Notes under the pieces: model-generated | The model's database searches: none | What the model was told of the DNA's origin: nothing | What the model saw: only the letters and a program-made list of their open reading frames with translations | Assembly: GCA_026396065.1 (NCBI GenBank) | Contig: JAPLXO010000003.1 | Span: forward strand, 1,304 to 65,303 | DNA length: 64,000 nucleotides | Source: Candidatus Nomurabacteria bacterium | Lineage (GTDB): Bacteria > Patescibacteriota > Minisyncoccia > Phycocordibacterales > UBA9973 | Direction: 5' to 3' | Made by a program: the position numbers and the translations under genes | Shown here: piece after piece, positions 1 through 64,000 of the stretch | Numbering within the stretch: the stretch's first letter is position 1 | Layout of the letters: every line of letters begins with the position of its first letter

Positions 1-567
1 CATGAATAATTCCACCGCGGATGCAAAGTCAGCGAGCTGTTTTTTTACGTGTTCTGTATTCTCGGTATCCTCAATGTTCGCAAAGTGCGAATAAATACCA
101 TCAACTTTAATATTGGGCATCTTCGTAAGACGCGCAATGAATTGTGGAATTGAGGAAATTAAAAGACCTTGTCGCCCTAGATTCGCGTCAATCTTAATAT
201 GTATAGGAATTTTTATTTTCTTTTTTTGTCCGATAGCCTGCAGAAGTGCCAGGCGCTCAGTATCACAAATTGTAGGAATTCCTTTTAAGCTAACCAACTC
301 TTCGATGTCGCTTTTTTGAACATAACCAAATACAAGTGTTGGCTTTTTTGAAGCTCTTCTTAATAATCGTAATTCCTCAATATCATCTACCTGGAAATAG
401 TCTGTGTGTGGACTAAGAATTTTTACAACCTCATTCTGCCCGTGTCCGTATGCATTCGCCTTAACAACGCAGGCAATCTTTTTCTTTGGCGCCAGACTTT
501 TAAGCACTTTAAAATTATTTAAAAGTGCCGTTTTTGAGAGCTCAATATATGAGAGAGCTTTTTTCAT
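1..567 (-). CDS. alr: alanine racemase, N-terminal ~189 aa (C-terminus lies beyond window start)
   Basis: Minus-strand translation from ATG (complement of 565-567): MKKALSYIELSKTALLNNFKVLKSLAPKKKIACVVKANAYGHGQ... with PLP-attachment motif VVKANAYGHG. Absent from the ORF track because it runs off the window edge. Confidence 0.75.
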   Translation of the reverse strand, partial: MKKALSYIELSKTALLNNFKVLKSLAPKKKIACVVKANAYGHGQNEVVKILSPHTDYFQVDDIEELRLLRRASKKPTLVFGYVQKSDIEELVSLKGIPTICDTERLALLQAIGQKKKIKIPIHIKIDANLGRQGLLISSIPQFIARLTKMPNIKVDGIYSHFANIEDTENTEHVKKQLADFASAVELFM

Positions 568-762
568 TTATTTAGTATACTCGTGTAATTCATTAATAAT
601 AAAGCCCCGCAAATGCGGAGCTTTATCTATACTAACGATTTCGGAGTTTTGTTTCCTTGCCTGCCTTCTTGGCATGCTTTTTCCTGGCTAGTTTGCGTTT
701 CTTATTCATACGATACGAATAGGATAACACGACTCACCATAATGCGCAAGAATTAGGCTGGA

Positions 763-1323
763 TTACGCTATTGTCGCTATAAGTCTAAGCGCTACATTGA
801 TCTCTTCAATAAACTTGTTCATTGGCTCATCACCCGCTAGCCCAAGTTGCATCCAATGTATGATATCCAAAAACGAGTCGGCTCGATTTTTAGAAAAAGC
901 AGTCATATCTTCATTCGTAAACTCGGAAACTACTTTTTCGCGCTCCGTTGAAAAGGAACAAGCAATATCAACCAGCTGATCACGACCCCACGTACTCTTA
1001 AAGTATTCAGAATTCTTCTCATACTCATCCAGAAGTAGCTCACACGCCCTCTCTACTGACTCATATGCGTCTGACAGGGCTTCTCCGTCAATAACCAAAA
1101 ATGAACCCTCTTTGCACTGTATAATCCGAAGCCAGGTTGATTCACTTTTTATCAATCTTTTAAAAAGCTTCCAGCGATCTTCGGAAATAGCGCTTTTCAC
1201 GCTTTTTACAGCGATTATTTCTGAAATACGAATGCGTGTTTCCACTATCGCATCAATGGGATTCTTACGCTCCTTAAACTCTTCCACGAGTATGCGAATT
1301 ACGTCTGAAGATTTCATCGACAA
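763..1323 (-). CDS. hypothetical protein (186 aa)
   Basis: Long ORF with no recognisable motif. Lies in the module upstream of the R-M cassette. Confidence 0.5.
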   Translation of the reverse strand: MSMKSSDVIRILVEEFKERKNPIDAIVETRIRISEIIAVKSVKSAISEDRWKLFKRLIKSESTWLRIIQCKEGSFLVIDGEALSDAYESVERACELLLDEYEKNSEYFKSTWGRDQLVDIACSFSTEREKVVSEFTNEDMTAFSKNRADSFLDIIHWMQLGLAGDEPMNKFIEEINVALRLIATIA

Positions 1324-1400
1324 TCCTCCTTTTTATATGTTATGTGCTTTTTTTGTTATCGCATGAAGTTGAAAATAAAACAAGCATAAATCTAAATTTA

Positions 1401-1435
1401 TTTTTTATAAAAAGACCCCGAAATATCCGGGGTCT
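1401..1435 (-). terminator. rho-independent terminator for the 1444..2073 gene
   Basis: Hairpin AGACCCCG-aaatatc-CGGGGTCT followed on the minus strand by a T-run. Confidence 0.5.
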
Positions 1436-1443
1436 GAGTTGTA

Positions 1444-2073
1444 TTACCTATCCCTATTTGTAACTGAAAATGCGAGTTCCTCAGCGTCTATCACCTTTTC
1501 AACTGCGAGTGCCGCATTCAGATTCTGTCTTCTTCGCTCAACTATATCTCGAACCGCCTTCCCAAGCTCAAACCAGATTCCTTTCGGTTCGCACTTGGTC
1601 ATACTCATGATTGTTGCGAGATCAGTCTCTTCTATTAAAACAATTTCTGCCTTCTCATACTTACGGTGCCCAGAAACCTTTTGCCCAGAAAAATTAACTG
1701 AGATAAGAACCCACTGCCCCGAACGCGTAAGTCCCCATGAACGAACAACACCATCCAGACAGCAGAATCCTCGCGAAGGTTCGCGGAGGCCACTTCCAGG
1801 GAAGTACTCAATTGCAATACTCGGTTGTGGTTGGAAGATTCCCTGCGTCTTCAGCGAAAAATTTCCATCACTTACTATCTTCGGATTATCTGCATCAATT
1901 TCGTGAAAAAAATCAGCGTTGTGCAGACACTTCAGATGTCCGAGTTCTGGAAGTGTGGATGAATCCAAAAAAGACTTAAGTAGTCCAGCACGAGCTTCTA
2001 AAAGCTCAAACCACTCTTCAAACTCTATCTTATCCTTCCGGACAAATGTCCTTAATCCTTGTAGAGAGGGCAT
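1444..2073 (-). CDS. hypothetical protein (209 aa), GC-richer than genome background
   Basis: ORF with visibly higher GC (~45% by eye) than the ~30% housekeeping genes. No recognisable motif. Confidence 0.5.
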   Translation of the reverse strand: MPSLQGLRTFVRKDKIEFEEWFELLEARAGLLKSFLDSSTLPELGHLKCLHNADFFHEIDADNPKIVSDGNFSLKTQGIFQPQPSIAIEYFPGSGLREPSRGFCCLDGVVRSWGLTRSGQWVLISVNFSGQKVSGHRKYEKAEIVLIEETDLATIMSMTKCEPKGIWFELGKAVRDIVERRRQNLNAALAVEKVIDAEELAFSVTNRDR

Positions 2074-2186
2074 ACCCTCCTCCTTTCGTTGTTAGAGGCT
2101 CACCTCTTAACGCTATTATTCTTATTCAAAGTATTTGGCATGTCAACAAAAAACAACACCAATAAGGTGCTGTTTTTACTAATGCG

Positions 2187-2393
2187 GTGTTTGTTGGACA
2201 AAGTTCGAATGTTTTTCGAGCAAAATCCAAATGATTAAAAATACTAATGCGGACGAGGCAAGGCGAAACTATTTGTCTGGGGGAATGGATTCGCCTTGCC
2301 TCGGCTGTTTTCCCGCCCGCAGGAGGGGTCTGGGGAGGCATGCGGGCGGGATTTCGGCGGGATTCCTTTTTTCGGAAAAATTCGCACGGGCTT
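2187..2393. repeat. 207-bp inverted repeat copy A (left arm bracketing the C-R-M cassette)
   Basis: Reverse complement matches 4622-4828 at ~96%. Contains an 11-bp GC stem (TCCCGCCCGCA...TGCGGGCGGGA). Abuts the MTase stop codon. Confidence 0.85.
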
Positions 2394-3525
2394 AAATCTG
2401 ATTATCAATTTTGAAGTTCTCTAAAATTGCTTTTGCTACTGCATTTGATAAAAATGTTGGAACAGCATTTCCAATTTGTAAATTTCTATCACCCCTAGAA
2501 CCAAAAAATTGATAATCATCGGGGAAGCACTGAATTCTTGCACCCTCTCTTGTCGTTAGTGGTCTTGGTGCTTTTGGATGAATACAACGAGATGATGACG
2601 GGGTGCTAAGATTTCTCGTTATTGTTGTCGCTGGTCGTTTCCACCAAAGACGACAATATGTATTTTTAAAACCTGAGGTTGGGCGTAATTCCTCTGGCAA
2701 ATCTTCTGGCGTTCCACCATCTGGCAATAACTCCATTATTTTTACCAAATTTTCATTATTGTTTGGCGAATTATGATCCATTAGTTTTGTCGGTGCGTTT
2801 TTACGCATAAACTTTTGAAAATCATTTTGTGGTTTAGAAGAATACTCAAAACTTTCTTCGTTTGATTTGATAAAAGGCAAATCGCTTATTGCTTCCTCAA
2901 GTGTTAAATATGGTTTGAGTTTTTTGTTGAACAAATCTGGTTTTTCCTCTGGATTATAATGGGTTGGTTCTGGGTATTCAAAATCAGTTTTAAGTTTTGA
3001 GCCAATAATCACAACCCTCTCCCTTATTTGCGGTGCGCCATAATCGGCGGCATTCAAAAGTCTATATTGAACTTTATATCCTAAAGATTCAAAAAGTGAA
3101 ATAATCGTTTTTAATAATTCGCCACCTTGCATTGATAAAAGACCTTTAACATTTTCAAAAAGAAAAAGTTTTGGATTGAATTCTTTTAGAACACGATAGT
3201 ATTCTTGAAAAAGTTTGCCTCGTGGGTCATCAATCAATCTTTTTCCAACTGTTGAATACGCCTGACATGGTGGTCCTCCAACAATAATATCAATCTCATT
3301 AGGTTTTATATTTAAATCTTTTTCAATTTTTTCAGCGTTAAAATCCTTAATGTCCTCGGCATATACTTTTGCTGTTGGGTGGTTTAATGAATATGCTTTC
3401 GCCATATTTGGCAAAATTTCATTTGCTGCCACTATTTCAAAATTATCATCGTGGGCGAAACCATAGCTTAAACCACCCACGCCTGAAAATAAATCTATTA
3501 CTTTTAGTTTCTTATTTTTACTCAT
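2392..3525 (-). CDS. DNA (cytosine-5)-methyltransferase
   Basis: Motifs FSGVGGLSYGF (motif I), GGPPCQAYS (motif IV), ENV (motif VI) and QIGNAVP (motif X). Confidence 0.9.
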   Translation of the reverse strand: MSKNKKLKVIDLFSGVGGLSYGFAHDDNFEIVAANEILPNMAKAYSLNHPTAKVYAEDIKDFNAEKIEKDLNIKPNEIDIIVGGPPCQAYSTVGKRLIDDPRGKLFQEYYRVLKEFNPKLFLFENVKGLLSMQGGELLKTIISLFESLGYKVQYRLLNAADYGAPQIRERVVIIGSKLKTDFEYPEPTHYNPEEKPDLFNKKLKPYLTLEEAISDLPFIKSNEESFEYSSKPQNDFQKFMRKNAPTKLMDHNSPNNNENLVKIMELLPDGGTPEDLPEELRPTSGFKNTYCRLWWKRPATTITRNLSTPSSSRCIHPKAPRPLTTREGARIQCFPDDYQFFGSRGDRNLQIGNAVPTFLSNAVAKAILENFKIDNQI

Positions 3526-3533
3526 AAAATAAT

Positions 3534-4325
3534 CTAATCAAAATTAATTTCCTTATATTTCATCGGACTTTCTGTAATTTTCCAAATAAAATAATTTTGA
3601 TCAATGTTAAAAACTGTTTGACCTTCCATTTGTTGTCTTGTAATCCAATTTACGCTATCGTCTTCTATTTCATCTAATTTAATAAAGGCAACTTGACCAT
3701 TATATAAATCAAAATGAAGTGCCAAGGTATGATAACCCAAATCACGAAAAACTCTTTTCGCTTCTAAAACTTTGTGTTGTTTAATGTCATTGATTCCCGT
3801 AAAACCTGATTGCATTTCAATTCTAACTTTTTCTTTATCATTGAGTTTAATTTCTAAATCAGCTTTTGGTGTTCTCTTAAAAGTTTCAATATTTTTTAAG
3901 TCGTCGTCGCCAATCAAATCTATACTTGAAGTATCAACTTCAAAAACCAAGCCAAGTGCTTTCAAAAAATAATTTGATAAAACATAACCTCTCATCCAAG
4001 AGTAATAAACTTGCTCTGGTCGTCTGCCTTGATTATTTAAAACTGGCAAAATATTGTTCGCTTTCATAATTTCAAAAGTTCTTTCAATATGTTCTTTTTT
4101 GAAAGCAACAATATCGTCAAGTTTTATTTCTTTGGCGACGACATCATTTATTTTATCAATTATGTTATAAAGTCTTTTGTTTAATAACTCAATGTAATTC
4201 AAATCAACCGTCGGGGTAATGTCTTTTGCCCCAAAAAAGTTTTTGACATCTGCTTGGTTTGAAAAACCAAGTTTTTGTCTGTATTGACGAAAATATTCAG
4301 CTGTAATTGTAATTTGTCTAGGCAT
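3534..4325 (-). CDS. putative type II restriction endonuclease (partner of the adjacent m5C MTase)
   Basis: 263-aa ORF lying between the C gene and the MTase in the same orientation with 4-8 bp spacers. The call rests on operon context only. Confidence 0.5.
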   Translation of the reverse strand: MPRQITITAEYFRQYRQKLGFSNQADVKNFFGAKDITPTVDLNYIELLNKRLYNIIDKINDVVAKEIKLDDIVAFKKEHIERTFEIMKANNILPVLNNQGRRPEQVYYSWMRGYVLSNYFLKALGLVFEVDTSSIDLIGDDDLKNIETFKRTPKADLEIKLNDKEKVRIEMQSGFTGINDIKQHKVLEAKRVFRDLGYHTLALHFDLYNGQVAFIKLDEIEDDSVNWITRQQMEGQTVFNIDQNYFIWKITESPMKYKEINFD

Positions 4326-4329
4326 AATT

Positions 4330-4524
4330 TTATTTTATTAAATCCTCTATTGATACATTTAATGCTTTCGCAATTTTTTTAATTGTATCAATTGTTGGGT
4401 TTTGTTGCTTGCCAGCTTCAATGTTTATTATCGTATTATTGGAAACATCAGCAAGACGAGCCAGCTTTTCTTGCGATAAACCTAATTTTTCCCTTATTCG
4501 TTTAATTTTGCTTGACTCTAACAT
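4330..4524 (-). CDS. XRE-family HTH protein, probable R-M controller (C) protein
   Basis: 64 aa with a helix-turn-helix (LGLSQEKLARLADVSNNTIINIE). It is the first gene of the C-R-M operon. Confidence 0.6.
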   Translation of the reverse strand: MLESSKIKRIREKLGLSQEKLARLADVSNNTIINIEAGKQQNPTIDTIKKIAKALNVSIEDLIK

Positions 4525-4594
4525 ATTGAAATAGTAATATTATATTGTGGTATAATTATTATATGCTCCAACTAAACAACCACAATATAATATT
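4512..4594. promoter_or_regulatory. operator/promoter region upstream of the C gene
   Basis: 15-bp perfect inverted-repeat arms AATATTATATTGTGG (4536-4550) and CCACAATATAATATT (4580-4594). On the + strand: TTGACT-17-TAATAT (4512-4540) and an extended -10 TGGTATAAT (4549-4557). Confidence 0.3.
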
Positions 4595-4621
4595 ACCAAA
4601 ATATTTGTCTTTCGTAAAGGA

Positions 4622-4828
4622 AAGCCCGTGCGAATTTTTCCGAAAAAAGGAATCCCGCCGAAATCCCGCCCGCATTCCTCCCCAGACCCCTCCTGCGGGC
4701 GGGAAAACAGCCGAGGCAGGGCGAATCCAAAACCCCAGACAAATAGTTTCGCCTTGCCTCGTCCGCATTAGTATTTTTAATCATTTGGATTTTGCTCGAA
4801 AAACATTCGAACTTTGTCCAACAAACAC
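4622..4828. repeat. 207-bp inverted repeat copy B (right arm of the C-R-M cassette)
   Basis: Matches the reverse complement of 2187-2393. One nucleotide separates it from the 91-bp repeat. Confidence 0.85.
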
Positions 4829-4829
4829 G

Positions 4830-4920
4830 GCCAAAATTGAAAATCGGAATCGGAAGCCGAAATGGGGTCGGCACGAAGTGCCGACACAAATGTATTCCCC
4901 CCAAAAAATCCTGAATCTGA
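4830..4920. repeat. 91-bp inverted repeat, left arm flanking the serine recombinase gene
   Basis: Exact reverse complement of 6320-6410, verified base by base. The similarity continues imperfectly to ~4935. Confidence 0.9.
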
Positions 4921-4966
4921 AAGGGTTCGCCACGCTCCGCGTGGCTCCTCGTTTGCCAATACAATT

Positions 4967-6421
4967 ATGAATAATCAAACCAAAAAGTTTTTCATTTATA
5001 CTCGCAAGTCTACGGACGACAAAGACAGACAAGTTCGCAGTATTTCTGACCAATTATCGGAATTGAAAAGTTTAGCGTTGAAAGAACAAATTGATGTTGT
5101 TGATGTCTTTGTCGAAAAGCAGACCGCCAAAATACCAGGTCGCCCTGTGTTTAACGAAATGATGTTGAGAATGGAAGCGGGCGAAGCGTCTGGTATTTTG
5201 GCGTGGCATCCCGATAGACTTGCGAGAAATAGTGTTGATGGTGGGAAAATTATTTACCTCGTTGATACTGGCGTAATCGTGGAAATGAAATTCCCAACTT
5301 TTTGGTTTGATCCGACGCCGCAAGGCAAATTCATGCTCTCAATCGCTTTTTCGCAATCCAAGTATTATGTGGACAATTTGAGCGAGAATATCAAGCGAGG
5401 TCATCGCAACAAAGTGAAAGACGGGATATGGCCTCAAATGGCTCCGCTTGGATATGTAAACAAAAACAGAATGATTGTTCCCGATGAAAATATCGCACCA
5501 CTTATCAAGAAAACATTTGAGGCATATTCAACTGGGTCTTTCACTTTGCGACAACTCCGCGACAAATTTAATGAACTTGGATTGAAACGAAAAAGCGGAA
5601 AGGAACTTGCGGTGTCGAATTATCAAAAACTTTTGAAAAATCCGATATACACGGGCTTGATGTTGTATAACGGCGAAATCCACGAAGGTAAGCACGAGCC
5701 GATTATCATAAAGAAACTTTTTGATTCCGTTCAGGAAGTGATGATGAGAAAATCTAAACCTCACTCGAAAGGTCTAAAACCATTTTTGTATAGAGGATTT
5801 TTCCGTTGTGGAGAATGCGGTTGCTTCATTACTACCGAAACACAAAAGGGTCATAACTATTTGCGATGTACCAAACGGAAAAATCCTTGTTCACAAAAAT
5901 ATACGCGTGAGGAAATCATCACTTCCGAAATTCAAAAAGAAATCAAAAAAGTTTCTTTGCCAGACGATTGGGCTAAATGGATGTTGGCGGAAAACGAAAA
6001 AGACAAATTAGTGGAAGCCCAATCGTCTACGCTTTTTGCCGACAAAACAAAAGCCGATATTTCTCTTTTGGATTCTAAAATTGAGAAGCTGATGAACGCA
6101 TATTTAGAAAACGCACTTTCACTAGACGAGTATCGAGATATGAAAAACAAACTTGTGAATGAAAAACAGCTTCTCAAAGAGAAATTATCGGCTTTTGAGC
6201 AAAAAGCGAATAATCGGTTCGAACTTACCGAAAAGTTTTTGAAATACAATATAGAATTGGCAAACGAGGGAATAAATGAAGAGAAACTTCATTTATTCAA
6301 AAAAGTCGGTTCGAACTTTTCAGATTCAGGATTTTTTGGGGGGAATACATTTGTGTCGGCACTTCGTGCCGACCCCATTTCGGCTTCCGATTCCGATTTT
6401 CAATTTTGGCGGAGGCGGTGA
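4967..6421 (+). CDS. large serine recombinase (resolvase/invertase catalytic domain, recombinase domain, zinc ribbon and coiled coil)
   Basis: FFIYTRKSTDDKDRQVRSISDQ (catalytic Ser region). Cys cluster CGECGCF...C..RKNPC. Coiled-coil C-terminal region. The ORF track opens at 4862 inside the repeat; ATG at 4967 (MNNQTKK) is the more plausible start. The stop overlaps the tRNA 3' end. Confidence 0.85.
   Translation: MNNQTKKFFIYTRKSTDDKDRQVRSISDQLSELKSLALKEQIDVVDVFVEKQTAKIPGRPVFNEMMLRMEAGEASGILAWHPDRLARNSVDGGKIIYLVDTGVIVEMKFPTFWFDPTPQGKFMLSIAFSQSKYYVDNLSENIKRGHRNKVKDGIWPQMAPLGYVNKNRMIVPDENIAPLIKKTFEAYSTGSFTLRQLRDKFNELGLKRKSGKELAVSNYQKLLKNPIYTGLMLYNGEIHEGKHEPIIIKKLFDSVQEVMMRKSKPHSKGLKPFLYRGFFRCGECGCFITTETQKGHNYLRCTKRKNPCSQKYTREEIITSEIQKEIKKVSLPDDWAKWMLAENEKDKLVEAQSSTLFADKTKADISLLDSKIEKLMNAYLENALSLDEYRDMKNKLVNEKQLLKEKLSAFEQKANNRFELTEKFLKYNIELANEGINEEKLHLFKKVGSNFSDSGFFGGNTFVSALRADPISASDSDFQFWRRR
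6320..6410. repeat. 91-bp inverted repeat, right arm
   Basis: Reverse complement of 4830-4920. It encodes the last ~30 aa of the recombinase ORF and ends in TGGC, which is the complement of the tRNA discriminator and CCA. Confidence 0.9.
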
Positions 6422-6496
6422 GATTCGAACTCACGGACCCCGTAAAGAGTCTCTTGTTTTCAAGACAAGTGCCTTCAACCACTCAGCCACGCCTCC
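6407..6496 (-). tRNA. tRNA-Ser(TGA)
   Basis: Sequence GGAGGCGTGGCTGAGTGGTTGAAGGCACTTGTCTTGAAAACAAG...GTGAGTTCGAATCTCACCGCCTCCGCCA. Long variable arm, anticodon loop cTTGAAa, G73, encoded CCA. Confidence 0.85.
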
Positions 6497-6690
6497 TCCG
6501 CATTTCATGCGTCGTCGGCGTGGCTTCGTGTCCTCCGGACACTCCCTATATCTTCGTGATAAATCACATCAGATATTTCTGCTAAAGCAGAAACGGATTA
6601 AACATGAAGCAGTTCATGTTTAATAGCACACGCCTCCATACACTCAATTACATTACCAAAAAATGCATTTTTATGCTAGTCTTTTGGTGT

Positions 6691-7137
6691 ATGAGACTTC
6701 TTGGTATAGATTATGGAATGAAAAGAATAGGAGTGGCTATTTCTGACGAAGGAGGCACTTTGGCATTTCCAAAAGAAATTATTGCCAATGGACAAAAACT
6801 TAACCCACTAAAAAGAATAGGAGAAATAATAAAACAAGAGAAAATTTCTGAAATTGTCGTCGGTGAATCGGTGGATTTTTCTGGTAGTTTAAATATGCTA
6901 ATGGCGCATATTGAGCTTTTTATTGGAGAGCTTGAAAACGAATTTCATTTGCCAGTACACAAACAAAAAGAATTCTTGACATCCGTCGAAGCAAGGCGTT
7001 CCAAAGACGGCAAAAAAGATGCCAGCCCTTCTCAAGCTCGAAGTCGACTCAAAAGTACAAAAGCTGGCAGGGTAGATGCTTCAGCTGCAGCACTTATTTT
7101 ACAAAGATATTTAGACAAGATTAATCAAGCAAAATAA
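6691..7137 (+). CDS. ruvX: Holliday junction resolvase-like protein RuvX/YqgF
   Basis: MRLLGIDYGMKRIGVAISDE... RNase H-like N-terminus. The C-terminus has a DASAAALILQRYL signature. The ORF track opens at 6604; ATG at 6691 is the preferred start. Confidence 0.8.
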   Translation: MRLLGIDYGMKRIGVAISDEGGTLAFPKEIIANGQKLNPLKRIGEIIKQEKISEIVVGESVDFSGSLNMLMAHIELFIGELENEFHLPVHKQKEFLTSVEARRSKDGKKDASPSQARSRLKSTKAGRVDASAAALILQRYLDKINQAK

Positions 7138-7163
7138 TTTTTTAAAACAGGTATAATTTATTT

Positions 7164-8822
7164 ATGGAATCTGAAACAAGAAATTGTAAATATTGTAAAA
7201 CTCAATTTGAAATAACAGAGAGGGAAATGAGTATGTACGAGAAAATCAATCTAATGATTCCTGATATCTGCGTACCATGTCGCTGGAAACAACACATGGC
7301 TTTTTGGCCATTCGGAAAATTCCGAACTGGTGTGAGTGATTTGTCTGGAGAAAGATTGATTACTGTTTTGCCGGCCAATGCACGCTACCCAATTTATACT
7401 TCCAAAGAATGGTGGAGTGACGCTTGGGATGCGATGACCCACGGACAAGATTATGATTCAAGCCGTTCATTTTTTGATCAATTAAAAGAATTACAAGAAA
7501 AAGTTCCTCGTCCACATCAACAAGGTGCACAAAGTTTAAATTGCGATTGGTGTGATGATGCTTGGGAATCTAAAAATTGTTACTTGAGTCGTTCTACATT
7601 AAGAGCTGAAAATCTTTTCTATGGATATCGTTCTATAGATTGTAAAGACTCGATAGATGTTTCTCATGTTTTTACACTTGACCAGTGTTACGACTGCACT
7701 TATTGCTTCACTTCATATAATTTATTTTTTTCAAAAAATTGTCGAGACTGTCTTGATAGCGCTTTTTTATTTGATTGTCGAAATTCAAACCACTGTTTTA
7801 TGTGTTGGAATCTTCGAGGAAAATCATACTGCATAGAAAATGTTCAATATACAAAAGAAGCTTATGAAGAAAAAATGAAAGAAATAAATTTTGGTTCTAA
7901 TATTGAACTTCAAAAATACAAAGATAGATATGAAGAAATTTTAAGAAAAAATGTAGTGCATCGAGAAAATTTTAATATAAAAACTTATGATTCTCTGGGA
8001 ACATATATGACGAATTGCAAAAATTGTGTAAATGTATTTTCTTGGGAAGATTCTGAAAATTGTACCAATTGTTTGCGTGGTTTGAAGTCAAAAGATTCTA
8101 TTGATATGGTTGGTTGTTGGAATATGGAATTATCCGGTAATGATAGTTGTTGTACAAACGCTTATGATTTAAAATATTCTATTTGGTGTGATGGTGCTAG
8201 ATATTCTGAATATTGTGATCAATGCGTTGAAATAGAAAATTGTTTTGGTTGTGTCAGTCTTCGTAAGAAAAAATATTGTATTTTAAATAAACAATATAGT
8301 AAAGAAGAATACGAAGTTTTGAAAGAAAAAATTATTTCAGATATGAAAGAGCGAGGTGAATACGGACAATTTCCTCCGTATTCAATGGGTCTTTGCCCAT
8401 ATAATTTTTCTACTTCAGCAATTTATTCTCCAGACGTTACAAAAGAATACGTAGAGGCGTTGAGAGGATATTGGGAAGATAATAAAGATGAAAAAATAGA
8501 AGGATTAACTACAGAACAAATTCCAGATTCAATTACAGAAGTGGATGAATCATTTTCAAAGCAAGCACTCATTTGTCCTATTACTGGTTGGAGGTACAAC
8601 ATTGCCGAAGGGGAGCTCGCATTCTTGAAAAGAAAAAATATTTCAATCCCTCGTGTACATTTTGATGTGCGAACTAAAAATCGTTTATCTATTCTCAGTC
8701 AAACAAAAAGTGAAGCATATACTTGCACTTATTGTTCAAAAAATATTATTGCTTATTATCCAAAAGATTGGGGTTATGAATATATTGCTTGTGAGCACTG
8801 TTATTTAAAAGAGATTGCTTAG
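7164..8822 (+). CDS. cysteine-rich repeat protein of unknown function (552 aa)
   Basis: Dozens of Cys arranged in recurring NCxxC / CxxC...YC..N.QYSKEEYE units. No family recognised. Confidence 0.6.
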   Translation: MESETRNCKYCKTQFEITEREMSMYEKINLMIPDICVPCRWKQHMAFWPFGKFRTGVSDLSGERLITVLPANARYPIYTSKEWWSDAWDAMTHGQDYDSSRSFFDQLKELQEKVPRPHQQGAQSLNCDWCDDAWESKNCYLSRSTLRAENLFYGYRSIDCKDSIDVSHVFTLDQCYDCTYCFTSYNLFFSKNCRDCLDSAFLFDCRNSNHCFMCWNLRGKSYCIENVQYTKEAYEEKMKEINFGSNIELQKYKDRYEEILRKNVVHRENFNIKTYDSLGTYMTNCKNCVNVFSWEDSENCTNCLRGLKSKDSIDMVGCWNMELSGNDSCCTNAYDLKYSIWCDGARYSEYCDQCVEIENCFGCVSLRKKKYCILNKQYSKEEYEVLKEKIISDMKERGEYGQFPPYSMGLCPYNFSTSAIYSPDVTKEYVEALRGYWEDNKDEKIEGLTTEQIPDSITEVDESFSKQALICPITGWRYNIAEGELAFLKRKNISIPRVHFDVRTKNRLSILSQTKSEAYTCTYCSKNIIAYYPKDWGYEYIACEHCYLKEIA

Positions 8823-8834
8823 TTATGATATAAT

Positions 8835-9209
8835 GTGCAAATGATATCTTTTGAAGATTTTAAAAAAGTTGATATGGCAGTAGGGCAGATTTTGTCTGCT
8901 GAAAAAGTGCCCGAGACGGACAAGCTTTTAAAGTTGTCTGTAGATTTTGGTTCTGTTTTTACAGAAAATGCAGAAGGATTGAAAGAAGAAAAAAAAGATA
9001 TTCGTCAAATTGTTTCCGGCATCTCACTTTATTTTCCTGACCATTCTGTATTAGTCGGCAAGAAATGTATGTTTGTCACAAATCTCGAACCACGCATGAT
9101 AAAAGGCCTCGAAAGTCAGGGGATGATACTCGCCGTTTCTACAGAAGATGGAAAGTTTTCTCTACTTGAACCTAATAATGATATTCCTATTGGAACAAGA
9201 GCTAAATAA
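8835..9209 (+). CDS. tRNA-binding domain protein (CsaA/Trbp111/MetG C-terminal-domain-like)
   Basis: ISFEDFKKVDMAVGQILSAEKVPETDKLLKLSVDFG... typical EMAP/Myf fold signature. Confidence 0.7.
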   Translation: MQMISFEDFKKVDMAVGQILSAEKVPETDKLLKLSVDFGSVFTENAEGLKEEKKDIRQIVSGISLYFPDHSVLVGKKCMFVTNLEPRMIKGLESQGMILAVSTEDGKFSLLEPNNDIPIGTRAK

Positions 9210-9215
9210 ATAGAG

Positions 9216-9809
9216 ATGGAATTTCTTCAAATTACACCACTTATAACCACCTTCGGATTGATCGGAATTTTTACGATAGTATTCGCGGAGTCCGGCTTAT
9301 TTTTCGGTTTTCTTTTGCCGGGGGATTCATTACTAGTCACTGCTGGAATTTTTGCCTCGGCAGGACATTTCAATATAGTAGTATTATTACTTGGTACGTT
9401 TATTTTTGCAGTCCTCGGAGATAGTGTAGGCTATTGGACAGGAAAGAAATTTGGACAGAAAATATTTTCACGACCAAATTCATTTTTCTTTAATAAAAAG
9501 AATCTGGATAAAACAAAAGAGTTTTATGAAAAATACGGAAAGAAAACGGTCACATTGGCTCGTTTTGTACCGATGATACGTACGTTTGCACCGATTATGG
9601 CAGGTACAGCGAATATGCCGTATAAAGATTTTTTATTTTATAATATTTTAGGTGGATTTTTATGGACTGGCAGTATGATCATGATAGGTTACTTTTTAGG
9701 TAATAGTATTGAAAATATCGATGGGTATATTTTTCCAATTACAATATTCATAATAGGTCTTTCTGTTGTTCCGGTAGTTATTGGACTAATTCGAAAGAAA
9801 AAACAATAA
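9216..9809 (+). CDS. DedA family membrane protein
   Basis: GDSLLVTAGIFA...LARFVPMIRTFAPIMAGTANMPYKDF motif. Confidence 0.8.
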   Translation: MEFLQITPLITTFGLIGIFTIVFAESGLFFGFLLPGDSLLVTAGIFASAGHFNIVVLLLGTFIFAVLGDSVGYWTGKKFGQKIFSRPNSFFFNKKNLDKTKEFYEKYGKKTVTLARFVPMIRTFAPIMAGTANMPYKDFLFYNILGGFLWTGSMIMIGYFLGNSIENIDGYIFPITIFIIGLSVVPVVIGLIRKKKQ

Positions 9810-9861
9810 TTTGTTGATATTGCATTTTTAAAAAATATCATTTCGGGGTACAATATATATA

Positions 9862-10944
9862 ATGCTTCGCGCTAAATATAATAAATTTTTCCCAATACCA
9901 CATTTTTTATCTCAACCATCTTTTGGTTTAGATATTTCTGATCAATCTATTAAGTTTGTAGAATTTTTAGAAACTCATAAAGGTCTTCGTATTGGTCGCT
10001 TTGGTGAGCGTCCTATTCCAGTAGGTGTGATTGAGTCAGGAAAAATTATAGAATCAAAGCATTTAAAAGAAATTTTATTATTACTTAAAAAAGAATATGG
10101 AATAAAATCTGTGCGCGTGTCTTTACCAGAAGAACAAGTTTATCTTTTTAAATTAAAAATTATTAAAGAATCCACTGTTGATATTCGTCAAACAATCGAA
10201 TTCTCTTTAGAGGAGCACGTTCCTATACCTCCTACTGATTTAGTATTTGATTACGAAATTTTTAAAGAAGATGAAAAAAACATTGAAGTAGAGGTTACTA
10301 CTGCACCAAAACAAATTATTGAAAGCTACCTTTCTATTTTTAGAGATTGCGGACTAAATGTTTCTTCTTTTGAGCTTGAAGCGCAAGCTCTAGCCAGAGC
10401 AGTCATTTTAGATAAAGATTTAGATACTTACATGATAGTTGATTTAGGAAAACAGCGTACTGGTATATCTGTCGTTAGTAATAATATTGTTATTTTTACT
10501 TCCACTGTTGATGCGGGTGGGGTAATGCTTACAAATCTTATTGAAAAAAATTTTAAGATTAGTTTTTTAGATGCAGAAAATATGAAAGTAAAATATGGCC
10601 TTAGTCGAAGTTCAGGGAACCAAGAAGTTTTCTCTGTTCTTTTGAACGGTGTATCTATTATTCGTGATGAAATTAGTAAACATTTTTTATATTGGCATAC
10701 TCATAAAGATGAAGATGGAGAAGTAAGGCCAAAAATAAAAAAAATAATTCTGTGCGGTGGTGATTCAAATTTGATTGGTTTTGCGGAGTATCTCTCTATT
10801 AGTATGAAACAAAATGTAGAGATTGCTAATGTCTGGCGAAATGTTATTTCGCCAGATGAGTATATTCCAGAGATGTCTTTTCAGGATTCCTTGAGTTATG
10901 CTACAGCAATAGGATTAGCATTAAGAGATTTATATTATGATTAA
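9862..10944 (+). CDS. pilM: type IV pilus assembly ATPase-like protein PilM
   Basis: N-terminal FGLDISDQSIKFVEF (actin-like fold), ~360 aa, followed by pilN/pilO-like genes. Confidence 0.75.
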   Translation: MLRAKYNKFFPIPHFLSQPSFGLDISDQSIKFVEFLETHKGLRIGRFGERPIPVGVIESGKIIESKHLKEILLLLKKEYGIKSVRVSLPEEQVYLFKLKIIKESTVDIRQTIEFSLEEHVPIPPTDLVFDYEIFKEDEKNIEVEVTTAPKQIIESYLSIFRDCGLNVSSFELEAQALARAVILDKDLDTYMIVDLGKQRTGISVVSNNIVIFTSTVDAGGVMLTNLIEKNFKISFLDAENMKVKYGLSRSSGNQEVFSVLLNGVSIIRDEISKHFLYWHTHKDEDGEVRPKIKKIILCGGDSNLIGFAEYLSISMKQNVEIANVWRNVISPDEYIPEMSFQDSLSYATAIGLALRDLYYD

Positions 10945-11479
10945 TTTATTACCATTAGAAGAAAAAGATAAAATTTCTACAGAGTATATTTTTCGCATTG
11001 TCTCTTTTTATTTTTATGTATTTGGAACGTGTTTTTTTGTTGCTAGTATTACTTTACTTCCAGCTTACTTTTTTTCGTCTGTTAGAGAGAATTTAGCAAT
11101 TGAAAAATTACAAAATTTAAAAGATTTGCCAGTTACAGAATTAGATCATGAGACAAATAATGCTATACAAGATGTTAATTCAAAAGTCTCCATAATTGAA
11201 AATGCTGAAAAAAATAAATTTCTAGTTTTAGAAAATATGATAAATGAAATCATTTTTAAAAAAATGACAGATATAAAAATAATGCAATTTGATTACAAAA
11301 AAGATAAAGATGGTTTAAAAACATTAAATTTACATGGTTTGGCCCCAAATCGCGAACGTTTGCTTTTGTTTAGACAAACACTTGAATCAGATAAAATGTT
11401 TTCACATATAGATCTTCCAATTTCAAACTTTGTTAAAGGTGCGAATATAGATTTTAGTTTAAATTTAACATTTTTGTAA
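10937..11479 (+). CDS. pilN: PilN-like pilus assembly protein
   Basis: Starts MINLLP, then a single TM helix. Overlaps the pilM stop by 8 nt. Confidence 0.55.
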   Translation: MINLLPLEEKDKISTEYIFRIVSFYFYVFGTCFFVASITLLPAYFFSSVRENLAIEKLQNLKDLPVTELDHETNNAIQDVNSKVSIIENAEKNKFLVLENMINEIIFKKMTDIKIMQFDYKKDKDGLKTLNLHGLAPNRERLLLFRQTLESDKMFSHIDLPISNFVKGANIDFSLNLTFL

Positions 11480-11480
11480 T

Positions 11481-12026
11481 ATGAAAAAATTAAACAAATT
11501 TTTAATAAAAATATTTATAGCACTTTTGTTTATTATACTTTCAATAGTTGGTTTTTTTTATATTTTTAATAGCATTAAATCCAAGAATGATAATACTACT
11601 AATTTATTAACACAGGCACAAGATGAATCTGATCGTCGTAATAATATTGAAAAATTAAACGTTCAAATAAAAGCAATAGCCCCACAAAGAAAAATGCTTG
11701 AAACGCATTTTGCTAAGAGTTCAGATGTTGTTACTTTTTTAGATAATTTACAAAATTTAGGCAAGCTTGCTAAGGCCCCAGTTGAAATTTTTTCCGTAGA
11801 TTTAGATAAAGATAACTCTCTTTTGAAAGTACAAATGAGTGCAAAAGGAAGCTTTATAGCCATTCACAACCTTTTTTATCTTTTACAAAATTCTCAATAT
11901 GAACTTGATTTTTCAGCTGTAAATCTACAAACAACTACAGGGTCATCTGATTCAACAAAAAATGTCAGTAATATTCAACAATGGCAAGCCAATTTTTCTT
12001 TAACATTACTTAGTTTTAATTTTTAA
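11481..12026 (+). CDS. PilO-like pilus assembly protein
   Basis: N-terminal TM helix followed by a coiled coil. Position after pilM and pilN. Confidence 0.4.
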   Translation: MKKLNKFLIKIFIALLFIILSIVGFFYIFNSIKSKNDNTTNLLTQAQDESDRRNNIEKLNVQIKAIAPQRKMLETHFAKSSDVVTFLDNLQNLGKLAKAPVEIFSVDLDKDNSLLKVQMSAKGSFIAIHNLFYLLQNSQYELDFSAVNLQTTTGSSDSTKNVSNIQQWQANFSLTLLSFNF

Positions 12027-12030
12027 AAAT

Positions 12031-12348
12031 ATGGATTTAAAATTTTTTACAATAAAAAAGAAAATTAATTTGATTAAAAAGAAAAAAATATTTAATCCAC
12101 TAATACATTGGAATATTTCTCTTTACGTATTTTTCATTTCTATTGCAATTTCTTCTGTTTTTGGTTTTTATCTTTTTTTACAAGTGAATAAAGCATTAGA
12201 TTTGGTTTCTGTAAATAAAGAAAATCCCACAATTCATAAAGTTAACGTAAAAGGTATTCAAAAAGTATTAGATCTTTTTTCTAATAATGAAAAAAGATCA
12301 ACAGATATTTTAGCTAATCCATCTAACATAACTGACCCATCTATATAG
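12031..12348 (+). CDS. small membrane protein, hypothetical
   Basis: 105 aa with one TM helix. Last gene of the pil cluster. Confidence 0.4.
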   Translation: MDLKFFTIKKKINLIKKKKIFNPLIHWNISLYVFFISIAISSVFGFYLFLQVNKALDLVSVNKENPTIHKVNVKGIQKVLDLFSNNEKRSTDILANPSNITDPSI

Positions 12349-12397
12349 ATTAAAGAAAGAATTAGCCATTATTTTAATGGCCACGAGTATTTTTTTG

Positions 12398-12469
12398 TGC
12401 CTTTGGTAGGAATCGAACCTACATCAAAGCCTTAGAAGAGCTCTGTTCTATCCATTGAACTACAAAGGC
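12398..12469 (-). tRNA. tRNA-Arg(TCT)
   Basis: GCCTTTGTAGTTCAATGGATAGAACAGAGCTCTTCTAAGGCTTTGATGTAGGTTCGATTCCTACCAAAGGCA. Anticodon loop cTTCTAa. Cloverleaf folds. Confidence 0.75.
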
Positions 12470-12473
12470 AGTG

Positions 12474-12546
12474 TGCGAGGTACAGGACTCGAACCTGTGA
12501 CCTTCCCGGTGTAAACGGGTTGCTCTACCAACTGAGCTAACCTCGC
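12474..12546 (-). tRNA. tRNA-Val(TAC)
   Basis: GCGAGGTTAGCTCAGTTGGTAGAGCAACCCGTTTACACCGGGAAGGTCACAGGTTCGAGTCCTGTACCTCGCA. Anticodon loop tTTACAc. Confidence 0.8.
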
Positions 12547-12734
12547 AATGTGTATTAAGTTTTAATATAACCTTTATTTTGCTAATTGGTTCCATACCTA
12601 CCAAAACAGCTAACCTCGCAAAATTCAAAAAAACAATTTTTTTTGAAGGTTTCTAAAGTATACGCTAAAATGTGAATTTTTCAAGTCCTGATATAAGTTT
12701 TTACTTTTTAATGTTTTTGTGGTAGAGTATTTTT

Positions 12735-14285
12735 ATGGAACCAAACTTAAGTGCGATAAAAACAAAAGTTTTTTCTTCAAAGGAAGAGCGTGCCGCTGAT
12801 CAGTTTAAACAGAAATACATAGCTACAGGAAAGTTTAATTTGGAATCATTTGACGATGAAGTAGCTTTGAATAAGATCTTAAAAGATGCTAAAACCCGAA
12901 TTGGTTATACTGGCGATTCTTTTGATGTCGTAATTTCTGAATTAAAAAAAATATATAATGAAGACCTTTTAAAACTTGCAGAAGAGAAAAAAAATAAATC
13001 ATTGTTAGACGAAGAAAATTTAAAACAACAAGAAAAAGCGCTTGAAGAGGAAACAGCAAGAATTCGTGCTGAAGATAAAAGAAAAATAGAAGAAGAAAAA
13101 GCAGAACTAAGAGCACAACTTGCTGAAATTTATAAAGTTAACACGGCTCGTGATTTAGAAATTAAACAAAAAAATTCCACACCAGTTGTGCCAGTTGATC
13201 CAGTTAAGCCACTTTTGGCGTGGCAGATTCTTTTACAGAAAAAAATAAAAAAACCTAAAGTGGAAAAAGCACCAGAACCTGAACCAGTTAGAGAGCACTT
13301 TAAAACTTCAATTCCTCTTTATCACGAAGTTCTTGATGAAAATATTACTAATATTGCAAAATTCAATGTTGATCATGAAGAAAAAGAAGACCAAATAAAA
13401 TTTATTTTAAAAAATAAAGAAGCTATTAAGGTGCTTTTTGAAAAGTCAGAAAAAATATTAAAAGCTGATATAAATCCAGAGGAGTATATAAAAGGTGGTA
13501 TTTTTTCTGAAAATGAGGTGAGAATTCACAATGCAGATGTAAAAGAAATGGAGGAGTTGTACAGTAAAAAGAATTCTCAAGAAGAAAAGGAGATGAAAAA
13601 AATTGCAACAATTTTTGAAGCAATGATAATTAATGTTGTAAATCTTTCCAAGTGTTTAGGAGAAAATGTTATAGCTAGATCAGCTTTTCCTGTAGATGAT
13701 ATATTCGCGCCAAAGATAGATGCCTATGTAGCATTACAAAAACTCTTTTTAGGATTTGACATGACTATGAGTAATATAGAGGGAGCTCACTTTATTGAAA
13801 AGATTGAAAAAAATTTACGCGCGATAAAAAATGGAAATCCAAATAGAATGAAGTATGCTAAAGATGCTGATGGTAATTTAAGTACAAATGAATTTATTCC
13901 AAAAGTAATTATTTCTGGAGAAATTTCCTTAGTAAAAGAGGTAATGTATGATTTTAATACTTTAAGCGAGGATGAATTTAGTGAAAAAATAAAAGATCAT
14001 AAAATGTCTCGTGAGATTGTCTTGCAAGTAATAGCACAATGTAGAATTTTTGGGAATTTTGCACGAGAGAATGATCAAAATGAAACAGCTCAACATTATG
14101 AAAATTTTGTAGATGCTATTTATAAAATTGCTGAAAAATCTCCAGTTTTGAAAAAAATTATTGGCAATGCTGGTTTTGATCATGTTTCTGAAAGAATACA
14201 GCAGATAGTTGATGAATTTAAACTTAAGGAAATAAAAAAACAACAAGCACTTGAAGAATTTCGTGCTTCACAAAAAGTAGCATAA
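12735..14285 (+). CDS. hypothetical protein with Lys/Glu-rich coiled-coil N-terminus (516 aa)
   Basis: Long ORF with no recognisable catalytic motif. Confidence 0.6.
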   Translation: MEPNLSAIKTKVFSSKEERAADQFKQKYIATGKFNLESFDDEVALNKILKDAKTRIGYTGDSFDVVISELKKIYNEDLLKLAEEKKNKSLLDEENLKQQEKALEEETARIRAEDKRKIEEEKAELRAQLAEIYKVNTARDLEIKQKNSTPVVPVDPVKPLLAWQILLQKKIKKPKVEKAPEPEPVREHFKTSIPLYHEVLDENITNIAKFNVDHEEKEDQIKFILKNKEAIKVLFEKSEKILKADINPEEYIKGGIFSENEVRIHNADVKEMEELYSKKNSQEEKEMKKIATIFEAMIINVVNLSKCLGENVIARSAFPVDDIFAPKIDAYVALQKLFLGFDMTMSNIEGAHFIEKIEKNLRAIKNGNPNRMKYAKDADGNLSTNEFIPKVIISGEISLVKEVMYDFNTLSEDEFSEKIKDHKMSREIVLQVIAQCRIFGNFARENDQNETAQHYENFVDAIYKIAEKSPVLKKIIGNAGFDHVSERIQQIVDEFKLKEIKKQQALEEFRASQKVA

Positions 14286-15016
14286 TGAAAATTTTATATA
14301 AAGACAAAGACATTTTAGTCATAAATAAACCAGCGGGGATTTCAGTGCACGGTGACGGTAGAAACGAAGTGGAAACTTTGGCAGATTTAATATTGGCAGA
14401 ATATCCAGAGATGAAAGACGTCGGTGAACCGATGGAAATAGATATCGGTGGTGGTGAAAAGAAAATAATTTATCGCCCTGGAATAGTACACAGACTCGAC
14501 AAAGATACGAGTGGAGTTTTAATCTTGGCTCGTAATCAAAAAGCATATGAATATTTAAAAGAGCAATTTCAAAATAGGGAAGTGAAGAAAACTTACAATA
14601 CTCTCGTATATGGGAATATGAAAAATGATTTTGGAATCATTGATGCTGGTATCGGTCGCAGCCCCAGTGATCCTAGAAAGAGGATTGCTTCACGAGGCAA
14701 GACTGGCAAGATTCGTGATGCAGTGACTGAATATAAAGTTCTAAAAAGAATCACCGTAGATTTGGTACAATATTCTTGGCTCGAAGTTCATCCAAAGACA
14801 GGACGGACACATCAAATTCGTGTGCATATGAAATTCCTAAATCATCCTGTCGTAGCGGACCAATTATATGCTCCCAAAAATGCTACTACACCTTTCGGTA
14901 TTTCCCGCCTCGCACTCCACGCTTCGTCTGTAGAGTTCAAAAATCTAGCAGGAGAGAGTATTACCGTTTCGGCTCCATTACCTCCAGATTTAGCTAAAAT
15001 ACTAGAAGTTAAATAA
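14285..15016 (+). CDS. RluA-family pseudouridine synthase
   Basis: HRLDKDTSGVLILARN catalytic Asp motif; THQIRVHM. Confidence 0.85.
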   Translation: MKILYKDKDILVINKPAGISVHGDGRNEVETLADLILAEYPEMKDVGEPMEIDIGGGEKKIIYRPGIVHRLDKDTSGVLILARNQKAYEYLKEQFQNREVKKTYNTLVYGNMKNDFGIIDAGIGRSPSDPRKRIASRGKTGKIRDAVTEYKVLKRITVDLVQYSWLEVHPKTGRTHQIRVHMKFLNHPVVADQLYAPKNATTPFGISRLALHASSVEFKNLAGESITVSAPLPPDLAKILEVK

Positions 15017-15057
15017 AAATTGCAAAATCTAATGCTTTGTGTTAGATTATATGAACT

Positions 15058-15483
15058 ATGGCAGTAATAAAAATAAAACTTAGTCCAGTGGACATGGAAG
15101 CACGAAAGAAGCTTGATTTTAAAGCTGGGGATACTGTTCGTGTGTGGTCAAAGATTCCAGATGAAAAAGCTACAAAAAAAGGTGATGCACAAAAATTCCG
15201 CTCTCAGGCTTTTGAAGGAATTGTATTAGCTCGTAAACATGGCACAGAAATAGGAGGTACTTTTACAGTTCGTAAGGTGGCTTCAGGTGTAGGAGTAGAA
15301 AGAATTTTCCCAATATTTTCTCCAATGATTGATAAAGTAGAAATCATAAAGAAAGCAAAAGCAGGACGCAGTAAACTCTACTATGTACGTACAAAAGCTG
15401 TGAAAGATGTTCGCAAGAAACTTCGTTCAGTCGCTATGGTTGCCCCCGAGGAAATGGAACCAGAAGTAGAAGAAGTTAAATAA
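15058..15483 (+). CDS. rplS: 50S ribosomal protein L19
   Basis: GDTVRVWSKIPDEK...FEGIVLARKHGTEIGGTFTVRKVASGVGVERIFPIFSP, classic bL19. Confidence 0.9.
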   Translation: MAVIKIKLSPVDMEARKKLDFKAGDTVRVWSKIPDEKATKKGDAQKFRSQAFEGIVLARKHGTEIGGTFTVRKVASGVGVERIFPIFSPMIDKVEIIKKAKAGRSKLYYVRTKAVKDVRKKLRSVAMVAPEEMEPEVEEVK

Positions 15484-15496
15484 TTTTAATTTAAAA

Positions 15497-15527
15497 AAGA
15501 AGCCCCAGTAATGGGGTTTTCTTTTTA
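15497..15527 (+). terminator. rho-independent terminator after rplS
   Basis: AAGAAGCCCCAGTAATGGGGTTTTCTTTTT. Confidence 0.6.
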
Positions 15528-15555
15528 TCTAAATATGCTATTATCGGCTATGTAA

Positions 15556-15637
15556 GCGCGAGTGGCGGAACTGGTATACGCGTACGATTGAGGTTCGTAT
15601 GGAGCAATCCTTGGAGGTTCAAGTCCTCTCTCGCGCA
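15556..15637 (+). tRNA. tRNA-Leu(GAG)
   Basis: GCGCGAG...TACGATTGAGGTTCGTA (anticodon loop tTGAGgt). Long variable arm. T-arm GGAGGTTCAAGTCCTCT. Acceptor CTCGCGC-A. Confidence 0.75.
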
Positions 15638-15644
15638 CAATGAT

Positions 15645-16190
15645 ATGATTTTTTCCTATATATTAATTTTTTTACTTTTACTTTTTATTATTTTTTTACT
15701 TACTTCTTTTTTGACACCACTTTTTTCAAAAGTGCCTTTTGTACCAGTGAGGGGAAAAATTGTAAATGAAATAATTTCAATTTTAGATTTAAAAGAAGAT
15801 AGCGTTCTTTATGATCTTGGTTGTGGAGATGGGCGTGTGCTTTTTGCTGGTACAAAATATATTAAAAGTGTAAAAGCAGTCGGAATAGAACATGCGCCTT
15901 TTCCATATATTTGCGCAAAACTTAGAAAGTTTTTTTCAAAATCTAAAAATGTTTCTATTATTTATGGTGATTTTTTTAAGCTAAATATCACTCCAGCAAG
16001 TCACATTTTTTTGTATCTTTTTCCCAGTATTTTAGATGATCTTTTGCCAAAATTTGAAAAAGAGTTAAAACACGGTACAAAAGTTTTTTCTTGTGATTTT
16101 GAATTTTCAAAAAGAAAACCAAATAAGGTTATAGATATTAAATCAAAAAATTGGCAAACTAATCGTAAAATATACGTTTATTATTTTTAA
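15645..16190 (+). CDS. class I SAM-dependent methyltransferase with N-terminal TM helix
   Basis: VLYDLGCGDGRVLFAG (motif I), IIYGDFFKL. The ORF track starts at 15588 inside tRNA-Leu; ATG at 15645 is preferred. Confidence 0.7.
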   Translation: MIFSYILIFLLLLFIIFLLTSFLTPLFSKVPFVPVRGKIVNEIISILDLKEDSVLYDLGCGDGRVLFAGTKYIKSVKAVGIEHAPFPYICAKLRKFFSKSKNVSIIYGDFFKLNITPASHIFLYLFPSILDDLLPKFEKELKHGTKVFSCDFEFSKRKPNKVIDIKSKNWQTNRKIYVYYF

Positions 16191-16258
16191 CGTCTTTTAC
16201 TTTAAAATAAAAATCTGTTATAACTATATAGCTAGACCTAAATAAGGAATAGTAATAT

Positions 16259-16333
16259 GGTGCCTATAGTGTAATGGTTAGCACTAGAGCTTGTGGAGCT
16301 CTCAGTCAGGGTTCGAATCCCTGTAGGCACCCA
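16259..16333 (+). tRNA. tRNA-His(GTG)
   Basis: Extra 5' G(-1). Anticodon loop tTGTGga. Encoded CCA. Confidence 0.85.
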
Positions 16334-16346
16334 ATAATATAATTAA

Positions 16347-17393
16347 ATGAAAAACATAATAATTAGCATCTTGTTCATATTTTGTTTTTTAATAAGTGGT
16401 ACGGCCTTCTCAGCCGAGAGTGTAAAAGATACGAGTGTCCTATATACTGGAAAAATTTATCATATTTTTTTTCATAGTTTAGTAATTTATCCAAATCTTG
16501 CTTTTTTTTCAAAAAAAGATGATAACCAAACTTATAAAGATTATATGATTACACGTGATGAATTTGAAAAAATATTACCAGAATTATATAAAAATAATTT
16601 TGTATTAATAGAGATAAATTCACTTTATAAAGTAAATTCAGATAATTCTATTGAAAAACAAAATTTATATTTACCTGTTGGGAAAAAACCATTAATTATT
16701 TCTCTGGATGACTTAAATTACTATAGAACTAAAAAAGATCGAGGAATGGCTAATAAATTGGTTTTAGATCAAAATGGAAATGTCGCGACAGAAATAGTAA
16801 CACCTGATGGAAAAATTGAAATTACTCGTGATGGAGATATTGTTCCATTATTAGATGATTTTGTGATAGCACACCCTGATTTTTCTATAGATGGAGCGAA
16901 GGGTATAATAGCTCTTACGGGATTTGATGGTGTTCTTGGATATAGAACAAGTAAAATTTATGCAAAAAATTATAGTACAGAAATTTTGGGTGCACAAAAA
17001 GTAATTGAAAAATTAAAATCAACAGGATGGAGTTTTGCTAGCCATAGTTATTCTCATCGTGCTTCTTTTGTTGCTGGCACTATTTCACTTGAAGAATTAA
17101 AAAAAGATACTGAGCTTTGGAGAGACAGAGTAGCTTCATTGGTCGGGAATACAAATATTTTTATTGGTCCATTTGGTCAAGTTTTTCGTAATAAAAATGA
17201 TCCTCGAAGGATATATTTAATGTCGCAAGGTTTTAAGGTCTTTTGCGGTGTTGGTATGGACTTATATATTAATTACTCTTCAAATTATCTAGATATGAAT
17301 AGGGCAGATATAGACGGATACAGGCTGACGCACGCATCATTTTATTTAAAAGATTATTTTGATCCAAAACTCATTGTTGATTATTTAAGGTAG
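16347..17393 (+). CDS. secreted polysaccharide deacetylase (NodB-homology)-like protein
   Basis: Signal peptide. Motifs SLDD, HSYSHR (HSxxH[PR]) and IGPFG resemble NodB motifs 1-3. Confidence 0.5.
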   Translation: MKNIIISILFIFCFLISGTAFSAESVKDTSVLYTGKIYHIFFHSLVIYPNLAFFSKKDDNQTYKDYMITRDEFEKILPELYKNNFVLIEINSLYKVNSDNSIEKQNLYLPVGKKPLIISLDDLNYYRTKKDRGMANKLVLDQNGNVATEIVTPDGKIEITRDGDIVPLLDDFVIAHPDFSIDGAKGIIALTGFDGVLGYRTSKIYAKNYSTEILGAQKVIEKLKSTGWSFASHSYSHRASFVAGTISLEELKKDTELWRDRVASLVGNTNIFIGPFGQVFRNKNDPRRIYLMSQGFKVFCGVGMDLYINYSSNYLDMNRADIDGYRLTHASFYLKDYFDPKLIVDYLR

Positions 17394-17432
17394 ATAAAAC
17401 CAAACTAGTTTTTTATTTTTAAATAAAGAAAA

Positions 17433-18725
17433 ATGTGTCATAATTATAATGTGATGATAAAAGTAAAAGACAAATTTCTTCATTTTTGGAAAACACTTGG
17501 TCCAGGTCTCACTACTGGTGCTGCTGATGATGATCCATCTGGTATTGCTACATATTCTCAGACAGGAGCAAAATACGGTTTTATGTTTGCTTGGTTGGCT
17601 CCTTTTACTATTCCACTAATGTCTGTAGTTCAGGAAATGTGTGCACGTATTGGTATTGTGACAAAGCAAGGCCTCGCTGCAAATATAAAGAAACATTATT
17701 CAAAAAAGGTTTTGTTTTTCTGTACAGCACTTTTGCTTTTTGCTAATACCTTTAACATCGGGGCAGACCTCGGCGCAATGTCTCAAGGTATGCAATTGAT
17801 TTTTCCTAATTGGAATTTTGCTGTACTTGTAATTGTCTTTGCAGTTTTATCTTTGGTTTTTCAGGTTTTTATTCCTTACAAAACTTATTCAAAATATTTA
17901 AAATATTTGTCGTTTGTTCTTTTGGCATATATATTTTCTGCATTGATGGTAGATATGGATTGGAAAGCGGTTTGGTATCATACATTTATCCCATCTATGT
18001 CTTTCACAAAAGATAGCTTCATTATTCTTTCTGCTATTTTAGGAACTACTATTTCTCCATATTTGTTTTTCTGGCAAACTTCTCAAGAAGTAGAAGAAGA
18101 GATAATGACGGGGAAGATAGATAAAGTAGAAAAAGAAGAGGAAATTAGAGAAGATATAAAAGAAATGCGCACTGATGTTTGGAGTGGAATGTTTTTTTCA
18201 AACATTGTGATGTTTTTTATAATCATCGCTTGTGCTTCGACTTTATATAAAAGTGGAATTACAAATATCAGCACAGCTGCTGATGCCGCGAAAGCCCTAG
18301 AGCCTTTTGCTGGGCATTTTTCTTCTCTTCTTTTTGCTATTGGAATTATCGGTATTGGATTTTTAGCTATCCCTGTTCTCGCTGGTGCGAATTCATATGC
18401 AGTATCTGAATGTTTTGATTGGAAAGAAGGGCTTTACCGAAAATGGAACGAAGCTTATGCCTTTTACGGAGTGATAGTACTCGGTGTCATCGTTGGTATC
18501 GTACTGAACTTTATCGGCCTCGATCCTATCAAAGCACTTATCTATTCTGCAGTCTTGAACAGTCTCGTCGCTCCTGTGATTTTGTATTTTATTGTGAAGC
18601 TTAGTTCAAATGAAAGTGTGATGGGCAATTTCAAAAGTCGCCCTGTCGCCAAAATCATCGGCTGGACAGCTACTATCATCATGACTCTCGCCGGCATCGC
18701 AACAATCATTTCTCTTTGGATGTAA
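17433..18725 (+). CDS. mntH: NRAMP-family divalent metal (Mn2+/Fe2+) transporter
   Basis: LGPGLTTGAADDDPSGIATYSQTGAKYGF consensus and multiple TM helices. Confidence 0.85.
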   Translation: MCHNYNVMIKVKDKFLHFWKTLGPGLTTGAADDDPSGIATYSQTGAKYGFMFAWLAPFTIPLMSVVQEMCARIGIVTKQGLAANIKKHYSKKVLFFCTALLLFANTFNIGADLGAMSQGMQLIFPNWNFAVLVIVFAVLSLVFQVFIPYKTYSKYLKYLSFVLLAYIFSALMVDMDWKAVWYHTFIPSMSFTKDSFIILSAILGTTISPYLFFWQTSQEVEEEIMTGKIDKVEKEEEIREDIKEMRTDVWSGMFFSNIVMFFIIIACASTLYKSGITNISTAADAAKALEPFAGHFSSLLFAIGIIGIGFLAIPVLAGANSYAVSECFDWKEGLYRKWNEAYAFYGVIVLGVIVGIVLNFIGLDPIKALIYSAVLNSLVAPVILYFIVKLSSNESVMGNFKSRPVAKIIGWTATIIMTLAGIATIISLWM

Positions 18726-19772
18726 TTGGTGTATATTGTTCATATGCAGATTTCTAAAGACTATGAGTTAAAAGAATTGAATACTTTTGGAATATCCGCG
18801 AAAGCGAAGTTTTTTACTGTGCTAGAAAATGAGGCTGATATTATAGAGCTTCTTTCAAATTCTGAATTTAAGAATAACCAAAAACTATTTTTGGGTGGGG
18901 GAAGCAATATACTTTTTACGAAAGATTTTGACGGTATTGTAATTTTAAATAAATTAAAAGGAATAGAAATCTTAGAAGAAGATGAAGATATTGTTTTTCT
19001 GAAATCTATGGGAGGGGTTATCTGGCATGACTTGGTAACATTCACAGTCGATAGAAATTATTGGGGAATAGAGAATCTGTCTTTAGTTCCGGGCACAGTT
19101 GGTGCTACACCGATACAAAATATTGGCGCATATGGCGTGGAAATAAAAGATACACTCGACAGTGTCGAAGCATATGAGATTGAAACTGGTAAAAAGAAAA
19201 TCTTTTCAAGAGATGAATGCAGGCTCGGCTATCGCGATAGTGTTTTTAAAAATGAATTGAAAGGAAAATATTTTGTTTCGGCTATTTTTTTAAAATTACA
19301 CAAAGATGCACAACCTAACATTTCTTATAGAGTTTTGAAAGATTATATAGAAGAAAATAAAATTGAAATAAAAAATTCTAAAGATGTGGCAGATGCTGTG
19401 GCAAATATTCGCCGAAGTAAATTGCCCGATCCAAAAGAACTAGGGAATGCAGGAAGCTTTTTTAAAAATACTTTTGTTAATGTTGAACAAAAAGAAAAAC
19501 TTTTAGCTATATACCCTGAGATGCCGAATTTTTCAGAACAAAATGAAAAAGGCGAAAATGTTATAAAAATCCCTAGTGCATGGCTGATAGAACAGTGTGG
19601 TTTCAAGGGTTTACGAGAGGGTAATGTCGGCAGTCATACAAATCAGGCACTAGTAATAGTGAATTATGGTGGAGCTACAGGTGCGGAAGTGAAAGACTTT
19701 GTTTATAAAATAATCCAAGCTGTTAAAGACAAGTTCGGGATTGCTTTAGAGTCAGAGGTAAATATGATATAA
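18726..19772 (+). CDS. murB: UDP-N-acetylenolpyruvoylglucosamine reductase MurB
   Basis: FGISAKA...LFLGGGSNILF FAD-binding region and a MurB C-terminal domain. Confidence 0.85.
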   Translation: MVYIVHMQISKDYELKELNTFGISAKAKFFTVLENEADIIELLSNSEFKNNQKLFLGGGSNILFTKDFDGIVILNKLKGIEILEEDEDIVFLKSMGGVIWHDLVTFTVDRNYWGIENLSLVPGTVGATPIQNIGAYGVEIKDTLDSVEAYEIETGKKKIFSRDECRLGYRDSVFKNELKGKYFVSAIFLKLHKDAQPNISYRVLKDYIEENKIEIKNSKDVADAVANIRRSKLPDPKELGNAGSFFKNTFVNVEQKEKLLAIYPEMPNFSEQNEKGENVIKIPSAWLIEQCGFKGLREGNVGSHTNQALVIVNYGGATGAEVKDFVYKIIQAVKDKFGIALESEVNMI

Positions 19773-19808
19773 TAGGTTTATTAAAAGTTAATTAAATTAT
19801 TTAAGTTT

Positions 19809-20234
19809 ATGAAAAATAATACAAGTTTAGTAGCATCAGTAGTTATCGTTTTAGTCGTTATTGGTTTGTTTGTTTATTTATCTATGAATAAAAAATCAGA
19901 CGATATTCAAGGAGTAAATACAAATCAAACAGATAATGCGATTTCAAAAATTGGAGACAGTATCACTGTCGCTTATGTAGGAGCACTTGCAGACGGAACA
20001 GTTTTTGATTCAAATATAGATCCAAAATTTAAACACGTACAACCATTTACTTTTACATTAGGAGCTGGCCAAGTTATCCCTGGTTGGGATAAGGGTCTTG
20101 TCGGTATGAAAGTAGGAGAAAGAAAACATTTAGTAATTTCTCCTGAAGATGCTTATGGTGCAAATGGTTACCCTCCTGTTATCCCACCAAATTCTACTTT
20201 GACTTTTGATGTACAAATAACAGCGATAAATTAA
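19809..20234 (+). CDS. FKBP-type peptidyl-prolyl cis-trans isomerase with N-terminal TM anchor
   Basis: VAYVGALADGTVFDSN...GAGQVIPGWDKGLVGMKVGERKHLVISPEDAYG. Confidence 0.85.
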   Translation: MKNNTSLVASVVIVLVVIGLFVYLSMNKKSDDIQGVNTNQTDNAISKIGDSITVAYVGALADGTVFDSNIDPKFKHVQPFTFTLGAGQVIPGWDKGLVGMKVGERKHLVISPEDAYGANGYPPVIPPNSTLTFDVQITAIN

Positions 20235-21044
20235 ATGGATACACTTTTCACAAACAAAAATTTTATAAAAGTAAGCACAATATTTATTTGTTTACTTTGT
20301 TTGTTGGCTATTGTTTCTATTTTTGGGAGTATTAGTGGACGTAATCGTAATAATTTAGAAAGTAAAAATACAATTACATTTGAAGGTAAAGGGGAAGTCT
20401 CAGCTGTACCTGATATTGCTACTATTAATTTTACAATCCGTGAAAACCAACCAATCTTAAAAGATGCGCAAGACAAGGTTACTAAAAAAGAAGGTGTTCT
20501 TTTGGCTTTTCTTGATCTAAAAAAAGTTGCAAAAGTAGATATTAAGACAGAGAATTATAGTTCTTATCCAAAATATGACTACAATACTCCTTGCTATCAG
20601 GGATCTGGTGTTTCTACTAAAATGGGAATGCCTTGTAGAAGTGAACCAAAGTTAATTGGTTATGAGGTATCAGAATATGTTTCAGTAAAGATTCATGATA
20701 TTTCTCAGTCTGGGGATATAGTAAAAGGAATTGGAGCTTTGGGAGTTTCAGAAATGAATGGTCCAAATTTTTCAATTAACAACGAAGATCAATTAAAAGA
20801 AACTGCACGTAAAATCGCTATTGATGATGCAAAAGCAAAGGCACAAAAGCTTGCTGGTGATTTAGGGGTACACCTAGTTGGGATTGTAAGTTTTTCTGAA
20901 AATGGCAATTATCCTATGCCAATGATGTATGCAAAAGGATTGGCGACTGATGCATCTTTGTCTGTATCATCTCCATCCCCAGAGCTTCCAGCTGGTCAAA
21001 ACAAAATAACCTCAAATGTCTCAATAACTTACGAAATAAGATAG
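20235..21044 (+). CDS. SIMPL/DUF541 (BP26-like) periplasmic protein
   Basis: YEVSEYVSVKIHDI...KLAGDLGVHLVGIVSFSE pattern and an N-terminal signal anchor. Confidence 0.65.
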   Translation: MDTLFTNKNFIKVSTIFICLLCLLAIVSIFGSISGRNRNNLESKNTITFEGKGEVSAVPDIATINFTIRENQPILKDAQDKVTKKEGVLLAFLDLKKVAKVDIKTENYSSYPKYDYNTPCYQGSGVSTKMGMPCRSEPKLIGYEVSEYVSVKIHDISQSGDIVKGIGALGVSEMNGPNFSINNEDQLKETARKIAIDDAKAKAQKLAGDLGVHLVGIVSFSENGNYPMPMMYAKGLATDASLSVSSPSPELPAGQNKITSNVSITYEIR

Positions 21045-21082
21045 AGATTGACTATTTTAGATAAAAAGAGTATATTTAAAAG

Positions 21083-21104
21083 AGCCCTTCGCGGGGCTTT
21101 TTTA
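21083..21104 (+). terminator. rho-independent terminator
   Basis: AGCCCttcgcgGGGCTTTTTT. Confidence 0.5.
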
Positions 21105-21139
21105 AGAGGATTTTTAAAAAAATAATCATATAAATCAAT

Positions 21140-21325
21140 ATGTCAAAAGTTACTGAATATTTAAAAGAAACAAAAGTAGAATTAAAACACGTTAATTGGC
21201 CTACAAGAATGCAGACTATTTATTATACTGTTATAGTAGCAGTTCTTTCTGTTGGACTCGCATACTTTTTAGGTATTTTTGATTCTATTTTCTCTAAAGG
21301 TTTAGAAAAATTAATTTCATTTTAA
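21140..21325 (+). CDS. secE: preprotein translocase subunit SecE
   Basis: 61 aa with a single TM helix, located immediately upstream of nusG and rplK. Confidence 0.8.
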   Translation: MSKVTEYLKETKVELKHVNWPTRMQTIYYTVIVAVLSVGLAYFLGIFDSIFSKGLEKLISF

Positions 21326-21329
21326 TATT

Positions 21330-21875
21330 ATGGCTAAACAAGAAACACAAGGAGAAAGAAATTGGTATGCAATTCACACTTATGCTGGATATGAAAATGC
21401 AGTTTTGCGTAATCTAAAACAGCGTATTGAATCTCTTGGAATGCAAGAAAAAATTTTTAATGTTATCGTTCCAATTGAGAAAAAGGTAAAAATCAAAGGT
21501 GGAAAGCGTGTCGAAGTAGAAGAAAAGATTTACCCAGGATATGTACTTGTAGACATGGTTGTTACCGACGATTCTTGGTATGTAGTTCGTAATACACCAC
21601 GTGTTACAGGATTCGTAGGAGCAGGAGTAAATCCAGTTCCTTTAAGAAAAGACGAAGTGGATTATTTATTTAAGAAAATGGATGCAGATACTATCAAGCA
21701 TAACATTGATCTTGCAATAGATGAGACAGTTATGATTGTAGATGGACCATTTAAAGAACTAGAAGGTAAAGTAAATGCAATTGATCAAGAAAGAGGAAAG
21801 GTAAAAGTCTTAGTTTCAATGTTCGGTCGTGAAACTCCAGTCGAATTAGACTTCTTGCAAGTTAAGAAAATATAA
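21330..21875 (+). CDS. nusG: transcription termination/antitermination factor NusG
   Basis: NWYAIHTYAGYENAV (NGN domain) and a C-terminal KOW motif (KVKVLVSMFGRETPVELDF). Confidence 0.9.
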   Translation: MAKQETQGERNWYAIHTYAGYENAVLRNLKQRIESLGMQEKIFNVIVPIEKKVKIKGGKRVEVEEKIYPGYVLVDMVVTDDSWYVVRNTPRVTGFVGAGVNPVPLRKDEVDYLFKKMDADTIKHNIDLAIDETVMIVDGPFKELEGKVNAIDQERGKVKVLVSMFGRETPVELDFLQVKKI

Positions 21876-21891
21876 GTTAATCTACAAATAT

Positions 21892-22317
21892 ATGGCAAAG
21901 AAAATAACAAAGAAAATTAAATTACAAATTATGGGTGGAAGAGCTACTCCAGCTCCTCCTCTTGGTCCTGCTCTTGGACAGGCTGGTATAAACATTGGTG
22001 ACTTCGTTACGAAATTCAACGCTGCAACAGCAAAAATGATGGGGGAGAAAGTAGGTTGTATTGTCACTGTTTACGAAGATCGTACTTATGATTTCGTTAT
22101 CAAGACTCCTCCAGCTACTGACCTTATCCTTAAGGCTGCAGGCGTAGAAAAAGGTTCAGGAAAGCCAAATTCATCAAAAGTAGGAAAGATCACTCGCGCT
22201 CAAGCTCTTGAAATCGGAAAGAAAAAAGCAGTTGACCTTAATGCTAAAGATGATGAAGGACTTATAGCTATTATATCTGGATCTGCACGCAGTGCCGGTA
22301 TTGAAGTTAAAGGTTAA
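21892..22317 (+). CDS. rplK: 50S ribosomal protein L11
   Basis: KLQIMGGRATPAPPLGPALGQAGINIGDFV. Confidence 0.95.
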   Translation: MAKKITKKIKLQIMGGRATPAPPLGPALGQAGINIGDFVTKFNAATAKMMGEKVGCIVTVYEDRTYDFVIKTPPATDLILKAAGVEKGSGKPNSSKVGKITRAQALEIGKKKAVDLNAKDDEGLIAIISGSARSAGIEVKG

Positions 22318-22337
22318 TAAAAAATTTAAAACTTTTA

Positions 22338-22372
22338 AAAGCACCCCGACAATGTCGGGGTGCTTTACTTTT
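22338..22372 (+). terminator. rho-independent terminator after rplK
   Basis: AAAGCACCCCGACaatGTCGGGGTGCTTT followed by a T-run. Confidence 0.65.
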
Positions 22373-22458
22373 ATACCGTTAAATGATAATTTGAAAGCTA
22401 ACAGTAAATTTAGTTCTGTTGAAAATAATAAATAGTATCCACCTAAATTTCTAGAACA

Positions 22459-23046
22459 ATGAAAAAACCTATTTTCGCCATAGATTTTGGCACAGTATTT
22501 GGAGTTGACCAAAGATTAATCAACAGAGTTAAAACAGTAGTTTCAGGTCTCGACCCAGATTACAAAAAACTCAAACGAGAACAACATTACCATTATGATT
22601 TTGCATTAAACTATCCGCAAAATTTTCGTGAGCAGATTAACATCATAAAAGAAAGTCCAGATTTTTTTTGGAATTTAGAACCAATTTTGGGTGTTAAAGA
22701 AGCAATTGATTTACTAATTAAATTAAACTTTAATGTATTAATTGTTTCATTACCTATTCTCGGGCAAAATAGTGAAGGAGTAGAACATGAGAAAGCATCT
22801 CTAATGTTTAAGCACTTTATGTGTGAGAAAATGCAGATTTCTTTTGTTTCAGTGCTTGATAAAACTGCGTTAGAATGTGACTATCTAATTGATAGCAATC
22901 CTGACATTGAGGGAAGTTGTAAACCAAAATTTAATTATTTGGTTTACGATGAAGGTTATAATTATAACCTTCATATTCCGAGTGAACGAAAAATTAACTG
23001 GCAGGTTTTCGAACCTAGGTTAAAAGCGATATTAAAACATCGCTAA
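22459..23046 (+). CDS. hypothetical protein (195 aa)
   Basis: ORF with no HAD motif despite an IDFGTV segment. Sits next to nucleotide-metabolism genes. Confidence 0.5.
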   Translation: MKKPIFAIDFGTVFGVDQRLINRVKTVVSGLDPDYKKLKREQHYHYDFALNYPQNFREQINIIKESPDFFWNLEPILGVKEAIDLLIKLNFNVLIVSLPILGQNSEGVEHEKASLMFKHFMCEKMQISFVSVLDKTALECDYLIDSNPDIEGSCKPKFNYLVYDEGYNYNLHIPSERKINWQVFEPRLKAILKHR

Positions 23047-23127
23047 TCAAGACAAAAAAAATATTACATAAAATCGGCCGCTGTTTATCAGCTGTCGATT
23101 TTTTGATTTTTAGGATATACTAATGTT

Positions 23128-23619
23128 ATGAAACAGGTAAAACATGAAAGGCCTAGTTGGGATCAGTATTTTATTACACAAGCCAATTTATTGGGTTCTA
23201 GGGGTACTTGTGATAGAAGTCGTTCCGGTTGCGTCATTACTAAAGATAAAAGAATAATTTCTACTGGTTATATTGGTTCTCCACCTTCACTTCCTCATTG
23301 TGATGATGTAGGCCATGAGATGAATACAGTAATAAATGAAGATGGTACAAAATCAATGCACTGTGTACGTACTACTCATGCTGAACAAAATGCGATAGTG
23401 CAAGCGGCACGTTTTGGTCTAGCTACTGATGGGGCCACTTTGTATTGCAAAATGACTCCTTGTTATACTTGTGCAAAATTAGTAATTACTGCTGGAATAA
23501 AACGTGTAGTTTCAGAAAAAGATTATCATGCTTCAAAACGTTCTAAAGAAATTTTTAAGAAAGCTAAAATAAAGTTGGAAATTTTAAATAAAGAAGTCGA
23601 AAAATATAAGCATCAATAA
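23128..23619 (+). CDS. dCMP/cytidine deaminase-family zinc enzyme (ComEB/dCMP deaminase-like)
   Basis: HAEQNAI ... PCYTCAKLV zinc-binding signature. Confidence 0.85.
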   Translation: MKQVKHERPSWDQYFITQANLLGSRGTCDRSRSGCVITKDKRIISTGYIGSPPSLPHCDDVGHEMNTVINEDGTKSMHCVRTTHAEQNAIVQAARFGLATDGATLYCKMTPCYTCAKLVITAGIKRVVSEKDYHASKRSKEIFKKAKIKLEILNKEVEKYKHQ

Positions 23620-23626
23620 AACATTT

Positions 23627-23956
23627 ATGGTTGATCTAAAAGAATTACAAAAAGAAGTAATGCAAAATAAAATTGAAAAAGGTTTCAATACTACTGATGT
23701 AGCTTTGGAATTTTGTCGAGCCCATGAGGAACTCTCAGAAGCTTTTTCAAAATTTAATAAAAACCAAGATGGAGTAGCAGAAGAGTTTGCAGATGTGGCT
23801 GTATTTTTACTCGGTATGTGTGAAATACTCGGTTATGATTTAGAAAAAGAATTGGTCAGAAAAATTGAAATAAATAAAAATCGTAAGTATATAAAAGGTA
23901 AATCTCCTGATGGTAAAGACATCTTTATTCGTGTCAAAAGTGATATAGATCCGTAA
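23627..23956 (+). CDS. MazG-like nucleotide pyrophosphohydrolase domain protein
   Basis: EELSEAFSKF...EEFADVAVFLLGMCEILGYDL, an EExxE/A...E.ADV pattern. Confidence 0.55.
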   Translation: MVDLKELQKEVMQNKIEKGFNTTDVALEFCRAHEELSEAFSKFNKNQDGVAEEFADVAVFLLGMCEILGYDLEKELVRKIEINKNRKYIKGKSPDGKDIFIRVKSDIDP

Positions 23957-23995
23957 GCAATTTAAAACTTTATTTTAAATTGCTTTGATAATTCA

Positions 23996-24532
23996 TTAGT
24001 TTTTTTGTCGGTTTTTGTAGACGAGCAGGTCATAACCGTCACTGGTGTAATCTTCTTTTTTTATATCCCAAGATTCAAGTAGGGCATACAAATCATTTTG
24101 AATTTTTATGGCATCTTTTTCATCTCCAAATTTTTCTAGCTCAATATATGAACCAATTTCAGCAACTTCATCAATACATATTTCTATATCACCCATACTC
24201 GCTGTAATTCGTGTTTTTTCTATGGTAATGAATTGGTAATAACCGAGAGTTTCTATTAGTAGAGTCATTTCTGATATATCTTTTTCTTGAATTTCCACTT
24301 CGTGTTCAATGCAATCAGTCTGGTTTGTTCTTGGTTGTTTGAGTGTGAAAATAACTCTTGTTATTCCATTTTTTTTCTCTTCACGAATACGCATATAATT
24401 TCTACCGAGTAAATGCTGAGTGAGTTCTTTTATATCATTTGGAAAAAACACCAAATCTTTTTGATATTTTTCTCCATGTATTTCAAGTCCATTAGCTTTT
24501 AGTTTTTCTAATACTCCAGCCTTGTCCCTCAA
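23996..24532 (-). CDS. CYTH-domain protein (CyaB/thiamine-triphosphatase-like)
   Basis: Alternating acidic beta strands (HEVEIQEKD; YIELEKFGD), ~178 aa. Confidence 0.4.
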   Translation of the reverse strand: MRDKAGVLEKLKANGLEIHGEKYQKDLVFFPNDIKELTQHLLGRNYMRIREEKKNGITRVIFTLKQPRTNQTDCIEHEVEIQEKDISEMTLLIETLGYYQFITIEKTRITASMGDIEICIDEVAEIGSYIELEKFGDEKDAIKIQNDLYALLESWDIKKEDYTSDGYDLLVYKNRQKN

Positions 24533-24576
24533 TCTTGCTTTTACTTCAATTTAATTCATATTTTTAAAACTAATTA

Positions 24577-25146
24577 TTAAAATCTTTCGTATTCTACGAA
24601 TGAATAATCGTATGGATTTTTTTCATCTGCTTTGTGCGTCTCGCGTGTAGTTTCTCCGAAAACTATTGGGATAATTTCTGGGAAAAATACATCAGCATCT
24701 TTGTCTTCTGCTTCTATATGAGTGATATAAAGCTTGTCAGCAAAAGCCATTCCTTGTTTATATATTTCTGCTCCACCGATTATAAAGATTTCTGATTCTG
24801 CAGAATCATGTCGCGCAGTGTCCGTTGAAGCGCGACTCGAATTTTTAAATAAACTAAAAGCTTCTTCAAAAGAATATGCTATTTCTACGCCTTCAGCTTT
24901 GAAACTTTTGTCACGAGTGAGAACTACATTTCTTCTATTTGGTAGAGGTTTACCAATTGATTCAAAAGTTTTTTGACCCATGATAACTGCATGTCCAGAA
25001 GTTTTTTCTTTGAAATGAGCCATATCTGCAGGCATATTCCAAAGAAGTTTATTCTTCTTTCCAAGTTCATTATTTTTACCAATTCCCGCAATCATTGAAA
25101 TTTTCATTATATATTTATACTGCAATCGGGGCTTTGATTCCTTCAT
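24577..25146 (-). CDS. folA: dihydrofolate reductase
   Basis: [50 protein letters not shown]. The true start may be the internal Met at ~25107, which would avoid overlap with the thyA stop. Confidence 0.85.
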
Positions 25147-26110
25147 GTGGATTATAATCTATTAATTCAAAATCTTCGATTGTGAAATCCTCGATATTTT
25201 TCTTAGCAGGATTTATTTTCATTTTTGGTAATGCACGGATGTCGCCACGGCGGGAAAGTTGAAGATTTGCTTGTTCCATATGATTTGAATACAAATGAAC
25301 ATCGCCACCAGTCCAGACGAATTCACCGGCTTGTAGTCCGCAGATTTGCGCGAGCATCATCGTGAAGACAGAGTATGATGCGATGTTGAAAGGCAGGCCG
25401 AGGAATGTGTCACAGCTTCTTTGATAAAGTTGGCAAGAAAGTTTACCATCGGCTACATAAAATTGGAAAAAACAATGACATGGAGGAAGCCCAGCTTTTG
25501 CCATCTCGTCGATGTCGGCGACGTTCCACGCTGAAACAATTATTCGGCGAGAGTCTGGAGTATCTTTTATCATCTCAATCGCTTTTTGTAGTTGATCGAT
25601 ATGCATGCCATTTGGTGCAGGCCAACTGCGCCATTGATATCCGTAAATTGGGCCGAGATTGCCATAATCTTTTGCAAAATTTTCGTCCGTTTTTATTTTT
25701 TCAATAAATTCTTTTATCCCCGAATTCCATTCTTCGCTTCCTGTCGCAGGTACTGCTATATTATTACGAACTAAATACGCTTTGTATGGCCATTCGTCCC
25801 AGATGTGCACGTTGTTGTCTGCTAAATATTTCAAATTTGTATCTCCGCGCATGAACCAAAGTAATTCGTGAATGATTGATTTGATTGGAACTTTTTTTGT
25901 CGTAAGGAGAGGGAAGCCATCAGCTAAATTGAAACGCATTTGATAGCCGAAGATACTTTTTGTACCAGTTCCTGTGCGGTCAGTCTTTGCAACACCTTCT
26001 TTAATGATGTATTCGAGGAGATCGAGGTATTGTTCATCGACGTGTTTACTTTGCATATTCTTAGTATAACTTCTTTTGTGAATTTTAACAATTTTCCACA
26101 TATACGCCAT
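25115..26110 (-). CDS. thyA: thymidylate synthase
   Basis: [16 protein letters not shown]...[11 protein letters not shown]...[21 protein letters not shown]. Confidence 0.9.
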
Positions 26111-26116
26111 GGCGTA
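26101..26116. promoter_or_regulatory. 16-bp perfect palindrome ATACGCCATGGCGTAT overlapping the thyA start codon
   Basis: Perfect dyad, verified by reverse complement. Lies in the divergent region between thyA and the ORF at 26144. Confidence 0.5.
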
Positions 26117-26143
26117 TATAAAAAATAGTATTATAATATAAAT

Positions 26144-26524
26144 ATGCTAGATAAAAAGAAATTTTACTATAAAGGGATAAAAACAAATGCTCTAGGTTTA
26201 CCTTCTTTTAGTGATTCAAAGAAAATAGAAGAACTGCCTAAAAAGCAAACTAGAAAAAGAGATTTTTATGCTATGTCTTTTCAATCTTCATTTCAAAAAA
26301 GTGCACCAAAGAATTTAATTGTTATGTATGACATTCCACATCTTCAGAAAAAGGAACGTGATTGGTTTCGTCGGCATTTAATAAGATTCGGATATATAAT
26401 GATTCAAAAAAGTGTCTGGGTCGGACCTTCGCCACTGCCGAAAGATTTCTTGAAATATCTTAAAGAAATAAAAATAGGGGACAAGTTCAAAACCTTTAAA
26501 CTCGCTAAATCATACGTAAAATAA
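26144..26524 (+). CDS. small protein with a Cas2/VapD-like signature
   Basis: LIVMYDIP....[19 protein letters not shown] resembles Cas2 (LVLITYDV...RR..V...L..YG.RVQNSVFEC) and VapD (YAIAFDL...GFEWTQGSVYV). Alternative start at Met ~26273 would give ~83 aa. No cas1 or CRISPR array nearby. Confidence 0.3.
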
Positions 26525-26526
26525 AT

Positions 26527-26542
26527 ATACGCCATAGCGTAT
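26527..26542. promoter_or_regulatory. second copy of the palindrome (ATACGCCATAGCGTAT, one central mismatch)
   Basis: Lies immediately after the stop codon of the 26144 ORF and 426 bp from the first copy. Confidence 0.5.
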
Positions 26543-26585
26543 ATTTATTAATTGTTAGATTTATTTTTTATGGTATAATTAATTT

Positions 26586-27131
26586 ATGGAAAATTTTAAT
26601 CCAGCAAAAAAGAATGACCCCAAAAAGGAACCTATGTCAAGAAAAGTATCTAATTTTGTTAAAGCCACACTATTATCTAAATTACTAAATAATAGTAAAA
26701 TAGATGAAACTTTAGCAAATAATCTATACGCCAATCGTATATTAGAAGAAGAACGAATTGCACCCAATAAATCTTTTTCAGGACTTACTCCTTCTTTACC
26801 CGAAGGAACCAATATAATTGACGTTTGGGGTTCTCATTTTGCAAATATTGGGGATAAAATGTATTACATTAGAGAATTTAAAAAGGGTTTTGATCTTATA
26901 GACAATACTAAAGATTTTATACCGGAGAAGTGGCTTTCTCGTCGTGAGAACAAAAGAAGAGCTGATCTTCAAAAAAAATATGGTCTTTCTGCTACCACCG
27001 AAGCAATTCCTCAAAATGAATTTTATCGTTACGATGAATCTATCGGTGATTTAGATGATTGGATTATTCATAATGATAAGGGGCAAATAAAAAAAATACC
27101 AGATCAGGTGAAGATGAAACATGGTGGCTAA
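26586..27131 (+). CDS. hypothetical protein (181 aa)
   Basis: ORF. Possibly the N-terminal part of a frameshifted gene together with 27152..27457. Confidence 0.4.
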   Translation: MENFNPAKKNDPKKEPMSRKVSNFVKATLLSKLLNNSKIDETLANNLYANRILEEERIAPNKSFSGLTPSLPEGTNIIDVWGSHFANIGDKMYYIREFKKGFDLIDNTKDFIPEKWLSRRENKRRADLQKKYGLSATTEAIPQNEFYRYDESIGDLDDWIIHNDKGQIKKIPDQVKMKHGG

Positions 27132-27151
27132 AAGGAGAACCTTACAAGGGG

Positions 27152-27457
27152 ATGGTAAAGCGTTCCTTGCTTGATCAACCAGAAGGTAGGCATTTATTTG
27201 CAAAACAATCCGCGTTAGAAGCTTCAATAGGCAGACCACTAGACCAACACAGGGAATTAATAGGAGACATAATAAAAAAAGGAGACATAAAAGATGGTGG
27301 GATAACCTTAACTCCTACATCAGAAGCAGATTTACCAAAGATAGAAGGGTTAAAATCATTTACCTATAATCCTATAACAAAATCTATGGAAAGAGGGATT
27401 TTTCATAATCCTAATAAAATAAAAGATGAAAAAGATAGAAATGCAAATCTGGGGTAA
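27152..27457 (+). CDS. hypothetical protein (101 aa)
   Basis: ORF in a different frame from 26586..27131. Both frames are open across an A8 tract at 27089-27096. Confidence 0.35.
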   Translation: MVKRSLLDQPEGRHLFAKQSALEASIGRPLDQHRELIGDIIKKGDIKDGGITLTPTSEADLPKIEGLKSFTYNPITKSMERGIFHNPNKIKDEKDRNANLG

Positions 27458-27593
27458 AAAATTTGACAATCAATTAGCTATATGCTATTCTGTATTTATC
27501 AATCTCACCTAATTATTTTAACGAGACTGACCTTTGTGGAAATCAATTATGACTTTTGTGTCGTGGAATTGGTTACCATGACAAAAAAGAAAT

Positions 27594-28985
27594 ATGATGA
27601 ACAAACGCAGTTTCGCGCGTCCGGCTTCGGCCCGACCGCATAGTTCTTCTTCTCGTCCGGCTCACGCTCCTAGTAGTAGACCACATAGTGCTCCTCACCA
27701 CGCAAGTGGTAGTGTAGCTCACCGCCCATCAGCTAAACCAGCTTTTGGTTCTCGACCTCATGTTGGTGCGTCAGGTGGTAGAACATTTAGTCGACCAAGC
27801 TTTAAAGGCCGAAGTAATTTCGGTGCGAAAAGAAGCGGTGGATTTGGAGGAGGTGGAGGAGGCAAGAAAAGATTTGGCGGTGAACGTATCGACGTTTCTC
27901 GCTTTATCAAAAAAGCAGTCAAAGTAGAAGAGAAGCCATATGTTTCAAAACACACTTTTGCTGATTTTCCTTTTGATCCAATAATTCAAAAAAATATCGC
28001 TAAGAAAGAATATATTCACCCTCGTCCAATTCAAGACCAAGCTATTCCTTCTGTCCTTGCAGGTAAAGACGTCTTTGGTATGGCAAATACAGGACAAGGA
28101 AAGACTGCAGCATTCTTACTTCCACTTATAAATAAAGTAATGAAAAATAGAGAAGAGAAAGTACTCGTACTTGCTCCTACTCGTGAGCTCGCAATGCAAA
28201 TCGAAGAAGACCTGCGCTCTATGGCGACAGGATCAAAACTTTTCGGTGTGTGTGTAGTCGGTGGTATGCCGATTGATAAACAAATTCGCGAAATAAAACA
28301 CGGAGTGTCATTCGTAATCGGTACGCCGGGACGCGTGATGGACCTCATTAAAAGAAAAGTCCTCGACCTCGCTCCATACAAATCCGTCGTCCTCGACGAA
28401 GCTGACCGTATGCTCGACATGGGATTTCGTGATGACATGGTTTCCATTTTAGGAAAAATGGATAAAAATCGTCAGACACTTTTCTTCTCTGCGACACTTT
28501 CTCCAGAAATTAAAAAATTAACTTCAGACTTTTTGAAAGATCCAGTCTTCATCTCTGTCACGACAGGGGAGACTTCAAAAAATATTGATCAAGATGTAGT
28601 GCGCTATAATTCCAAAGAAAATCGTTTTGATAAACTTGTAGAAGTTTTAAAGAATGATGGTTCTGATAAAGTGCTCATCTTCCGCGAAATGAAACATGCG
28701 TGTGATACTATCACAAAAGAGCTTTCCGACGCTGGTTTCAAAGTCGGCTGTATTCACGGCGACAAACGTAGTCGCGATCGCATCCGCACGCTCGACCTTT
28801 TCAAGCAAGATAAAATAAATATCCTCGTTGCGACCGATGTCGCAGCCCGTGGACTTGATATTCCAGATGTGACTCACGTTATCAACTATGATATTCCACA
28901 AACCTACGACACCTACGTCCACCGTATCGGTCGAACCGGCCGTGCTGATAAAAAAGGAAATGCACTTACTTTTGTGCCACAATAA
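27594..28985 (+). CDS. DEAD-box ATP-dependent RNA helicase with N-terminal Arg/Ser/Gly-rich low-complexity extension
   Basis: Q-motif FADFPF...IQ, GKTAAF (motif I), PTRELAMQ, DEAD (VLDEADRMLDMGF), SAT and HRIGRTGRA. Confidence 0.9.
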   Translation: MMNKRSFARPASARPHSSSSRPAHAPSSRPHSAPHHASGSVAHRPSAKPAFGSRPHVGASGGRTFSRPSFKGRSNFGAKRSGGFGGGGGGKKRFGGERIDVSRFIKKAVKVEEKPYVSKHTFADFPFDPIIQKNIAKKEYIHPRPIQDQAIPSVLAGKDVFGMANTGQGKTAAFLLPLINKVMKNREEKVLVLAPTRELAMQIEEDLRSMATGSKLFGVCVVGGMPIDKQIREIKHGVSFVIGTPGRVMDLIKRKVLDLAPYKSVVLDEADRMLDMGFRDDMVSILGKMDKNRQTLFFSATLSPEIKKLTSDFLKDPVFISVTTGETSKNIDQDVVRYNSKENRFDKLVEVLKNDGSDKVLIFREMKHACDTITKELSDAGFKVGCIHGDKRSRDRIRTLDLFKQDKINILVATDVAARGLDIPDVTHVINYDIPQTYDTYVHRIGRTGRADKKGNALTFVPQ

Positions 28986-28997
28986 AAATTTAAAAAT

Positions 28998-29032
28998 AAG
29001 CAAAAAGCGGACTATAGTCCGCTTTTTGCTTA
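28998..29032 (+). terminator. rho-independent terminator
   Basis: AAGCAAAAAGCGGACtataGTCCGCTTTTTGCTT. Confidence 0.65.
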
Positions 29033-29115
29033 TTTAGTTTTTGTGTTAAAATGGGGCTATGATTTAGTGAACTCCAAAACCTTATTATTACTTACTTAAT
29101 TTAACTATTTTTACT

Positions 29116-30288
29116 ATGAAAGATACACAAATAAAAAAACTAATACAATTAGAGGGGAAGAGACAAAAGAGCGTCATAAACCTAATTGCTTCGGAGAATT
29201 ATGTTTCCAAAGATGTTTTGGAAGCTCTCGGTTCAGTACTTACAAATAAATACGCAGAAGGGTACCCAGGCCGTCGATATTACGGCGGAAATGAAATTAT
29301 CGATAAAGTTGAAAGTTTGGCAATTGCTCGAGCTTTAAAACTTTTCAAATTAAAAACTGACGCATGGCATGTGAATGTTCAGCTCCTTTCAGGAAGTCCA
29401 GCGAATTTTGCATTATATTCTGCTTTAATTCCACTTGGTGGAAAAATAATGGGAATGAAATTATCTTCTGGGGGGCACCTTACTCATGGTTATCCACTTT
29501 CGATGACAGGAAAACTTTGGAAATCTGTTCAATACGAAGTCGATCCGAAAATGGAAGTGATAGATTATTCTGCTGTTGAAAAATTGGCACTGCAAGAAAA
29601 ACCAGATATTATTGTTTGTGGTTATACTGCTTATCCACGAACTGTGGACTTCAAAAAATTCCGAGTGATTGCTGATAAATGCGGAGCACTGCTTCACGTA
29701 GACATGTCGCATTTCGCAGGGCTCGTCGCAGGGGGAGTATACCCATCTCCATTTCTATATGCCGACAGTGTGATGACGACAACTCACAAATCTCTACGTG
29801 GTCCGAGACAAGCGATTCTCTTTGTAAAAAAAGACGAGAGAGGATTCGACAAGAAACTCGACAAGATGGTTATTCCTGGACTCTTTGGTGGACCGCATGA
29901 AAATAATATTGCTGGAGTTGCGATTGCACTCAAAGAAGCCGACACTCCAGCCTTTAAAAAATATGCAAAACAAGTTGTAAAAAACGCACAAACACTTTCA
30001 AAAGAATTACAAAAACTTGGTTGGAAAATTATTTCTGGCGGTACCGATTCACATTTGATATTAATGGAAACTTTTCTATCAGGGGGAATTTCTGGCGCTG
30101 AAGCTAGTAAAAAACTCGAGAAAGCTGGGATTATTGTAAACATGAATACTGTCCCAGGGGACACACGAGGTGTGATGGATCCATCTGGTATTCGACTAGG
30201 CACTTGCGCAGAGACAACAATAGGGAAAAAAGAAAAAGATATGATTAAGATTGCACAAAAGATGAACAAGGTCTTAAGAAGGAAATAA
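29116..30288 (+). CDS. glyA: serine hydroxymethyltransferase
   Basis: LIASENYVSKDVLEALGS...YPGRRYYGG; PLP-Lys region TTTHKSLRGPR. Confidence 0.9.
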   Translation: MKDTQIKKLIQLEGKRQKSVINLIASENYVSKDVLEALGSVLTNKYAEGYPGRRYYGGNEIIDKVESLAIARALKLFKLKTDAWHVNVQLLSGSPANFALYSALIPLGGKIMGMKLSSGGHLTHGYPLSMTGKLWKSVQYEVDPKMEVIDYSAVEKLALQEKPDIIVCGYTAYPRTVDFKKFRVIADKCGALLHVDMSHFAGLVAGGVYPSPFLYADSVMTTTHKSLRGPRQAILFVKKDERGFDKKLDKMVIPGLFGGPHENNIAGVAIALKEADTPAFKKYAKQVVKNAQTLSKELQKLGWKIISGGTDSHLILMETFLSGGISGAEASKKLEKAGIIVNMNTVPGDTRGVMDPSGIRLGTCAETTIGKKEKDMIKIAQKMNKVLRRK

Positions 30289-30292
30289 AAAA

Positions 30293-30946
30293 ATGTCAGA
30301 AATAATAAATACATATAGTTTAGATAATCCTTACAATATGATTCCGATGGATCGTGGTGAGTTTTATCGTGAGCAAGTCGAAATATTTAAAAAAGAAGGT
30401 AAGGCTACTAAAGCAGTTGAAATAGTAAATATTTTGATTTTTAATTCTCATGGAGAATTGATAATTCAAAAACGTTCTTTTAACAAAGCTCATAATGCTG
30501 GGCTTTTAGATAAATCTGTCGGTGGTCATATTAAAAATGGAGATACACCAGATTATACTGTTATGGTTGAGACAATACAGGAACTTCAAACCCCTTCAAT
30601 TGTTTTGAAAGATCAAGAAGATTTTAATAAAACCTATTTATTATTAAAGGATTATCTAGAAACTATTGCTATTATTTCTCATTTGCATACAGGTCTTATT
30701 AGTCCGATTAAAATAGTGAATAACGAAAAGATTCCAATTGCAAATAAGGTTCATATTTATATGGGTGTTTATGATGGTCGCATAAGACCGGTTGATAGAG
30801 AAGCAAAAGGTATACTCTTTTATTCTCTAGCTGAGCTTGAGTCGGAAATGCAAAAAACACCAGAAGTTTTCACTGATGATTTGCATTTAATTATGAAACA
30901 ATTTAAAGATGAAATTAAAAATTTCGTAGAATATATTACTAAATAA
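30293..30946 (+). CDS. Nudix-like hydrolase with a degenerate Nudix box
   Basis: GGHIKNGDTPDYTVMVETIQELQ approximates Gx5Ex7REUxEExGU. Resembles the IPP-isomerase/Nudix fold. Confidence 0.3.
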   Translation: MSEIINTYSLDNPYNMIPMDRGEFYREQVEIFKKEGKATKAVEIVNILIFNSHGELIIQKRSFNKAHNAGLLDKSVGGHIKNGDTPDYTVMVETIQELQTPSIVLKDQEDFNKTYLLLKDYLETIAIISHLHTGLISPIKIVNNEKIPIANKVHIYMGVYDGRIRPVDREAKGILFYSLAELESEMQKTPEVFTDDLHLIMKQFKDEIKNFVEYITK

Positions 30947-30947
30947 A

Positions 30948-31427
30948 ATGTCTGAAATAAAATTTACTCCAAAAGGAATTAAAGAAAGAGGTGGAAAAGA
31001 AATTAAAAAAGAAGATTGTTCTTTCGTTATTTCTGAAACTAAAAGTTTATTGGGTGATAAAGACAAAGCAACCTCTATCGAACTCTTTGATAAAAAATTA
31101 CAGGTTGGAAGTGTCTTAATTGAAGAGTTGAATGATAAGGAGTTGGGAAAACAATATGTACAATTAAGGTTTGTTGGCATTGGTCCTGACTATCAAGGTG
31201 GTAATGCTTCATTGATACTTTATGAAAAGTCTATAGAGTATGCTGAATCTTTAAATAAAAAATTACTTTTTGATAGTAGTCTCACTGTTCCTGCCTATAA
31301 AAGTTTTAAAAAACTAGAAGAGCTTGGATATAAAGTAATTGAAAATCCAGAAGCACAATTTAATGGAAATTTTTATAGAGCTCCAAAAAGCTGGGTATTA
31401 AGAGTCGAAAGGGTTAATAAAAAATAA
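30948..31427 (+). CDS. hypothetical protein, possible GNAT-like acetyltransferase
   Basis: VGIGPDYQGGNASLILYEKSIEYAE resembles GNAT motif A. Weak. Confidence 0.3.
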   Translation: MSEIKFTPKGIKERGGKEIKKEDCSFVISETKSLLGDKDKATSIELFDKKLQVGSVLIEELNDKELGKQYVQLRFVGIGPDYQGGNASLILYEKSIEYAESLNKKLLFDSSLTVPAYKSFKKLEELGYKVIENPEAQFNGNFYRAPKSWVLRVERVNKK

Positions 31428-31431
31428 TTTT

Positions 31432-32022
31432 ATGGAAAATGAAAAAATTGCGATTGATATAGTTTTGCTTTTGCCACCTGAAATTGTGGAGAAGTGTATT
31501 TTTGTAAATTCACAATTAGATAATTCTGGTTACGTTTCTTTTACTAATGGATACAATCCACATATTACTTTGGGAATGGGTTGTATTTTTAAAAAAGATT
31601 TGGATATTGTGAAAAACAAAATACAAAAACTTTCAGAAAAAATTAAACCATTAAATTTAACGACTTCAGGTTATTCTGGCGAAAGGACTTTTGGTTTTGC
31701 GATAGAAAAAAATTCTGAATTGATGACGATGCACGACGAAGCAATTTCTTTGTTAAAAGAAATTGCTTCGTATGGAGATGCCACTTATGAAATGTTTAAT
31801 GAAAGTGAAAAAGTGAAAGATGATCCAGGGCTTGTGAAATGGGTTAGTAATTTCGTCATAGAACATTCAGGTGAACTTTATGATCCACATATTAGTTTAG
31901 GTAAAGGAGATAAGCCAAAGACAGATTTTCCTATTAGTTTTACAGTAAATAAAATCGGATTATTTCATATAGGCCAGCGGGGAAGTTGTAAAGAAAAATT
32001 AGCAGAGTTTATGTTAGAATAA
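31432..32022 (+). CDS. 2H phosphoesterase family protein (LigT/ThpR-like)
   Basis: Two H-x-[TS]-x motifs: PHITLGM and PHISLGK. Confidence 0.5.
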   Translation: MENEKIAIDIVLLLPPEIVEKCIFVNSQLDNSGYVSFTNGYNPHITLGMGCIFKKDLDIVKNKIQKLSEKIKPLNLTTSGYSGERTFGFAIEKNSELMTMHDEAISLLKEIASYGDATYEMFNESEKVKDDPGLVKWVSNFVIEHSGELYDPHISLGKGDKPKTDFPISFTVNKIGLFHIGQRGSCKEKLAEFMLE

Positions 32023-32026
32023 AATT

Positions 32027-32725
32027 ATGGAACTAAAAGATAAAATAGTAGTAATAACAGGGGGAAGTGAAGGGTTGGGCAAGACTCTTGCACAGTATTT
32101 TCATAACGAAGGATCAAAAGTAATAATTTCTTCTAAGAATAAAGAAGAACTTGAAAAATCTGCAAATGAAATAGGGATAGATTATTTTGTTGCAGATGTG
32201 ACAAAAGAAGATGAAATGGAAAAGCTTGTTGAGTTTGCTTTGCAGAAATATAACACTTTAGATGTTTGGGTAAATAATGCTGGAGTTTTGTATTCATTCT
32301 TATCTGAAGATAAATATATAGATGTAGCGAAAGCAAAAGAAATGTTTGATGTAAATTTTTTCGGGACAATATTTGGCTCAAGACAAGCTTTAAAAAAAAT
32401 GAAATCTGTAAATAGTGGCGCAATAATAAACATTATTTCCACCGCTGCTCTGGATGCTACAAAAGCTAAGAATTTAAAGATATATTTTGCTAGTAAATGG
32501 GCTGTGCGTGCTTATACGGAAGCATTAAATGAAGAATATAAAAATTCTGGAATTTCCATTTTTGCTGTTTATCCTGGTGGTATAAAAACTAAACTATGGA
32601 GAAATTACAAGCATGAGAAATTTGATGAGTTTATGGCACTAGAGTATGTGGCTGATATCATAATAAATAATTTAAAATCTGATAACCCAGAACATAGTTT
32701 AATTATTAAAAGACCAACAGCATAA
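32027..32725 (+). CDS. short-chain dehydrogenase/reductase (SDR)
   Basis: VVITGGSEGLGKT (TGxxxGxG), NNAG, YFASKWA (YxxxK). Confidence 0.85.
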   Translation: MELKDKIVVITGGSEGLGKTLAQYFHNEGSKVIISSKNKEELEKSANEIGIDYFVADVTKEDEMEKLVEFALQKYNTLDVWVNNAGVLYSFLSEDKYIDVAKAKEMFDVNFFGTIFGSRQALKKMKSVNSGAIINIISTAALDATKAKNLKIYFASKWAVRAYTEALNEEYKNSGISIFAVYPGGIKTKLWRNYKHEKFDEFMALEYVADIIINNLKSDNPEHSLIIKRPTA

Positions 32726-32764
32726 TACTAGCCACTTTAGTTAACTAAAGTAGAAAATGAAAAA

Positions 32765-33634
32765 ATGAAAATTCCAACTAAAAAATTAAAAAATGGATTT
32801 GAAATACCTGTATATGGGCTAGGTACTTGGCAAATGGGTGGACGAGAAAATCACAATCTTGAAAATGATGACAACAAAGATATTCAAGGGATTAAAGATG
32901 CTATTAATAATGGTATAACTCACATAGATACAGCAGAAAAATACGCAGAAGGGTATACCGAAATTTTAGTTGGTAAAGCAATTAAAGAATTTGATCGCTC
33001 TAAATTATTTTTAGTGTCAAAAGTTAGAAAAGAAAATTTAAAATATGATGATGTTATTAATGCTTGCAAGAAAAGTTTAGAAAGACTGCAAACTGATTAT
33101 TTAGATCTTTATCTAATTCATTTTTATAATCCTGAAGTCCCTTTTGAAGATACAATGAGAGCCATGGATTTCTTAAAAGAAAGTGGATTGATAAAAAATA
33201 TTGGGGTTTGTAATTTTACTAAAGAGCGTTTAGCTGAGGCACAAAGTTATACAAAGAATAAAATTGTTTGCAACCAAGTGCATTACAACTTAATTTTTCG
33301 AGAACCAGAAAGAAAATGTTTATTAGAATATTGTCAGAATAATGACGTATTTTTGAATGCTTGGCGTCCAATTCAGTATGGTGATTTGTTGGAAAATATT
33401 CCTCCAATTCTTTCTGAAATGTGTGATAAATATAAAAAAACTCCAGCACAAATTGCCTTTAACTGGCTTATTTCTCAACCTTATGTGATTCTGATATCAA
33501 AGACAAATAATCATGAACATCTTGAAGAAAATCTAGGAGCATTGGGTTGGGAAATGGAAAAAGAAGATATAGAACGTTTGAGAAATGAGTTTCCAAATCA
33601 AAAAGATATTTCTAATGCAGTTCCGTTAGGATAA
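32765..33634 (+). CDS. aldo/keto reductase
   Basis: GLGTWQMGG...ITHIDTAEKYAEG...YLDLYLIHF. Confidence 0.85.
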   Translation: MKIPTKKLKNGFEIPVYGLGTWQMGGRENHNLENDDNKDIQGIKDAINNGITHIDTAEKYAEGYTEILVGKAIKEFDRSKLFLVSKVRKENLKYDDVINACKKSLERLQTDYLDLYLIHFYNPEVPFEDTMRAMDFLKESGLIKNIGVCNFTKERLAEAQSYTKNKIVCNQVHYNLIFREPERKCLLEYCQNNDVFLNAWRPIQYGDLLENIPPILSEMCDKYKKTPAQIAFNWLISQPYVILISKTNNHEHLEENLGALGWEMEKEDIERLRNEFPNQKDISNAVPLG

Positions 33635-33679
33635 ATTTATGGGAAATAAGTTTATTTTTCTCGTGCTATAATACTCCTT

Positions 33680-34690
33680 ATGATTACAGGTACAATTATT
33701 TTAGTGGCTATATTCCTTGCTTTTTCAGGGATATTTTCAGGTTTGGCCATTGCTTATATGAGTCTCGATTTGGGGTTTCTCAATCGTTTAGTAAAACAGG
33801 GTAATGCAGATGCAAAGACAGTATTAGAACTGAGATCTTCCGGAATGAGACTTTTAACCACTCTTATTTTAGGTACTACACTTGCAAATGCTTTCGCTAC
33901 AATTTTAATTGGGGATCATTTTTCTGGATTTGTAGCTAGTATTATTTCTGCAATTTTAATTTTTCTTTTGGCAGATGTTTTACCACAGGCTTTTGCTTCG
34001 AGGCGTGCACTTCGTTTTGGAGCAATATGTGCTCCTTTAATAAGAGCAACACTTTTTATTTTTTATCCTATTACTCAACCAGTCTCTTTTATTTTAAGAA
34101 AAGTTTTAGGTGAAGAACAAATAGCAAAACTTTCAAAAATGGATTTGCTTTCAATGATTGATGATAGCCAAACTACTACCAATGTAGCAGGTGTAGATAA
34201 TGATGAACGTAGAATTATGCGTGGTTCACTTTTGTTTTCTGATAAAAAAGTAGATAGTGTTTTGACACCAAATACAGTAGTGAAAACTATTCCACACACT
34301 GATACTTTGACTCAAGAGAAAATTTTAGAATTAAAGGAATCTGGATACTCTCGTATTCCGGTATCAGCCGATGACCCAAATCATTTTGTAGGTATTCTTT
34401 ATTTAAAAGATTTGATTGGGCTCGTCGCACCTATCTCAGTTAGAGAGGTGATGGATAATACAGTTCATTTTGTTCACACAAATGATCCTCTCGACCGTGT
34501 GCTTACAGAATTCATTGATACAAAGATGCATTTATTTGTCGTGCTAGATGACTTTGGTGGTTTCGAAGGTATTATTACAATTGAAGATATTGTCGAAGAA
34601 ATTATTGGTCAGGAAATTATGGATGAAGATGATGATATTTCAGATTTACGCCAATTTGCAAAATCCCGCCAAAAAAGAAAAATTGGTTAA
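33680..34690 (+). CDS. CNNM/CorC-family protein (DUF21 membrane domain plus CBS pair)
   Basis: N-terminal TM DUF21, CBS domains, and a C-terminal acidic tail. Confidence 0.8.
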   Translation: MITGTIILVAIFLAFSGIFSGLAIAYMSLDLGFLNRLVKQGNADAKTVLELRSSGMRLLTTLILGTTLANAFATILIGDHFSGFVASIISAILIFLLADVLPQAFASRRALRFGAICAPLIRATLFIFYPITQPVSFILRKVLGEEQIAKLSKMDLLSMIDDSQTTTNVAGVDNDERRIMRGSLLFSDKKVDSVLTPNTVVKTIPHTDTLTQEKILELKESGYSRIPVSADDPNHFVGILYLKDLIGLVAPISVREVMDNTVHFVHTNDPLDRVLTEFIDTKMHLFVVLDDFGGFEGIITIEDIVEEIIGQEIMDEDDDISDLRQFAKSRQKRKIG

Positions 34691-34701
34691 AAAATATAAT
34701 T

Positions 34702-35391
34702 ATGAAAAAAGGAAAATTCATAGTAATAGATGGTACAGATGGTAGTGGAAAAGCTACACAGGTAGACTTACTCAAAAAACAATTAACGAAAGATGGTTTT
34801 AAGGTTAAAACCGTTGATTTTCCTGTATATTATAAAAACTTTTTTGGTGCTTTTGTGGGGCATTGTCTTAAAGAGCAATATTACAATTTTATAAAAATTC
34901 ATCCTAAAATCGCATCTGTTTTATATGCAGCTGATAGATGGGAATCATCGGAAGAAATGCGTAAATGGTTGAAATCTGGCTATATAGTAATAGCAAATAG
35001 ATATGTATCTGCAAATCAGATCCATCAAGGTGGAAAAATAACAAATGCAAAAAAGAGGAAAGAGTTTTTAATTTGGCTTGATGAAATGGAATATAAAGTT
35101 TTTGGAATTCCGCGACCAGACCTAGTCATTTATTTGGAAGTCCCAATTAAAATTACTCAAAAATTAATGTCTGGTCGTGGTGGAGATAATACACGTCAAT
35201 ATTTAAATAGAAAAACAGATGTTCATGAGAATGATCCAATTTTTCTAGAAAACTCTAGAAAGAGCGCGTTGAAATTAGTTAAAGAGTTAAATAATTTTGT
35301 AAAAATATCTTGCTCAAAAGAAAATAAAATGTTTACACGTGAAGATATACATAAAAATGTTTACATAGAAGTTAAAAAGATTTTAAAATAA
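34702..35391 (+). CDS. thymidylate kinase-like (deoxy)nucleoside/nucleotide kinase
   Basis: P-loop FIVIDGTDGSGKATQ resembles Tmk FITFEGIDGAGKTTQ. Confidence 0.6.
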   Translation: MKKGKFIVIDGTDGSGKATQVDLLKKQLTKDGFKVKTVDFPVYYKNFFGAFVGHCLKEQYYNFIKIHPKIASVLYAADRWESSEEMRKWLKSGYIVIANRYVSANQIHQGGKITNAKKRKEFLIWLDEMEYKVFGIPRPDLVIYLEVPIKITQKLMSGRGGDNTRQYLNRKTDVHENDPIFLENSRKSALKLVKELNNFVKISCSKENKMFTREDIHKNVYIEVKKILK

Positions 35392-35392
35392 T

Positions 35393-35803
35393 ATGAAAAT
35401 ATATTTTGCTGGATCAATACGCGGGGGAAGAGATGATAAAGATATTTATGCTGAAATTATTTCTTTACTTAAAAAATACGGGGAAGTATTAAGTGAACAT
35501 ATTGGTGACAAAGAACTTTCTAGTTTTGGTCAGACACATATGACTGACTCTGAAATTTATCAGAAAGATATTGGTTGGATTAATGAATCAGATATCATTA
35601 TTGCTGAAGTTACAAACCCATCTACTGGTGTTGGTTACGAATTAGGATATGCTGAATTCTTTTGCAAGAAAATAATCGCATTATATAGACCGATTGAAGG
35701 TAAAAGAATTTCTGCTATGATAAAAGGTAATAGCTATATGACTTGTGTCGAATATAAAGAAGTTCCAGAATTAGTAGAAGTTTTTGATAAATATTTAAAA
35801 TAA
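35393..35803 (+). CDS. 2'-deoxynucleoside 5'-phosphate N-hydrolase (DNPH1/Rcl)-like nucleoside 2-deoxyribosyltransferase family protein
   Basis: MKIYFAGSIRGGRDDKDIYAEIISLLKKYGEVLSEHI closely parallels Rcl YFCGSIRGGREDRTLYERIVSRLRRFGTVLTEHV. Also TNPSTGVGYELGYA. Confidence 0.75.
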   Translation: MKIYFAGSIRGGRDDKDIYAEIISLLKKYGEVLSEHIGDKELSSFGQTHMTDSEIYQKDIGWINESDIIIAEVTNPSTGVGYELGYAEFFCKKIIALYRPIEGKRISAMIKGNSYMTCVEYKEVPELVEVFDKYLK

Positions 35804-36225
35804 TGCAACTAAAAATTAAAAAATTAAAAGAAGATGCAAAATTGCCGAGTTATGCTCATCCGGGGGATGTGGGGCTGGATTTGTATTCAATGGAAAATAT
35901 TGTAATAAAACCAGGCGAAGATATTTTTATCTGGCATGGTTTTGCTCTCGAATTCCCAGAGGGATATTGCGCCTTAGTTATGGATAAAGGAAGTATTTCA
36001 AAAGCCGGTCTTAAAACTATGGGTGGGGTTTTTGATGCAGGGTATAGAGGTGAATATAATACACACCTAGTCAATTTATCAGATAAAGAGTATATTATTG
36101 ATGTTGGTGATAAGGTTGCACAGCTTGTTATTGTTCCCGCTATTATCGCTGATATTGAAGAGGTGAGTGAGCTTTCAGACTCTTCACGTGGGGAAGGAAG
36201 ATTTGGTTCGACTGGAAAGAAATAA
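35803..36225 (+). CDS. dut: dUTP diphosphatase
   Basis: PGDVGLDLYS, GYRGEY and a C-terminal SSRGEGRFGSTG motif. Confidence 0.9.
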   Translation: MQLKIKKLKEDAKLPSYAHPGDVGLDLYSMENIVIKPGEDIFIWHGFALEFPEGYCALVMDKGSISKAGLKTMGGVFDAGYRGEYNTHLVNLSDKEYIIDVGDKVAQLVIVPAIIADIEEVSELSDSSRGEGRFGSTGKK

Positions 36226-36264
36226 ACACCTCACCCCAACCCTCTCCTTATTAAGGAGAGTGGG
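36226..36264. repeat. GC-rich palindromic mini-element, intergenic copy
   Basis: ACACCTCACCCCAACCCTCTCCTTAttAAGGAGAGtGGG. Its first 25 nt are identical to the copy at 42444. Confidence 0.8.
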
Positions 36265-36276
36265 AATTAAATTCAA

Positions 36277-37980
36277 ATGAAACAAATAATAGAAAACTTA
36301 ATACGACAAGCTTTAAAAAATCTGGACATAGGCGAGGTGAATTTTATTGTGGAACATCCAGAAGATTTTAAGAATGGAGATTATTCCACAAATGTGGCTA
36401 TGGTGTGCGCAAAGCAATTAAAAATGAATCCGAAAGCACTAGCAGAAAAAATTTCTGCAGAAATTTTTTCTGCTAAAGAGTCACAAATTTCAAAAATAGA
36501 AGTCGCAGGGGCAGGGTTTATAAATTTCTATTTATCACGAGAGTTTTTCAGTAATTCAGTAAAAGAAGTTTTAGAAAAAGGAGCAGATTATGGAAAAAAT
36601 AATTCTCTAACTGGTAAAAAGGTAATGGTGGAATATACTCAGCCAAACCCTTTCAAGCCATTTCATATTGGGCATCTTATGAGTAATTCTATCGGTGAAT
36701 CAATTTCTAGAATTGTTGAATTTTCTGGTGCGAAAACAGTGCGAGCGAATTATCAAGGTGACGTTGGTCCACACGTAGCAAAAGCTATATATGGTATGTA
36801 TAAAGCCGGCCCTCCAGCGAATGAATCTACAGCATCTGTGTCTGTCTTGGCTCAATATATTGGACAATGTTATTCACAGGGTAGTAATTTTTATGATACT
36901 GATGAACAGGCCAAAAAAGAAATAGATGAAATAAATAAAAAAGTTTACAACAGAAGTGATGAAAAAATAAATCAAATATATGATTGGGGTAGGAAAGTAA
37001 CATTGGAAGCTTTTGAAGAACTTTACAAAATTCTCGGTACAAAATTCGATTACTACTTTTTTGAAAGTGAAATGGCTCCAATAGGAGAAAAGATTGTCCG
37101 TGCAAATATTCCGAAAGTTTTTGAAGAGTCTGACGGCGCAATAGTTTTTCATGCAGAAAAATATAATCCAAAGCTCCACACTAGAGTATTCCTCACTTCT
37201 CATGGTATTCCACTTTATGAGACAAAAGAAATAGGCCTCACTACTACAAAATTTGAAAAGGAAAATCCTGATATCTCTATCGTCACCACAGCCATAGAAC
37301 AAGGCGAATATATGAAAGTAGTCCAGCAAGCTATTGCATTAATGCATCCAGAACTAGAATCTAGAATGAAACATATTACTCATGGTATGATGCGCCTAGC
37401 ATCAGGTAAGATGTCTTCTCGAAAAGGAAATGTCGTCACAGGGGAGTCACTGCTTCGTGATTCTATGGATGTAGTTTTAGAGAAAATAAAAGATCGAGAA
37501 TTTACAGATGAAGAAAAGAAAAAAGTTTCCGAAAGTGTCGGTGTGGCTGCACTGAAATATTCAATCCTTCGTTCATCTCTCGGCTCTGATATTATTTATG
37601 ATTTTGAAAAGTCTATTTCATTCGAAGGGGATTCTGGTCCTTATTTGCAATACTCTGCAATGCGTGCAAAATCTATTCTTGCGAAAGCATTGAATCATAC
37701 TTCGTTTAACGAAATTCCAGAACAAGTTTCAGATTTAGAAAAAATACTTTATCGTTTTCCTGAAGTCGTAGCTCATTCATATGCAGAGCTCGAGCCACAT
37801 CATATAGCTACATATCTCACATCTTTGGCTTCTAGTTTTAATTCTTTTTATACGAATACTCAGATATTAAATACAGAAGATAAATATTCTCATTATTATG
37901 TCGCCCTCACGAAAGCCTTTCTCTCCACAATGCAAAACGGCCTTTGGCTTTTAGGAATTACTTTGCCAGAGAGAATGTGA
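36277..37980 (+). CDS. argS: arginyl-tRNA synthetase
   Basis: Arg-tRNA synthetase N-domain (HPEDFKNGDYSTNVAM), HIGH-class motif PFHIGHLMS, KMSSRKG, and a DALR-like C-terminus. Confidence 0.9.
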   Translation: MKQIIENLIRQALKNLDIGEVNFIVEHPEDFKNGDYSTNVAMVCAKQLKMNPKALAEKISAEIFSAKESQISKIEVAGAGFINFYLSREFFSNSVKEVLEKGADYGKNNSLTGKKVMVEYTQPNPFKPFHIGHLMSNSIGESISRIVEFSGAKTVRANYQGDVGPHVAKAIYGMYKAGPPANESTASVSVLAQYIGQCYSQGSNFYDTDEQAKKEIDEINKKVYNRSDEKINQIYDWGRKVTLEAFEELYKILGTKFDYYFFESEMAPIGEKIVRANIPKVFEESDGAIVFHAEKYNPKLHTRVFLTSHGIPLYETKEIGLTTTKFEKENPDISIVTTAIEQGEYMKVVQQAIALMHPELESRMKHITHGMMRLASGKMSSRKGNVVTGESLLRDSMDVVLEKIKDREFTDEEKKKVSESVGVAALKYSILRSSLGSDIIYDFEKSISFEGDSGPYLQYSAMRAKSILAKALNHTSFNEIPEQVSDLEKILYRFPEVVAHSYAELEPHHIATYLTSLASSFNSFYTNTQILNTEDKYSHYYVALTKAFLSTMQNGLWLLGITLPERM

Positions 37981-38030
37981 TTCAGCAGAATCACTCTTGG
38001 AGTAAATTTTATAAAATTTGCAAAAAAATA

Positions 38031-38057
38031 ACCCGCTTCACAATTAAGGAAGCGGGT
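38031..38057. terminator. bidirectional terminator hairpin between argS and the 38061 gene
   Basis: ACCCGCTTCacaattaaGGAAGCGGGT followed by a T-run. Confidence 0.5.
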
Positions 38058-38060
38058 ATT

Positions 38061-38627
38061 TTAATCAGGTTCTAGTCCTGATTCATTGATTTCTTTTGTT
38101 AGTTTCGTTACTTCATTATTAGTAACTTTTTTTCTTTTCTTTAAAATTTTTATCCAACCGAATCCTTCTTTTTTTGAATGAATCTCGGTGGTGCGTCCTC
38201 CACCTCTAAAATAAATTTTACCATGTCGTCCACAACCTTCGCATATTAAAAAATATGCTTGTTTTACGGTCTCGCTAGACTCGAGATATTCAGAGTCTGT
38301 TACCATTTCAGTAAGAAAATCATTCAAATCAGTAAAAAGTTCACTTTTCATTTGAATAATTTTTTTTCTTCTAATTTTAAATGGCATTTTACCTAATATT
38401 ATTTTTTCCGCTTCTTGAATTTCAAGTCCTAAAGCAGATGCATTCATTGTAGAAATTTGGTTGAAACTACGAAGCTTGCTAATTAGGTTTAAAACTTCAA
38501 TTTTTGTTTTGTATGTTTTACTTTTGCTTCCGTTATCGAAAACAAGTTGTGCTTTAGCTCCACCATTGAGCCAAAGTAGCTTGATATGTGTGTCTAAAAT
38601 CATTGTGTGATTATTTGTTAATTTCAA
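38061..38627 (-). CDS. hypothetical protein (188 aa)
   Basis: ORF with no recognisable motif. Confidence 0.5.
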   Translation of the reverse strand: MKLTNNHTMILDTHIKLLWLNGGAKAQLVFDNGSKSKTYKTKIEVLNLISKLRSFNQISTMNASALGLEIQEAEKIILGKMPFKIRRKKIIQMKSELFTDLNDFLTEMVTDSEYLESSETVKQAYFLICEGCGRHGKIYFRGGGRTTEIHSKKEGFGWIKILKKRKKVTNNEVTKLTKEINESGLEPD

Positions 38628-38873
38628 GGTACAGATCGATCGTTCGCTTTCCCTTGGTGGATATACTAGCTTACATAGATTTTATGTCAAATATCTTCTT
38701 TACAATCTAATATTAAAGTGATAGTCTTCGAATAAGATTTCTTTGTAAAATATAAGGTAAGTGAGGGGAGTATTTTGCAAATCTATATAGGTTTTCAAGA
38801 CACTCTTCTCATTAAATTTATTAATGAAAAGAGCGACAATTAACTAGTAATTAATAATTAATACCTTTAAAAG

Positions 38874-39458
38874 ATGAATTTAACACAATTTTTAAATGCA
38901 ATTAAGAGACAAAAACCTCTTATTTGCATCCAGGGTGATATTTTTCTTACCCCTGCGGACCACATTGTATTTGCTGTGAATTACCCATCGAAAGATGGAA
39001 AATGGAATAACACCGGTGGCTTTGCCGGAGATGTTGTAGCCAGAGGATGGACAAATCTTCCTGAAATTAAGTTTGAAAAAGGTCAAACAATTTCAAAAAA
39101 GATTTTTGGAAAAACTTATCATGCAATTGCCGTGCACTCAAACGAAGAATATGGTTGGGACGAAGCTCCAGATCTTATTCAACTTTGTTTAGACAAATTA
39201 CCGGTAAATAGTACTAGCGTAATGGCTATTGTACTAATCGGTGGAGGAAAAGCTGGTGAAAAGTATGTAGCCAGTATTAAAAATGTGGAAGGCATCAGCC
39301 GGACGTATAAAACAGTGGTACTTTATGTTAAAGAAGTGGAGCATTACAAATATTTACTTGCAGCTGGATACGTTTCTGCCGTTGTAGATGTTCCCAGAAC
39401 TTTTAAGTTAAGAGACGACTACTTTCTTACGGAAGAAAGGACGGCTACTTCTGCTTAA
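38874..39458 (+). CDS. macro-domain (ADP-ribose binding/processing) protein
   Basis: ICIQGDIFLTPADHIVFAVN....NNTGGFAGDV matches the macro-domain GDIT...DAIVNAAN...GGGGV pattern. Confidence 0.5.
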   Translation: MNLTQFLNAIKRQKPLICIQGDIFLTPADHIVFAVNYPSKDGKWNNTGGFAGDVVARGWTNLPEIKFEKGQTISKKIFGKTYHAIAVHSNEEYGWDEAPDLIQLCLDKLPVNSTSVMAIVLIGGGKAGEKYVASIKNVEGISRTYKTVVLYVKEVEHYKYLLAAGYVSAVVDVPRTFKLRDDYFLTEERTATSA

Positions 39459-39482
39459 AAATGATTTTATTTTTTATATTGT

Positions 39483-39515
39483 AAAAATCCTTTTGGTGTA
39501 TATCAAAAGGATTTT
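39483..39515 (+). terminator. terminator hairpin after the macro-domain gene
   Basis: AAAATCCTTTTggtgtatatcAAAAGGATTTT. Confidence 0.5.
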
Positions 39516-39554
39516 TAATTTGTAATTTTTTGTGATTTTGTGTATAGTATAAAT

Positions 39555-39708
39555 ACAAGCGTTGAAGGGAAATCACCCCTGAGCTTTGGGAAGAAACCTG
39601 TAAAAAGGCGTAGAACCCATTAAATGAGAAGTAAGCAAGGTGGTACCACGAGAAACTCGTCCTTGTATAGCAATTTAATTATTGTTGTACGCGGACGAGT
39701 TTTTTTAA
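39555..39708 (+). ncRNA. T-box riboswitch leader of ileS (Ile AUC specifier candidate)
   Basis: Conserved T-box sequence AAGGTGGTACCACGAG. Terminator ACTCGTCC...GGACGAGTTTTTTT directly precedes the ileS ATG. An AUC-A is present in the stem I region (gaaATCAccc). Confidence 0.6.
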
Positions 39709-39726
39709 TTTTAATTTAATAAATAT

Positions 39727-42700
39727 ATGGAAGAAAAAAAAGATACAACTAAATCAGAAATAGCACTTCGCGAAGAAGCGGTTTTGGCTTTTTGGCGAGA
39801 AAATAAAACATTTGAAAAATCTTTAGAAAAAGAATCTCCAAAAGGAAATTATGTTTTTTATGATGGTCCACCATTTGCGACAGGGCAGATGCACTACGGG
39901 CATATTTTAGGTTCGACTGCGAAAGATGTCATCGGTCGCTATCAAACTATGCGCGGATACCATGTTCCACGAAAATGGGGCTGGGATTGTCATGGTTTGC
40001 CTATTGAAAACATTGTAGAAAAAGAACTCGGAATAGCAGGACATAAAGAAATTGAAAAATATGGAATAGAAAAGTTTATTGAGTATGCACGAAGTAAAGT
40101 TTTGCAATATGAAGATGATTGGGAATCTGGTGTAGAGCGTATCGGTCGCTGGGTGGATTTTCGTGGTGGCTACAAGACGATGGATAATAATTTTATCGAA
40201 TCAGTGTGGTGGGCGCTTTCAGAATTTTATAAAAAAGGTTTAGTTTATGAAGGTGTGCGCGTACTGGCGTATTGCGCCCGCTGTGAGACACCAATAGCGA
40301 ATTCCGAAATCGCGATGGATAACAGTTATAAAGATATTTCTGATCTTTCAGTATATGTGAAATTTGAATTAGTAGACGAACCAAATACATATTTACTCGC
40401 GTGGACTACTACACCTTGGACTTTGCCAGGGAATACTGCTATCGCGATAAATAAAGATATTGATTATGTAAAAGTAAGACTTACAGAGGATGCTCAAATC
40501 CAAAAAGCTGGAACAGGTACTTATAATGTTTATACTCCTGAATTTTTAATTTTAGCTAAAGTTCTTGTTGAGAAAGTTTTAAAGGATAAAATATTTGAAG
40601 TTGTTGAAGAATATAAAGGTGAAAAATTAGTCGGAAAATCATACAAACCAATTTTTAAATATTATGAAAATGTTGAAATGCCAAATAAAGAAAATATTTG
40701 GAAAGTTTGGCATGCAGATTTCGTAACGACAGAAAAGGGAACAGGTATCGCACACCAAGCCCCAGCTTTCGGAGAAGAAGACTTCGTCTTGGCAAAAGAA
40801 AATAACGTACCATTTATTATTCACGTGAATAATACTGGCAAATTCGTAGATCAAGTTTCTGATATGGCAGGGCTAGCAGTAAAACCAAAAGACACAGCTG
40901 AAGACAAAGACGCGCACATGCGCACAGACATAGAAGTCATCAGAAAACTCCAAGAAAACGGAGCATTTTTTGCGAAAGAAAAAATACTGCACTCATACCC
41001 GCACTGTATGCGTTGTGATACTCCTATTATTTATTATGCTTTGCCATCTTGGTTTATCAATATCACGAAAGTAAAATCAGATATTGCAAAAAGTGCCGAA
41101 GAAATGAATTGGATTCCAGCGCACCTAAAAGATGGAAGATTTAAAAATATTTTAGAATCTGCCCCTGATTGGAATATCTCTCGCAATCGTTATTGGGCTT
41201 CGCCTCTTCCTGTTTGGAAATGCACGAAGTGTAAAGAAATGAAATTTATTTCTTCACTTGAAGATTTGAAAAAGCATACAAAAAAATCTGGAAATAAATA
41301 TTTTGTAATGCGTCATGGTGAGACAGAGGCAAATAAAAAAGGAATAATCTGTTCTATGCCTTCTGGTAAGTGGCATTTGGATGAAGATGGAATAAGGCAA
41401 GTCGAAAATGCAGGTGAGAATATGAAAGATAAGAAAATCGACTTGATATTTGTATCTGATTTTACTCGTACACAAGAAACAGCTGAAATAATGAGGTTAA
41501 AACTCGGCTTGGAAAAAGAGAGTGTAATAGTAGAGAAAAGGCTTCGTGAAATAGGCGCGTATTCTTTTGATGGAAAAGTTTGGGATGAATATCACGCATT
41601 TCATACAAAGACAGTAGAGAATTTCAACAAGCGCGTGAATGATGATGAATCGTACGAAGATGTGAAAGTTCGTATGACAGCATTCCTATATGAAATAGAA
41701 GAAAAATATAAAGGTAAAAATATTTTATTTGTCACTCACGGTGGGCCAGCTTGGCTTTTGACGGCAGGATCTATGGGTAATGATGTAAAAGAAACCTTGG
41801 CAATGATTTTAGATGTTAAGGATTATCATTATTTCCAAAATGCGGAAATAAAAGAATTGGATTTTACTCCTATCTCACACAATGCAAAATTTGAACTTGA
41901 TTTTCATCGACCATATATCGACAATATAAATCTCATTTGTGAGTGTGGTGAAGAAATGAAAAGAATCCCAGAAGTGCTGGATTGCTGGTTTGAATCTGGT
42001 TCTATGCCTTTCGCTCAAGATCATTTTCCTTTTGACCCCGAAGGAAAGATTACTTCCTACGGGGCAGGAAATTCAGACTGGGAAAAGAACAACTTTCCTG
42101 CAGGATTCGTGGCTGAATATATCGCTCAGACTAGAACATGGTTCAACTACACTCTCACAGTTTCTTCTGTTTTATTTGGTCATGCACCTTTTAAAAATGT
42201 CGTGACGACTGGAACTGTGCGCGCAGAAGATGGAGAAAAAATGTCTAAATCGAAAAATAATTTCCCTAATCCAAAGACTTTATTTGATAAGTATGGTGTG
42301 GATGCACTTCGTATGTATTTGATGTCTGGTCCACTAATGAAAGGGGAAGATGCGAATTTCGTAGAAAAACTCGTACAAGAAATATCTAGTAAAATAGTCG
42401 GCCGACTTGAAAACGTTGTTGCCTTTTATGAATTGTATAAAGACACCTCACCCCAACCCTCTCCTTATAAAGGAGAGGGAGCTAAAAACGTGCTTGATGT
42501 ATGGATTCTTTCTCGACTTGCACAAGTGATGGAAGAAGTGACTCTTGGTATGGAAGCTTATGATATGGCTTCGGCTACAAAACCTTTTGATTTATTTATC
42601 GATGACCTTTCTACTTGGTATCTCCGTCGTTCCCGTGACAGAATGAAAGAAGAGGCAAGCAACCCCGAAGGAAAGAGTACTTCCTACGGGGCAAGAACGA

Positions 42701-43347
42701 CTTTGTATTTTGTACTCAAAAATTTGGCAAAAGTCATAGCTCCGTTTGCGCCATTCGTGTCAGAAAACATTTGGATGAAATTGCGACTTGAGAATGAAGT
42801 TGAAAGTGTACATTTAGTAAACTGGCCCGACCTCACCCTGCCCTCTCCTGGAGAGGAGAGGGTTCTAGAAGAGATGCAGAAAACGAGAAACATTGTTTCT
42901 GTGGGATTAAAAGAGAGGCAAAAATTAGGAATTCCTGTGCGTCAGGTTTTGGGTGGTGTGAAAGTTAGTATTGAAAAATTAGATAATGAATATTTAGATT
43001 TAATAAAAGAAGAGTTGAACGTCAAAGAAGTGACACTAGAAACTAGCAACTCGAACCTAGAAACTAGTGTCGTACTCGACACGGTCATTACTCCCGAACT
43101 AAAAGAAGAAGGGAACTACCGTGAACTCGTTCGCGCGATTCAAGACATGCGTAAAAAAGCAGGGCTCACTCCTTCAGATATAATTTCTCTTTCTATAGAA
43201 ACTGACGAGATAGGAAAATCTTTAATTCAAAAATTCGAAGCTGATTTCAAGAAAACTATTTTGGTGAAAGAAATAAAGTTTGAGAGTAATACTGGGGAAG
43301 AAGTAAAAGTGGATACTTTAATCTTTAAAGTTAGTATTGAAAAATAA
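39727..43347 (+). CDS. ileS: isoleucyl-tRNA synthetase carrying an embedded histidine-phosphatase domain and several in-frame palindromic mini-insertions
   Basis: HIGH (PFATGQMHYGHIL), editing domain, KMSKS (GEKMSKSKNN), zinc-knuckle halves CTKC ... CECG. 1206 aa, versus roughly 920-1050 aa for typical IleS. Confidence 0.95.
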   Translation: MEEKKDTTKSEIALREEAVLAFWRENKTFEKSLEKESPKGNYVFYDGPPFATGQMHYGHILGSTAKDVIGRYQTMRGYHVPRKWGWDCHGLPIENIVEKELGIAGHKEIEKYGIEKFIEYARSKVLQYEDDWESGVERIGRWVDFRGGYKTMDNNFIESVWWALSEFYKKGLVYEGVRVLAYCARCETPIANSEIAMDNSYKDISDLSVYVKFELVDEPNTYLLAWTTTPWTLPGNTAIAINKDIDYVKVRLTEDAQIQKAGTGTYNVYTPEFLILAKVLVEKVLKDKIFEVVEEYKGEKLVGKSYKPIFKYYENVEMPNKENIWKVWHADFVTTEKGTGIAHQAPAFGEEDFVLAKENNVPFIIHVNNTGKFVDQVSDMAGLAVKPKDTAEDKDAHMRTDIEVIRKLQENGAFFAKEKILHSYPHCMRCDTPIIYYALPSWFINITKVKSDIAKSAEEMNWIPAHLKDGRFKNILESAPDWNISRNRYWASPLPVWKCTKCKEMKFISSLEDLKKHTKKSGNKYFVMRHGETEANKKGIICSMPSGKWHLDEDGIRQVENAGENMKDKKIDLIFVSDFTRTQETAEIMRLKLGLEKESVIVEKRLREIGAYSFDGKVWDEYHAFHTKTVENFNKRVNDDESYEDVKVRMTAFLYEIEEKYKGKNILFVTHGGPAWLLTAGSMGNDVKETLAMILDVKDYHYFQNAEIKELDFTPISHNAKFELDFHRPYIDNINLICECGEEMKRIPEVLDCWFESGSMPFAQDHFPFDPEGKITSYGAGNSDWEKNNFPAGFVAEYIAQTRTWFNYTLTVSSVLFGHAPFKNVVTTGTVRAEDGEKMSKSKNNFPNPKTLFDKYGVDALRMYLMSGPLMKGEDANFVEKLVQEISSKIVGRLENVVAFYELYKDTSPQPSPYKGEGAKNVLDVWILSRLAQVMEEVTLGMEAYDMASATKPFDLFIDDLSTWYLRRSRDRMKEEASNPEGKSTSYGARTTLYFVLKNLAKVIAPFAPFVSENIWMKLRLENEVESVHLVNWPDLTLPSPGEERVLEEMQKTRNIVSVGLKERQKLGIPVRQVLGGVKVSIEKLDNEYLDLIKEELNVKEVTLETSNSNLETSVVLDTVITPELKEEGNYRELVRAIQDMRKKAGLTPSDIISLSIETDEIGKSLIQKFEADFKKTILVKEIKFESNTGEEVKVDTLIFKVSIEK
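41240..41900 (+). other. in-frame histidine phosphatase (PGAM-like) domain inserted between the two zinc-knuckle halves of IleS
   Basis: YFVMRHGETEANKKG (RHG catalytic His motif) ... ILFVTHGGPAWLL (second conserved His motif). ~220 aa between PVWKCTKCKE and ICECGEEM. Confidence 0.7.
42036..42064. repeat. 29-bp palindromic insert CCCCGAAGGAAAGATTACTTCCTACGGGG, in-frame in ileS
   Basis: Encodes PEGKITSYG. A second copy at 42663-42691 differs by one nt. Confidence 0.8.
42444..42479. repeat. GC-rich palindromic mini-element, in-frame in ileS
   Basis: CACCTCACCCCAACCCTCTCCTTataAAGGAGAGGG with a 10-bp perfect stem. Encodes TSPQPSPYKGEG. Confidence 0.85.
42663..42691. repeat. second copy of the 29-bp palindromic insert, in-frame in ileS
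   Basis: CCCCGAAGGAAAGAGTACTTCCTACGGGG. Encodes PEGKSTSYG. Confidence 0.8.
42831..42862. repeat. variant GC-rich palindromic mini-element, in-frame in ileS
   Basis: CCTCACCCTGCCCTCTCCTggagAGGAGAGGG. Encodes LTLPSPGEER. Confidence 0.7.
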
Positions 43348-43366
43348 GGGTATTTACTCATTTTGC

Positions 43367-43395
43367 TTGACTTTTTCGTGCATTGGTGCTATACT
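43367..43395 (+). promoter_or_regulatory. near-consensus sigma70-type promoter upstream of the DGR target gene
   Basis: TTGACT - 17 bp - TATACT. Confidence 0.5.
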
Positions 43396-43530
43396 TTCAG
43401 TTGGTAAAGTTCGTTGAAAAATGCTTGTTTTTGGGCTTGTTGCTCGGTTTTAGGAATCTTTATTTTATTTGGATTCTTGAAACTGGGCAATAATGCTTGG
43501 GCTAAAAAAACAATCTAAAACAAAAACAAA

Positions 43531-44112
43531 ATGAAAAAATTTAAACTTGTATTGGTAATTGTTGCAATAGTTGCTTCAATTATCGCGAATGTTGTGTATG
43601 TACCTGAAGTTCGCATCCTTTGCTTTATTTTCGAATACTTCGCACTCGGTTTTTTACTTCTGCAAATTATCGCAGAGGAAAGTGGAATTGAAGTTATGAA
43701 ATTACCTGATTCTGAAACAGGCGAAACGATTTCAAAAGACTTCTTGAACTCGGGTTATTACTACGAGGGCATAGATGGCTTTTGGAAAAGTTTAGCAAAA
43801 CTTCTTCCCATTTTTCCTAAGGAAATTCTTCTTCAACAAATCAACGAAGGAGTAAAAACTGAAGAACAAATGATGGATGGCAGGAATTGGTTGTCGAGAA
43901 AGGAAGCTATGAGTTTCGGAGCACAAAATGTTAAAAGCGGTGAGTACAAAGACGGAAAGGTACGTATTTACTTCTTTAAAGACGAAGAAAACAAAGGTCA
44001 GCGCTCTGAGCTCTGCGTTTGTTTGGATGGTGACAGTCCGGACGTGGACGTGGGCAAGTTCAATCCAGAGAACCGGTGGCGCAATGGCCGCATCTCGTAT
44101 TCTCGCAAATAG
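43531..44112 (+). CDS. DGR target protein: small membrane-anchored protein with a C-terminal variable region
   Basis: N-terminal TM helices. The last ~37 codons (43996-44107) form the VR paired with the TR at 44458-44569. Confidence 0.7.
   Translation: MKKFKLVLVIVAIVASIIANVVYVPEVRILCFIFEYFALGFLLLQIIAEESGIEVMKLPDSETGETISKDFLNSGYYYEGIDGFWKSLAKLLPIFPKEILLQQINEGVKTEEQMMDGRNWLSRKEAMSFGAQNVKSGEYKDGKVRIYFFKDEENKGQRSELCVCLDGDSPDVDVGKFNPENRWRNGRISYSRK
43996..44107 (+). repeat. DGR variable repeat (VR)
   Basis: 112-bp alignment with the TR. About 20 mismatches, every one at a position where the TR has A (the VR has G or C). Confidence 0.85.
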
Positions 44113-44132
44113 ATATTTGCGAAACTTATCTT

Positions 44133-44175
44133 AAAGGGCTCTTTGATTCTTTTGAATCTGGGGCCCTTTAATTTT
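44133..44175 (+). terminator. GC hairpin plus T-run just downstream of the VR (terminator and/or homing-associated hairpin)
   Basis: AAAGGGC-23 nt-GCCCTTT followed by a T run. Confidence 0.45.
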
Positions 44176-44457
44176 TTTTTATTTTTTAAAATGTTAGAAT
44201 ATATACAGAACAGTGCGGTAATTTTCGGCAGTGTCCAATATTCTAATTAGAATACAAGCTTCTTGAAATACATTGTTTCGATTTTAATACGGTCAGAATT
44301 GTGTCGGCGAATTTTTATTTTCTTACACAAGAGCACGATATTATTTTCCATTAAAAAAATATTTATTGGTGATACTACTAGTGAGCTTCGATGCTCCAAA
44401 TAATATTCAAAAGTTTATGATTTAAACTTTGGTGGCACAGATGGTCGTATCACAGAA

Positions 44458-44569
44458 GGTCAGCGCTCTAAACTCTACGTTTATTTGAATGGTGACAATC
44501 CGAACGTGAACGTGAACAAGTTCAATCCAGAGAACAAGTGGAACAATGGCAACATCTCGTATTCTCGAA
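44458..44569 (+). repeat. DGR template repeat (TR), non-coding
   Basis: Rich in AAC/AAT codons when read in the VR frame (GQRSKLYVYLNGDNPNVNVNKFNPENKWNNGNISYSRN). No ORF covers it. Confidence 0.85.
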
Positions 44570-44640
44570 ACAAAAATTTTCTCCCCGTTTATCATTTTGG
44601 TAAATGAGGAGTTTTTAATTTACGTACATTTCTGCTATCG

Positions 44641-44985
44641 CTAGGATTTACGTAATTTTGTTTCGATTCCTTTTTTCCAACCTCCTAAAATTTTACCGAC
44701 TTCGTGAAGTTTACTTGAAAGTTCTAAATATTCTTTTTCTTTGATCAATTTGTTTTCAAAAGCAATTTGAAGTAGGTATTTTATAATGTCGTTCTTACTG
44801 ATAGCTTCGACTATCACAATGCTTTTGTTTTCCATCCCAGCATAGTATGCTTTGTAGATGAGTTCAAGTAAATCTAAAAAATGGTTTTCAATTCTGGCAC
44901 CAGTTGTATATCTGCCGATACGAGGCATATGAGGGACGATATTACTACACCAAATAGCGAAGCTCTCTTTTGTTCGCAAGATCAC
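44641..44985 (-). CDS. avd: DGR accessory variability determinant (Avd), four-helix-bundle protein
   Basis: 114 aa. C-terminal EVGKILGGW matches Bordetella phage Avd EVGRILGSW. Resembles the 23S-rRNA-IVS protein family. Confidence 0.75.
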   Translation of the reverse strand: MILRTKESFAIWCSNIVPHMPRIGRYTTGARIENHFLDLLELIYKAYYAGMENKSIVIVEAISKNDIIKYLLQIAFENKLIKEKEYLELSSKLHEVGKILGGWKKGIETKLRKS

Positions 44986-45010
44986 ACTGGCTTTCTCGAT
45001 GGAAAAAGTA

Positions 45011-45033
45011 GTGTGTGTGTGTGTGTGTGTGTG
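45011..45033. repeat. (GT)11.5 dinucleotide microsatellite at the start of the RT ORF
   Basis: GTGTGTGTGTGTGTGTGTGTGTG. Encodes VCVCVC at the RT N-terminus. Lies 26-48 nt upstream of the avd start on the other strand. Confidence 0.9.
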
Positions 45034-46046
45034 GATTCAGCCATGCCTTCAATAATATCATATTGGTAGAAAATTTGTTTGTATCGTGGCGAGAATTTTT
45101 GCGAGGTAAAAGCAAACGAAAAGATGTGATTTTGTTTGGAATGAATTTGATGGATAATATTTTTTCTCTCCACAACGACCTTAAAAATAAAAAATATAAA
45201 CACAGTAATTACGAAGCATTTAAAATAAACGACCCGAAACCGAGAGACATACACAAAGCCAGTGTGCGAGACAGACTTTTACACCATTCTATCTATCGTA
45301 CGCTGTATCCGTACTTTGATAAGAAATTCATTTACGATTCATATTCTTGCCGATTAGGAAAGGGAACACATAAAGCAATATATAGATTTGAAAGTTTTGT
45401 AAATAAAGTAAGCAAGAATAATACAAAAACCTGCTGGGTTTTGAAATGCGACATCAGAAAGTTTTTTGCAAATATTGACCATGAAATATTGAAAAACATT
45501 TTGGCGAAATACATACAAGACAAAGATACATTAAATTTGTTAAGGAATATAATAGATAGCTTTCAAAGTGACACAAACTCTGCCTATGCAGAAAGTGTGT
45601 CACTTTCTGCTATTGGTTTACCGTTAGGTAATTTAACTTCACAGCTTCTAGTAAATATTTATATGAATGAATTTGATCAGTACGTGAAGCATAAGCTCAA
45701 AGTGAAATATTATATTAGATATGCGGATGATTTTGTAGTATTGAGTGAAGATAAAAAGTATTTGGAAGAAATACTGGAAGAAGTCGCAAATTTTCTGAAA
45801 GAAAATTTGCGACTAAAGTTACATCCAAACAAAGTTTTTAGTAAAACAATATTTTCTGGTGTAGACTTTCTCGGCTGGGTGCATTTTCCAAGACATCGAG
45901 TGTTGCGAAATGCTACTAAAAAAAGAATGCTTAGAAATTTAAAGAAAAATAGTAGTGAAAATGTAAAAGCTTCATATTTAGGAATGTTGAGTCATGGGAA
46001 TGGTTTTAAATTAAAGAATCATATTTACGCCATGGCTGAGATATAA
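45015..46046 (+). CDS. DGR reverse transcriptase
   Basis: IGLPLGNLTSQ (DGR-specific IGxxxSQ motif 4), YADD (YIRYADDFVV). N-terminus ILVENLFVSWREFLRGKSKRKD aligns to Bordetella bRT. Apparent GTG start inside the GT tract. Confidence 0.9.
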   Translation: MCVCVCGFSHAFNNIILVENLFVSWREFLRGKSKRKDVILFGMNLMDNIFSLHNDLKNKKYKHSNYEAFKINDPKPRDIHKASVRDRLLHHSIYRTLYPYFDKKFIYDSYSCRLGKGTHKAIYRFESFVNKVSKNNTKTCWVLKCDIRKFFANIDHEILKNILAKYIQDKDTLNLLRNIIDSFQSDTNSAYAESVSLSAIGLPLGNLTSQLLVNIYMNEFDQYVKHKLKVKYYIRYADDFVVLSEDKKYLEEILEEVANFLKENLRLKLHPNKVFSKTIFSGVDFLGWVHFPRHRVLRNATKKRMLRNLKKNSSENVKASYLGMLSHGNGFKLKNHIYAMAEI

Positions 46047-46056
46047 AATAAATATT

Positions 46057-48321
46057 TTATTCAAAATGCAATTGTAAATGCTTCTTTGTGAGCATGTCTT
46101 TTAATTTTGGGAAATTACGGAGGTCTGGGTCAGTGGTTATTAGGTTTGTCGCTTCGAGGCGTGCGGCTTCTACCATTTTTATATTTTTAATCGCTTCCAT
46201 ACCGAGGTCGGTGATGCCCCATTGCTTTGAGCCTGCGAGTTCTCCTGCACCACGGAGCGATAGGTCGAGTTCAGAAAGCTCGAAACCATTTTTAGCCGTT
46301 TTTAATGCTTTCAATCGATGCATAGTTTTTTCTGATTTGGCTTCGGCAAAAACATAACAAAAGGCTTGATGATTACTACGTATCACGCGTCCGCGGAGCT
46401 GGTGAAGTTGTGCGAGTCCAAATCTCTCTGCACCTTCGATAATTATTATTGTAGCATTAGGCACATTCACACCGACTTCGATTACAGAAGTCGCGACGAG
46501 AATATCAATAGCCCCTAAAGTGAAACGTTCCATAACTTTCTCCTTTTTTTCTTTTGTCATCTTACTGTGGAGCACATCTATTTCACAGTCTTGGAAAACT
46601 TCTTTTTTAAGTCTTTTGGCTTCAGCGACTGCGGATTTCATGGTGAGGGCGAGTTCTTTTTCAGGATCTGGTTCGTCGATACGAGGGCAGATGACATAGA
46701 GCTGTCTACCTTTCGCCATTTCTTCTTTTATTTTTTTATAAGTATCTTCTCTTTTGTCTGGGGTAATTATTTCTGTAATAACTGGTTTTCTACCAGCTGG
46801 CATCTCATCGAGTAAACTCAAATCAAGGTCACCATAAATAGTGAGTGCGAGTGTGCGGGGGATCGGTGTCGCTGTCATTGAAAGTAGGTGTGGAGCGAAG
46901 CCATCCTTTCTAACTAAATTTCTTCTCTGTGCCGTACCGAAACGGTGTTGCTCGTCGATGATAGTAAGTGCGAGATTTTTAAATTTCACCGATTTTGAAA
47001 TGAGTGCGTGAGTGCCGATAAGTATTGGAATTTCACCATTAGCAGTCCATTTCAAAAGTTGAGCTCTGGAAATATTTGTCCATCCGTCAGGGCTGACTTT
47101 GGATGGAAATTTGCGACAGGTCTTGCCTGTAAGTAGTGCTACATTTATTGGTAAGTGTTTAAAATATTTTATAAATGATTCAAAATGCTGAGTCGCTAAA
47201 ATTTCTGTCGGTGCCATATAGGCGACTTGTAAATTACCGAATCCATCTTTCCCCTCCTGCCTGAGGAGGGGTGTTTTGGAATCAAAACGGGGTGGTGGGA
47301 GAGGAGGTCTTTGAGTAACTGTGGCATATGTTACCGTCGCAGCGACTGCTGTTTTACCAGAGCCGACGTCACCTTCGAGCAGGCGAGACATTGGGTGATC
47401 AGCTTTTATATCTGTCAGAATTGTGTTGATAGCATCGACTTGGCCTTGAGTGGCTTCAAAAGGAAAACGTTCCAAAAATTCTTGTACTTTTGTTTCATCT
47501 GGATTAACACGAAATGATTTATTATTTTTATATTCTCTTCGGTCTTGTTGTCTTTGTAATTGGATGAAAAAAACTTCTTCAAAAGCAAAACGCTTTCTAG
47601 CTGAAAGGGAATCATGTTCATTTTGCGGTGTGTGAATCCAAATGAGTGATGTTTTTAAACTAGGTAAATGATATTTATCTAAAATGTCTTTTGGTATGTA
47701 ATCAAAAAAACCATCTAGCACACTACTGTTAAATATTTTTTGTATTGTATGGTAAATCCATTTAGAAGTTATGCCTCTAGTTTCTCTGTATACAGGATAT
47801 GAAAGTCCTGTATTATTTTCTCCCCCTTTATAAGGGGGAGTGCCCAAAGGGCGAGGGGGTGAATTTTTAAATAAACTCTCATGTTTATCTATCGGTAGAT
47901 TTCCAATTTTTTCAAATTCTGGATTGGTAAGATATAAACCACTTTTACTTTCCGTCACTTTTCCTGTTAGCTTTATATTTTCACCTTCGTGAATCATTTT
48001 GGCTAGATATGCTTGGTGAAACCAAATGATTTTTATTCTCCCTGAAAGATCCTCAATATAAGCTTCACCCATTGGTATATGTGAACGAAAACCTTTTTTT
48101 GTTTTTAAATTTGTAACTTTTCCATAAACCGTCGCTGTCTCACCAGCTATCAATTCATCGATTTGTTTTATTTGAGAAATATCTGAGTAACGAACAGGAA
48201 AGTAGAATAGCAAATCGGCAACAGAAAAAAGCCCGAGCTTATGAAGGGCTTTTTTCTGGTTGATATCGAGGCGGGAAATATCCTCTAACTTATCACCTAT
48301 ATTCATAGTTTTAGTTACCAA
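46057..48321 (-). CDS. recG: ATP-dependent DNA helicase RecG, with two in-frame palindromic insertions
   Basis: Wedge/OB N-terminus. GDVGSGKT (motif I), DEQHRFG (motif II), C-terminal helicase motifs. 754 aa. Confidence 0.9.
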   Translation of the reverse strand: MVTKTMNIGDKLEDISRLDINQKKALHKLGLFSVADLLFYFPVRYSDISQIKQIDELIAGETATVYGKVTNLKTKKGFRSHIPMGEAYIEDLSGRIKIIWFHQAYLAKMIHEGENIKLTGKVTESKSGLYLTNPEFEKIGNLPIDKHESLFKNSPPRPLGTPPYKGGENNTGLSYPVYRETRGITSKWIYHTIQKIFNSSVLDGFFDYIPKDILDKYHLPSLKTSLIWIHTPQNEHDSLSARKRFAFEEVFFIQLQRQQDRREYKNNKSFRVNPDETKVQEFLERFPFEATQGQVDAINTILTDIKADHPMSRLLEGDVGSGKTAVAATVTYATVTQRPPLPPPRFDSKTPLLRQEGKDGFGNLQVAYMAPTEILATQHFESFIKYFKHLPINVALLTGKTCRKFPSKVSPDGWTNISRAQLLKWTANGEIPILIGTHALISKSVKFKNLALTIIDEQHRFGTAQRRNLVRKDGFAPHLLSMTATPIPRTLALTIYGDLDLSLLDEMPAGRKPVITEIITPDKREDTYKKIKEEMAKGRQLYVICPRIDEPDPEKELALTMKSAVAEAKRLKKEVFQDCEIDVLHSKMTKEKKEKVMERFTLGAIDILVATSVIEVGVNVPNATIIIIEGAERFGLAQLHQLRGRVIRSNHQAFCYVFAEAKSEKTMHRLKALKTAKNGFELSELDLSLRGAGELAGSKQWGITDLGMEAIKNIKMVEAARLEATNLITTDPDLRNFPKLKDMLTKKHLQLHFE
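47222..47308. repeat. GC-rich palindromic insert in recG, between helicase motifs I and Ia
   Basis: CCCCTCCtgcctgaGGAGGGG ... GGGTGGTGGGAGAGGAGG. Encodes RPPLPPPRFDSKTPLLRQEGKDGFGNL where other RecG run directly into QVA(Y)MAPTEILA. Confidence 0.75.
47810..47851. repeat. GC-rich palindromic mini-element in recG
   Basis: CTCCCCCTTtatAAGGGGGAG + GCCCaaaGGGC. Encodes GTPPYKGGENN. Confidence 0.8.
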
Positions 48322-48685
48322 TTAATTCTTTTATTTTCTTTGTCAGTTCATCAAGTGTGAAATTTGATTTTACCATGAATTCACTGATACCTAGCTTTTG
48401 TGCACGTGAAATATCTTTTTCTTCTGAAAGATTTGAGAATACTATTACTGGAATAGTAAGCATTGCTTTATTTTCACGGATTTTTTCTAAAATCATAAAA
48501 CCATCAACTTGAGGAAGAAGTAGATCTAATAATATTAAATCTATCTTTTCTCCGCTATCTGTAATCTTAAATACCTCATCGCTATTTATAGCCACAAGTA
48601 CCTCATACCCTTCTTTTTTAAGTTTGGTTGCTTCTAGACCTTGTAGGAATAGATCATCTTCAACAATCAGTATTTTTTTAGACAT
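48311..48685 (-). CDS. response regulator receiver-domain protein (CheY-like, stand-alone)
   Basis: KILIVEDD...DLILLDLLLP phospho-acceptor Asp region. Confidence 0.8.
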   Translation of the reverse strand: MSKKILIVEDDLFLQGLEATKLKKEGYEVLVAINSDEVFKITDSGEKIDLILLDLLLPQVDGFMILEKIRENKAMLTIPVIVFSNLSEEKDISRAQKLGISEFMVKSNFTLDELTKKIKELIGN

Positions 48686-48720
48686 ATGGATATTATACTA
48701 CAAGCAGAAAGCCTTGCAAG

Positions 48721-49476
48721 TTATTTTTTAGCTATAGGTACTGTAAAGAAAAAGGTCGTACCATGGCCTGCTTCACTTTCAAACCAGACTTTTCCACCCT
48801 GAGCCTCAGATATTTTCTTTGTTGTATATAATCCAATTCCAGACCCCATAGCTTCTTTTTTTTGTGCATCATCAGTGCGATAGAATTTTTCAAATATTTT
48901 TTTCTTACTATCTTCAGATATACCAATACCAGAGTCTTTTACAGATACTTCTACTAATCCATCGTCGTTTACTTTTATTGAAATAAATATTTTACCATGG
49001 TAATGACTATATTTAATTGCATTCTCTATCAAATTTTGTAATATTACTCGAGTTTTTTCCTTATCTATTTTTACATGAGGTATTGTATTATTCGGTTTTA
49101 AGAAAATTATTTCAATACCACGCCCCATTGATTCTCCAGAAAAATCAAAAATTGTACTTTCAATAATTTCTATCAAATTAGCATTTTCAAAAATATATTT
49201 TTTTTCTACTACATCTTCTGACTTGTTAATAAGTAAAATTTCACTTACAAGACTTATCGCTCTTTCATTTCCATCTGATGCTTTTCTAAGCAATGTTTCT
49301 TGTTCTAACGTAAGTCTTCCTAAGTCTCCATCTAGAAACATCCTTATTATCCATTTTAGTGCAGCCAACGATGTGCGTATTTGGTGCGCACCAATAGACA
49401 CAATTTCTGATTTTACAGAATTCAATTTTACTAGACGTTCATTTTCACTTTTTAATTTTTCTATTTCTTCAGGCAT
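48721..49476 (-). CDS. sensor histidine kinase, cytoplasmic (HisKA plus HATPase_c)
   Basis: H-box GAHQIRTSLAAL, N-box LIENAIKYS, G-boxes DSGIGI and GSGIGL. Confidence 0.8.
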   Translation of the reverse strand: MPEEIEKLKSENERLVKLNSVKSEIVSIGAHQIRTSLAALKWIIRMFLDGDLGRLTLEQETLLRKASDGNERAISLVSEILLINKSEDVVEKKYIFENANLIEIIESTIFDFSGESMGRGIEIIFLKPNNTIPHVKIDKEKTRVILQNLIENAIKYSHYHGKIFISIKVNDDGLVEVSVKDSGIGISEDSKKKIFEKFYRTDDAQKKEAMGSGIGLYTTKKISEAQGGKVWFESEAGHGTTFFFTVPIAKK

Positions 49477-49540
49477 AAGAGTATTTTAGCATAAGATTTT
49501 ATTATTAGATATTCTTTGATGGAAGTATTATAATGTAAAT

Positions 49541-50515
49541 ATGAATAAAAAAGTCTTTATAACAAGGAATATTCCAGACCTCGGGATTACTATGTTAAAA
49601 AATAAGGGTTATGAGGTAGATATTTATCCAAAGAATAAAATAATGTCTCAAAAAGAGCTTATTTCTATATTAAAAAAGAAAGATTATGATGCTGTTTTGT
49701 GTCTTTTGACTGATAAAATAGATGCAAAAGTCTATAATGCCTCACCATCGGTAAAAATATATTCAAACTATGCTACGGGTTTTGATAATTTAGATTTAGC
49801 TGAAGCTAAAAAAAGAGGAATTTTGATTGCGAATTCTCCAGCCGATTTGTCTTCAGAAGCTGTCGCCGAGCATGCACTCGTAATGATGTTAGCTCTTGCA
49901 GCGCGAATAGTAGAAGCTGATGATTTTGTTCGTCGTGGAAAGTATAAAGGTTGGGATCCGATGCATTTTATCGGTACAGATATTTTAGGAAAAACTCTCG
50001 GGCTCGTCGGTGCTGGTAGAATAGGGGAACGAGTAGCCTTTTATGCAAAAGGCTTAGGAATGAAAATAATTTATACAGATGTCACAAAAAATCCTAGAAT
50101 AGAAGAATCAGTCGGCGCAGAATATTTTGCTACTATGGAAGAACTTTTACCAAAAGCAGATATTGTGACTTTACATGTGCCACTTTTAGAATCGACAAAA
50201 CATTTAATGAATGAAAAACATTTTAAAATGATGAAGCAGACTGCTTTTTTAGTAAATACTTCTCGTGGCCCTGTCGTAGATGAAAAAGCACTCGTGAAAG
50301 CTTTGAAAGAAAAAGTGATTGCAGGTGCAGGACTGGATGTTTTTGAATTTGAACCAAAATTGGTTTCTGGTTTATCAAAACTTCAAAATGTAATTCTCAC
50401 ACCACATATCGGATCTGCAAGTATCGAAGCTCGAAATCAAATGGCCGAGGTTGCCGTAAATAATATAATAGATTTTTTTGAAGGAAAAGTTCCTGCAAAT
50501 ATCGTAAATAAATAA
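49541..50515 (+). CDS. D-isomer-specific 2-hydroxyacid dehydrogenase (glycerate/hydroxypyruvate/phosphoglycerate dehydrogenase family)
   Basis: [16 protein letters not shown]-binding motif and catalytic domain signatures. Confidence 0.85.
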
Positions 50516-50525
50516 AATAAAAAAT

Positions 50526-51953
50526 ATGATTGGAAAATTAATTATCGCAAGACATGAAGAATCGGAATGGAATAAGCTAGGTAAATGGACTGGTTCTATG
50601 AATATTGGTTTGACAGAAAAAGGTTTTGATAATTCTCGAAAAATGGGGGAACTTATTCGTGGTATTCCAATGGATCAAGCCTTTGCTTCGACACAAATTC
50701 GCTCTCTTGAAACACTGCTTTGTATGGAGGACGATATTTGTATTGATTTACCGATTACTCGTTCTTCAGCTTTAAATGAAAGGGATTATGGGGATTATAC
50801 TGGAAAAAATAAATGGGAAATGAAAGACCTGTTGGGCGAAGAAGAATTTGATAAACTTCGTCGCAATTGGGATTATCCTGTGCCAAACGGTGAGACATTA
50901 AAAGTTGTTTATGAAAGGGTGGTGCCATATTATTTAAATACTATTTTACCAATTTTAAAAGAAGGGAAGACTGTACTTCTCGTCGCTCATGGAAATTCAC
51001 TTCGAGCTTTGATGAAATATTTAGAAAATATTTCTGATGAAAATATTTCTCATTTAGAGATGCTTTTCGATACTGTTGTTATTTATGAAATAAATGAAGA
51101 GGGAAGAATGATTAATAAAGAAGAGAGACATATGCCAGTTGTAAAAGATGATACAAAAAAAGTCGCACAGATTGTGGCGACGATTGGGATTAATTCTGGA
51201 AACAGAGAAACACTTTTGGAATTGATAAATCACAATATGAATGTGGCACGACTAAATTTTTCTTGGTCCGATCTCGCCTGGCATGAAGAACATATTAAAA
51301 TGATTCGTGATATGGCGAAAGAGGCTGGAAAAAATATTTTAATTATTCAAGATTTACCAGGGCCGAGAATTCAAGAAGAACACGGGCATACATATGACAA
51401 GACAATGACTTTTGATATGACTGAGCAAGACAAAAACTTTGTGAAGTTTGGTGTAGAGCAGGGAGTAGACTATATAGCTCTTTCATTTGTCGGTAGTAAA
51501 AAAGAAATAGAAGAATGTAGAGAACTTGTAAAAAGTCTTAATGGCACACAAAAAATAATTGCGAAAGTAGAAAGAAAAGTCGCCCTCGATAACCTTGAAG
51601 AAATTATTTCTTCGGCTGATGCTGTAATGGTGGCGAGGGGAGACCTTGGCAATGAATTCCCATTAGAAGAAATTCCTTTCATTCAAGAAAAGATAATTAA
51701 AGCTTGTAATAAAGCTGGCAAACCTGTGATCACTGCGACACAAATGATGCTCTCGATGGTAAACAGTCCGACACCGACAAGAGCAGAAGTGACCGATGTG
51801 GATACTGCAATACTACAGGGAAGTGATGCAGTAATGCTCTCTGAAGAAACAGCCACAGGTAAATACCCAGTCGAAGCGGTGACTATGATGGAGAAAATAA
51901 TTCTCGAAGCTGAGAGTCATATGACCGGTGATAAAAAATTAAATCTTTTATAA
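50526..51953 (+). CDS. fusion protein: 2,3-BPG-dependent phosphoglycerate mutase (N) plus pyruvate kinase A-domain lacking B and C domains (C)
   Basis: N-terminal [17 protein letters not shown] ... [11 protein letters not shown] (dPGM). C-terminal [10 protein letters not shown]...[76 protein letters not shown] (PK). Confidence 0.8.
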
Positions 51954-51958
51954 AATTT

Positions 51959-53209
51959 ATGCAAAAAATAAAAAAAGTTACGGGGAGGGAAATAATAGAT
52001 TCACGAGGAAATCCGACTGTCGAAGTGGAGTGTGAACTTGAGAGTGGGACAGTGGCTGTGGCTGGTGTGCCGTCGGGGGCGAGTACTGGAATACACGAAG
52101 CCTTGGAATTGCGAGATAGAGATATGGCCAGATACAATGGCCTCGGAGTTTTGAATGCGGTAAATAATGTAAATACTATAATTAATGAAAATATTTCTGG
52201 GAAAGAATTTAATCAGAGATCTTTAGATGAAACTTTGATTACACTCGACGGCACAAAAAATAAATCCAAACTCGGAGCGAATGCAATACTCGGAGTGTCG
52301 CTCGCTTTTGCTCGCGCAGTCTCTCTCGAGAAAAAAATAAATTTATATGAATATTTAGGGTCTTTAGTCGGCAATACACAATACACTTTACCTGAGCCAA
52401 TGTTCAATGTGATCAATGGTGGTAAGCACGCAGATAGTGGACTCGATATTCAAGAATTTATGATTATCCCCGTCGGCATAAAAACTTTCAAAGAAAAAGT
52501 GCGAGTCGTTTCAGAAGTTATTTCAGCCTTGAAAAGAGTTTTAGTAGAAAAAGGTTTCGGCGTTGGTGTGGGGGATGAGGGTGGCTTTGCACCAAAACTC
52601 GCTTCCAATGAAGAAGCTTTTGATATTTTAATACAAGCAATACAAAATGCTGGCTATACTACAGAGCAAATAAAGATCGGTATCGATGCGGCAGCATCAA
52701 GCTTCTTTATAGATGGAATGTATAAATTAAAAATAGCAGGGGAGGAGAAAAGTTTGAATACCGAGGAAATGATAGCTTGGTATGAAAAGCTCGTATCTAC
52801 ATACCCGATAATTTCTATCGAAGACGGACTCAATGAAGAGGATTGGGCTGGATTCGTATCATTAAATAAAAAACTCGGAGACAATATAAAAATAATAGGG
52901 GATGACCTACTCGTGACGAATGTAGAAAAAATACAAAAAGCTATAACAGAGAATGCAGTGAATTCTGTTTTGATAAAATTGAATCAAATCGGAACTTTGT
53001 CTGAGACTATTGATGCGATACAAATGACTAAAAAACAAAATTGGAATGCAATCGTATCTCATCGCTCAGGGGAGACGAATGATACATTTATCGCTGATCT
53101 CGCTGTGGGCTTTTCATGTGGCTACATAAAATCCGGATCACTTACTCGCGAAGAAAGAGTTTGTAAATATAATCGTTTGATGGAGATAGAAGAAGATATT
53201 TCTAAATAA
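51959..53209 (+). CDS. eno: enolase
   Basis: ITGREIIDSRGNPTVEVE, SGASTGIHEALELRD, and a C-terminal IKLNQIGTLSET...SHRSGETND. Confidence 0.95.
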   Translation: MQKIKKVTGREIIDSRGNPTVEVECELESGTVAVAGVPSGASTGIHEALELRDRDMARYNGLGVLNAVNNVNTIINENISGKEFNQRSLDETLITLDGTKNKSKLGANAILGVSLAFARAVSLEKKINLYEYLGSLVGNTQYTLPEPMFNVINGGKHADSGLDIQEFMIIPVGIKTFKEKVRVVSEVISALKRVLVEKGFGVGVGDEGGFAPKLASNEEAFDILIQAIQNAGYTTEQIKIGIDAAASSFFIDGMYKLKIAGEEKSLNTEEMIAWYEKLVSTYPIISIEDGLNEEDWAGFVSLNKKLGDNIKIIGDDLLVTNVEKIQKAITENAVNSVLIKLNQIGTLSETIDAIQMTKKQNWNAIVSHRSGETNDTFIADLAVGFSCGYIKSGSLTREERVCKYNRLMEIEEDISK

Positions 53210-53257
53210 AAAAAGCTAGCAATGTGTTTAGTTGTTGGATTTGCGTATTGCAAATCC

Positions 53258-53286
53258 TTGACCTATCAATGAGTTTATGATATTAT
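53258..53286 (+). promoter_or_regulatory. sigma70-like promoter upstream of the 53365 gene
   Basis: TTGACC - 17 bp - TATTAT. Confidence 0.4.
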
Positions 53287-53364
53287 AAAGTTAGGTTAGT
53301 TGAGGTCTAAAGCCTCGTTAAACAAGCCAAAAAAGTAAAAGTTTAACCTTTAAAAACTAAAAAA

Positions 53365-53745
53365 ATGAATCTAGGAGAATTAGCCAACAGGCTTACAACA
53401 GACGCGAAAGTTTTTCGCAACAAAAAATTAATTACTGAAGTCCTTCCTAAGGTAAACGGACAGGAAATCACCGAAGAAAATGTTAAAAAATTTATTAATG
53501 AATTTTTAACACAAGTAAAATTACCAGCAGATGTGAGAGATGTCATTGACCTTAAACTGGGTGATTATTCGAAGCGTGCTTTAAACAGTATCAGAAGAAA
53601 TAATCACATGAATGACTACGAAAGTGGAAACACTTTTAATCAAATTAGTGCTGAAGCTATTCTCGTTGATTTTATCAACTATGCTTGTATGCCACTTGAC
53701 CTTGGATTCTACACAAAGGATTTGCTTGAGAAAGTTCCTGCTTAA
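53365..53745 (+). CDS. hypothetical protein (126 aa)
   Basis: ORF followed by the terminator at 53774-53805. Confidence 0.5.
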   Translation: MNLGELANRLTTDAKVFRNKKLITEVLPKVNGQEITEENVKKFINEFLTQVKLPADVRDVIDLKLGDYSKRALNSIRRNNHMNDYESGNTFNQISAEAILVDFINYACMPLDLGFYTKDLLEKVPA

Positions 53746-53773
53746 ATTTTGCCACAATGAAATCATTTTTAAA

Positions 53774-53805
53774 AGCCCCTCTGCTATGCACGGGCTTTTT
53801 ATTTT
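53774..53805 (+). terminator. rho-independent terminator
   Basis: AGCCCctctgctatgcacGGGCTTTTTATTTT. Confidence 0.5.
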
Positions 53806-53865
53806 TACTTTAAATTTAGAATGTGTTCACAAAAAAAAATGTTAAATACAGTTAAAAAAACTTTG

Positions 53866-53951
53866 CGGAAGCGGTGAGATTCGAACTCACGGTCCTTTAA
53901 AGGGACGGCGGTTTAGTAAACCGCTGCCTTAAACCACTCGGCCACGCTTCC
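53866..53951 (-). tRNA. type-II tRNA (Ser-like; long variable arm, G73) whose anticodon reads ACT
   Basis: GGAAGCGTGGCCGAGTGGTTTAAGGCAGCGGTTTACTAAACCGCCGTCCCTTTAAAGGACCGTGAGTTCGAATCTCACCGCTTCCG. Perfect 5-bp anticodon stem GCGGT/ACCGC with loop TTACTAA. Confidence 0.6.
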
Positions 53952-54013
53952 AGTATGAAGCTGTAATAAAACGACTTTAATGTTATACTAGCACAACATA
54001 ATAGATATATAAA

Positions 54014-54102
54014 GGAGCCGTGTCAGAGTGGTCTAACGTACCTCTTTGCTAAAGAGGCAGGGGCTTCAAAACCCCTCGACGGTTCGAATCCGTCCGGCTC
54101 CG
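54014..54102 (+). tRNA. tRNA-Ser(GCT)
   Basis: Anticodon stem-loop CCTCT-TTGCTAA-AGAGG, long variable arm, discriminator G. Confidence 0.8.
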
Positions 54103-54168
54103 CAAAGGTTGAAAATTTATTAATAAAAGTTTGTAATAATTAAAAGTCTAGAACGGCTTAGGTAATAT

Positions 54169-54534
54169 ATGAAAAAAATAACAAAAAAAACAGAAACAAA
54201 AGGAATGTCATTAGGTAAGAAAGTTGCAATAGGTGCTGGAGTAGCAGCTATTGGGGCGATAGGAGCCTATGCTTTTATGGGTCCAAATGGAAAAAAGAAT
54301 CAAAAGAAAGCGAAAGTTTTAGTAAATAAAATAGTAAAGACAGAAAAGAAAATCCAAAAAGATTGGAAAGACTTAAAAGCAAAAGCAGGACCATCTCTAA
54401 AAGAATTCAAAGCAACTATAAAAAAGATTACTGGTAAAGCAAAGACTATCGCAACTACAGAAGCCAAAAAGGATATTAAGTTAGTAAAAAAAATAGCAAA
54501 AAAAGTTTCAAAAGAAGTAAAGAGAAGAATTTAA
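54169..54534 (+). CDS. Lys-rich small membrane-anchored protein, hypothetical
   Basis: 121 aa with a Gly/Ala-rich TM segment and a highly basic remainder. Confidence 0.5.
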   Translation: MKKITKKTETKGMSLGKKVAIGAGVAAIGAIGAYAFMGPNGKKNQKKAKVLVNKIVKTEKKIQKDWKDLKAKAGPSLKEFKATIKKITGKAKTIATTEAKKDIKLVKKIAKKVSKEVKRRI

Positions 54535-54560
54535 GCGTGATTTTGTAGTATAATTTAAAA

Positions 54561-55577
54561 ATGCAAAAGAAAAAAATTTTAGTTACAGGCGGATGCGGAT
54601 ATATCGGAAGTCATACAATAGTAGATTTACTAGAAAATGATTTTGAAGTTATTTCTATTGATAATTTATCTAATGGCTCGTTAAAAATGCTTGATGGTAT
54701 AGAGAAAATAACGGGTATAAAAGTAAAAAATTACAAAATAGATTTATGTAATTTAGAGGATACAAGAAAAGTGTTTAAAGAAAATTCAGACATTGTCGGC
54801 ATTATGCATTTTGCTGCTTTTAAATCTGTACCAGAGTCTGTAAAATATCCACTCAAATATTATATTAATAATATTAATTCTTTGGCCAATGTTTTAATTT
54901 GCGCACAAGAGTTTAACGTTAATCATTTTATTTTTTCTTCATCTTGTTCAGTGTACGGAAATACTACAGAGCTACCAATAATAGAAGAGACAGCCTTTGG
55001 TGTGACAGAGTCACCCTACGCATATACAAAACAAGTAGGAGAAATTATGTGTCGTGATCTTTGTAAATCAAATGAAAATTTTAGTACCACAATTTTAAGA
55101 TATTTTAATCCTGTTGGAGCCCATGACTCAGTATTGATTGGAGAATTACAAGAAAATCCTGAAAATCTTGTGCCTGTAATTACTCGTAGTGGTATTGGAA
55201 AAATAAAAGAAATGAAAGTTTATGGGAATGATTATCCTACACGTGACGGGTCGTGTATTCGTGATTATATTCACGTGATGGATATTGCCAGTGCCCATAC
55301 AAAAGCATTACTACATTCTTTTTCTCGAGAAGATGCTAATCGTTATGAAGTTTTTAATCTTGGTAGTGGTGCTGGAACAACAGTACTCGAAATGATACAA
55401 GCATTTGAAAAAGTTTCTGGTAAAAAATTAAATTATACTATCGTGCCTCGTCGCACTGGGGACGTCGTAGCTGTGTATGCTGATAATGATAAGGCTCGTC
55501 GAGTTTTAGGTTGGGAAATAAAATATAATTTAGAAAAAATGATGGATACTGCTTGGCGTTGGGAGCAGACTATGTAA
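54561..55577 (+). CDS. galE: UDP-glucose 4-epimerase
   Basis: KILVTGGCGYIGSHT (Rossmann fold), YAYTK (YxxxK). Confidence 0.9.
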   Translation: MQKKKILVTGGCGYIGSHTIVDLLENDFEVISIDNLSNGSLKMLDGIEKITGIKVKNYKIDLCNLEDTRKVFKENSDIVGIMHFAAFKSVPESVKYPLKYYINNINSLANVLICAQEFNVNHFIFSSSCSVYGNTTELPIIEETAFGVTESPYAYTKQVGEIMCRDLCKSNENFSTTILRYFNPVGAHDSVLIGELQENPENLVPVITRSGIGKIKEMKVYGNDYPTRDGSCIRDYIHVMDIASAHTKALLHSFSREDANRYEVFNLGSGAGTTVLEMIQAFEKVSGKKLNYTIVPRRTGDVVAVYADNDKARRVLGWEIKYNLEKMMDTAWRWEQTM

Positions 55578-55604
55578 AAAATTATTTTCTGATATACTCT
55601 TGAT

Positions 55605-56117
55605 ATGAAAGGTATGACTTTTTTAGATAAAATAAAACAAAAATTTTGGCGTTGGATCTACAGCTTTTTTCCAAGCTTACAAAAGTGGCTTTTGAAGACT
55701 CATCTTATTTGGCATGAAAAGGGAAGGCAAAAATATCATATTGGTTGGTTGGCACACGGAAGAACTTTAGAAGAGTTAAAAAAACATTTACATCAGAAAT
55801 GGGGTTTTGGTAATCATTTCGTGGCATGGACAGATGATGGGCAGGTATTGAGTTGGAGAAAACTTTTAGATTTTCAAGATCAATATCATTTACGTGTTTT
55901 CTCTGATGGAGAAATTCGTGGACATTATGAGCTCACACCAGAAGCACACCCTATTGCACACTTTGAAGAAAAAGGAGAGACACATTGTCAAAAAGAATTT
56001 GTAAAATTTTTAGGTGATTTTGTAACAGATAAAAAACCAAAAAATATGCATTTAACCATGGATCCAAATGCTTGGAATCCAGATTCAGAAATTACTATTG
56101 ATCAAGTTAAAAACTAA
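55605..56117 (+). CDS. hypothetical protein (170 aa)
   Basis: ORF with no recognisable motif. Confidence 0.5.
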   Translation: MKGMTFLDKIKQKFWRWIYSFFPSLQKWLLKTHLIWHEKGRQKYHIGWLAHGRTLEELKKHLHQKWGFGNHFVAWTDDGQVLSWRKLLDFQDQYHLRVFSDGEIRGHYELTPEAHPIAHFEEKGETHCQKEFVKFLGDFVTDKKPKNMHLTMDPNAWNPDSEITIDQVKN

Positions 56118-57310
56118 ATTGGATCGGGGATATGAGAGTCCGGAATAAATAAATCCCAGACTTTTCCTGCCACATTGTTTGGTTTGCCAAAGAGAGGGTA
56201 GTGATGCAAATCAATAAAAGGTAAACTATTGCATTCAATAATTCCGCAGTGTTGTTCTTCTTTCCAAGATTTTGTAATGTCTTCAATAATAAAATCTACT
56301 CCTACGAGTGGATCTTTTAAATAAGTACCGATTTTTTCTAGCATTTCTTTATTATCTGGGTGAGTAATATCTGTAACTTCTGTCGTAGTTCCTCCGCAAC
56401 CACGGCTTGTCTTTTGAGAGAAAGTAACCACTCTTCCTTTTTCTGGTATGTCTGACATTTTTATGTTTTCTCTAGCTAGTTCTACTTCTGTCTCGTGGTC
56501 TATTGTAATTTTATGGAAAATCGGTCCATTACGTTCTGGTCTTTCATTTTCTTTATCCATTAGCTCTTTGAGTGTATGAATTCCATCTCCTATTACTTCT
56601 GGTTGATCACGTCTTACCACACCTACTAGTTTACCAGCTACAAGTGTTCCTCTAAAAAGGAAACCATTCAACTCTTCTTCAACTATAACTAATGGAGATA
56701 ATTTTTGAGCTTTTTTAAAACCAGCGATAAGTAATTCAGGAGTAGTGATATGTATCATTGTGTGGCGTGAACGTGAACCAAGGTTTGGTTTTGTAATAAC
56801 TGGTTTTGTGATTCTATTAAAAATCCTCATTGCTTGCCATCTATTCCAAGCAGTTCCACCATTTGCAACAGGAATACCTTCTGATTGAAATCTTATTTTC
56901 ATTATCCCTTTATTATCCATCCATGTAATAGCATCAGAATTTCCTATCGCTGGTCTTGGTAGTCCGTCGAATGTTAGAGTTTTACCTTTATATTCTACAA
57001 GAAAAATATCATGTATTGGTCCCAAATGAAATTCTCTCATTTTTATACCTCGTCTTATTCCTTCTTCCCAAAAACATTTTGTACGCCAAGTATCTATTTT
57101 GTCTGGTGCATCAGTAAAGTGCGCTAATTTTAATGCCACCATTGTTCTAATAAAAGGAAGTGAGATTCTTTTTGAAAGTGCTTCAGCAGTATTTTTAAAA
57201 ATTAATTCCATAAAATCAAAGAATGGTTTGTCGATCATTCCTAATATTACAGAAATATATGCCACGATATGGCTTTCTTGGGCTGGTTCACAATCTTTAC
57301 AATATTTCAT
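56114..57310 (-). CDS. ATP-grasp domain protein (cyanophycin-synthetase/RimK/Ddl-like ligase fold)
   Basis: TKPNLGSRSRHTMIHITT...VVEEELNGFLFRGTLVAGKLVGVV...VIGDG...GCGGTTTEVTD is an ATP-grasp-like pattern. Confidence 0.5.
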   Translation of the reverse strand: MKYCKDCEPAQESHIVAYISVILGMIDKPFFDFMELIFKNTAEALSKRISLPFIRTMVALKLAHFTDAPDKIDTWRTKCFWEEGIRRGIKMREFHLGPIHDIFLVEYKGKTLTFDGLPRPAIGNSDAITWMDNKGIMKIRFQSEGIPVANGGTAWNRWQAMRIFNRITKPVITKPNLGSRSRHTMIHITTPELLIAGFKKAQKLSPLVIVEEELNGFLFRGTLVAGKLVGVVRRDQPEVIGDGIHTLKELMDKENERPERNGPIFHKITIDHETEVELARENIKMSDIPEKGRVVTFSQKTSRGCGGTTTEVTDITHPDNKEMLEKIGTYLKDPLVGVDFIIEDITKSWKEEQHCGIIECNSLPFIDLHHYPLFGKPNNVAGKVWDLFIPDSHIPDPI

Positions 57311-57348
57311 AATTGCTATTATAACACAAAAAAAGAGCTGGTTGTATT

Positions 57349-58029
57349 TTAATGCGCTATTGCGAAAGCAATTATTTTTTTGGCGCCTTTTTGTTTTAAT
57401 ACTTTTTTAGCTTCATTAAATGTCGCGCCTGTAGTAGTTACATCGTCTATTAATATTATATTTCTATTTTTTATTTTCTCACTATTTTTTATTTCAAAAG
57501 AATTACAAAGATTTTTTAATCTAATATTTCTGTCACGAATTTTTGCCTGATGTTCTGTCTCTTTTGTTTTTATTAAAACATTTGTTACTAAAGTTAAATT
57601 TTTTTCTGTATCAAGGTCTACTAATTTTTTGCAAATTAATTCTGCTTGATTGAAACCGCGCTCGTGCATTCGCTTTTTTGAAAGGGGAATGGGAATTAGT
57701 ATTGGCTCGCGGAAATTTTCGAATATTGTTAGATCTGCAAGTTCTTCGGCTATCTTGCCATGTAAAGCTTCCGCGAAAATTTCCGCGAGCCTTCTTTTGC
57801 CTTTATACTTTAAAAGCCAAATAGCTTTTTTTGTTGGAATATGTCGATAGTCGTATAAAGGAAAAATCCAATTTGTAGTTTCTCTCTCAGCTGTAGGAGA
57901 TTTTATTATGCAATCCAAACACAAATCCACCCCCTTTTTACTACAGGAAATGCAATTCACAGGGAAAATGAAATTTAAGATGGTGTTTAAAAGTTTCATT
58001 TGTGATATAATACATAGGTATTTTATCAC
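57349..58029 (-). CDS. comFC: ComF family protein (ComFC; zinc finger plus phosphoribosyltransferase fold)
   Basis: N-terminal CxxC...CxxC. C-terminal IILIDDVTTTGATFNEA PRTase motif. Confidence 0.8.
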   Translation of the reverse strand: MIKYLCIISQMKLLNTILNFIFPVNCISCSKKGVDLCLDCIIKSPTAERETTNWIFPLYDYRHIPTKKAIWLLKYKGKRRLAEIFAEALHGKIAEELADLTIFENFREPILIPIPLSKKRMHERGFNQAELICKKLVDLDTEKNLTLVTNVLIKTKETEHQAKIRDRNIRLKNLCNSFEIKNSEKIKNRNIILIDDVTTTGATFNEAKKVLKQKGAKKIIAFAIAH

Positions 58030-58066
58030 AGGTTAAGATGTTTCAATATAAATTTATCAACAATTA

Positions 58067-59197
58067 ATGGCGAATCCTTTGCAAAAAATAATAGACATAG
58101 GCAAGAGTATTTTCTCAAATAGTTCTTCTGGAAGTGCTGTAGGCATAGATATAGGCACTTCGGCTATTAAAATAGTCGAAATAAAGAAGAAAGGAGGAAA
58201 AGCAGTTTTGGAAACTTACGGTTCAGTTTCGCTCGGTTCTTATGCTAGCGTAGAAAATGGACGAGTTACAAATTTGCCAGCTGAAAAGATTGCTCTTGCA
58301 TTAAAAGAAGTTTTAAAGGAGTCTGATGTATCTACTAAGTCTTCGGCTCTTTCTATTTCTTCACAATCAAGCCTAATTTTCACTATTGAAATTCCTCCAA
58401 ATATAAAAGAAAGTTCTTTGTCTACTATTATTCCAACAGAAGCTCGTAAATATATTCCTGTTCCTATTACTGAAGTTTCACTTGATTGGTTCATTCTTCC
58501 TAAAAAAGAACCTTCTTTTGAAGAAGAGAATAATCCCGATCTTCCAATAGCTGAAGCACAAAAAACTGAAGTTTTAGTAGTTGCCATTGAAAATGATGCA
58601 ATTGCAAAATATCAATCTGTCGTAACTACTTGTTCTCTCGATGCAGCATTTTTTGAACTGGAAGTTTTTTCTTCAATTAGGGCAAATTTTGATCACGAGC
58701 TTTCACCAGTACTTTTACTGGATTTTGGTGCAAGTAAAGTAAAACTTTCAATTGTAGAATTTGGTGCAGTAAAAAGTTTTCATATTATAAATCGTGGTGG
58801 TGCAGATATTACAGAATCAATTTCAAAATCTTTATCTATAGATTTTCCAAAAGCAGAAGAGATGAAGAGGGAATTTGGACTTTTAGGTAATTCAACTGAA
58901 AAAAATCTTACAGAAATAATAAAAACACACATTGACTATGTATTTTCAGAAACAAATAGTGTATTATTAGGATACGAGAAAAAATATAATAAAACTATTA
59001 GTAAAGTAATATTGACTGGTGGGGGATCTTTATTAAAAGGTTTCAAAGAAATGTCTGTTGGTAATTTTCCTGTTCAAGTAGAGGTTGGTACACCTTTTTC
59101 AAAAGTAAGTGCGCCTGTTTTTTTAGAAAAAGTATTATTGGCGACTGGTCCTGAGTTTGCTGTCGCTCTAGGTCTTGCTTTGAGGAAACTACAATGA
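58067..59197 (+). CDS. pilM: type IV pilus assembly protein PilM (second copy)
   Basis: AVGIDIGTSAIKIVEIKKKGG N-terminus. 376 aa. Confidence 0.75.
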   Translation: MANPLQKIIDIGKSIFSNSSSGSAVGIDIGTSAIKIVEIKKKGGKAVLETYGSVSLGSYASVENGRVTNLPAEKIALALKEVLKESDVSTKSSALSISSQSSLIFTIEIPPNIKESSLSTIIPTEARKYIPVPITEVSLDWFILPKKEPSFEEENNPDLPIAEAQKTEVLVVAIENDAIAKYQSVVTTCSLDAAFFELEVFSSIRANFDHELSPVLLLDFGASKVKLSIVEFGAVKSFHIINRGGADITESISKSLSIDFPKAEEMKREFGLLGNSTEKNLTEIIKTHIDYVFSETNSVLLGYEKKYNKTISKVILTGGGSLLKGFKEMSVGNFPVQVEVGTPFSKVSAPVFLEKVLLATGPEFAVALGLALRKLQ

Positions 59198-59237
59198 GAT
59201 AATATATAGGGTAGTCTCGTAAAAATTTTATATTAAT

Positions 59238-59843
59238 ATGGATCAAAATTTTCAAACATCATTCATACCAAAGAAGCCTTTAGCAGAGGATGTTGTTGTG
59301 CGTTCTGGTTCAGTTAATATTTTTTTAATATTATCTATTTTTGCCTTTTTTGCTGTAATTTTAGGATCTGGTGGACTTTATTTTTATAAAGGAGTTCTAG
59401 CTAAACAAGTTGATACAATGTCTACAAATCTTAATTTGGCCAAGGGTAGATTTGAGCCTACTGAGATTACTAGATTACAAACATTAGACAAAAGATTAAA
59501 CGCAGCAGAAGAGCTTCTTTCAAACCACGTCGCTATTTCTCAAATTTTTACTATTTTACAGCAATATACATTAAAGACTATTCGTTATACAAAATTTTCT
59601 TCATCAATTGCAGATCCTGCTGGTTTAAAAGTCAACGTAAAAATGAGTGGTCAGGCTATTGGTTATAGGTCAGTAGCTCTTCAAGCCGACATGTTTAGTA
59701 AAAATAAAAATATTATTGATCCATCTTTTACCAATCTTTCATTAGACAATAAAGGGAATGTTTTGTTTGATCTTGATTTTTCTGTTGATCCAACTTTTGT
59801 AAATTATAAACAAGTTATTATGAATAATTCAACCTCACAATAA
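59238..59843 (+). CDS. PilN-like protein (second cluster)
   Basis: Single TM helix followed by a coiled coil. Lies after pilM. Confidence 0.4.
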   Translation: MDQNFQTSFIPKKPLAEDVVVRSGSVNIFLILSIFAFFAVILGSGGLYFYKGVLAKQVDTMSTNLNLAKGRFEPTEITRLQTLDKRLNAAEELLSNHVAISQIFTILQQYTLKTIRYTKFSSSIADPAGLKVNVKMSGQAIGYRSVALQADMFSKNKNIIDPSFTNLSLDNKGNVLFDLDFSVDPTFVNYKQVIMNNSTSQ

Positions 59844-59846
59844 TAT

Positions 59847-60437
59847 ATGAGATTCTTTTTCCCTATAATTTTAATAGGAATTTCAATCGGTTGTTTTTTC
59901 ATGTTTTTAAATCCATTTTATACTGAGATAAAAAATTCAAAGACAACAATAGCATCTTATGATGAAGCATTAAATAATTCAAAAGCATTAGAAGCACAGC
60001 GCGATATTCTTGCTACTAAATATAATTCTATTGATACTGAAAATCTAAGAAAATTAGCAGTTCTTCTTCCTGATGGAGTAGATAACATTCGTCTTATTTT
60101 AGAAATTGAAAATATTGCTTCTCCATATGGAATGGTATTAAAAGATGTAAAATACAGTACAGTAGCTCCAGAGACAGCTGTTACAGGTCAAGGTAAGTCT
60201 TTAAAATCAGCAGCTTTAGTACGAAAAGATTACGGAAATTGGGATCTTGAGTTTTCAACTGAAGGAACTTATCAGAATTTTTTAAATCTTTTAAAAGATC
60301 TTGAACACAATCTTCGTATTGTAGATATATCATCTATAAACTTTTCCTCTGATACTGGCGGAGTATCTCTTTCTACTGCTTCTTCCAATACTTATAAATT
60401 TAGTTTTAAAATTAAAACTTATTGGTTAAAAAATTAA
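59847..60437 (+). CDS. PilO-like protein (second cluster)
   Basis: TM helix followed by a coiled coil (EAQRDILATKYNSIDTEN). Confidence 0.4.
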   Translation: MRFFFPIILIGISIGCFFMFLNPFYTEIKNSKTTIASYDEALNNSKALEAQRDILATKYNSIDTENLRKLAVLLPDGVDNIRLILEIENIASPYGMVLKDVKYSTVAPETAVTGQGKSLKSAALVRKDYGNWDLEFSTEGTYQNFLNLLKDLEHNLRIVDISSINFSSDTGGVSLSTASSNTYKFSFKIKTYWLKN

Positions 60438-60937
60438 TTATGTCACCAAAAATAAAAAATATAATAATATTCTTGGTTATCGGTATCGTAGTCGTCGGTG
60501 CTTATTTTGTTTTCTTTAATAAAAAAACACCAACTAATAAACCTGCTCTTACTACATCTACCGGAGCACAAGCTAAAATACCTACAACAACAGCTAAAGA
60601 TGCCACTAAACCAGTAGGTCAAGAATTTTTATCTATTTTATTAAATGTTAAAAATATCAAATTAAATGATGCTATTTTTTCTGAAAATGCTTTTACTGCA
60701 TTAAAAGATTCTAGTATTACTTTAGTTTCAGAAGGAAATGAAGGACGAGCTAATCCTTTTGCACCTATTGGTTCTGATGCTTTAGTCACTCCACCACCAG
60801 TAGTTCCACCGATAACATCAGGTGCAGTTGATACAACTCTTACACCTACAGGAACAAATAATAATCTTTCACCTAACTTAAATGCTTCTACTCCACCACC
60901 TGGTATTACAGCAGGTGGTGATGGAGTAACGCAATAA
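60422..60937 (+). CDS. PilP-like / Thr-Pro-rich membrane-anchored protein
   Basis: TM helix plus a low-complexity T/P-rich C-terminus. Lies between pilO and pilB. Confidence 0.3.
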   Translation: MVKKLIMSPKIKNIIIFLVIGIVVVGAYFVFFNKKTPTNKPALTTSTGAQAKIPTTTAKDATKPVGQEFLSILLNVKNIKLNDAIFSENAFTALKDSSITLVSEGNEGRANPFAPIGSDALVTPPPVVPPITSGAVDTTLTPTGTNNNLSPNLNASTPPPGITAGGDGVTQ

Positions 60938-60944
60938 TAAAATT

Positions 60945-62693
60945 ATGAGTTTTTTAGAAGAACTTGCTAAAAAAGGAGTTATAGAAGAAAGCCAAATAGG
61001 AGAGATTAAAAATCGAGCTGATGAAAAGTATGAAGGCAGTATCGATGACGCACTCTCTGAATTTGGAGTTTCAGATGAAATTGCTTTAAAAACAAAAGGA
61101 GAGTATTTTGCTATGCCAACAAAAAATGTCGTAGTTAAATCACTTTCTTTTGAGGCATTAAAATATATACCAGAAGATTCTGCTAGGCATTACAATTTTG
61201 CTCCTATTAGTTTGAAAGATGGGGTTTTGGAAGTCGGTGTTACAGATCCTGAAAATATTGCTGCAATGGATGCATTACAATTTATTTCTGATAAATTAAA
61301 CACACCCTTTAAGATTTTTTTAATTTCAAAAAATAATTATAAAGAAATTATGGAAAATTATAAAGGTATTACGGGTTCAATGTCAGATGAATTGGAAAAA
61401 TTTGATTCAGAAGAATTAAAAAATACAAAAGAAATCACAGAAGCAGCGCTCAGCAGTGATTTAAAAGATATAAAACCAGGTGAGGAAGCCAAGATTGTTG
61501 AGTCAGCTCCAGTTATAAAAATTGTTGCAGTTATTTTAAGAAATGCTATTGAGGGTGGAGCTTCCGATATACATATAGAATTTAATGGAGAAAAAGTGAA
61601 AGTTCGATATCGTGTCGATGGTATTTTACATACAACAATTGTATTACCTTCAAACATTTATAGTGGAGTCGTGGCTCGTATAAAAATTCTTGCTAAATTA
61701 CGATTAGATGAAAAAAGAAAACCACAAGATGGATCTTTCTCTGCAAATTTTGATGGTAGAAAAATAGATTTTCGTGTTTCTACAATGCCATCGTATTATG
61801 GAGAGAAGGTTGTGATGCGTATTTTAGATTCTGAACAGGGTGTAAAACCTCTTGATACTTTAGGCCTATCAAAAAGAAATATTGCATTAGTTCGCGAAGC
61901 AATTACTAAACCTTATGGTCTTATTTTAATAACAGGGCCAACAGGATCTGGAAAATCTACTACACTTTATTCTATGATAAATGAATTGGATAAAGAAAAA
62001 AGTAATATCGTTTCACTTGAAGATCCTATTGAATACCATATTTCAGGTATTAACCAATCTCAAATGATGCCAGAAATTGGTTATACTTTTGCCTCTGGAC
62101 TTCGTTCTATATTGCGTCAGGACCCTGATATTATTTTGGTTGGAGAAATTCGTGATAAAGAGACAGCACAGCTTGCTATTCAAGCAGCATTGACTGGTCA
62201 TTTAGTGCTTTCAACTTTACACACAAATAATGCAATAGGCGCAGTACCTAGACTTGTAGATATGGGTGTAGATCCTTATTTAATTGCTCCAACTTTAATT
62301 TTATCAGTTGCTCAACGTTTATCACGACTAACTTTTCCTTCTTCAAGAAAATTAGTACCTATGGATCCTAGCGTTAAAGCTCAATTTGAAAAGACTATTT
62401 CTGATTTACCAGAAGAATTTAAAAATGAAATTGTTCTTGGTAATGAAATGTATGAAACTATTCCTTCAGCAGAATGTCCTACAGGTACAAAAGGACGTAT
62501 AGCAGTATACGAAATGTTTAAAATAGATAAAGATATGCAAGATGTTATATTAAAAAATCCTGTTGGTTCAGAAATTTACAAAACAGCACGTAAAGGCGGG
62601 ATGCTTATGATGCAAGAAGATGCTATGCTTAAAGCGGTAGCTGGTACAATACCATTTTCCGAAGTGTATAACTTTAATAGTGATATTAATTAA
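60945..62693 (+). CDS. pilB: type IV pilus assembly ATPase PilB (GspE family)
   Basis: N-terminal T2SSE_N region. Walker A GPTGSGKSTTLYS. Asp and His boxes. Confidence 0.9.
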   Translation: MSFLEELAKKGVIEESQIGEIKNRADEKYEGSIDDALSEFGVSDEIALKTKGEYFAMPTKNVVVKSLSFEALKYIPEDSARHYNFAPISLKDGVLEVGVTDPENIAAMDALQFISDKLNTPFKIFLISKNNYKEIMENYKGITGSMSDELEKFDSEELKNTKEITEAALSSDLKDIKPGEEAKIVESAPVIKIVAVILRNAIEGGASDIHIEFNGEKVKVRYRVDGILHTTIVLPSNIYSGVVARIKILAKLRLDEKRKPQDGSFSANFDGRKIDFRVSTMPSYYGEKVVMRILDSEQGVKPLDTLGLSKRNIALVREAITKPYGLILITGPTGSGKSTTLYSMINELDKEKSNIVSLEDPIEYHISGINQSQMMPEIGYTFASGLRSILRQDPDIILVGEIRDKETAQLAIQAALTGHLVLSTLHTNNAIGAVPRLVDMGVDPYLIAPTLILSVAQRLSRLTFPSSRKLVPMDPSVKAQFEKTISDLPEEFKNEIVLGNEMYETIPSAECPTGTKGRIAVYEMFKIDKDMQDVILKNPVGSEIYKTARKGGMLMMQEDAMLKAVAGTIPFSEVYNFNSDIN

Positions 62694-62723
62694 AATATAT
62701 TATAATTAACTTAGTATAATCAT

Positions 62724-63110
62724 ATGAATCCAGATAAAAGAAAAATTTTAATAGTCGATGATGATACATTTCTTATAGATATGTATGCACTTAAATTTAG
62801 TCAGGGAGATTTCGAGGTTTACACAGCTCCTAGTGCGAAAGAAGCATTGGAAAAAATACAAGGTGGTCTTGTGCCAGATATGATACTTCTTGATATTATG
62901 ATGCCAGAGATGGATGGTTTTGAGATGTTAGAAAAAATGAATACAGATAAATTGGCGACTTCTTCTATTAAGGTGATTCTTTCAAATAAAGGACAACAAG
63001 CTGATATTGATCGAGGGCATGAATTGGGGGCTACAGACTATATAATCAAAGCCACTAGTACACCAGCTGAAGTAGTAGACAAAGTAGTAGCAATTTTAGC
63101 TAAGAAATAA
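62724..63110 (+). CDS. response regulator receiver-domain protein (PilH/CheY-like)
   Basis: KILIVDDD...DMILLDIMMPEMDGFEM. Confidence 0.8.
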   Translation: MNPDKRKILIVDDDTFLIDMYALKFSQGDFEVYTAPSAKEALEKIQGGLVPDMILLDIMMPEMDGFEMLEKMNTDKLATSSIKVILSNKGQQADIDRGHELGATDYIIKATSTPAEVVDKVVAILAKK

Positions 63111-63153
63111 TTGATTTAGTAAAATCATGCCTTGGGCATAAAATAATATATAT

Positions 63154-64000
63154 ATGGATTATCAAAAAACACTTGAAGATTTAATATCAGAAGTAATAAG
63201 AGAAGGTGGCTCTGATTTACACTTGGGTGCTGGTCATGTGCCAGCTATCCGTGTGGCTGGAGAGTTAATTTTTCTTGTAAAATATCCAGAACTTTCAAAA
63301 GAAGACATGACGGGAATCTTACCTTTGCTTTTAGATAAGGCTAAACTAGATAAATTTAATTTAAATCAAGAAATCGATTTCGCTTATGACTTTAAAGGAC
63401 AAGCACGTCTTCGTGGAAATGCTTTTTTCCAAAAAGGACTTATTGGTATTGCACTTAGATTAATTCCAAAAGTTAAACCACTTGTAGAATTAAACCTTCC
63501 ACCAATTATTGCTGAACTTGCCAGAAAGAAACAAGGATTTTTTCTTTGTGTTGGTCCTGTAGGTCAAGGAAAATCTTCTACTTTGGCAGCAATGATTGAT
63601 CTTATAAATAGTGAAGAGGCCAGCCATATTGTTACTATTGAAGATCCAATTGAGCACATGTACACTCCTAAAAAATCAATTATTAATCAACGTGAAGTAG
63701 GAATAGATACACAAGATTTTCATATTGCGCTCAAAGGTGTTTTTCGTGAAGATGTGAATGTAATCATGATAGGGGAAATGCGTAACCAAGAGACTATAAG
63801 CGCTGCAGTAACAGCCGCTGAGACAGGCCACTTGGTTCTCTCAACACTTCACACAAACAATGCTTCACAGACAATCGACCGTATTATTGATAGTTTTCCT
63901 GGTAATCAACAGGATCAAATTCGTACACAGCTCGCTTCTAGTTTAATTGGTATTTTTTCTCAACGTTTAGTACCTAAAATTACAGGGGGATTAGTGCCAG
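63154..64000 (+). CDS. pilT: twitching motility ATPase PilT (partial; continues beyond window end)
   Basis: GSDLHL, Walker A GPVGQGKSSTLAAMI, IVTIEDPIE, GEMRNQET, LVLSTLHTNNA. Confidence 0.9.
   Translation, partial: MDYQKTLEDLISEVIREGGSDLHLGAGHVPAIRVAGELIFLVKYPELSKEDMTGILPLLLDKAKLDKFNLNQEIDFAYDFKGQARLRGNAFFQKGLIGIALRLIPKVKPLVELNLPPIIAELARKKQGFFLCVGPVGQGKSSTLAAMIDLINSEEASHIVTIEDPIEHMYTPKKSIINQREVGIDTQDFHIALKGVFREDVNVIMIGEMRNQETISAAVTAAETGHLVLSTLHTNNASQTIDRIIDSFPGNQQDQIRTQLASSLIGIFSQRLVPKITGGLVP

What the first reader, a model, noticed from the sequence alone, without database searches (positions are those of the whole stretch)
50526..53209. Lower-glycolysis gene fusion: dPGM fused to a B- and C-domain-less pyruvate kinase, immediately upstream of enolase
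One 475-aa ORF combines a full 2,3-BPG-dependent phosphoglycerate mutase with a pyruvate kinase TIM-barrel A domain. The mutase motifs are RHEESEWN and AHGNSLRAL.

In the PK part, all stretches flanking the lid are present ([55 protein letters not shown]). The ~100-aa B/lid domain is replaced by ~25 residues, and the C-terminal regulatory domain is absent.

With eno next door, the three consecutive steps 3PG to 2PG to PEP to pyruvate are physically clustered and two of them are covalently fused.

Two local variants (RHG to RHE, NFSHG to NFSWS) touch residues that are normally conserved, so activity of either half is uncertain.
Basis: partly seen in the sequence, partly recalled or inferred. 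Interest (0 to 1): 0.55.

Follow-up and report, generated by a model that had tools for sequence, protein, structure and literature searches.

The report
Mutase fused to lidless pyruvate kinase
A Candidatus Nomurabacteria gene really does fuse a phosphoglycerate mutase to a pyruvate kinase that lacks both its lid and its regulatory domain; it belongs to a large, conserved and apparently undescribed family, and it is unclear how, or whether, such a kinase still makes ATP.

Summary
ORF 50526-51953 (475 aa) is a short dPGM (aa 1-200) joined by a floppy linker to a pyruvate-kinase A-domain barrel. About 95 lid (B-domain) residues are replaced by a roughly 15-residue loop, and the C domain is missing. 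Enolase follows 5 nt downstream.

It is not an assembly artefact. All 120 best database relatives (50-91% identity, many independent assemblies) have both domains: 102 as PGM-PK and 18 in reversed PK-PGM order. Other genomes carry the pair as 4-nt-overlapping genes.

The same lid-less "mini-PK" also occurs alone (about 265 aa) or fused to glycerate kinase or enolase. It always sits in a 2-hydroxyacid dehydrogenase / (PGM or glycerate kinase) / enolase / PK operon.

PEP/Mg2+ catalytic residues are invariant. All four described nucleotide contacts (His77, Arg119, Lys206, Asp177) are lost or replaced by family-specific residues (W247, R281, invariant loop H288).

"NFSWS" is therefore family-wide, and the residue after RH is naturally variable, so neither is a local defect.

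Best reading: a functional bifunctional dPGM/minimal PK of Patescibacteria, with the phosphoryl acceptor unproven. A PEP-to-mutase-histidine transfer, as reported for human PKM2/PGAM1, is not excluded. I found no description in the searchable literature.

The parts
49506..49534 (+). Promoter-like site (TAGATA-17-TATAAT, 10/12), ending 7 nt before the HADH start codon. It lies in the 64-nt divergent intergenic region shared with a histidine-kinase / response-regulator pair on the minus strand.
   Evidence: Consensus scan only; sequence. Not evidence of function.
49541..50515 (+). First gene of the operon: D-isomer 2-hydroxyacid dehydrogenase (324 aa). Its closest model is glyoxylate/hydroxypyruvate reductase.
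   Evidence: Pfam 2-Hacid_dh_C 1e-59 plus 2-Hacid_dh. NCBIfam PRK13243 scores 372 bits, below the 455 cut-off. An orthologue (62-68% identity) sits next to the PGM/PK pair in L003, L004 and L083.
50526..51125 (+). dPGM domain (aa 1-200), short S. pombe-like form. Catalytic residues are H10 (50553-50555) and H155. The motif is RHE instead of RHG.
   Evidence: His_Phos_1 2e-30. TIGR01258 scores 151.8, above the 81.7 cut-off. It aligns as a single stretch to the 211-aa S. pombe PGM 1fzt (5e-38). R9, H10, N16, R59, E85, R86, Y88, K96, R113, H155 and N157 are invariant or nearly invariant in the family.
51126..51164 (+). Inter-domain linker (aa 201-213), variable in length and sequence.
   Evidence: pLDDT below 50 at residues 206-210 and pTM 0.58. 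The linker alignment is gappy.
51165..51374 (+). PK A-domain, N-terminal part (aa 214-283). It contains R242, N244, S246, W247 (His77 position), D276, L277, P278 and R281 (Glu117 position).
   Evidence: Aligns to PK residues 2-75. Conservation.
51375..51419 (+). 15-residue loop (aa 284-298) that replaces the roughly 95-residue B/lid domain. It contains invariant His288 (51387-51389) in a G-H-T-Y-D motif.
   Evidence: The loop has the same length in 109 of 121 members and H288 is present in 121 of 121. It is predicted as part of a beta hairpin with pLDDT 60-72. The loop His is shared by stand-alone, GK-fused and enolase-fused mini-PKs.
51420..51953 (+). PK A-domain, C-terminal part (aa 299-464), followed by an 11-residue tail and the stop codon. 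There is no C domain. Catalytic residues are K347, E349, D373 and T405.
   Evidence: Aligns to PK 170-338. These residues are invariant in 121 of 121 members. Foldseek superposes this half on solved PK A domains at rmsd 1.1-1.7 A over about 256-261 columns.
51959..53209 (+). Enolase (416 aa), starting 5 nt after the fusion's stop codon.
   Evidence: TIGR01060 575 bits; Enolase_N plus Enolase_C. Adjacent to the PGM/PK pair in L003, L004 and L083-85.

Best explanation
**What it is**
- A functional bifunctional lower-glycolysis enzyme from a Candidatus Nomurabacteria (Paceibacteria, Patescibacteria) genome.
- It is transcribed as an operon: 2-hydroxyacid dehydrogenase, [dPGM-PK], enolase.

**How it most likely works**
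- The N-terminal short dPGM converts 3-phosphoglycerate to 2-phosphoglycerate.
- The separately encoded enolase makes PEP.
- The C-terminal 'mini-PK' converts PEP to pyruvate. It is a PK A-domain barrel with no lid and no allosteric C domain.
- Without the C domain it should be unregulated by sugar phosphates or AMP, and it cannot form the C-C tetramer interface.
- It has Leu at position 113 and Arg at position 117 (rabbit numbering). This resembles the K+-independent PK class.

**What is shown**
- The architecture.
- Its conservation in fused, reversed and split forms.
- The invariant PEP/Mg2+ site.
- The conserved operon.

**What is inferred**
- ADP is still the phosphoryl acceptor.
- It binds at a remodelled site built from W247 (replacing His77), R281, and invariant H288 of the replacement loop, in place of the lost lid residues.
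- The fusion serves stoichiometric co-production or a PGM-enolase-PK metabolon. It is not direct channelling, because the two fused steps are not consecutive.
For: **The fusion is real and selected**
- All 120 best relatives carry PF00300 plus PF00224, at 50-91% identity and from several data sources.
- 18 of them have the reversed order, with the same orthologous domains.
- L003 and L004 encode the pair as genes overlapping by 4 nt.

**Catalytic residues are conserved**
- PK equivalents of R72, N74, D112, K269, E271, D295 and T327 are invariant in 121 of 121 members.
- The dPGM catalytic and substrate residues are invariant.

**Structure**
- The model is confident, with mean pLDDT 91.6.
- The PK half superposes on solved PK A domains at 1.1-1.7 A.
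- The mutase half matches the short S. pombe dPGM 1fzt in one stretch.

**Pathway context**
- The operon HADH + (PGM or glycerate kinase) + enolase + mini-PK recurs with shuffled fusion partners.
- PGM and glycerate kinase both deliver 2-PG, so the mini-PK is placed as the PEP-consuming step.
- A GK-PK fusion pairs an ATP consumer with a putative ATP regenerator.

**K+-independent-like pattern**
- L113 plus a cationic residue 117 fits the K+-independent pattern (abstracts of PMC4284704 and PMC8835810).

**Lid not absolutely required**
[quoted passage not shown] 2020, cited in PMC10176505).
- The kinetic details of that paper are from my memory only.

**No other PK nearby**
- There is no second PK or dPGM in the 64-kb window.
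Against: **Nucleotide contacts are all gone**
- PMC8835810 describes the nucleotide contacts of rabbit PK as R119, K206, D177 and the His77 adenine pocket.
- Here Q283 replaces R119 (106 of 121 members) and W247 replaces His77 (115 of 121).
- K206 and D177 are deleted with the lid.
- ADP binding therefore has to be rebuilt from residues whose role is untested.

**HMM thresholds**
- The equivalog model TIGR01064 is passed only marginally (313 vs 306).
- All PK subfamily models are failed.

**No predicted domain packing**
- AF2 gives no confident inter-domain packing (pTM 0.58), so nothing suggests that the mutase domain acts as a surrogate lid.

**Not checked**
- Whether these genomes also hold a canonical PK, PPDK or PEPS.
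- Some Parcubacteria do have canonical PKs (L056).

**No biochemistry**
- No biochemical data exist for any member.
Confidence: 0.6

Rival explanations
1. **Claim: PEP-dependent self-priming mutase.**
- The lid-less, open PK barrel binds PEP and transfers its phosphoryl group to the catalytic His10 of the fused (or partner-subunit) dPGM domain, possibly via loop His288, instead of to ADP.
- This makes the mutase independent of 2,3-BPG priming and releases pyruvate.
- It would be a covalently wired version of the PKM2-to-PGAM1-H11 reaction, and formally analogous to PEP:His phosphotransfer in PTS Enzyme I and PPDK.
- It could coexist with residual PK activity.
For: **Experimental precedent (PMC11183095)**
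- Purified PKM2 phosphorylates PGAM1 H11 with PEP but not with ATP.
- It raises mutase activity and pyruvate release.
- It needs the PEP-binding Lys (K270).
- It works best when de-tetramerised.

**Parallels in this family**
- The family keeps the equivalent Lys (K347) and the whole PEP site.
- It has lost all nucleotide contacts, and the C domain that builds the tetramer.
- The two domains have been kept together through a domain-order swap and as overlapping genes.
- The lid replacement carries an invariant His.
Against: **The mini-PK is not tied to a mutase**
- The same mini-PK, with the same R281/H288 signature, occurs stand-alone and fused to glycerate kinase or enolase.
- In several of those loci no dPGM lies within 6-10 kb (L006, L007, L089), so the module's core role is not tied to a mutase.

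**Energetics**
- As the main flux it would discard the only ATP gained between 3PG and pyruvate.

**Geometry**
- Both fusion orders attach the mutase at the bottom of the barrel, away from the active site, through a 10-25 residue linker. This is inferred from TIM-barrel topology.
- AF2 predicts no docking.
Confidence: 0.17
2. **Claim: the acceptor is another small molecule.**
- The mini-PK converts PEP to pyruvate but uses a small-molecule acceptor other than ADP.
- Candidates are another NDP, AMP, or water (a PEP phosphatase).
- The nucleotide pocket has been rebuilt, which could change its specificity.
For: - The canonical adenine pocket residue and the ribose and beta-phosphate contacts are lost, while the PEP site is intact.
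- The active site is predicted to be permanently open, with only a 15-residue hairpin in place of the lid.
Against: - Pro52 (family consensus TIGP), Arg72 and Ser361 equivalents, which line the nucleotide site in canonical PKs (from my knowledge of PK structures), are retained in the family.
- A GK-PK fusion makes most sense if ADP and ATP cycle between the two halves.
- PEP hydrolysis would be energetically wasteful for a fermenter.
Confidence: 0.1
3. **Claim: the N-terminal domain is a phosphatase, not a mutase.**
- For example it could act on 2-PG/3-PG, phosphoserine or another phosphoester.
- It lacks the C-terminal tail and the roughly 25-residue loop of long dPGMs.
- It also carries RHE instead of RHG.
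For: - The long-form tail and loop are missing.
- The equivalog dPGM models are all below their cut-offs.
- Tail removal is known to shift yeast dPGM toward phosphatase activity (from my own knowledge, not tested here).
Against: - All dPGM-specific substrate residues are invariant: equivalents of N17, R62, E89, R90, Y92, K100, R116/117 and N186.
- TIGR01258 is passed.
- The best single-stretch structural relative is the short but genuine S. pombe dPGM.
- In the operon the domain is interchangeable with glycerate kinase, which also yields 2-PG.
- Models for phosphoserine and ribazole phosphatases score far below their cut-offs.
Confidence: 0.07
4. **Claim: artefact or decaying gene.**
- The fusion is a sequencing frameshift or assembly join, or the PK half is an inactive remnant.
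For: - Split versions of the pair exist in other genomes, so a single indel could in principle fuse them.
- The triple GK-enolase-PK fusion is a singleton and could itself be such an artefact.
Against: - Three close relatives (87-91% identity, 475 aa each) come from three different data sources.
- More than 100 further clusters have the same architecture.
- The reversed-order form P0081 is indexed in 51 blocks of the assembly collection.
- Catalytic residues are invariant over a family that has diverged to about 50% identity.
Confidence: 0.01

Closest known systems
Canonical bacterial pyruvate kinase (e.g. E. coli PykF, G. stearothermophilus PK 2e28; Pfam PF00224 + PF02887)
   Same: - The A-domain TIM barrel is about 40-50% identical over the aligned parts.
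- It superposes at 1.1-1.7 A.
- All PEP, Mg2+ and proton-transfer residues are retained.
   Different: - The roughly 95-residue B/lid domain is replaced by a 15-residue loop with an invariant His.
- There is no C domain, so no allosteric site and no C-C tetramer interface.
- His77 becomes Trp, Arg119 becomes Gln and Glu117 becomes Arg.
- It is fused to another enzyme.
- A 2023 overview of PK architectures lists isozymes that lack or duplicate the C domain, and none that lack the B domain (PMC10176505).
Engineered lid-deleted E. coli PykF (Sugrue et al. 2020, Eur Biophys J 49:761; cited in PMC10176505)
   Same: A PK without its B domain. [quoted passage not shown]
   Different: - That protein is an artificial truncation of a three-domain enzyme.
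- Here the lid loss is natural, ancient, and accompanied by compensatory, conserved substitutions (W247, R281, H288) and by loss of the C domain.
- I could not read the paper itself.
K+-independent pyruvate kinases (Lys117 / Leu113 cluster; PMC4284704, PMC8835810)
   Same: Leu at position 113 (114 of 121 members) and a positively charged residue at 117 (Arg in 120 of 121).
   Different: - The residue at 117 is Arg, not Lys.
- Position 114 is Pro, not Gln.
- Position 120 is variable and acidic or polar, not Leu, Ile or Val.
- The lid whose water network Lys117 organises is absent.
Short monomeric dPGM of Schizosaccharomyces pombe (PDB 1fzt, 211 aa)
   Same: - The mutase half aligns end to end in one stretch (5e-38).
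- Both lack the long-form loop and the C-terminal tail.
   Different: - It is fused to a PK.
- The Gly of RHG is replaced by Glu here, and by Gln, His or Gly in relatives.
Human PKM2-PGAM1 histidine-kinase pair (PMC11183095)
   Same: - The same two enzyme families are physically associated.
- The PEP-binding Lys is retained.
- A non-tetrameric PK is expected.
   Different: - There the association is a regulated, non-covalent encounter that depends on PGAM1 pY119.
- Here it is a constitutive covalent fusion in bacteria.
- No phosphotransfer has been shown for the fusion.
Other glycolytic gene fusions (e.g. PGK-TIM of Thermotoga; from my own knowledge)
   Same: Covalent linkage of two enzymes of one pathway in a reduced or streamlined genome.
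   Different: - The fused steps here are non-consecutive, with enolase acting between them.
- The same PK module is found fused to several alternative partners and in both orders.

Membership tests
Pyruvate kinase (EC 2.7.1.40; PF00224 / TIGR01064) | A-domain TIM barrel with the PEP, Mg2+ and acid-base residues (rabbit R72, N74, D112, K269, E271, D295, T327) | tested here: met
   R242, N244, D276, K347, E349, D373 and T405 are invariant in 121 of 121 members. The barrel superposes on solved PKs at 1.1-1.7 A.
Pyruvate kinase (EC 2.7.1.40; PF00224 / TIGR01064) | B (lid) domain carrying nucleotide contacts R119, K206 and D177, plus the His77 adenine pocket | tested here: not met
   PK residues about 76-169 are absent. 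R119 is Gln, His77 is Trp, and K206 and D177 are deleted. Residue roles are taken from PMC8835810.
Pyruvate kinase (EC 2.7.1.40; PF00224 / TIGR01064) | C-terminal alpha/beta regulatory domain (PF02887) | tested here: not met
   There is no PK_C hit and the protein ends about 10 aa after the barrel. This feature is not universal in PKs (PMC10176505).
Pyruvate kinase (EC 2.7.1.40; PF00224 / TIGR01064) | Curated HMM thresholds | tested here: inconclusive
   PF00224 scores 253 bits against a cut-off of 30, and TIGR01064 scores 313.1 against 306.4, so both pass. All PK subfamily and equivalog models fail, e.g. PRK05826 at 316 against 432.
Pyruvate kinase (EC 2.7.1.40; PF00224 / TIGR01064) | ADP-dependent conversion of PEP to pyruvate | not testable with these tools
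   Needs an enzyme assay.
2,3-BPG-dependent phosphoglycerate mutase (EC 5.4.2.11; TIGR01258) | Catalytic RHG His, second His (H184), and dPGM-specific substrate residues (N17, R62, E89, R90, Y92, K100, R116/117, N186) | tested here: met
   H10, H155, N16, R59, E85, R86, Y88, K96, R112/113 and N157 are all conserved. The Gly of RHG is not conserved: it is Glu here and G, Q or H in relatives.
2,3-BPG-dependent phosphoglycerate mutase (EC 5.4.2.11; TIGR01258) | Curated HMM thresholds | tested here: inconclusive
   TIGR01258 (subfamily) scores 151.8 against 81.7 and passes. The short-form equivalogs fail: PRK01295 at 157 against 316 and PRK01112 at 159 against 320.
2,3-BPG-dependent phosphoglycerate mutase (EC 5.4.2.11; TIGR01258) | C-terminal tail and the roughly 25-residue loop of long-form dPGMs | tested here: not met
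   Both are absent. They are also absent in the genuine short dPGM of S. pombe, 1fzt.
K+-independent PK cluster (K117 / L113 / Q114 / (L,I,V)120) | The four signature residues | tested here: inconclusive
   L113 is met. Position 117 is cationic but Arg. Position 114 is Pro and position 120 is variable. The definition is taken from the PMC8835810 abstract.
PEP-dependent protein-histidine kinase activity of PK toward PGAM (PKM2/PGAM1 type) | Physical association of PK with a dPGM, and an intact PEP-binding Lys | tested here: met
   The fusion is covalent. K347, equivalent to K270, is invariant.
PEP-dependent protein-histidine kinase activity of PK toward PGAM (PKM2/PGAM1 type) | PEP-dependent phosphorylation of the mutase catalytic His | not testable with these tools
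   Needs [32P]PEP or phosphohistidine-antibody assays.

The most novel reading that the evidence does not exclude
**Claim**
- The lid-less mini-PK is not primarily an ATP-forming kinase.
- It is a PEP-driven phosphoryl-transfer module.
- Its open barrel, with invariant loop His288, hands the PEP phosphoryl group to a protein or partner-bound acceptor.

**In the PGM fusions**
- The acceptor would be the catalytic His10 of the mutase.
- This would make the mutase a self-priming, 2,3-BPG-independent enzyme.

**In the glycerate-kinase fusions**
- The acceptor would be the nucleotide held by the kinase.

**Significance**
- This would be a bacterial, hard-wired counterpart of the debated PKM2-to-PGAM1 histidine-kinase reaction.
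- It would also be a PK-family analogue of PTS Enzyme I and PPDK chemistry.
Probability: 0.17. Interest if true: 0.85.

Novelty: new variant of a known kind. Interest (0 to 1): 0.62.

Why it matters
**For PK enzymology**
- The lid is regarded as the carrier of the nucleotide-binding residues and of the closing motion that forms the active conformation.
- Here a large natural clade has dispensed with it, and with all allosteric machinery, while keeping the PEP site invariant.
- That offers a minimal PK of about 265 residues to define what is truly required for catalysis.

**For CPR/Patescibacteria metabolism**
- The main survey found PK in only about a third of genomes, and PGM missing from shallow Parcubacteria clades (Jaffe et al. 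2020).
- A half-length, fused PK scrapes past or fails curated HMM cut-offs.
- It may therefore account for part of that gap and change predictions of where these organisms make ATP.

**For the PKM2/PGAM1 question**
- A natural dPGM-PK fusion, retained through a domain-order swap, gives a simple bacterial system to test PEP-to-mutase-histidine transfer.
- So far that reaction has been studied only in cancer cells.

**For metabolic organisation**
- Fusion partners are shuffled (PGM, glycerate kinase, enolase) around one PK module.
- This is a clear example of modular assembly of a lower-glycolysis metabolon.

Tried and rejected
**Assembly or frameshift artefact**
- Rejected, because the architecture recurs in independent assemblies.

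**Second PK or dPGM in the window**
- tblastn with PykF and GpmA, plus Pfam on all ORFs of at least 250 aa, found none.
- They also found no PPDK, GAPDH, PGK or TPI.

**Genome-collection scan**
- It is useful for a handful of loci only, and cannot be used for phyletic counts.

**Single origin of the mini-PK**
- A home-made NJ tree of 145 PK barrels, with the loop excluded, puts 16 of the 18 signature-bearing sequences in one exclusive clade.
- Bootstrap support is only 9/100 for that clade and 3/100 for all 18.
- I therefore do not claim monophyly.
- L008, P0212 and P0251 lack the signature and look like independent lid losses.

**Is the HADH the same gene in all operon types?**
- No. PGM-type and GK-type operons carry different orthogroups (35% identity between them against 46-62% within).
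- Its substrate (pyruvate, hydroxypyruvate or 3-PG) stays open.

**Inter-domain geometry**
- The tool returns no coordinates or PAE.
- I could not measure whether H10 or H288 can reach the PEP site. I have only pTM 0.58 and a disordered linker.

**Unavailable resources**
- The AFDB Foldseek library was unavailable.
- Sugrue et al. 2020 is not held.

**Literature searches**
- Searches for PGM-PK fusions or lid-less PKs in CPR returned nothing.
- Jaffe et al. 2020 does not contain 'fusion' or 'fused'.

**Other fusions**
- Organism names for the GK- and enolase-fused proteins could not be obtained.
- The PK-enolase fusion (P0123) and the triple fusion (P0263) are singletons and may be artefacts.
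- GK-PK (P0325, 27 blocks) and GK-enolase (about 45 clusters) are recurrent.


Full report
**1. The observation**

The window holds a 475-aa ATG-initiated ORF at 50526..51953 (+). A 416-aa ORF follows at 51959..53209 (+).

- Pfam places His_Phos_1 at residues 5-196 (2e-30). The pyruvate-kinase barrel PF00224 (5e-75) matches in two stretches, and there is no PK_C match.
- NCBIfam calls the second ORF enolase (TIGR01060, 575 bits). The upstream 324-aa ORF (49541..50515) is a D-2-hydroxyacid dehydrogenase, closest to glyoxylate/hydroxypyruvate reductase (372 bits, below the 455 cut-off).
- HMMER against solved structures aligns query 211-284 with PK residues 2-75, and query 297-464 with PK 170-338. 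A pairwise alignment with E. coli PykF gives the same picture.
- So about 94 lid residues are replaced by a dozen residues, and the chain stops about 10 residues after the A domain.
- Spacers between the three genes are 10 and 5 nt.

The only numeric correction is that the lid replacement is about 12-15 residues, not about 25.

**2. Real gene or artefact?**

A search of 5.8 billion protein clusters returned 120 best hits.

- Every one carries both PF00300 and PF00224. They are 464-533 aa long and 50-91% identical.
- They come from NCBI, JGI, ENA and Logan assemblies.
- Where named, they are Nomurabacteria, Paceibacterota/Pacebacteria, Parcubacteria, Zambryskibacteria or Minisyncoccia.
- The three closest (87-91% identity) are each exactly 475 aa and come from three different sources.
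- A neighbouring gene of the window is 100% identical to a protein of a 'Candidatus Nomurabacteria bacterium' MAG, which names the source organism.

The frameshift/assembly explanation is therefore rejected.

**3. More than one arrangement**

- Eighteen of the 120 relatives have the opposite order: mini-PK first and the same orthologous mutase last.
- In two Patescibacteria MAGs (L003, L004) the pair is encoded as a 209-210-aa mutase gene and a 267-269-aa PK gene that overlap by 4 nt. The flanking genes are the same as in the window.
- An exhaustive phmmer search with the PK half against 1.84 billion representatives found lid-less PKs in several forms:
  - stand-alone proteins of 258-269 aa;
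  - both PGM fusions;
  - a form fused to enolase (P0123);
  - a form fused to a DUF4147+MOFRL glycerate kinase (P0129);
  - a glycerate kinase-enolase-PK triple fusion (P0263);
  - a form that keeps a C domain (P0251).
- GK-PK recurs (P0325, indexed in 27 blocks).
- GK-enolase fusions form a family of about 45 clusters, one of them named Kaiserbacteria.
- The PK-enolase and triple fusions are singletons and should be treated cautiously.

**4. One operon, shuffled**

Gene neighbourhoods are as follows.

| Source | Gene order |
|---|---|
| Window | HADH-[PGM-PK]-eno |
| L003, L004 | HADH-PGM-PK-eno |
| L083-85 | eno-[PK-PGM]-HADH |
| L086-88 | HADH-[GK-PK]-DHO_dh-PGM |
| L089-90 | HADH-[GK-eno]-PK |
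| L007 (Saccharibacteria) | HADH...eno-PK |

- The constant set is a 2-hydroxyacid dehydrogenase, an enzyme that delivers 2-phosphoglycerate (dPGM or glycerate kinase), enolase and the mini-PK.
- This places the mini-PK as the PEP-consuming step. It also supports the mutase assignment, because the mutase is interchangeable with another 2-PG supplier.
- The dehydrogenases of PGM-type and GK-type operons are different orthogroups, so I leave the substrate of the window's HADH open.

**5. Residue-level anatomy**

*PK half, PEP site.* Over 121 sequences, the equivalents of rabbit R72, N74, D112, K269, E271, D295 and T327 are invariant. These are R242, N244, D276, K347, E349, D373 and T405.

[quoted passage not shown] All are lost here:
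- Q283 replaces R119 in 106 of 121 members.
- W247 replaces His77 in 115 of 121 members.
- K206 and D177 are deleted with the lid.

*PK half, family-specific features.* In their place the family has fixed:
- Leu277 (position 113) and Pro278 (position 114);
- Arg281 (position 117, 120 of 121 members);
- a loop of constant length (109 of 121) with an invariant His288 in a G-H-T-Y-D motif.

The D-L-x-G-P-R...H signature is shared by stand-alone, GK-fused and enolase-fused mini-PKs. It is therefore a property of the PK module, not of the PGM fusion.

Leu113 plus a cationic 117 resembles the K+-independent PK class (PMC4284704, PMC8835810). However, the residue is Arg rather than Lys, and positions 114 and 120 do not fit.

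*Mutase half.* All catalytic and dPGM-specific substrate residues are conserved. The residue after RH is free to vary (G 38, Q 37, H 14, E and others).

*Closest solved relative of the mutase half.* It aligns in a single stretch to the 211-aa S. pombe dPGM 1fzt. That enzyme also lacks the long-form loop and tail.

**6. Structure**

- AlphaFold2 with a 75-sequence alignment gives mean pLDDT 91.6 but pTM 0.58.
- The linker (206-210) is disordered. The lid-replacement region forms a beta hairpin of moderate confidence.
- Foldseek superposes the PK half on solved PK A domains at 1.1-1.7 A over about 256-261 columns.
- No fixed packing of the mutase over the PK active site is predicted.

**7. Mechanism**

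*Shown:* a conserved, selected two-domain protein with an intact PEP/Mg2+ site and an intact dPGM site, in a lower-glycolysis operon.

*Inferred (confidence 0.6):*
- 3PG goes to 2PG on the mutase domain, 2PG to PEP on enolase, and PEP plus ADP to pyruvate plus ATP on a constitutive, non-allosteric, probably K+-independent mini-PK.
- The nucleotide site of that mini-PK would be rebuilt from W247, R281 and H288.

*Arguments for ADP as acceptor:*
- Energetics: this is the only ATP gained between 3PG and pyruvate.
- A GK-PK fusion pairs an ATP consumer with an ATP regenerator.
- An engineered lid-less PykF is reported to retain some activity. I have only the title, via PMC10176505.

*Argument against:* every described nucleotide contact has been lost.

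*Main rival (0.17):* PEP-dependent phosphorylation of the mutase's catalytic histidine.
- It is prompted by the finding that purified PKM2 phosphorylates PGAM1 H11 with PEP but not ATP. This works best when PKM2 is de-tetramerised and requires the PEP-binding Lys (PMC11183095).
- The fusion fits that picture: an open barrel, no C domain, and the two domains retained together through a domain swap.
- However, the same mini-PK works without any mutase nearby in other genomes. The histidine-kinase role can therefore be at most an added function.

*Lesser rivals:*
- another small-molecule acceptor (0.10);
- a phosphatase rather than a mutase (0.07);
- an artefact or pseudogene (0.01).

**8. Known or new?**

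- The proteins sit in public databases under automatic names: 'pyruvate kinase', '2,3-bisphosphoglycerate-dependent phosphoglycerate mutase', 'histidine phosphatase family protein', 'hypothetical protein'.
- Full-text searches for PGM-PK fusions or lid-less PKs in CPR/Patescibacteria returned nothing.
- The principal survey of CPR glycolysis does not contain 'fusion' or 'fused'. [quoted passage not shown]
- A 2023 overview of PK architecture lists loss or duplication of the C domain but not loss of the B domain (PMC10176505).
- The fusion passes the PK equivalog model by only 7 bits and fails all subfamily models. Under-detection is therefore plausible.

I rate it a new variant of a known kind: known folds and chemistry, but an undescribed minimal architecture and fusion family.

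**9. Limits**

- I could not examine the rest of the genome for a canonical PK, PPDK or PEPS.
- A crude NJ tree groups 16 of the 18 signature-bearing mini-PKs but without bootstrap support, so a single origin of lid loss is suggested, not shown.
- No biochemistry exists for any member.

Noticed in passing
window 39727..43347 (+): A 1206-aa IleRS-type class I tRNA synthetase (HYGH at aa 56-59, KMSKS at 838) carries an intact histidine-phosphatase domain inserted at about aa 520-700 (His_Phos_1, 6.6e-33; RHGE...THGG). The insert is only 29% identical to the mutase domain of the fusion. All 120 best database relatives (58-100% identity; Nomurabacteria/Paceibacterota) carry the same insert, and two also carry an HD domain. 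It appears to be a conserved, undescribed aaRS::phosphatase chimera.
   Followed up: partly
window 45015..46046 (+): A 343-aa reverse transcriptase (RVT_1, 1.6e-27) ends 10 nt before the 3' end of the convergently oriented RecG-like helicase ORF (46057..48321, minus strand). I did not determine whether it belongs to a group II intron, a retron or a diversity-generating retroelement.
   Followed up: no
window 2392..6421: A C-5 cytosine DNA methylase (2392..3525, minus strand) and a large serine recombinase (4862..6421; Resolvase + Recombinase + Zn ribbon) lie in a stretch with GC about 0.38-0.40, against about 0.33 elsewhere. This may be an integrated mobile element.
   Followed up: no
window 48311..49476 (-): A soluble 251-aa histidine kinase and a 124-aa receiver-only response regulator are transcribed divergently from the HADH-[PGM-PK]-eno operon. 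Only 64 nt separate them from it, and that spacer holds the promoter-like site. They could regulate the operon.
   Followed up: no
L089 6001..8487; P0280-P0324: A family of about 45 clusters of glycerate kinase (DUF4147+MOFRL)-enolase fusion proteins (about 825 aa) occurs in Patescibacteria, with one named Kaiserbacteria. In L089-90 the fusion is followed by a stand-alone lid-less PK gene. This is another apparently undescribed lower-glycolysis fusion.
   Followed up: partly
L008 142..1284; P0251; P0212: Lid-less PKs that lack the R281/H288 signature exist outside Patescibacteria, and some keep a C domain. One example is a 380-aa protein from a Dehalococcoidales MAG. This suggests independent losses of the B domain.
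   Followed up: partly
L056 1489..3132: A Parcubacteria (CG11) canonical PK of 547 aa has its B domain expanded by a tandem 'SDKAASK' repeat insert. This shows that some Parcubacteria keep a lidded PK.
   Followed up: no
window 9862..10944, 58067..59197, 60945..62693: The window holds two PilM-type genes and a T2SSE/PilB-type ATPase, i.e. type IV pilus machinery, which is typical of CPR episymbionts.
   Followed up: no
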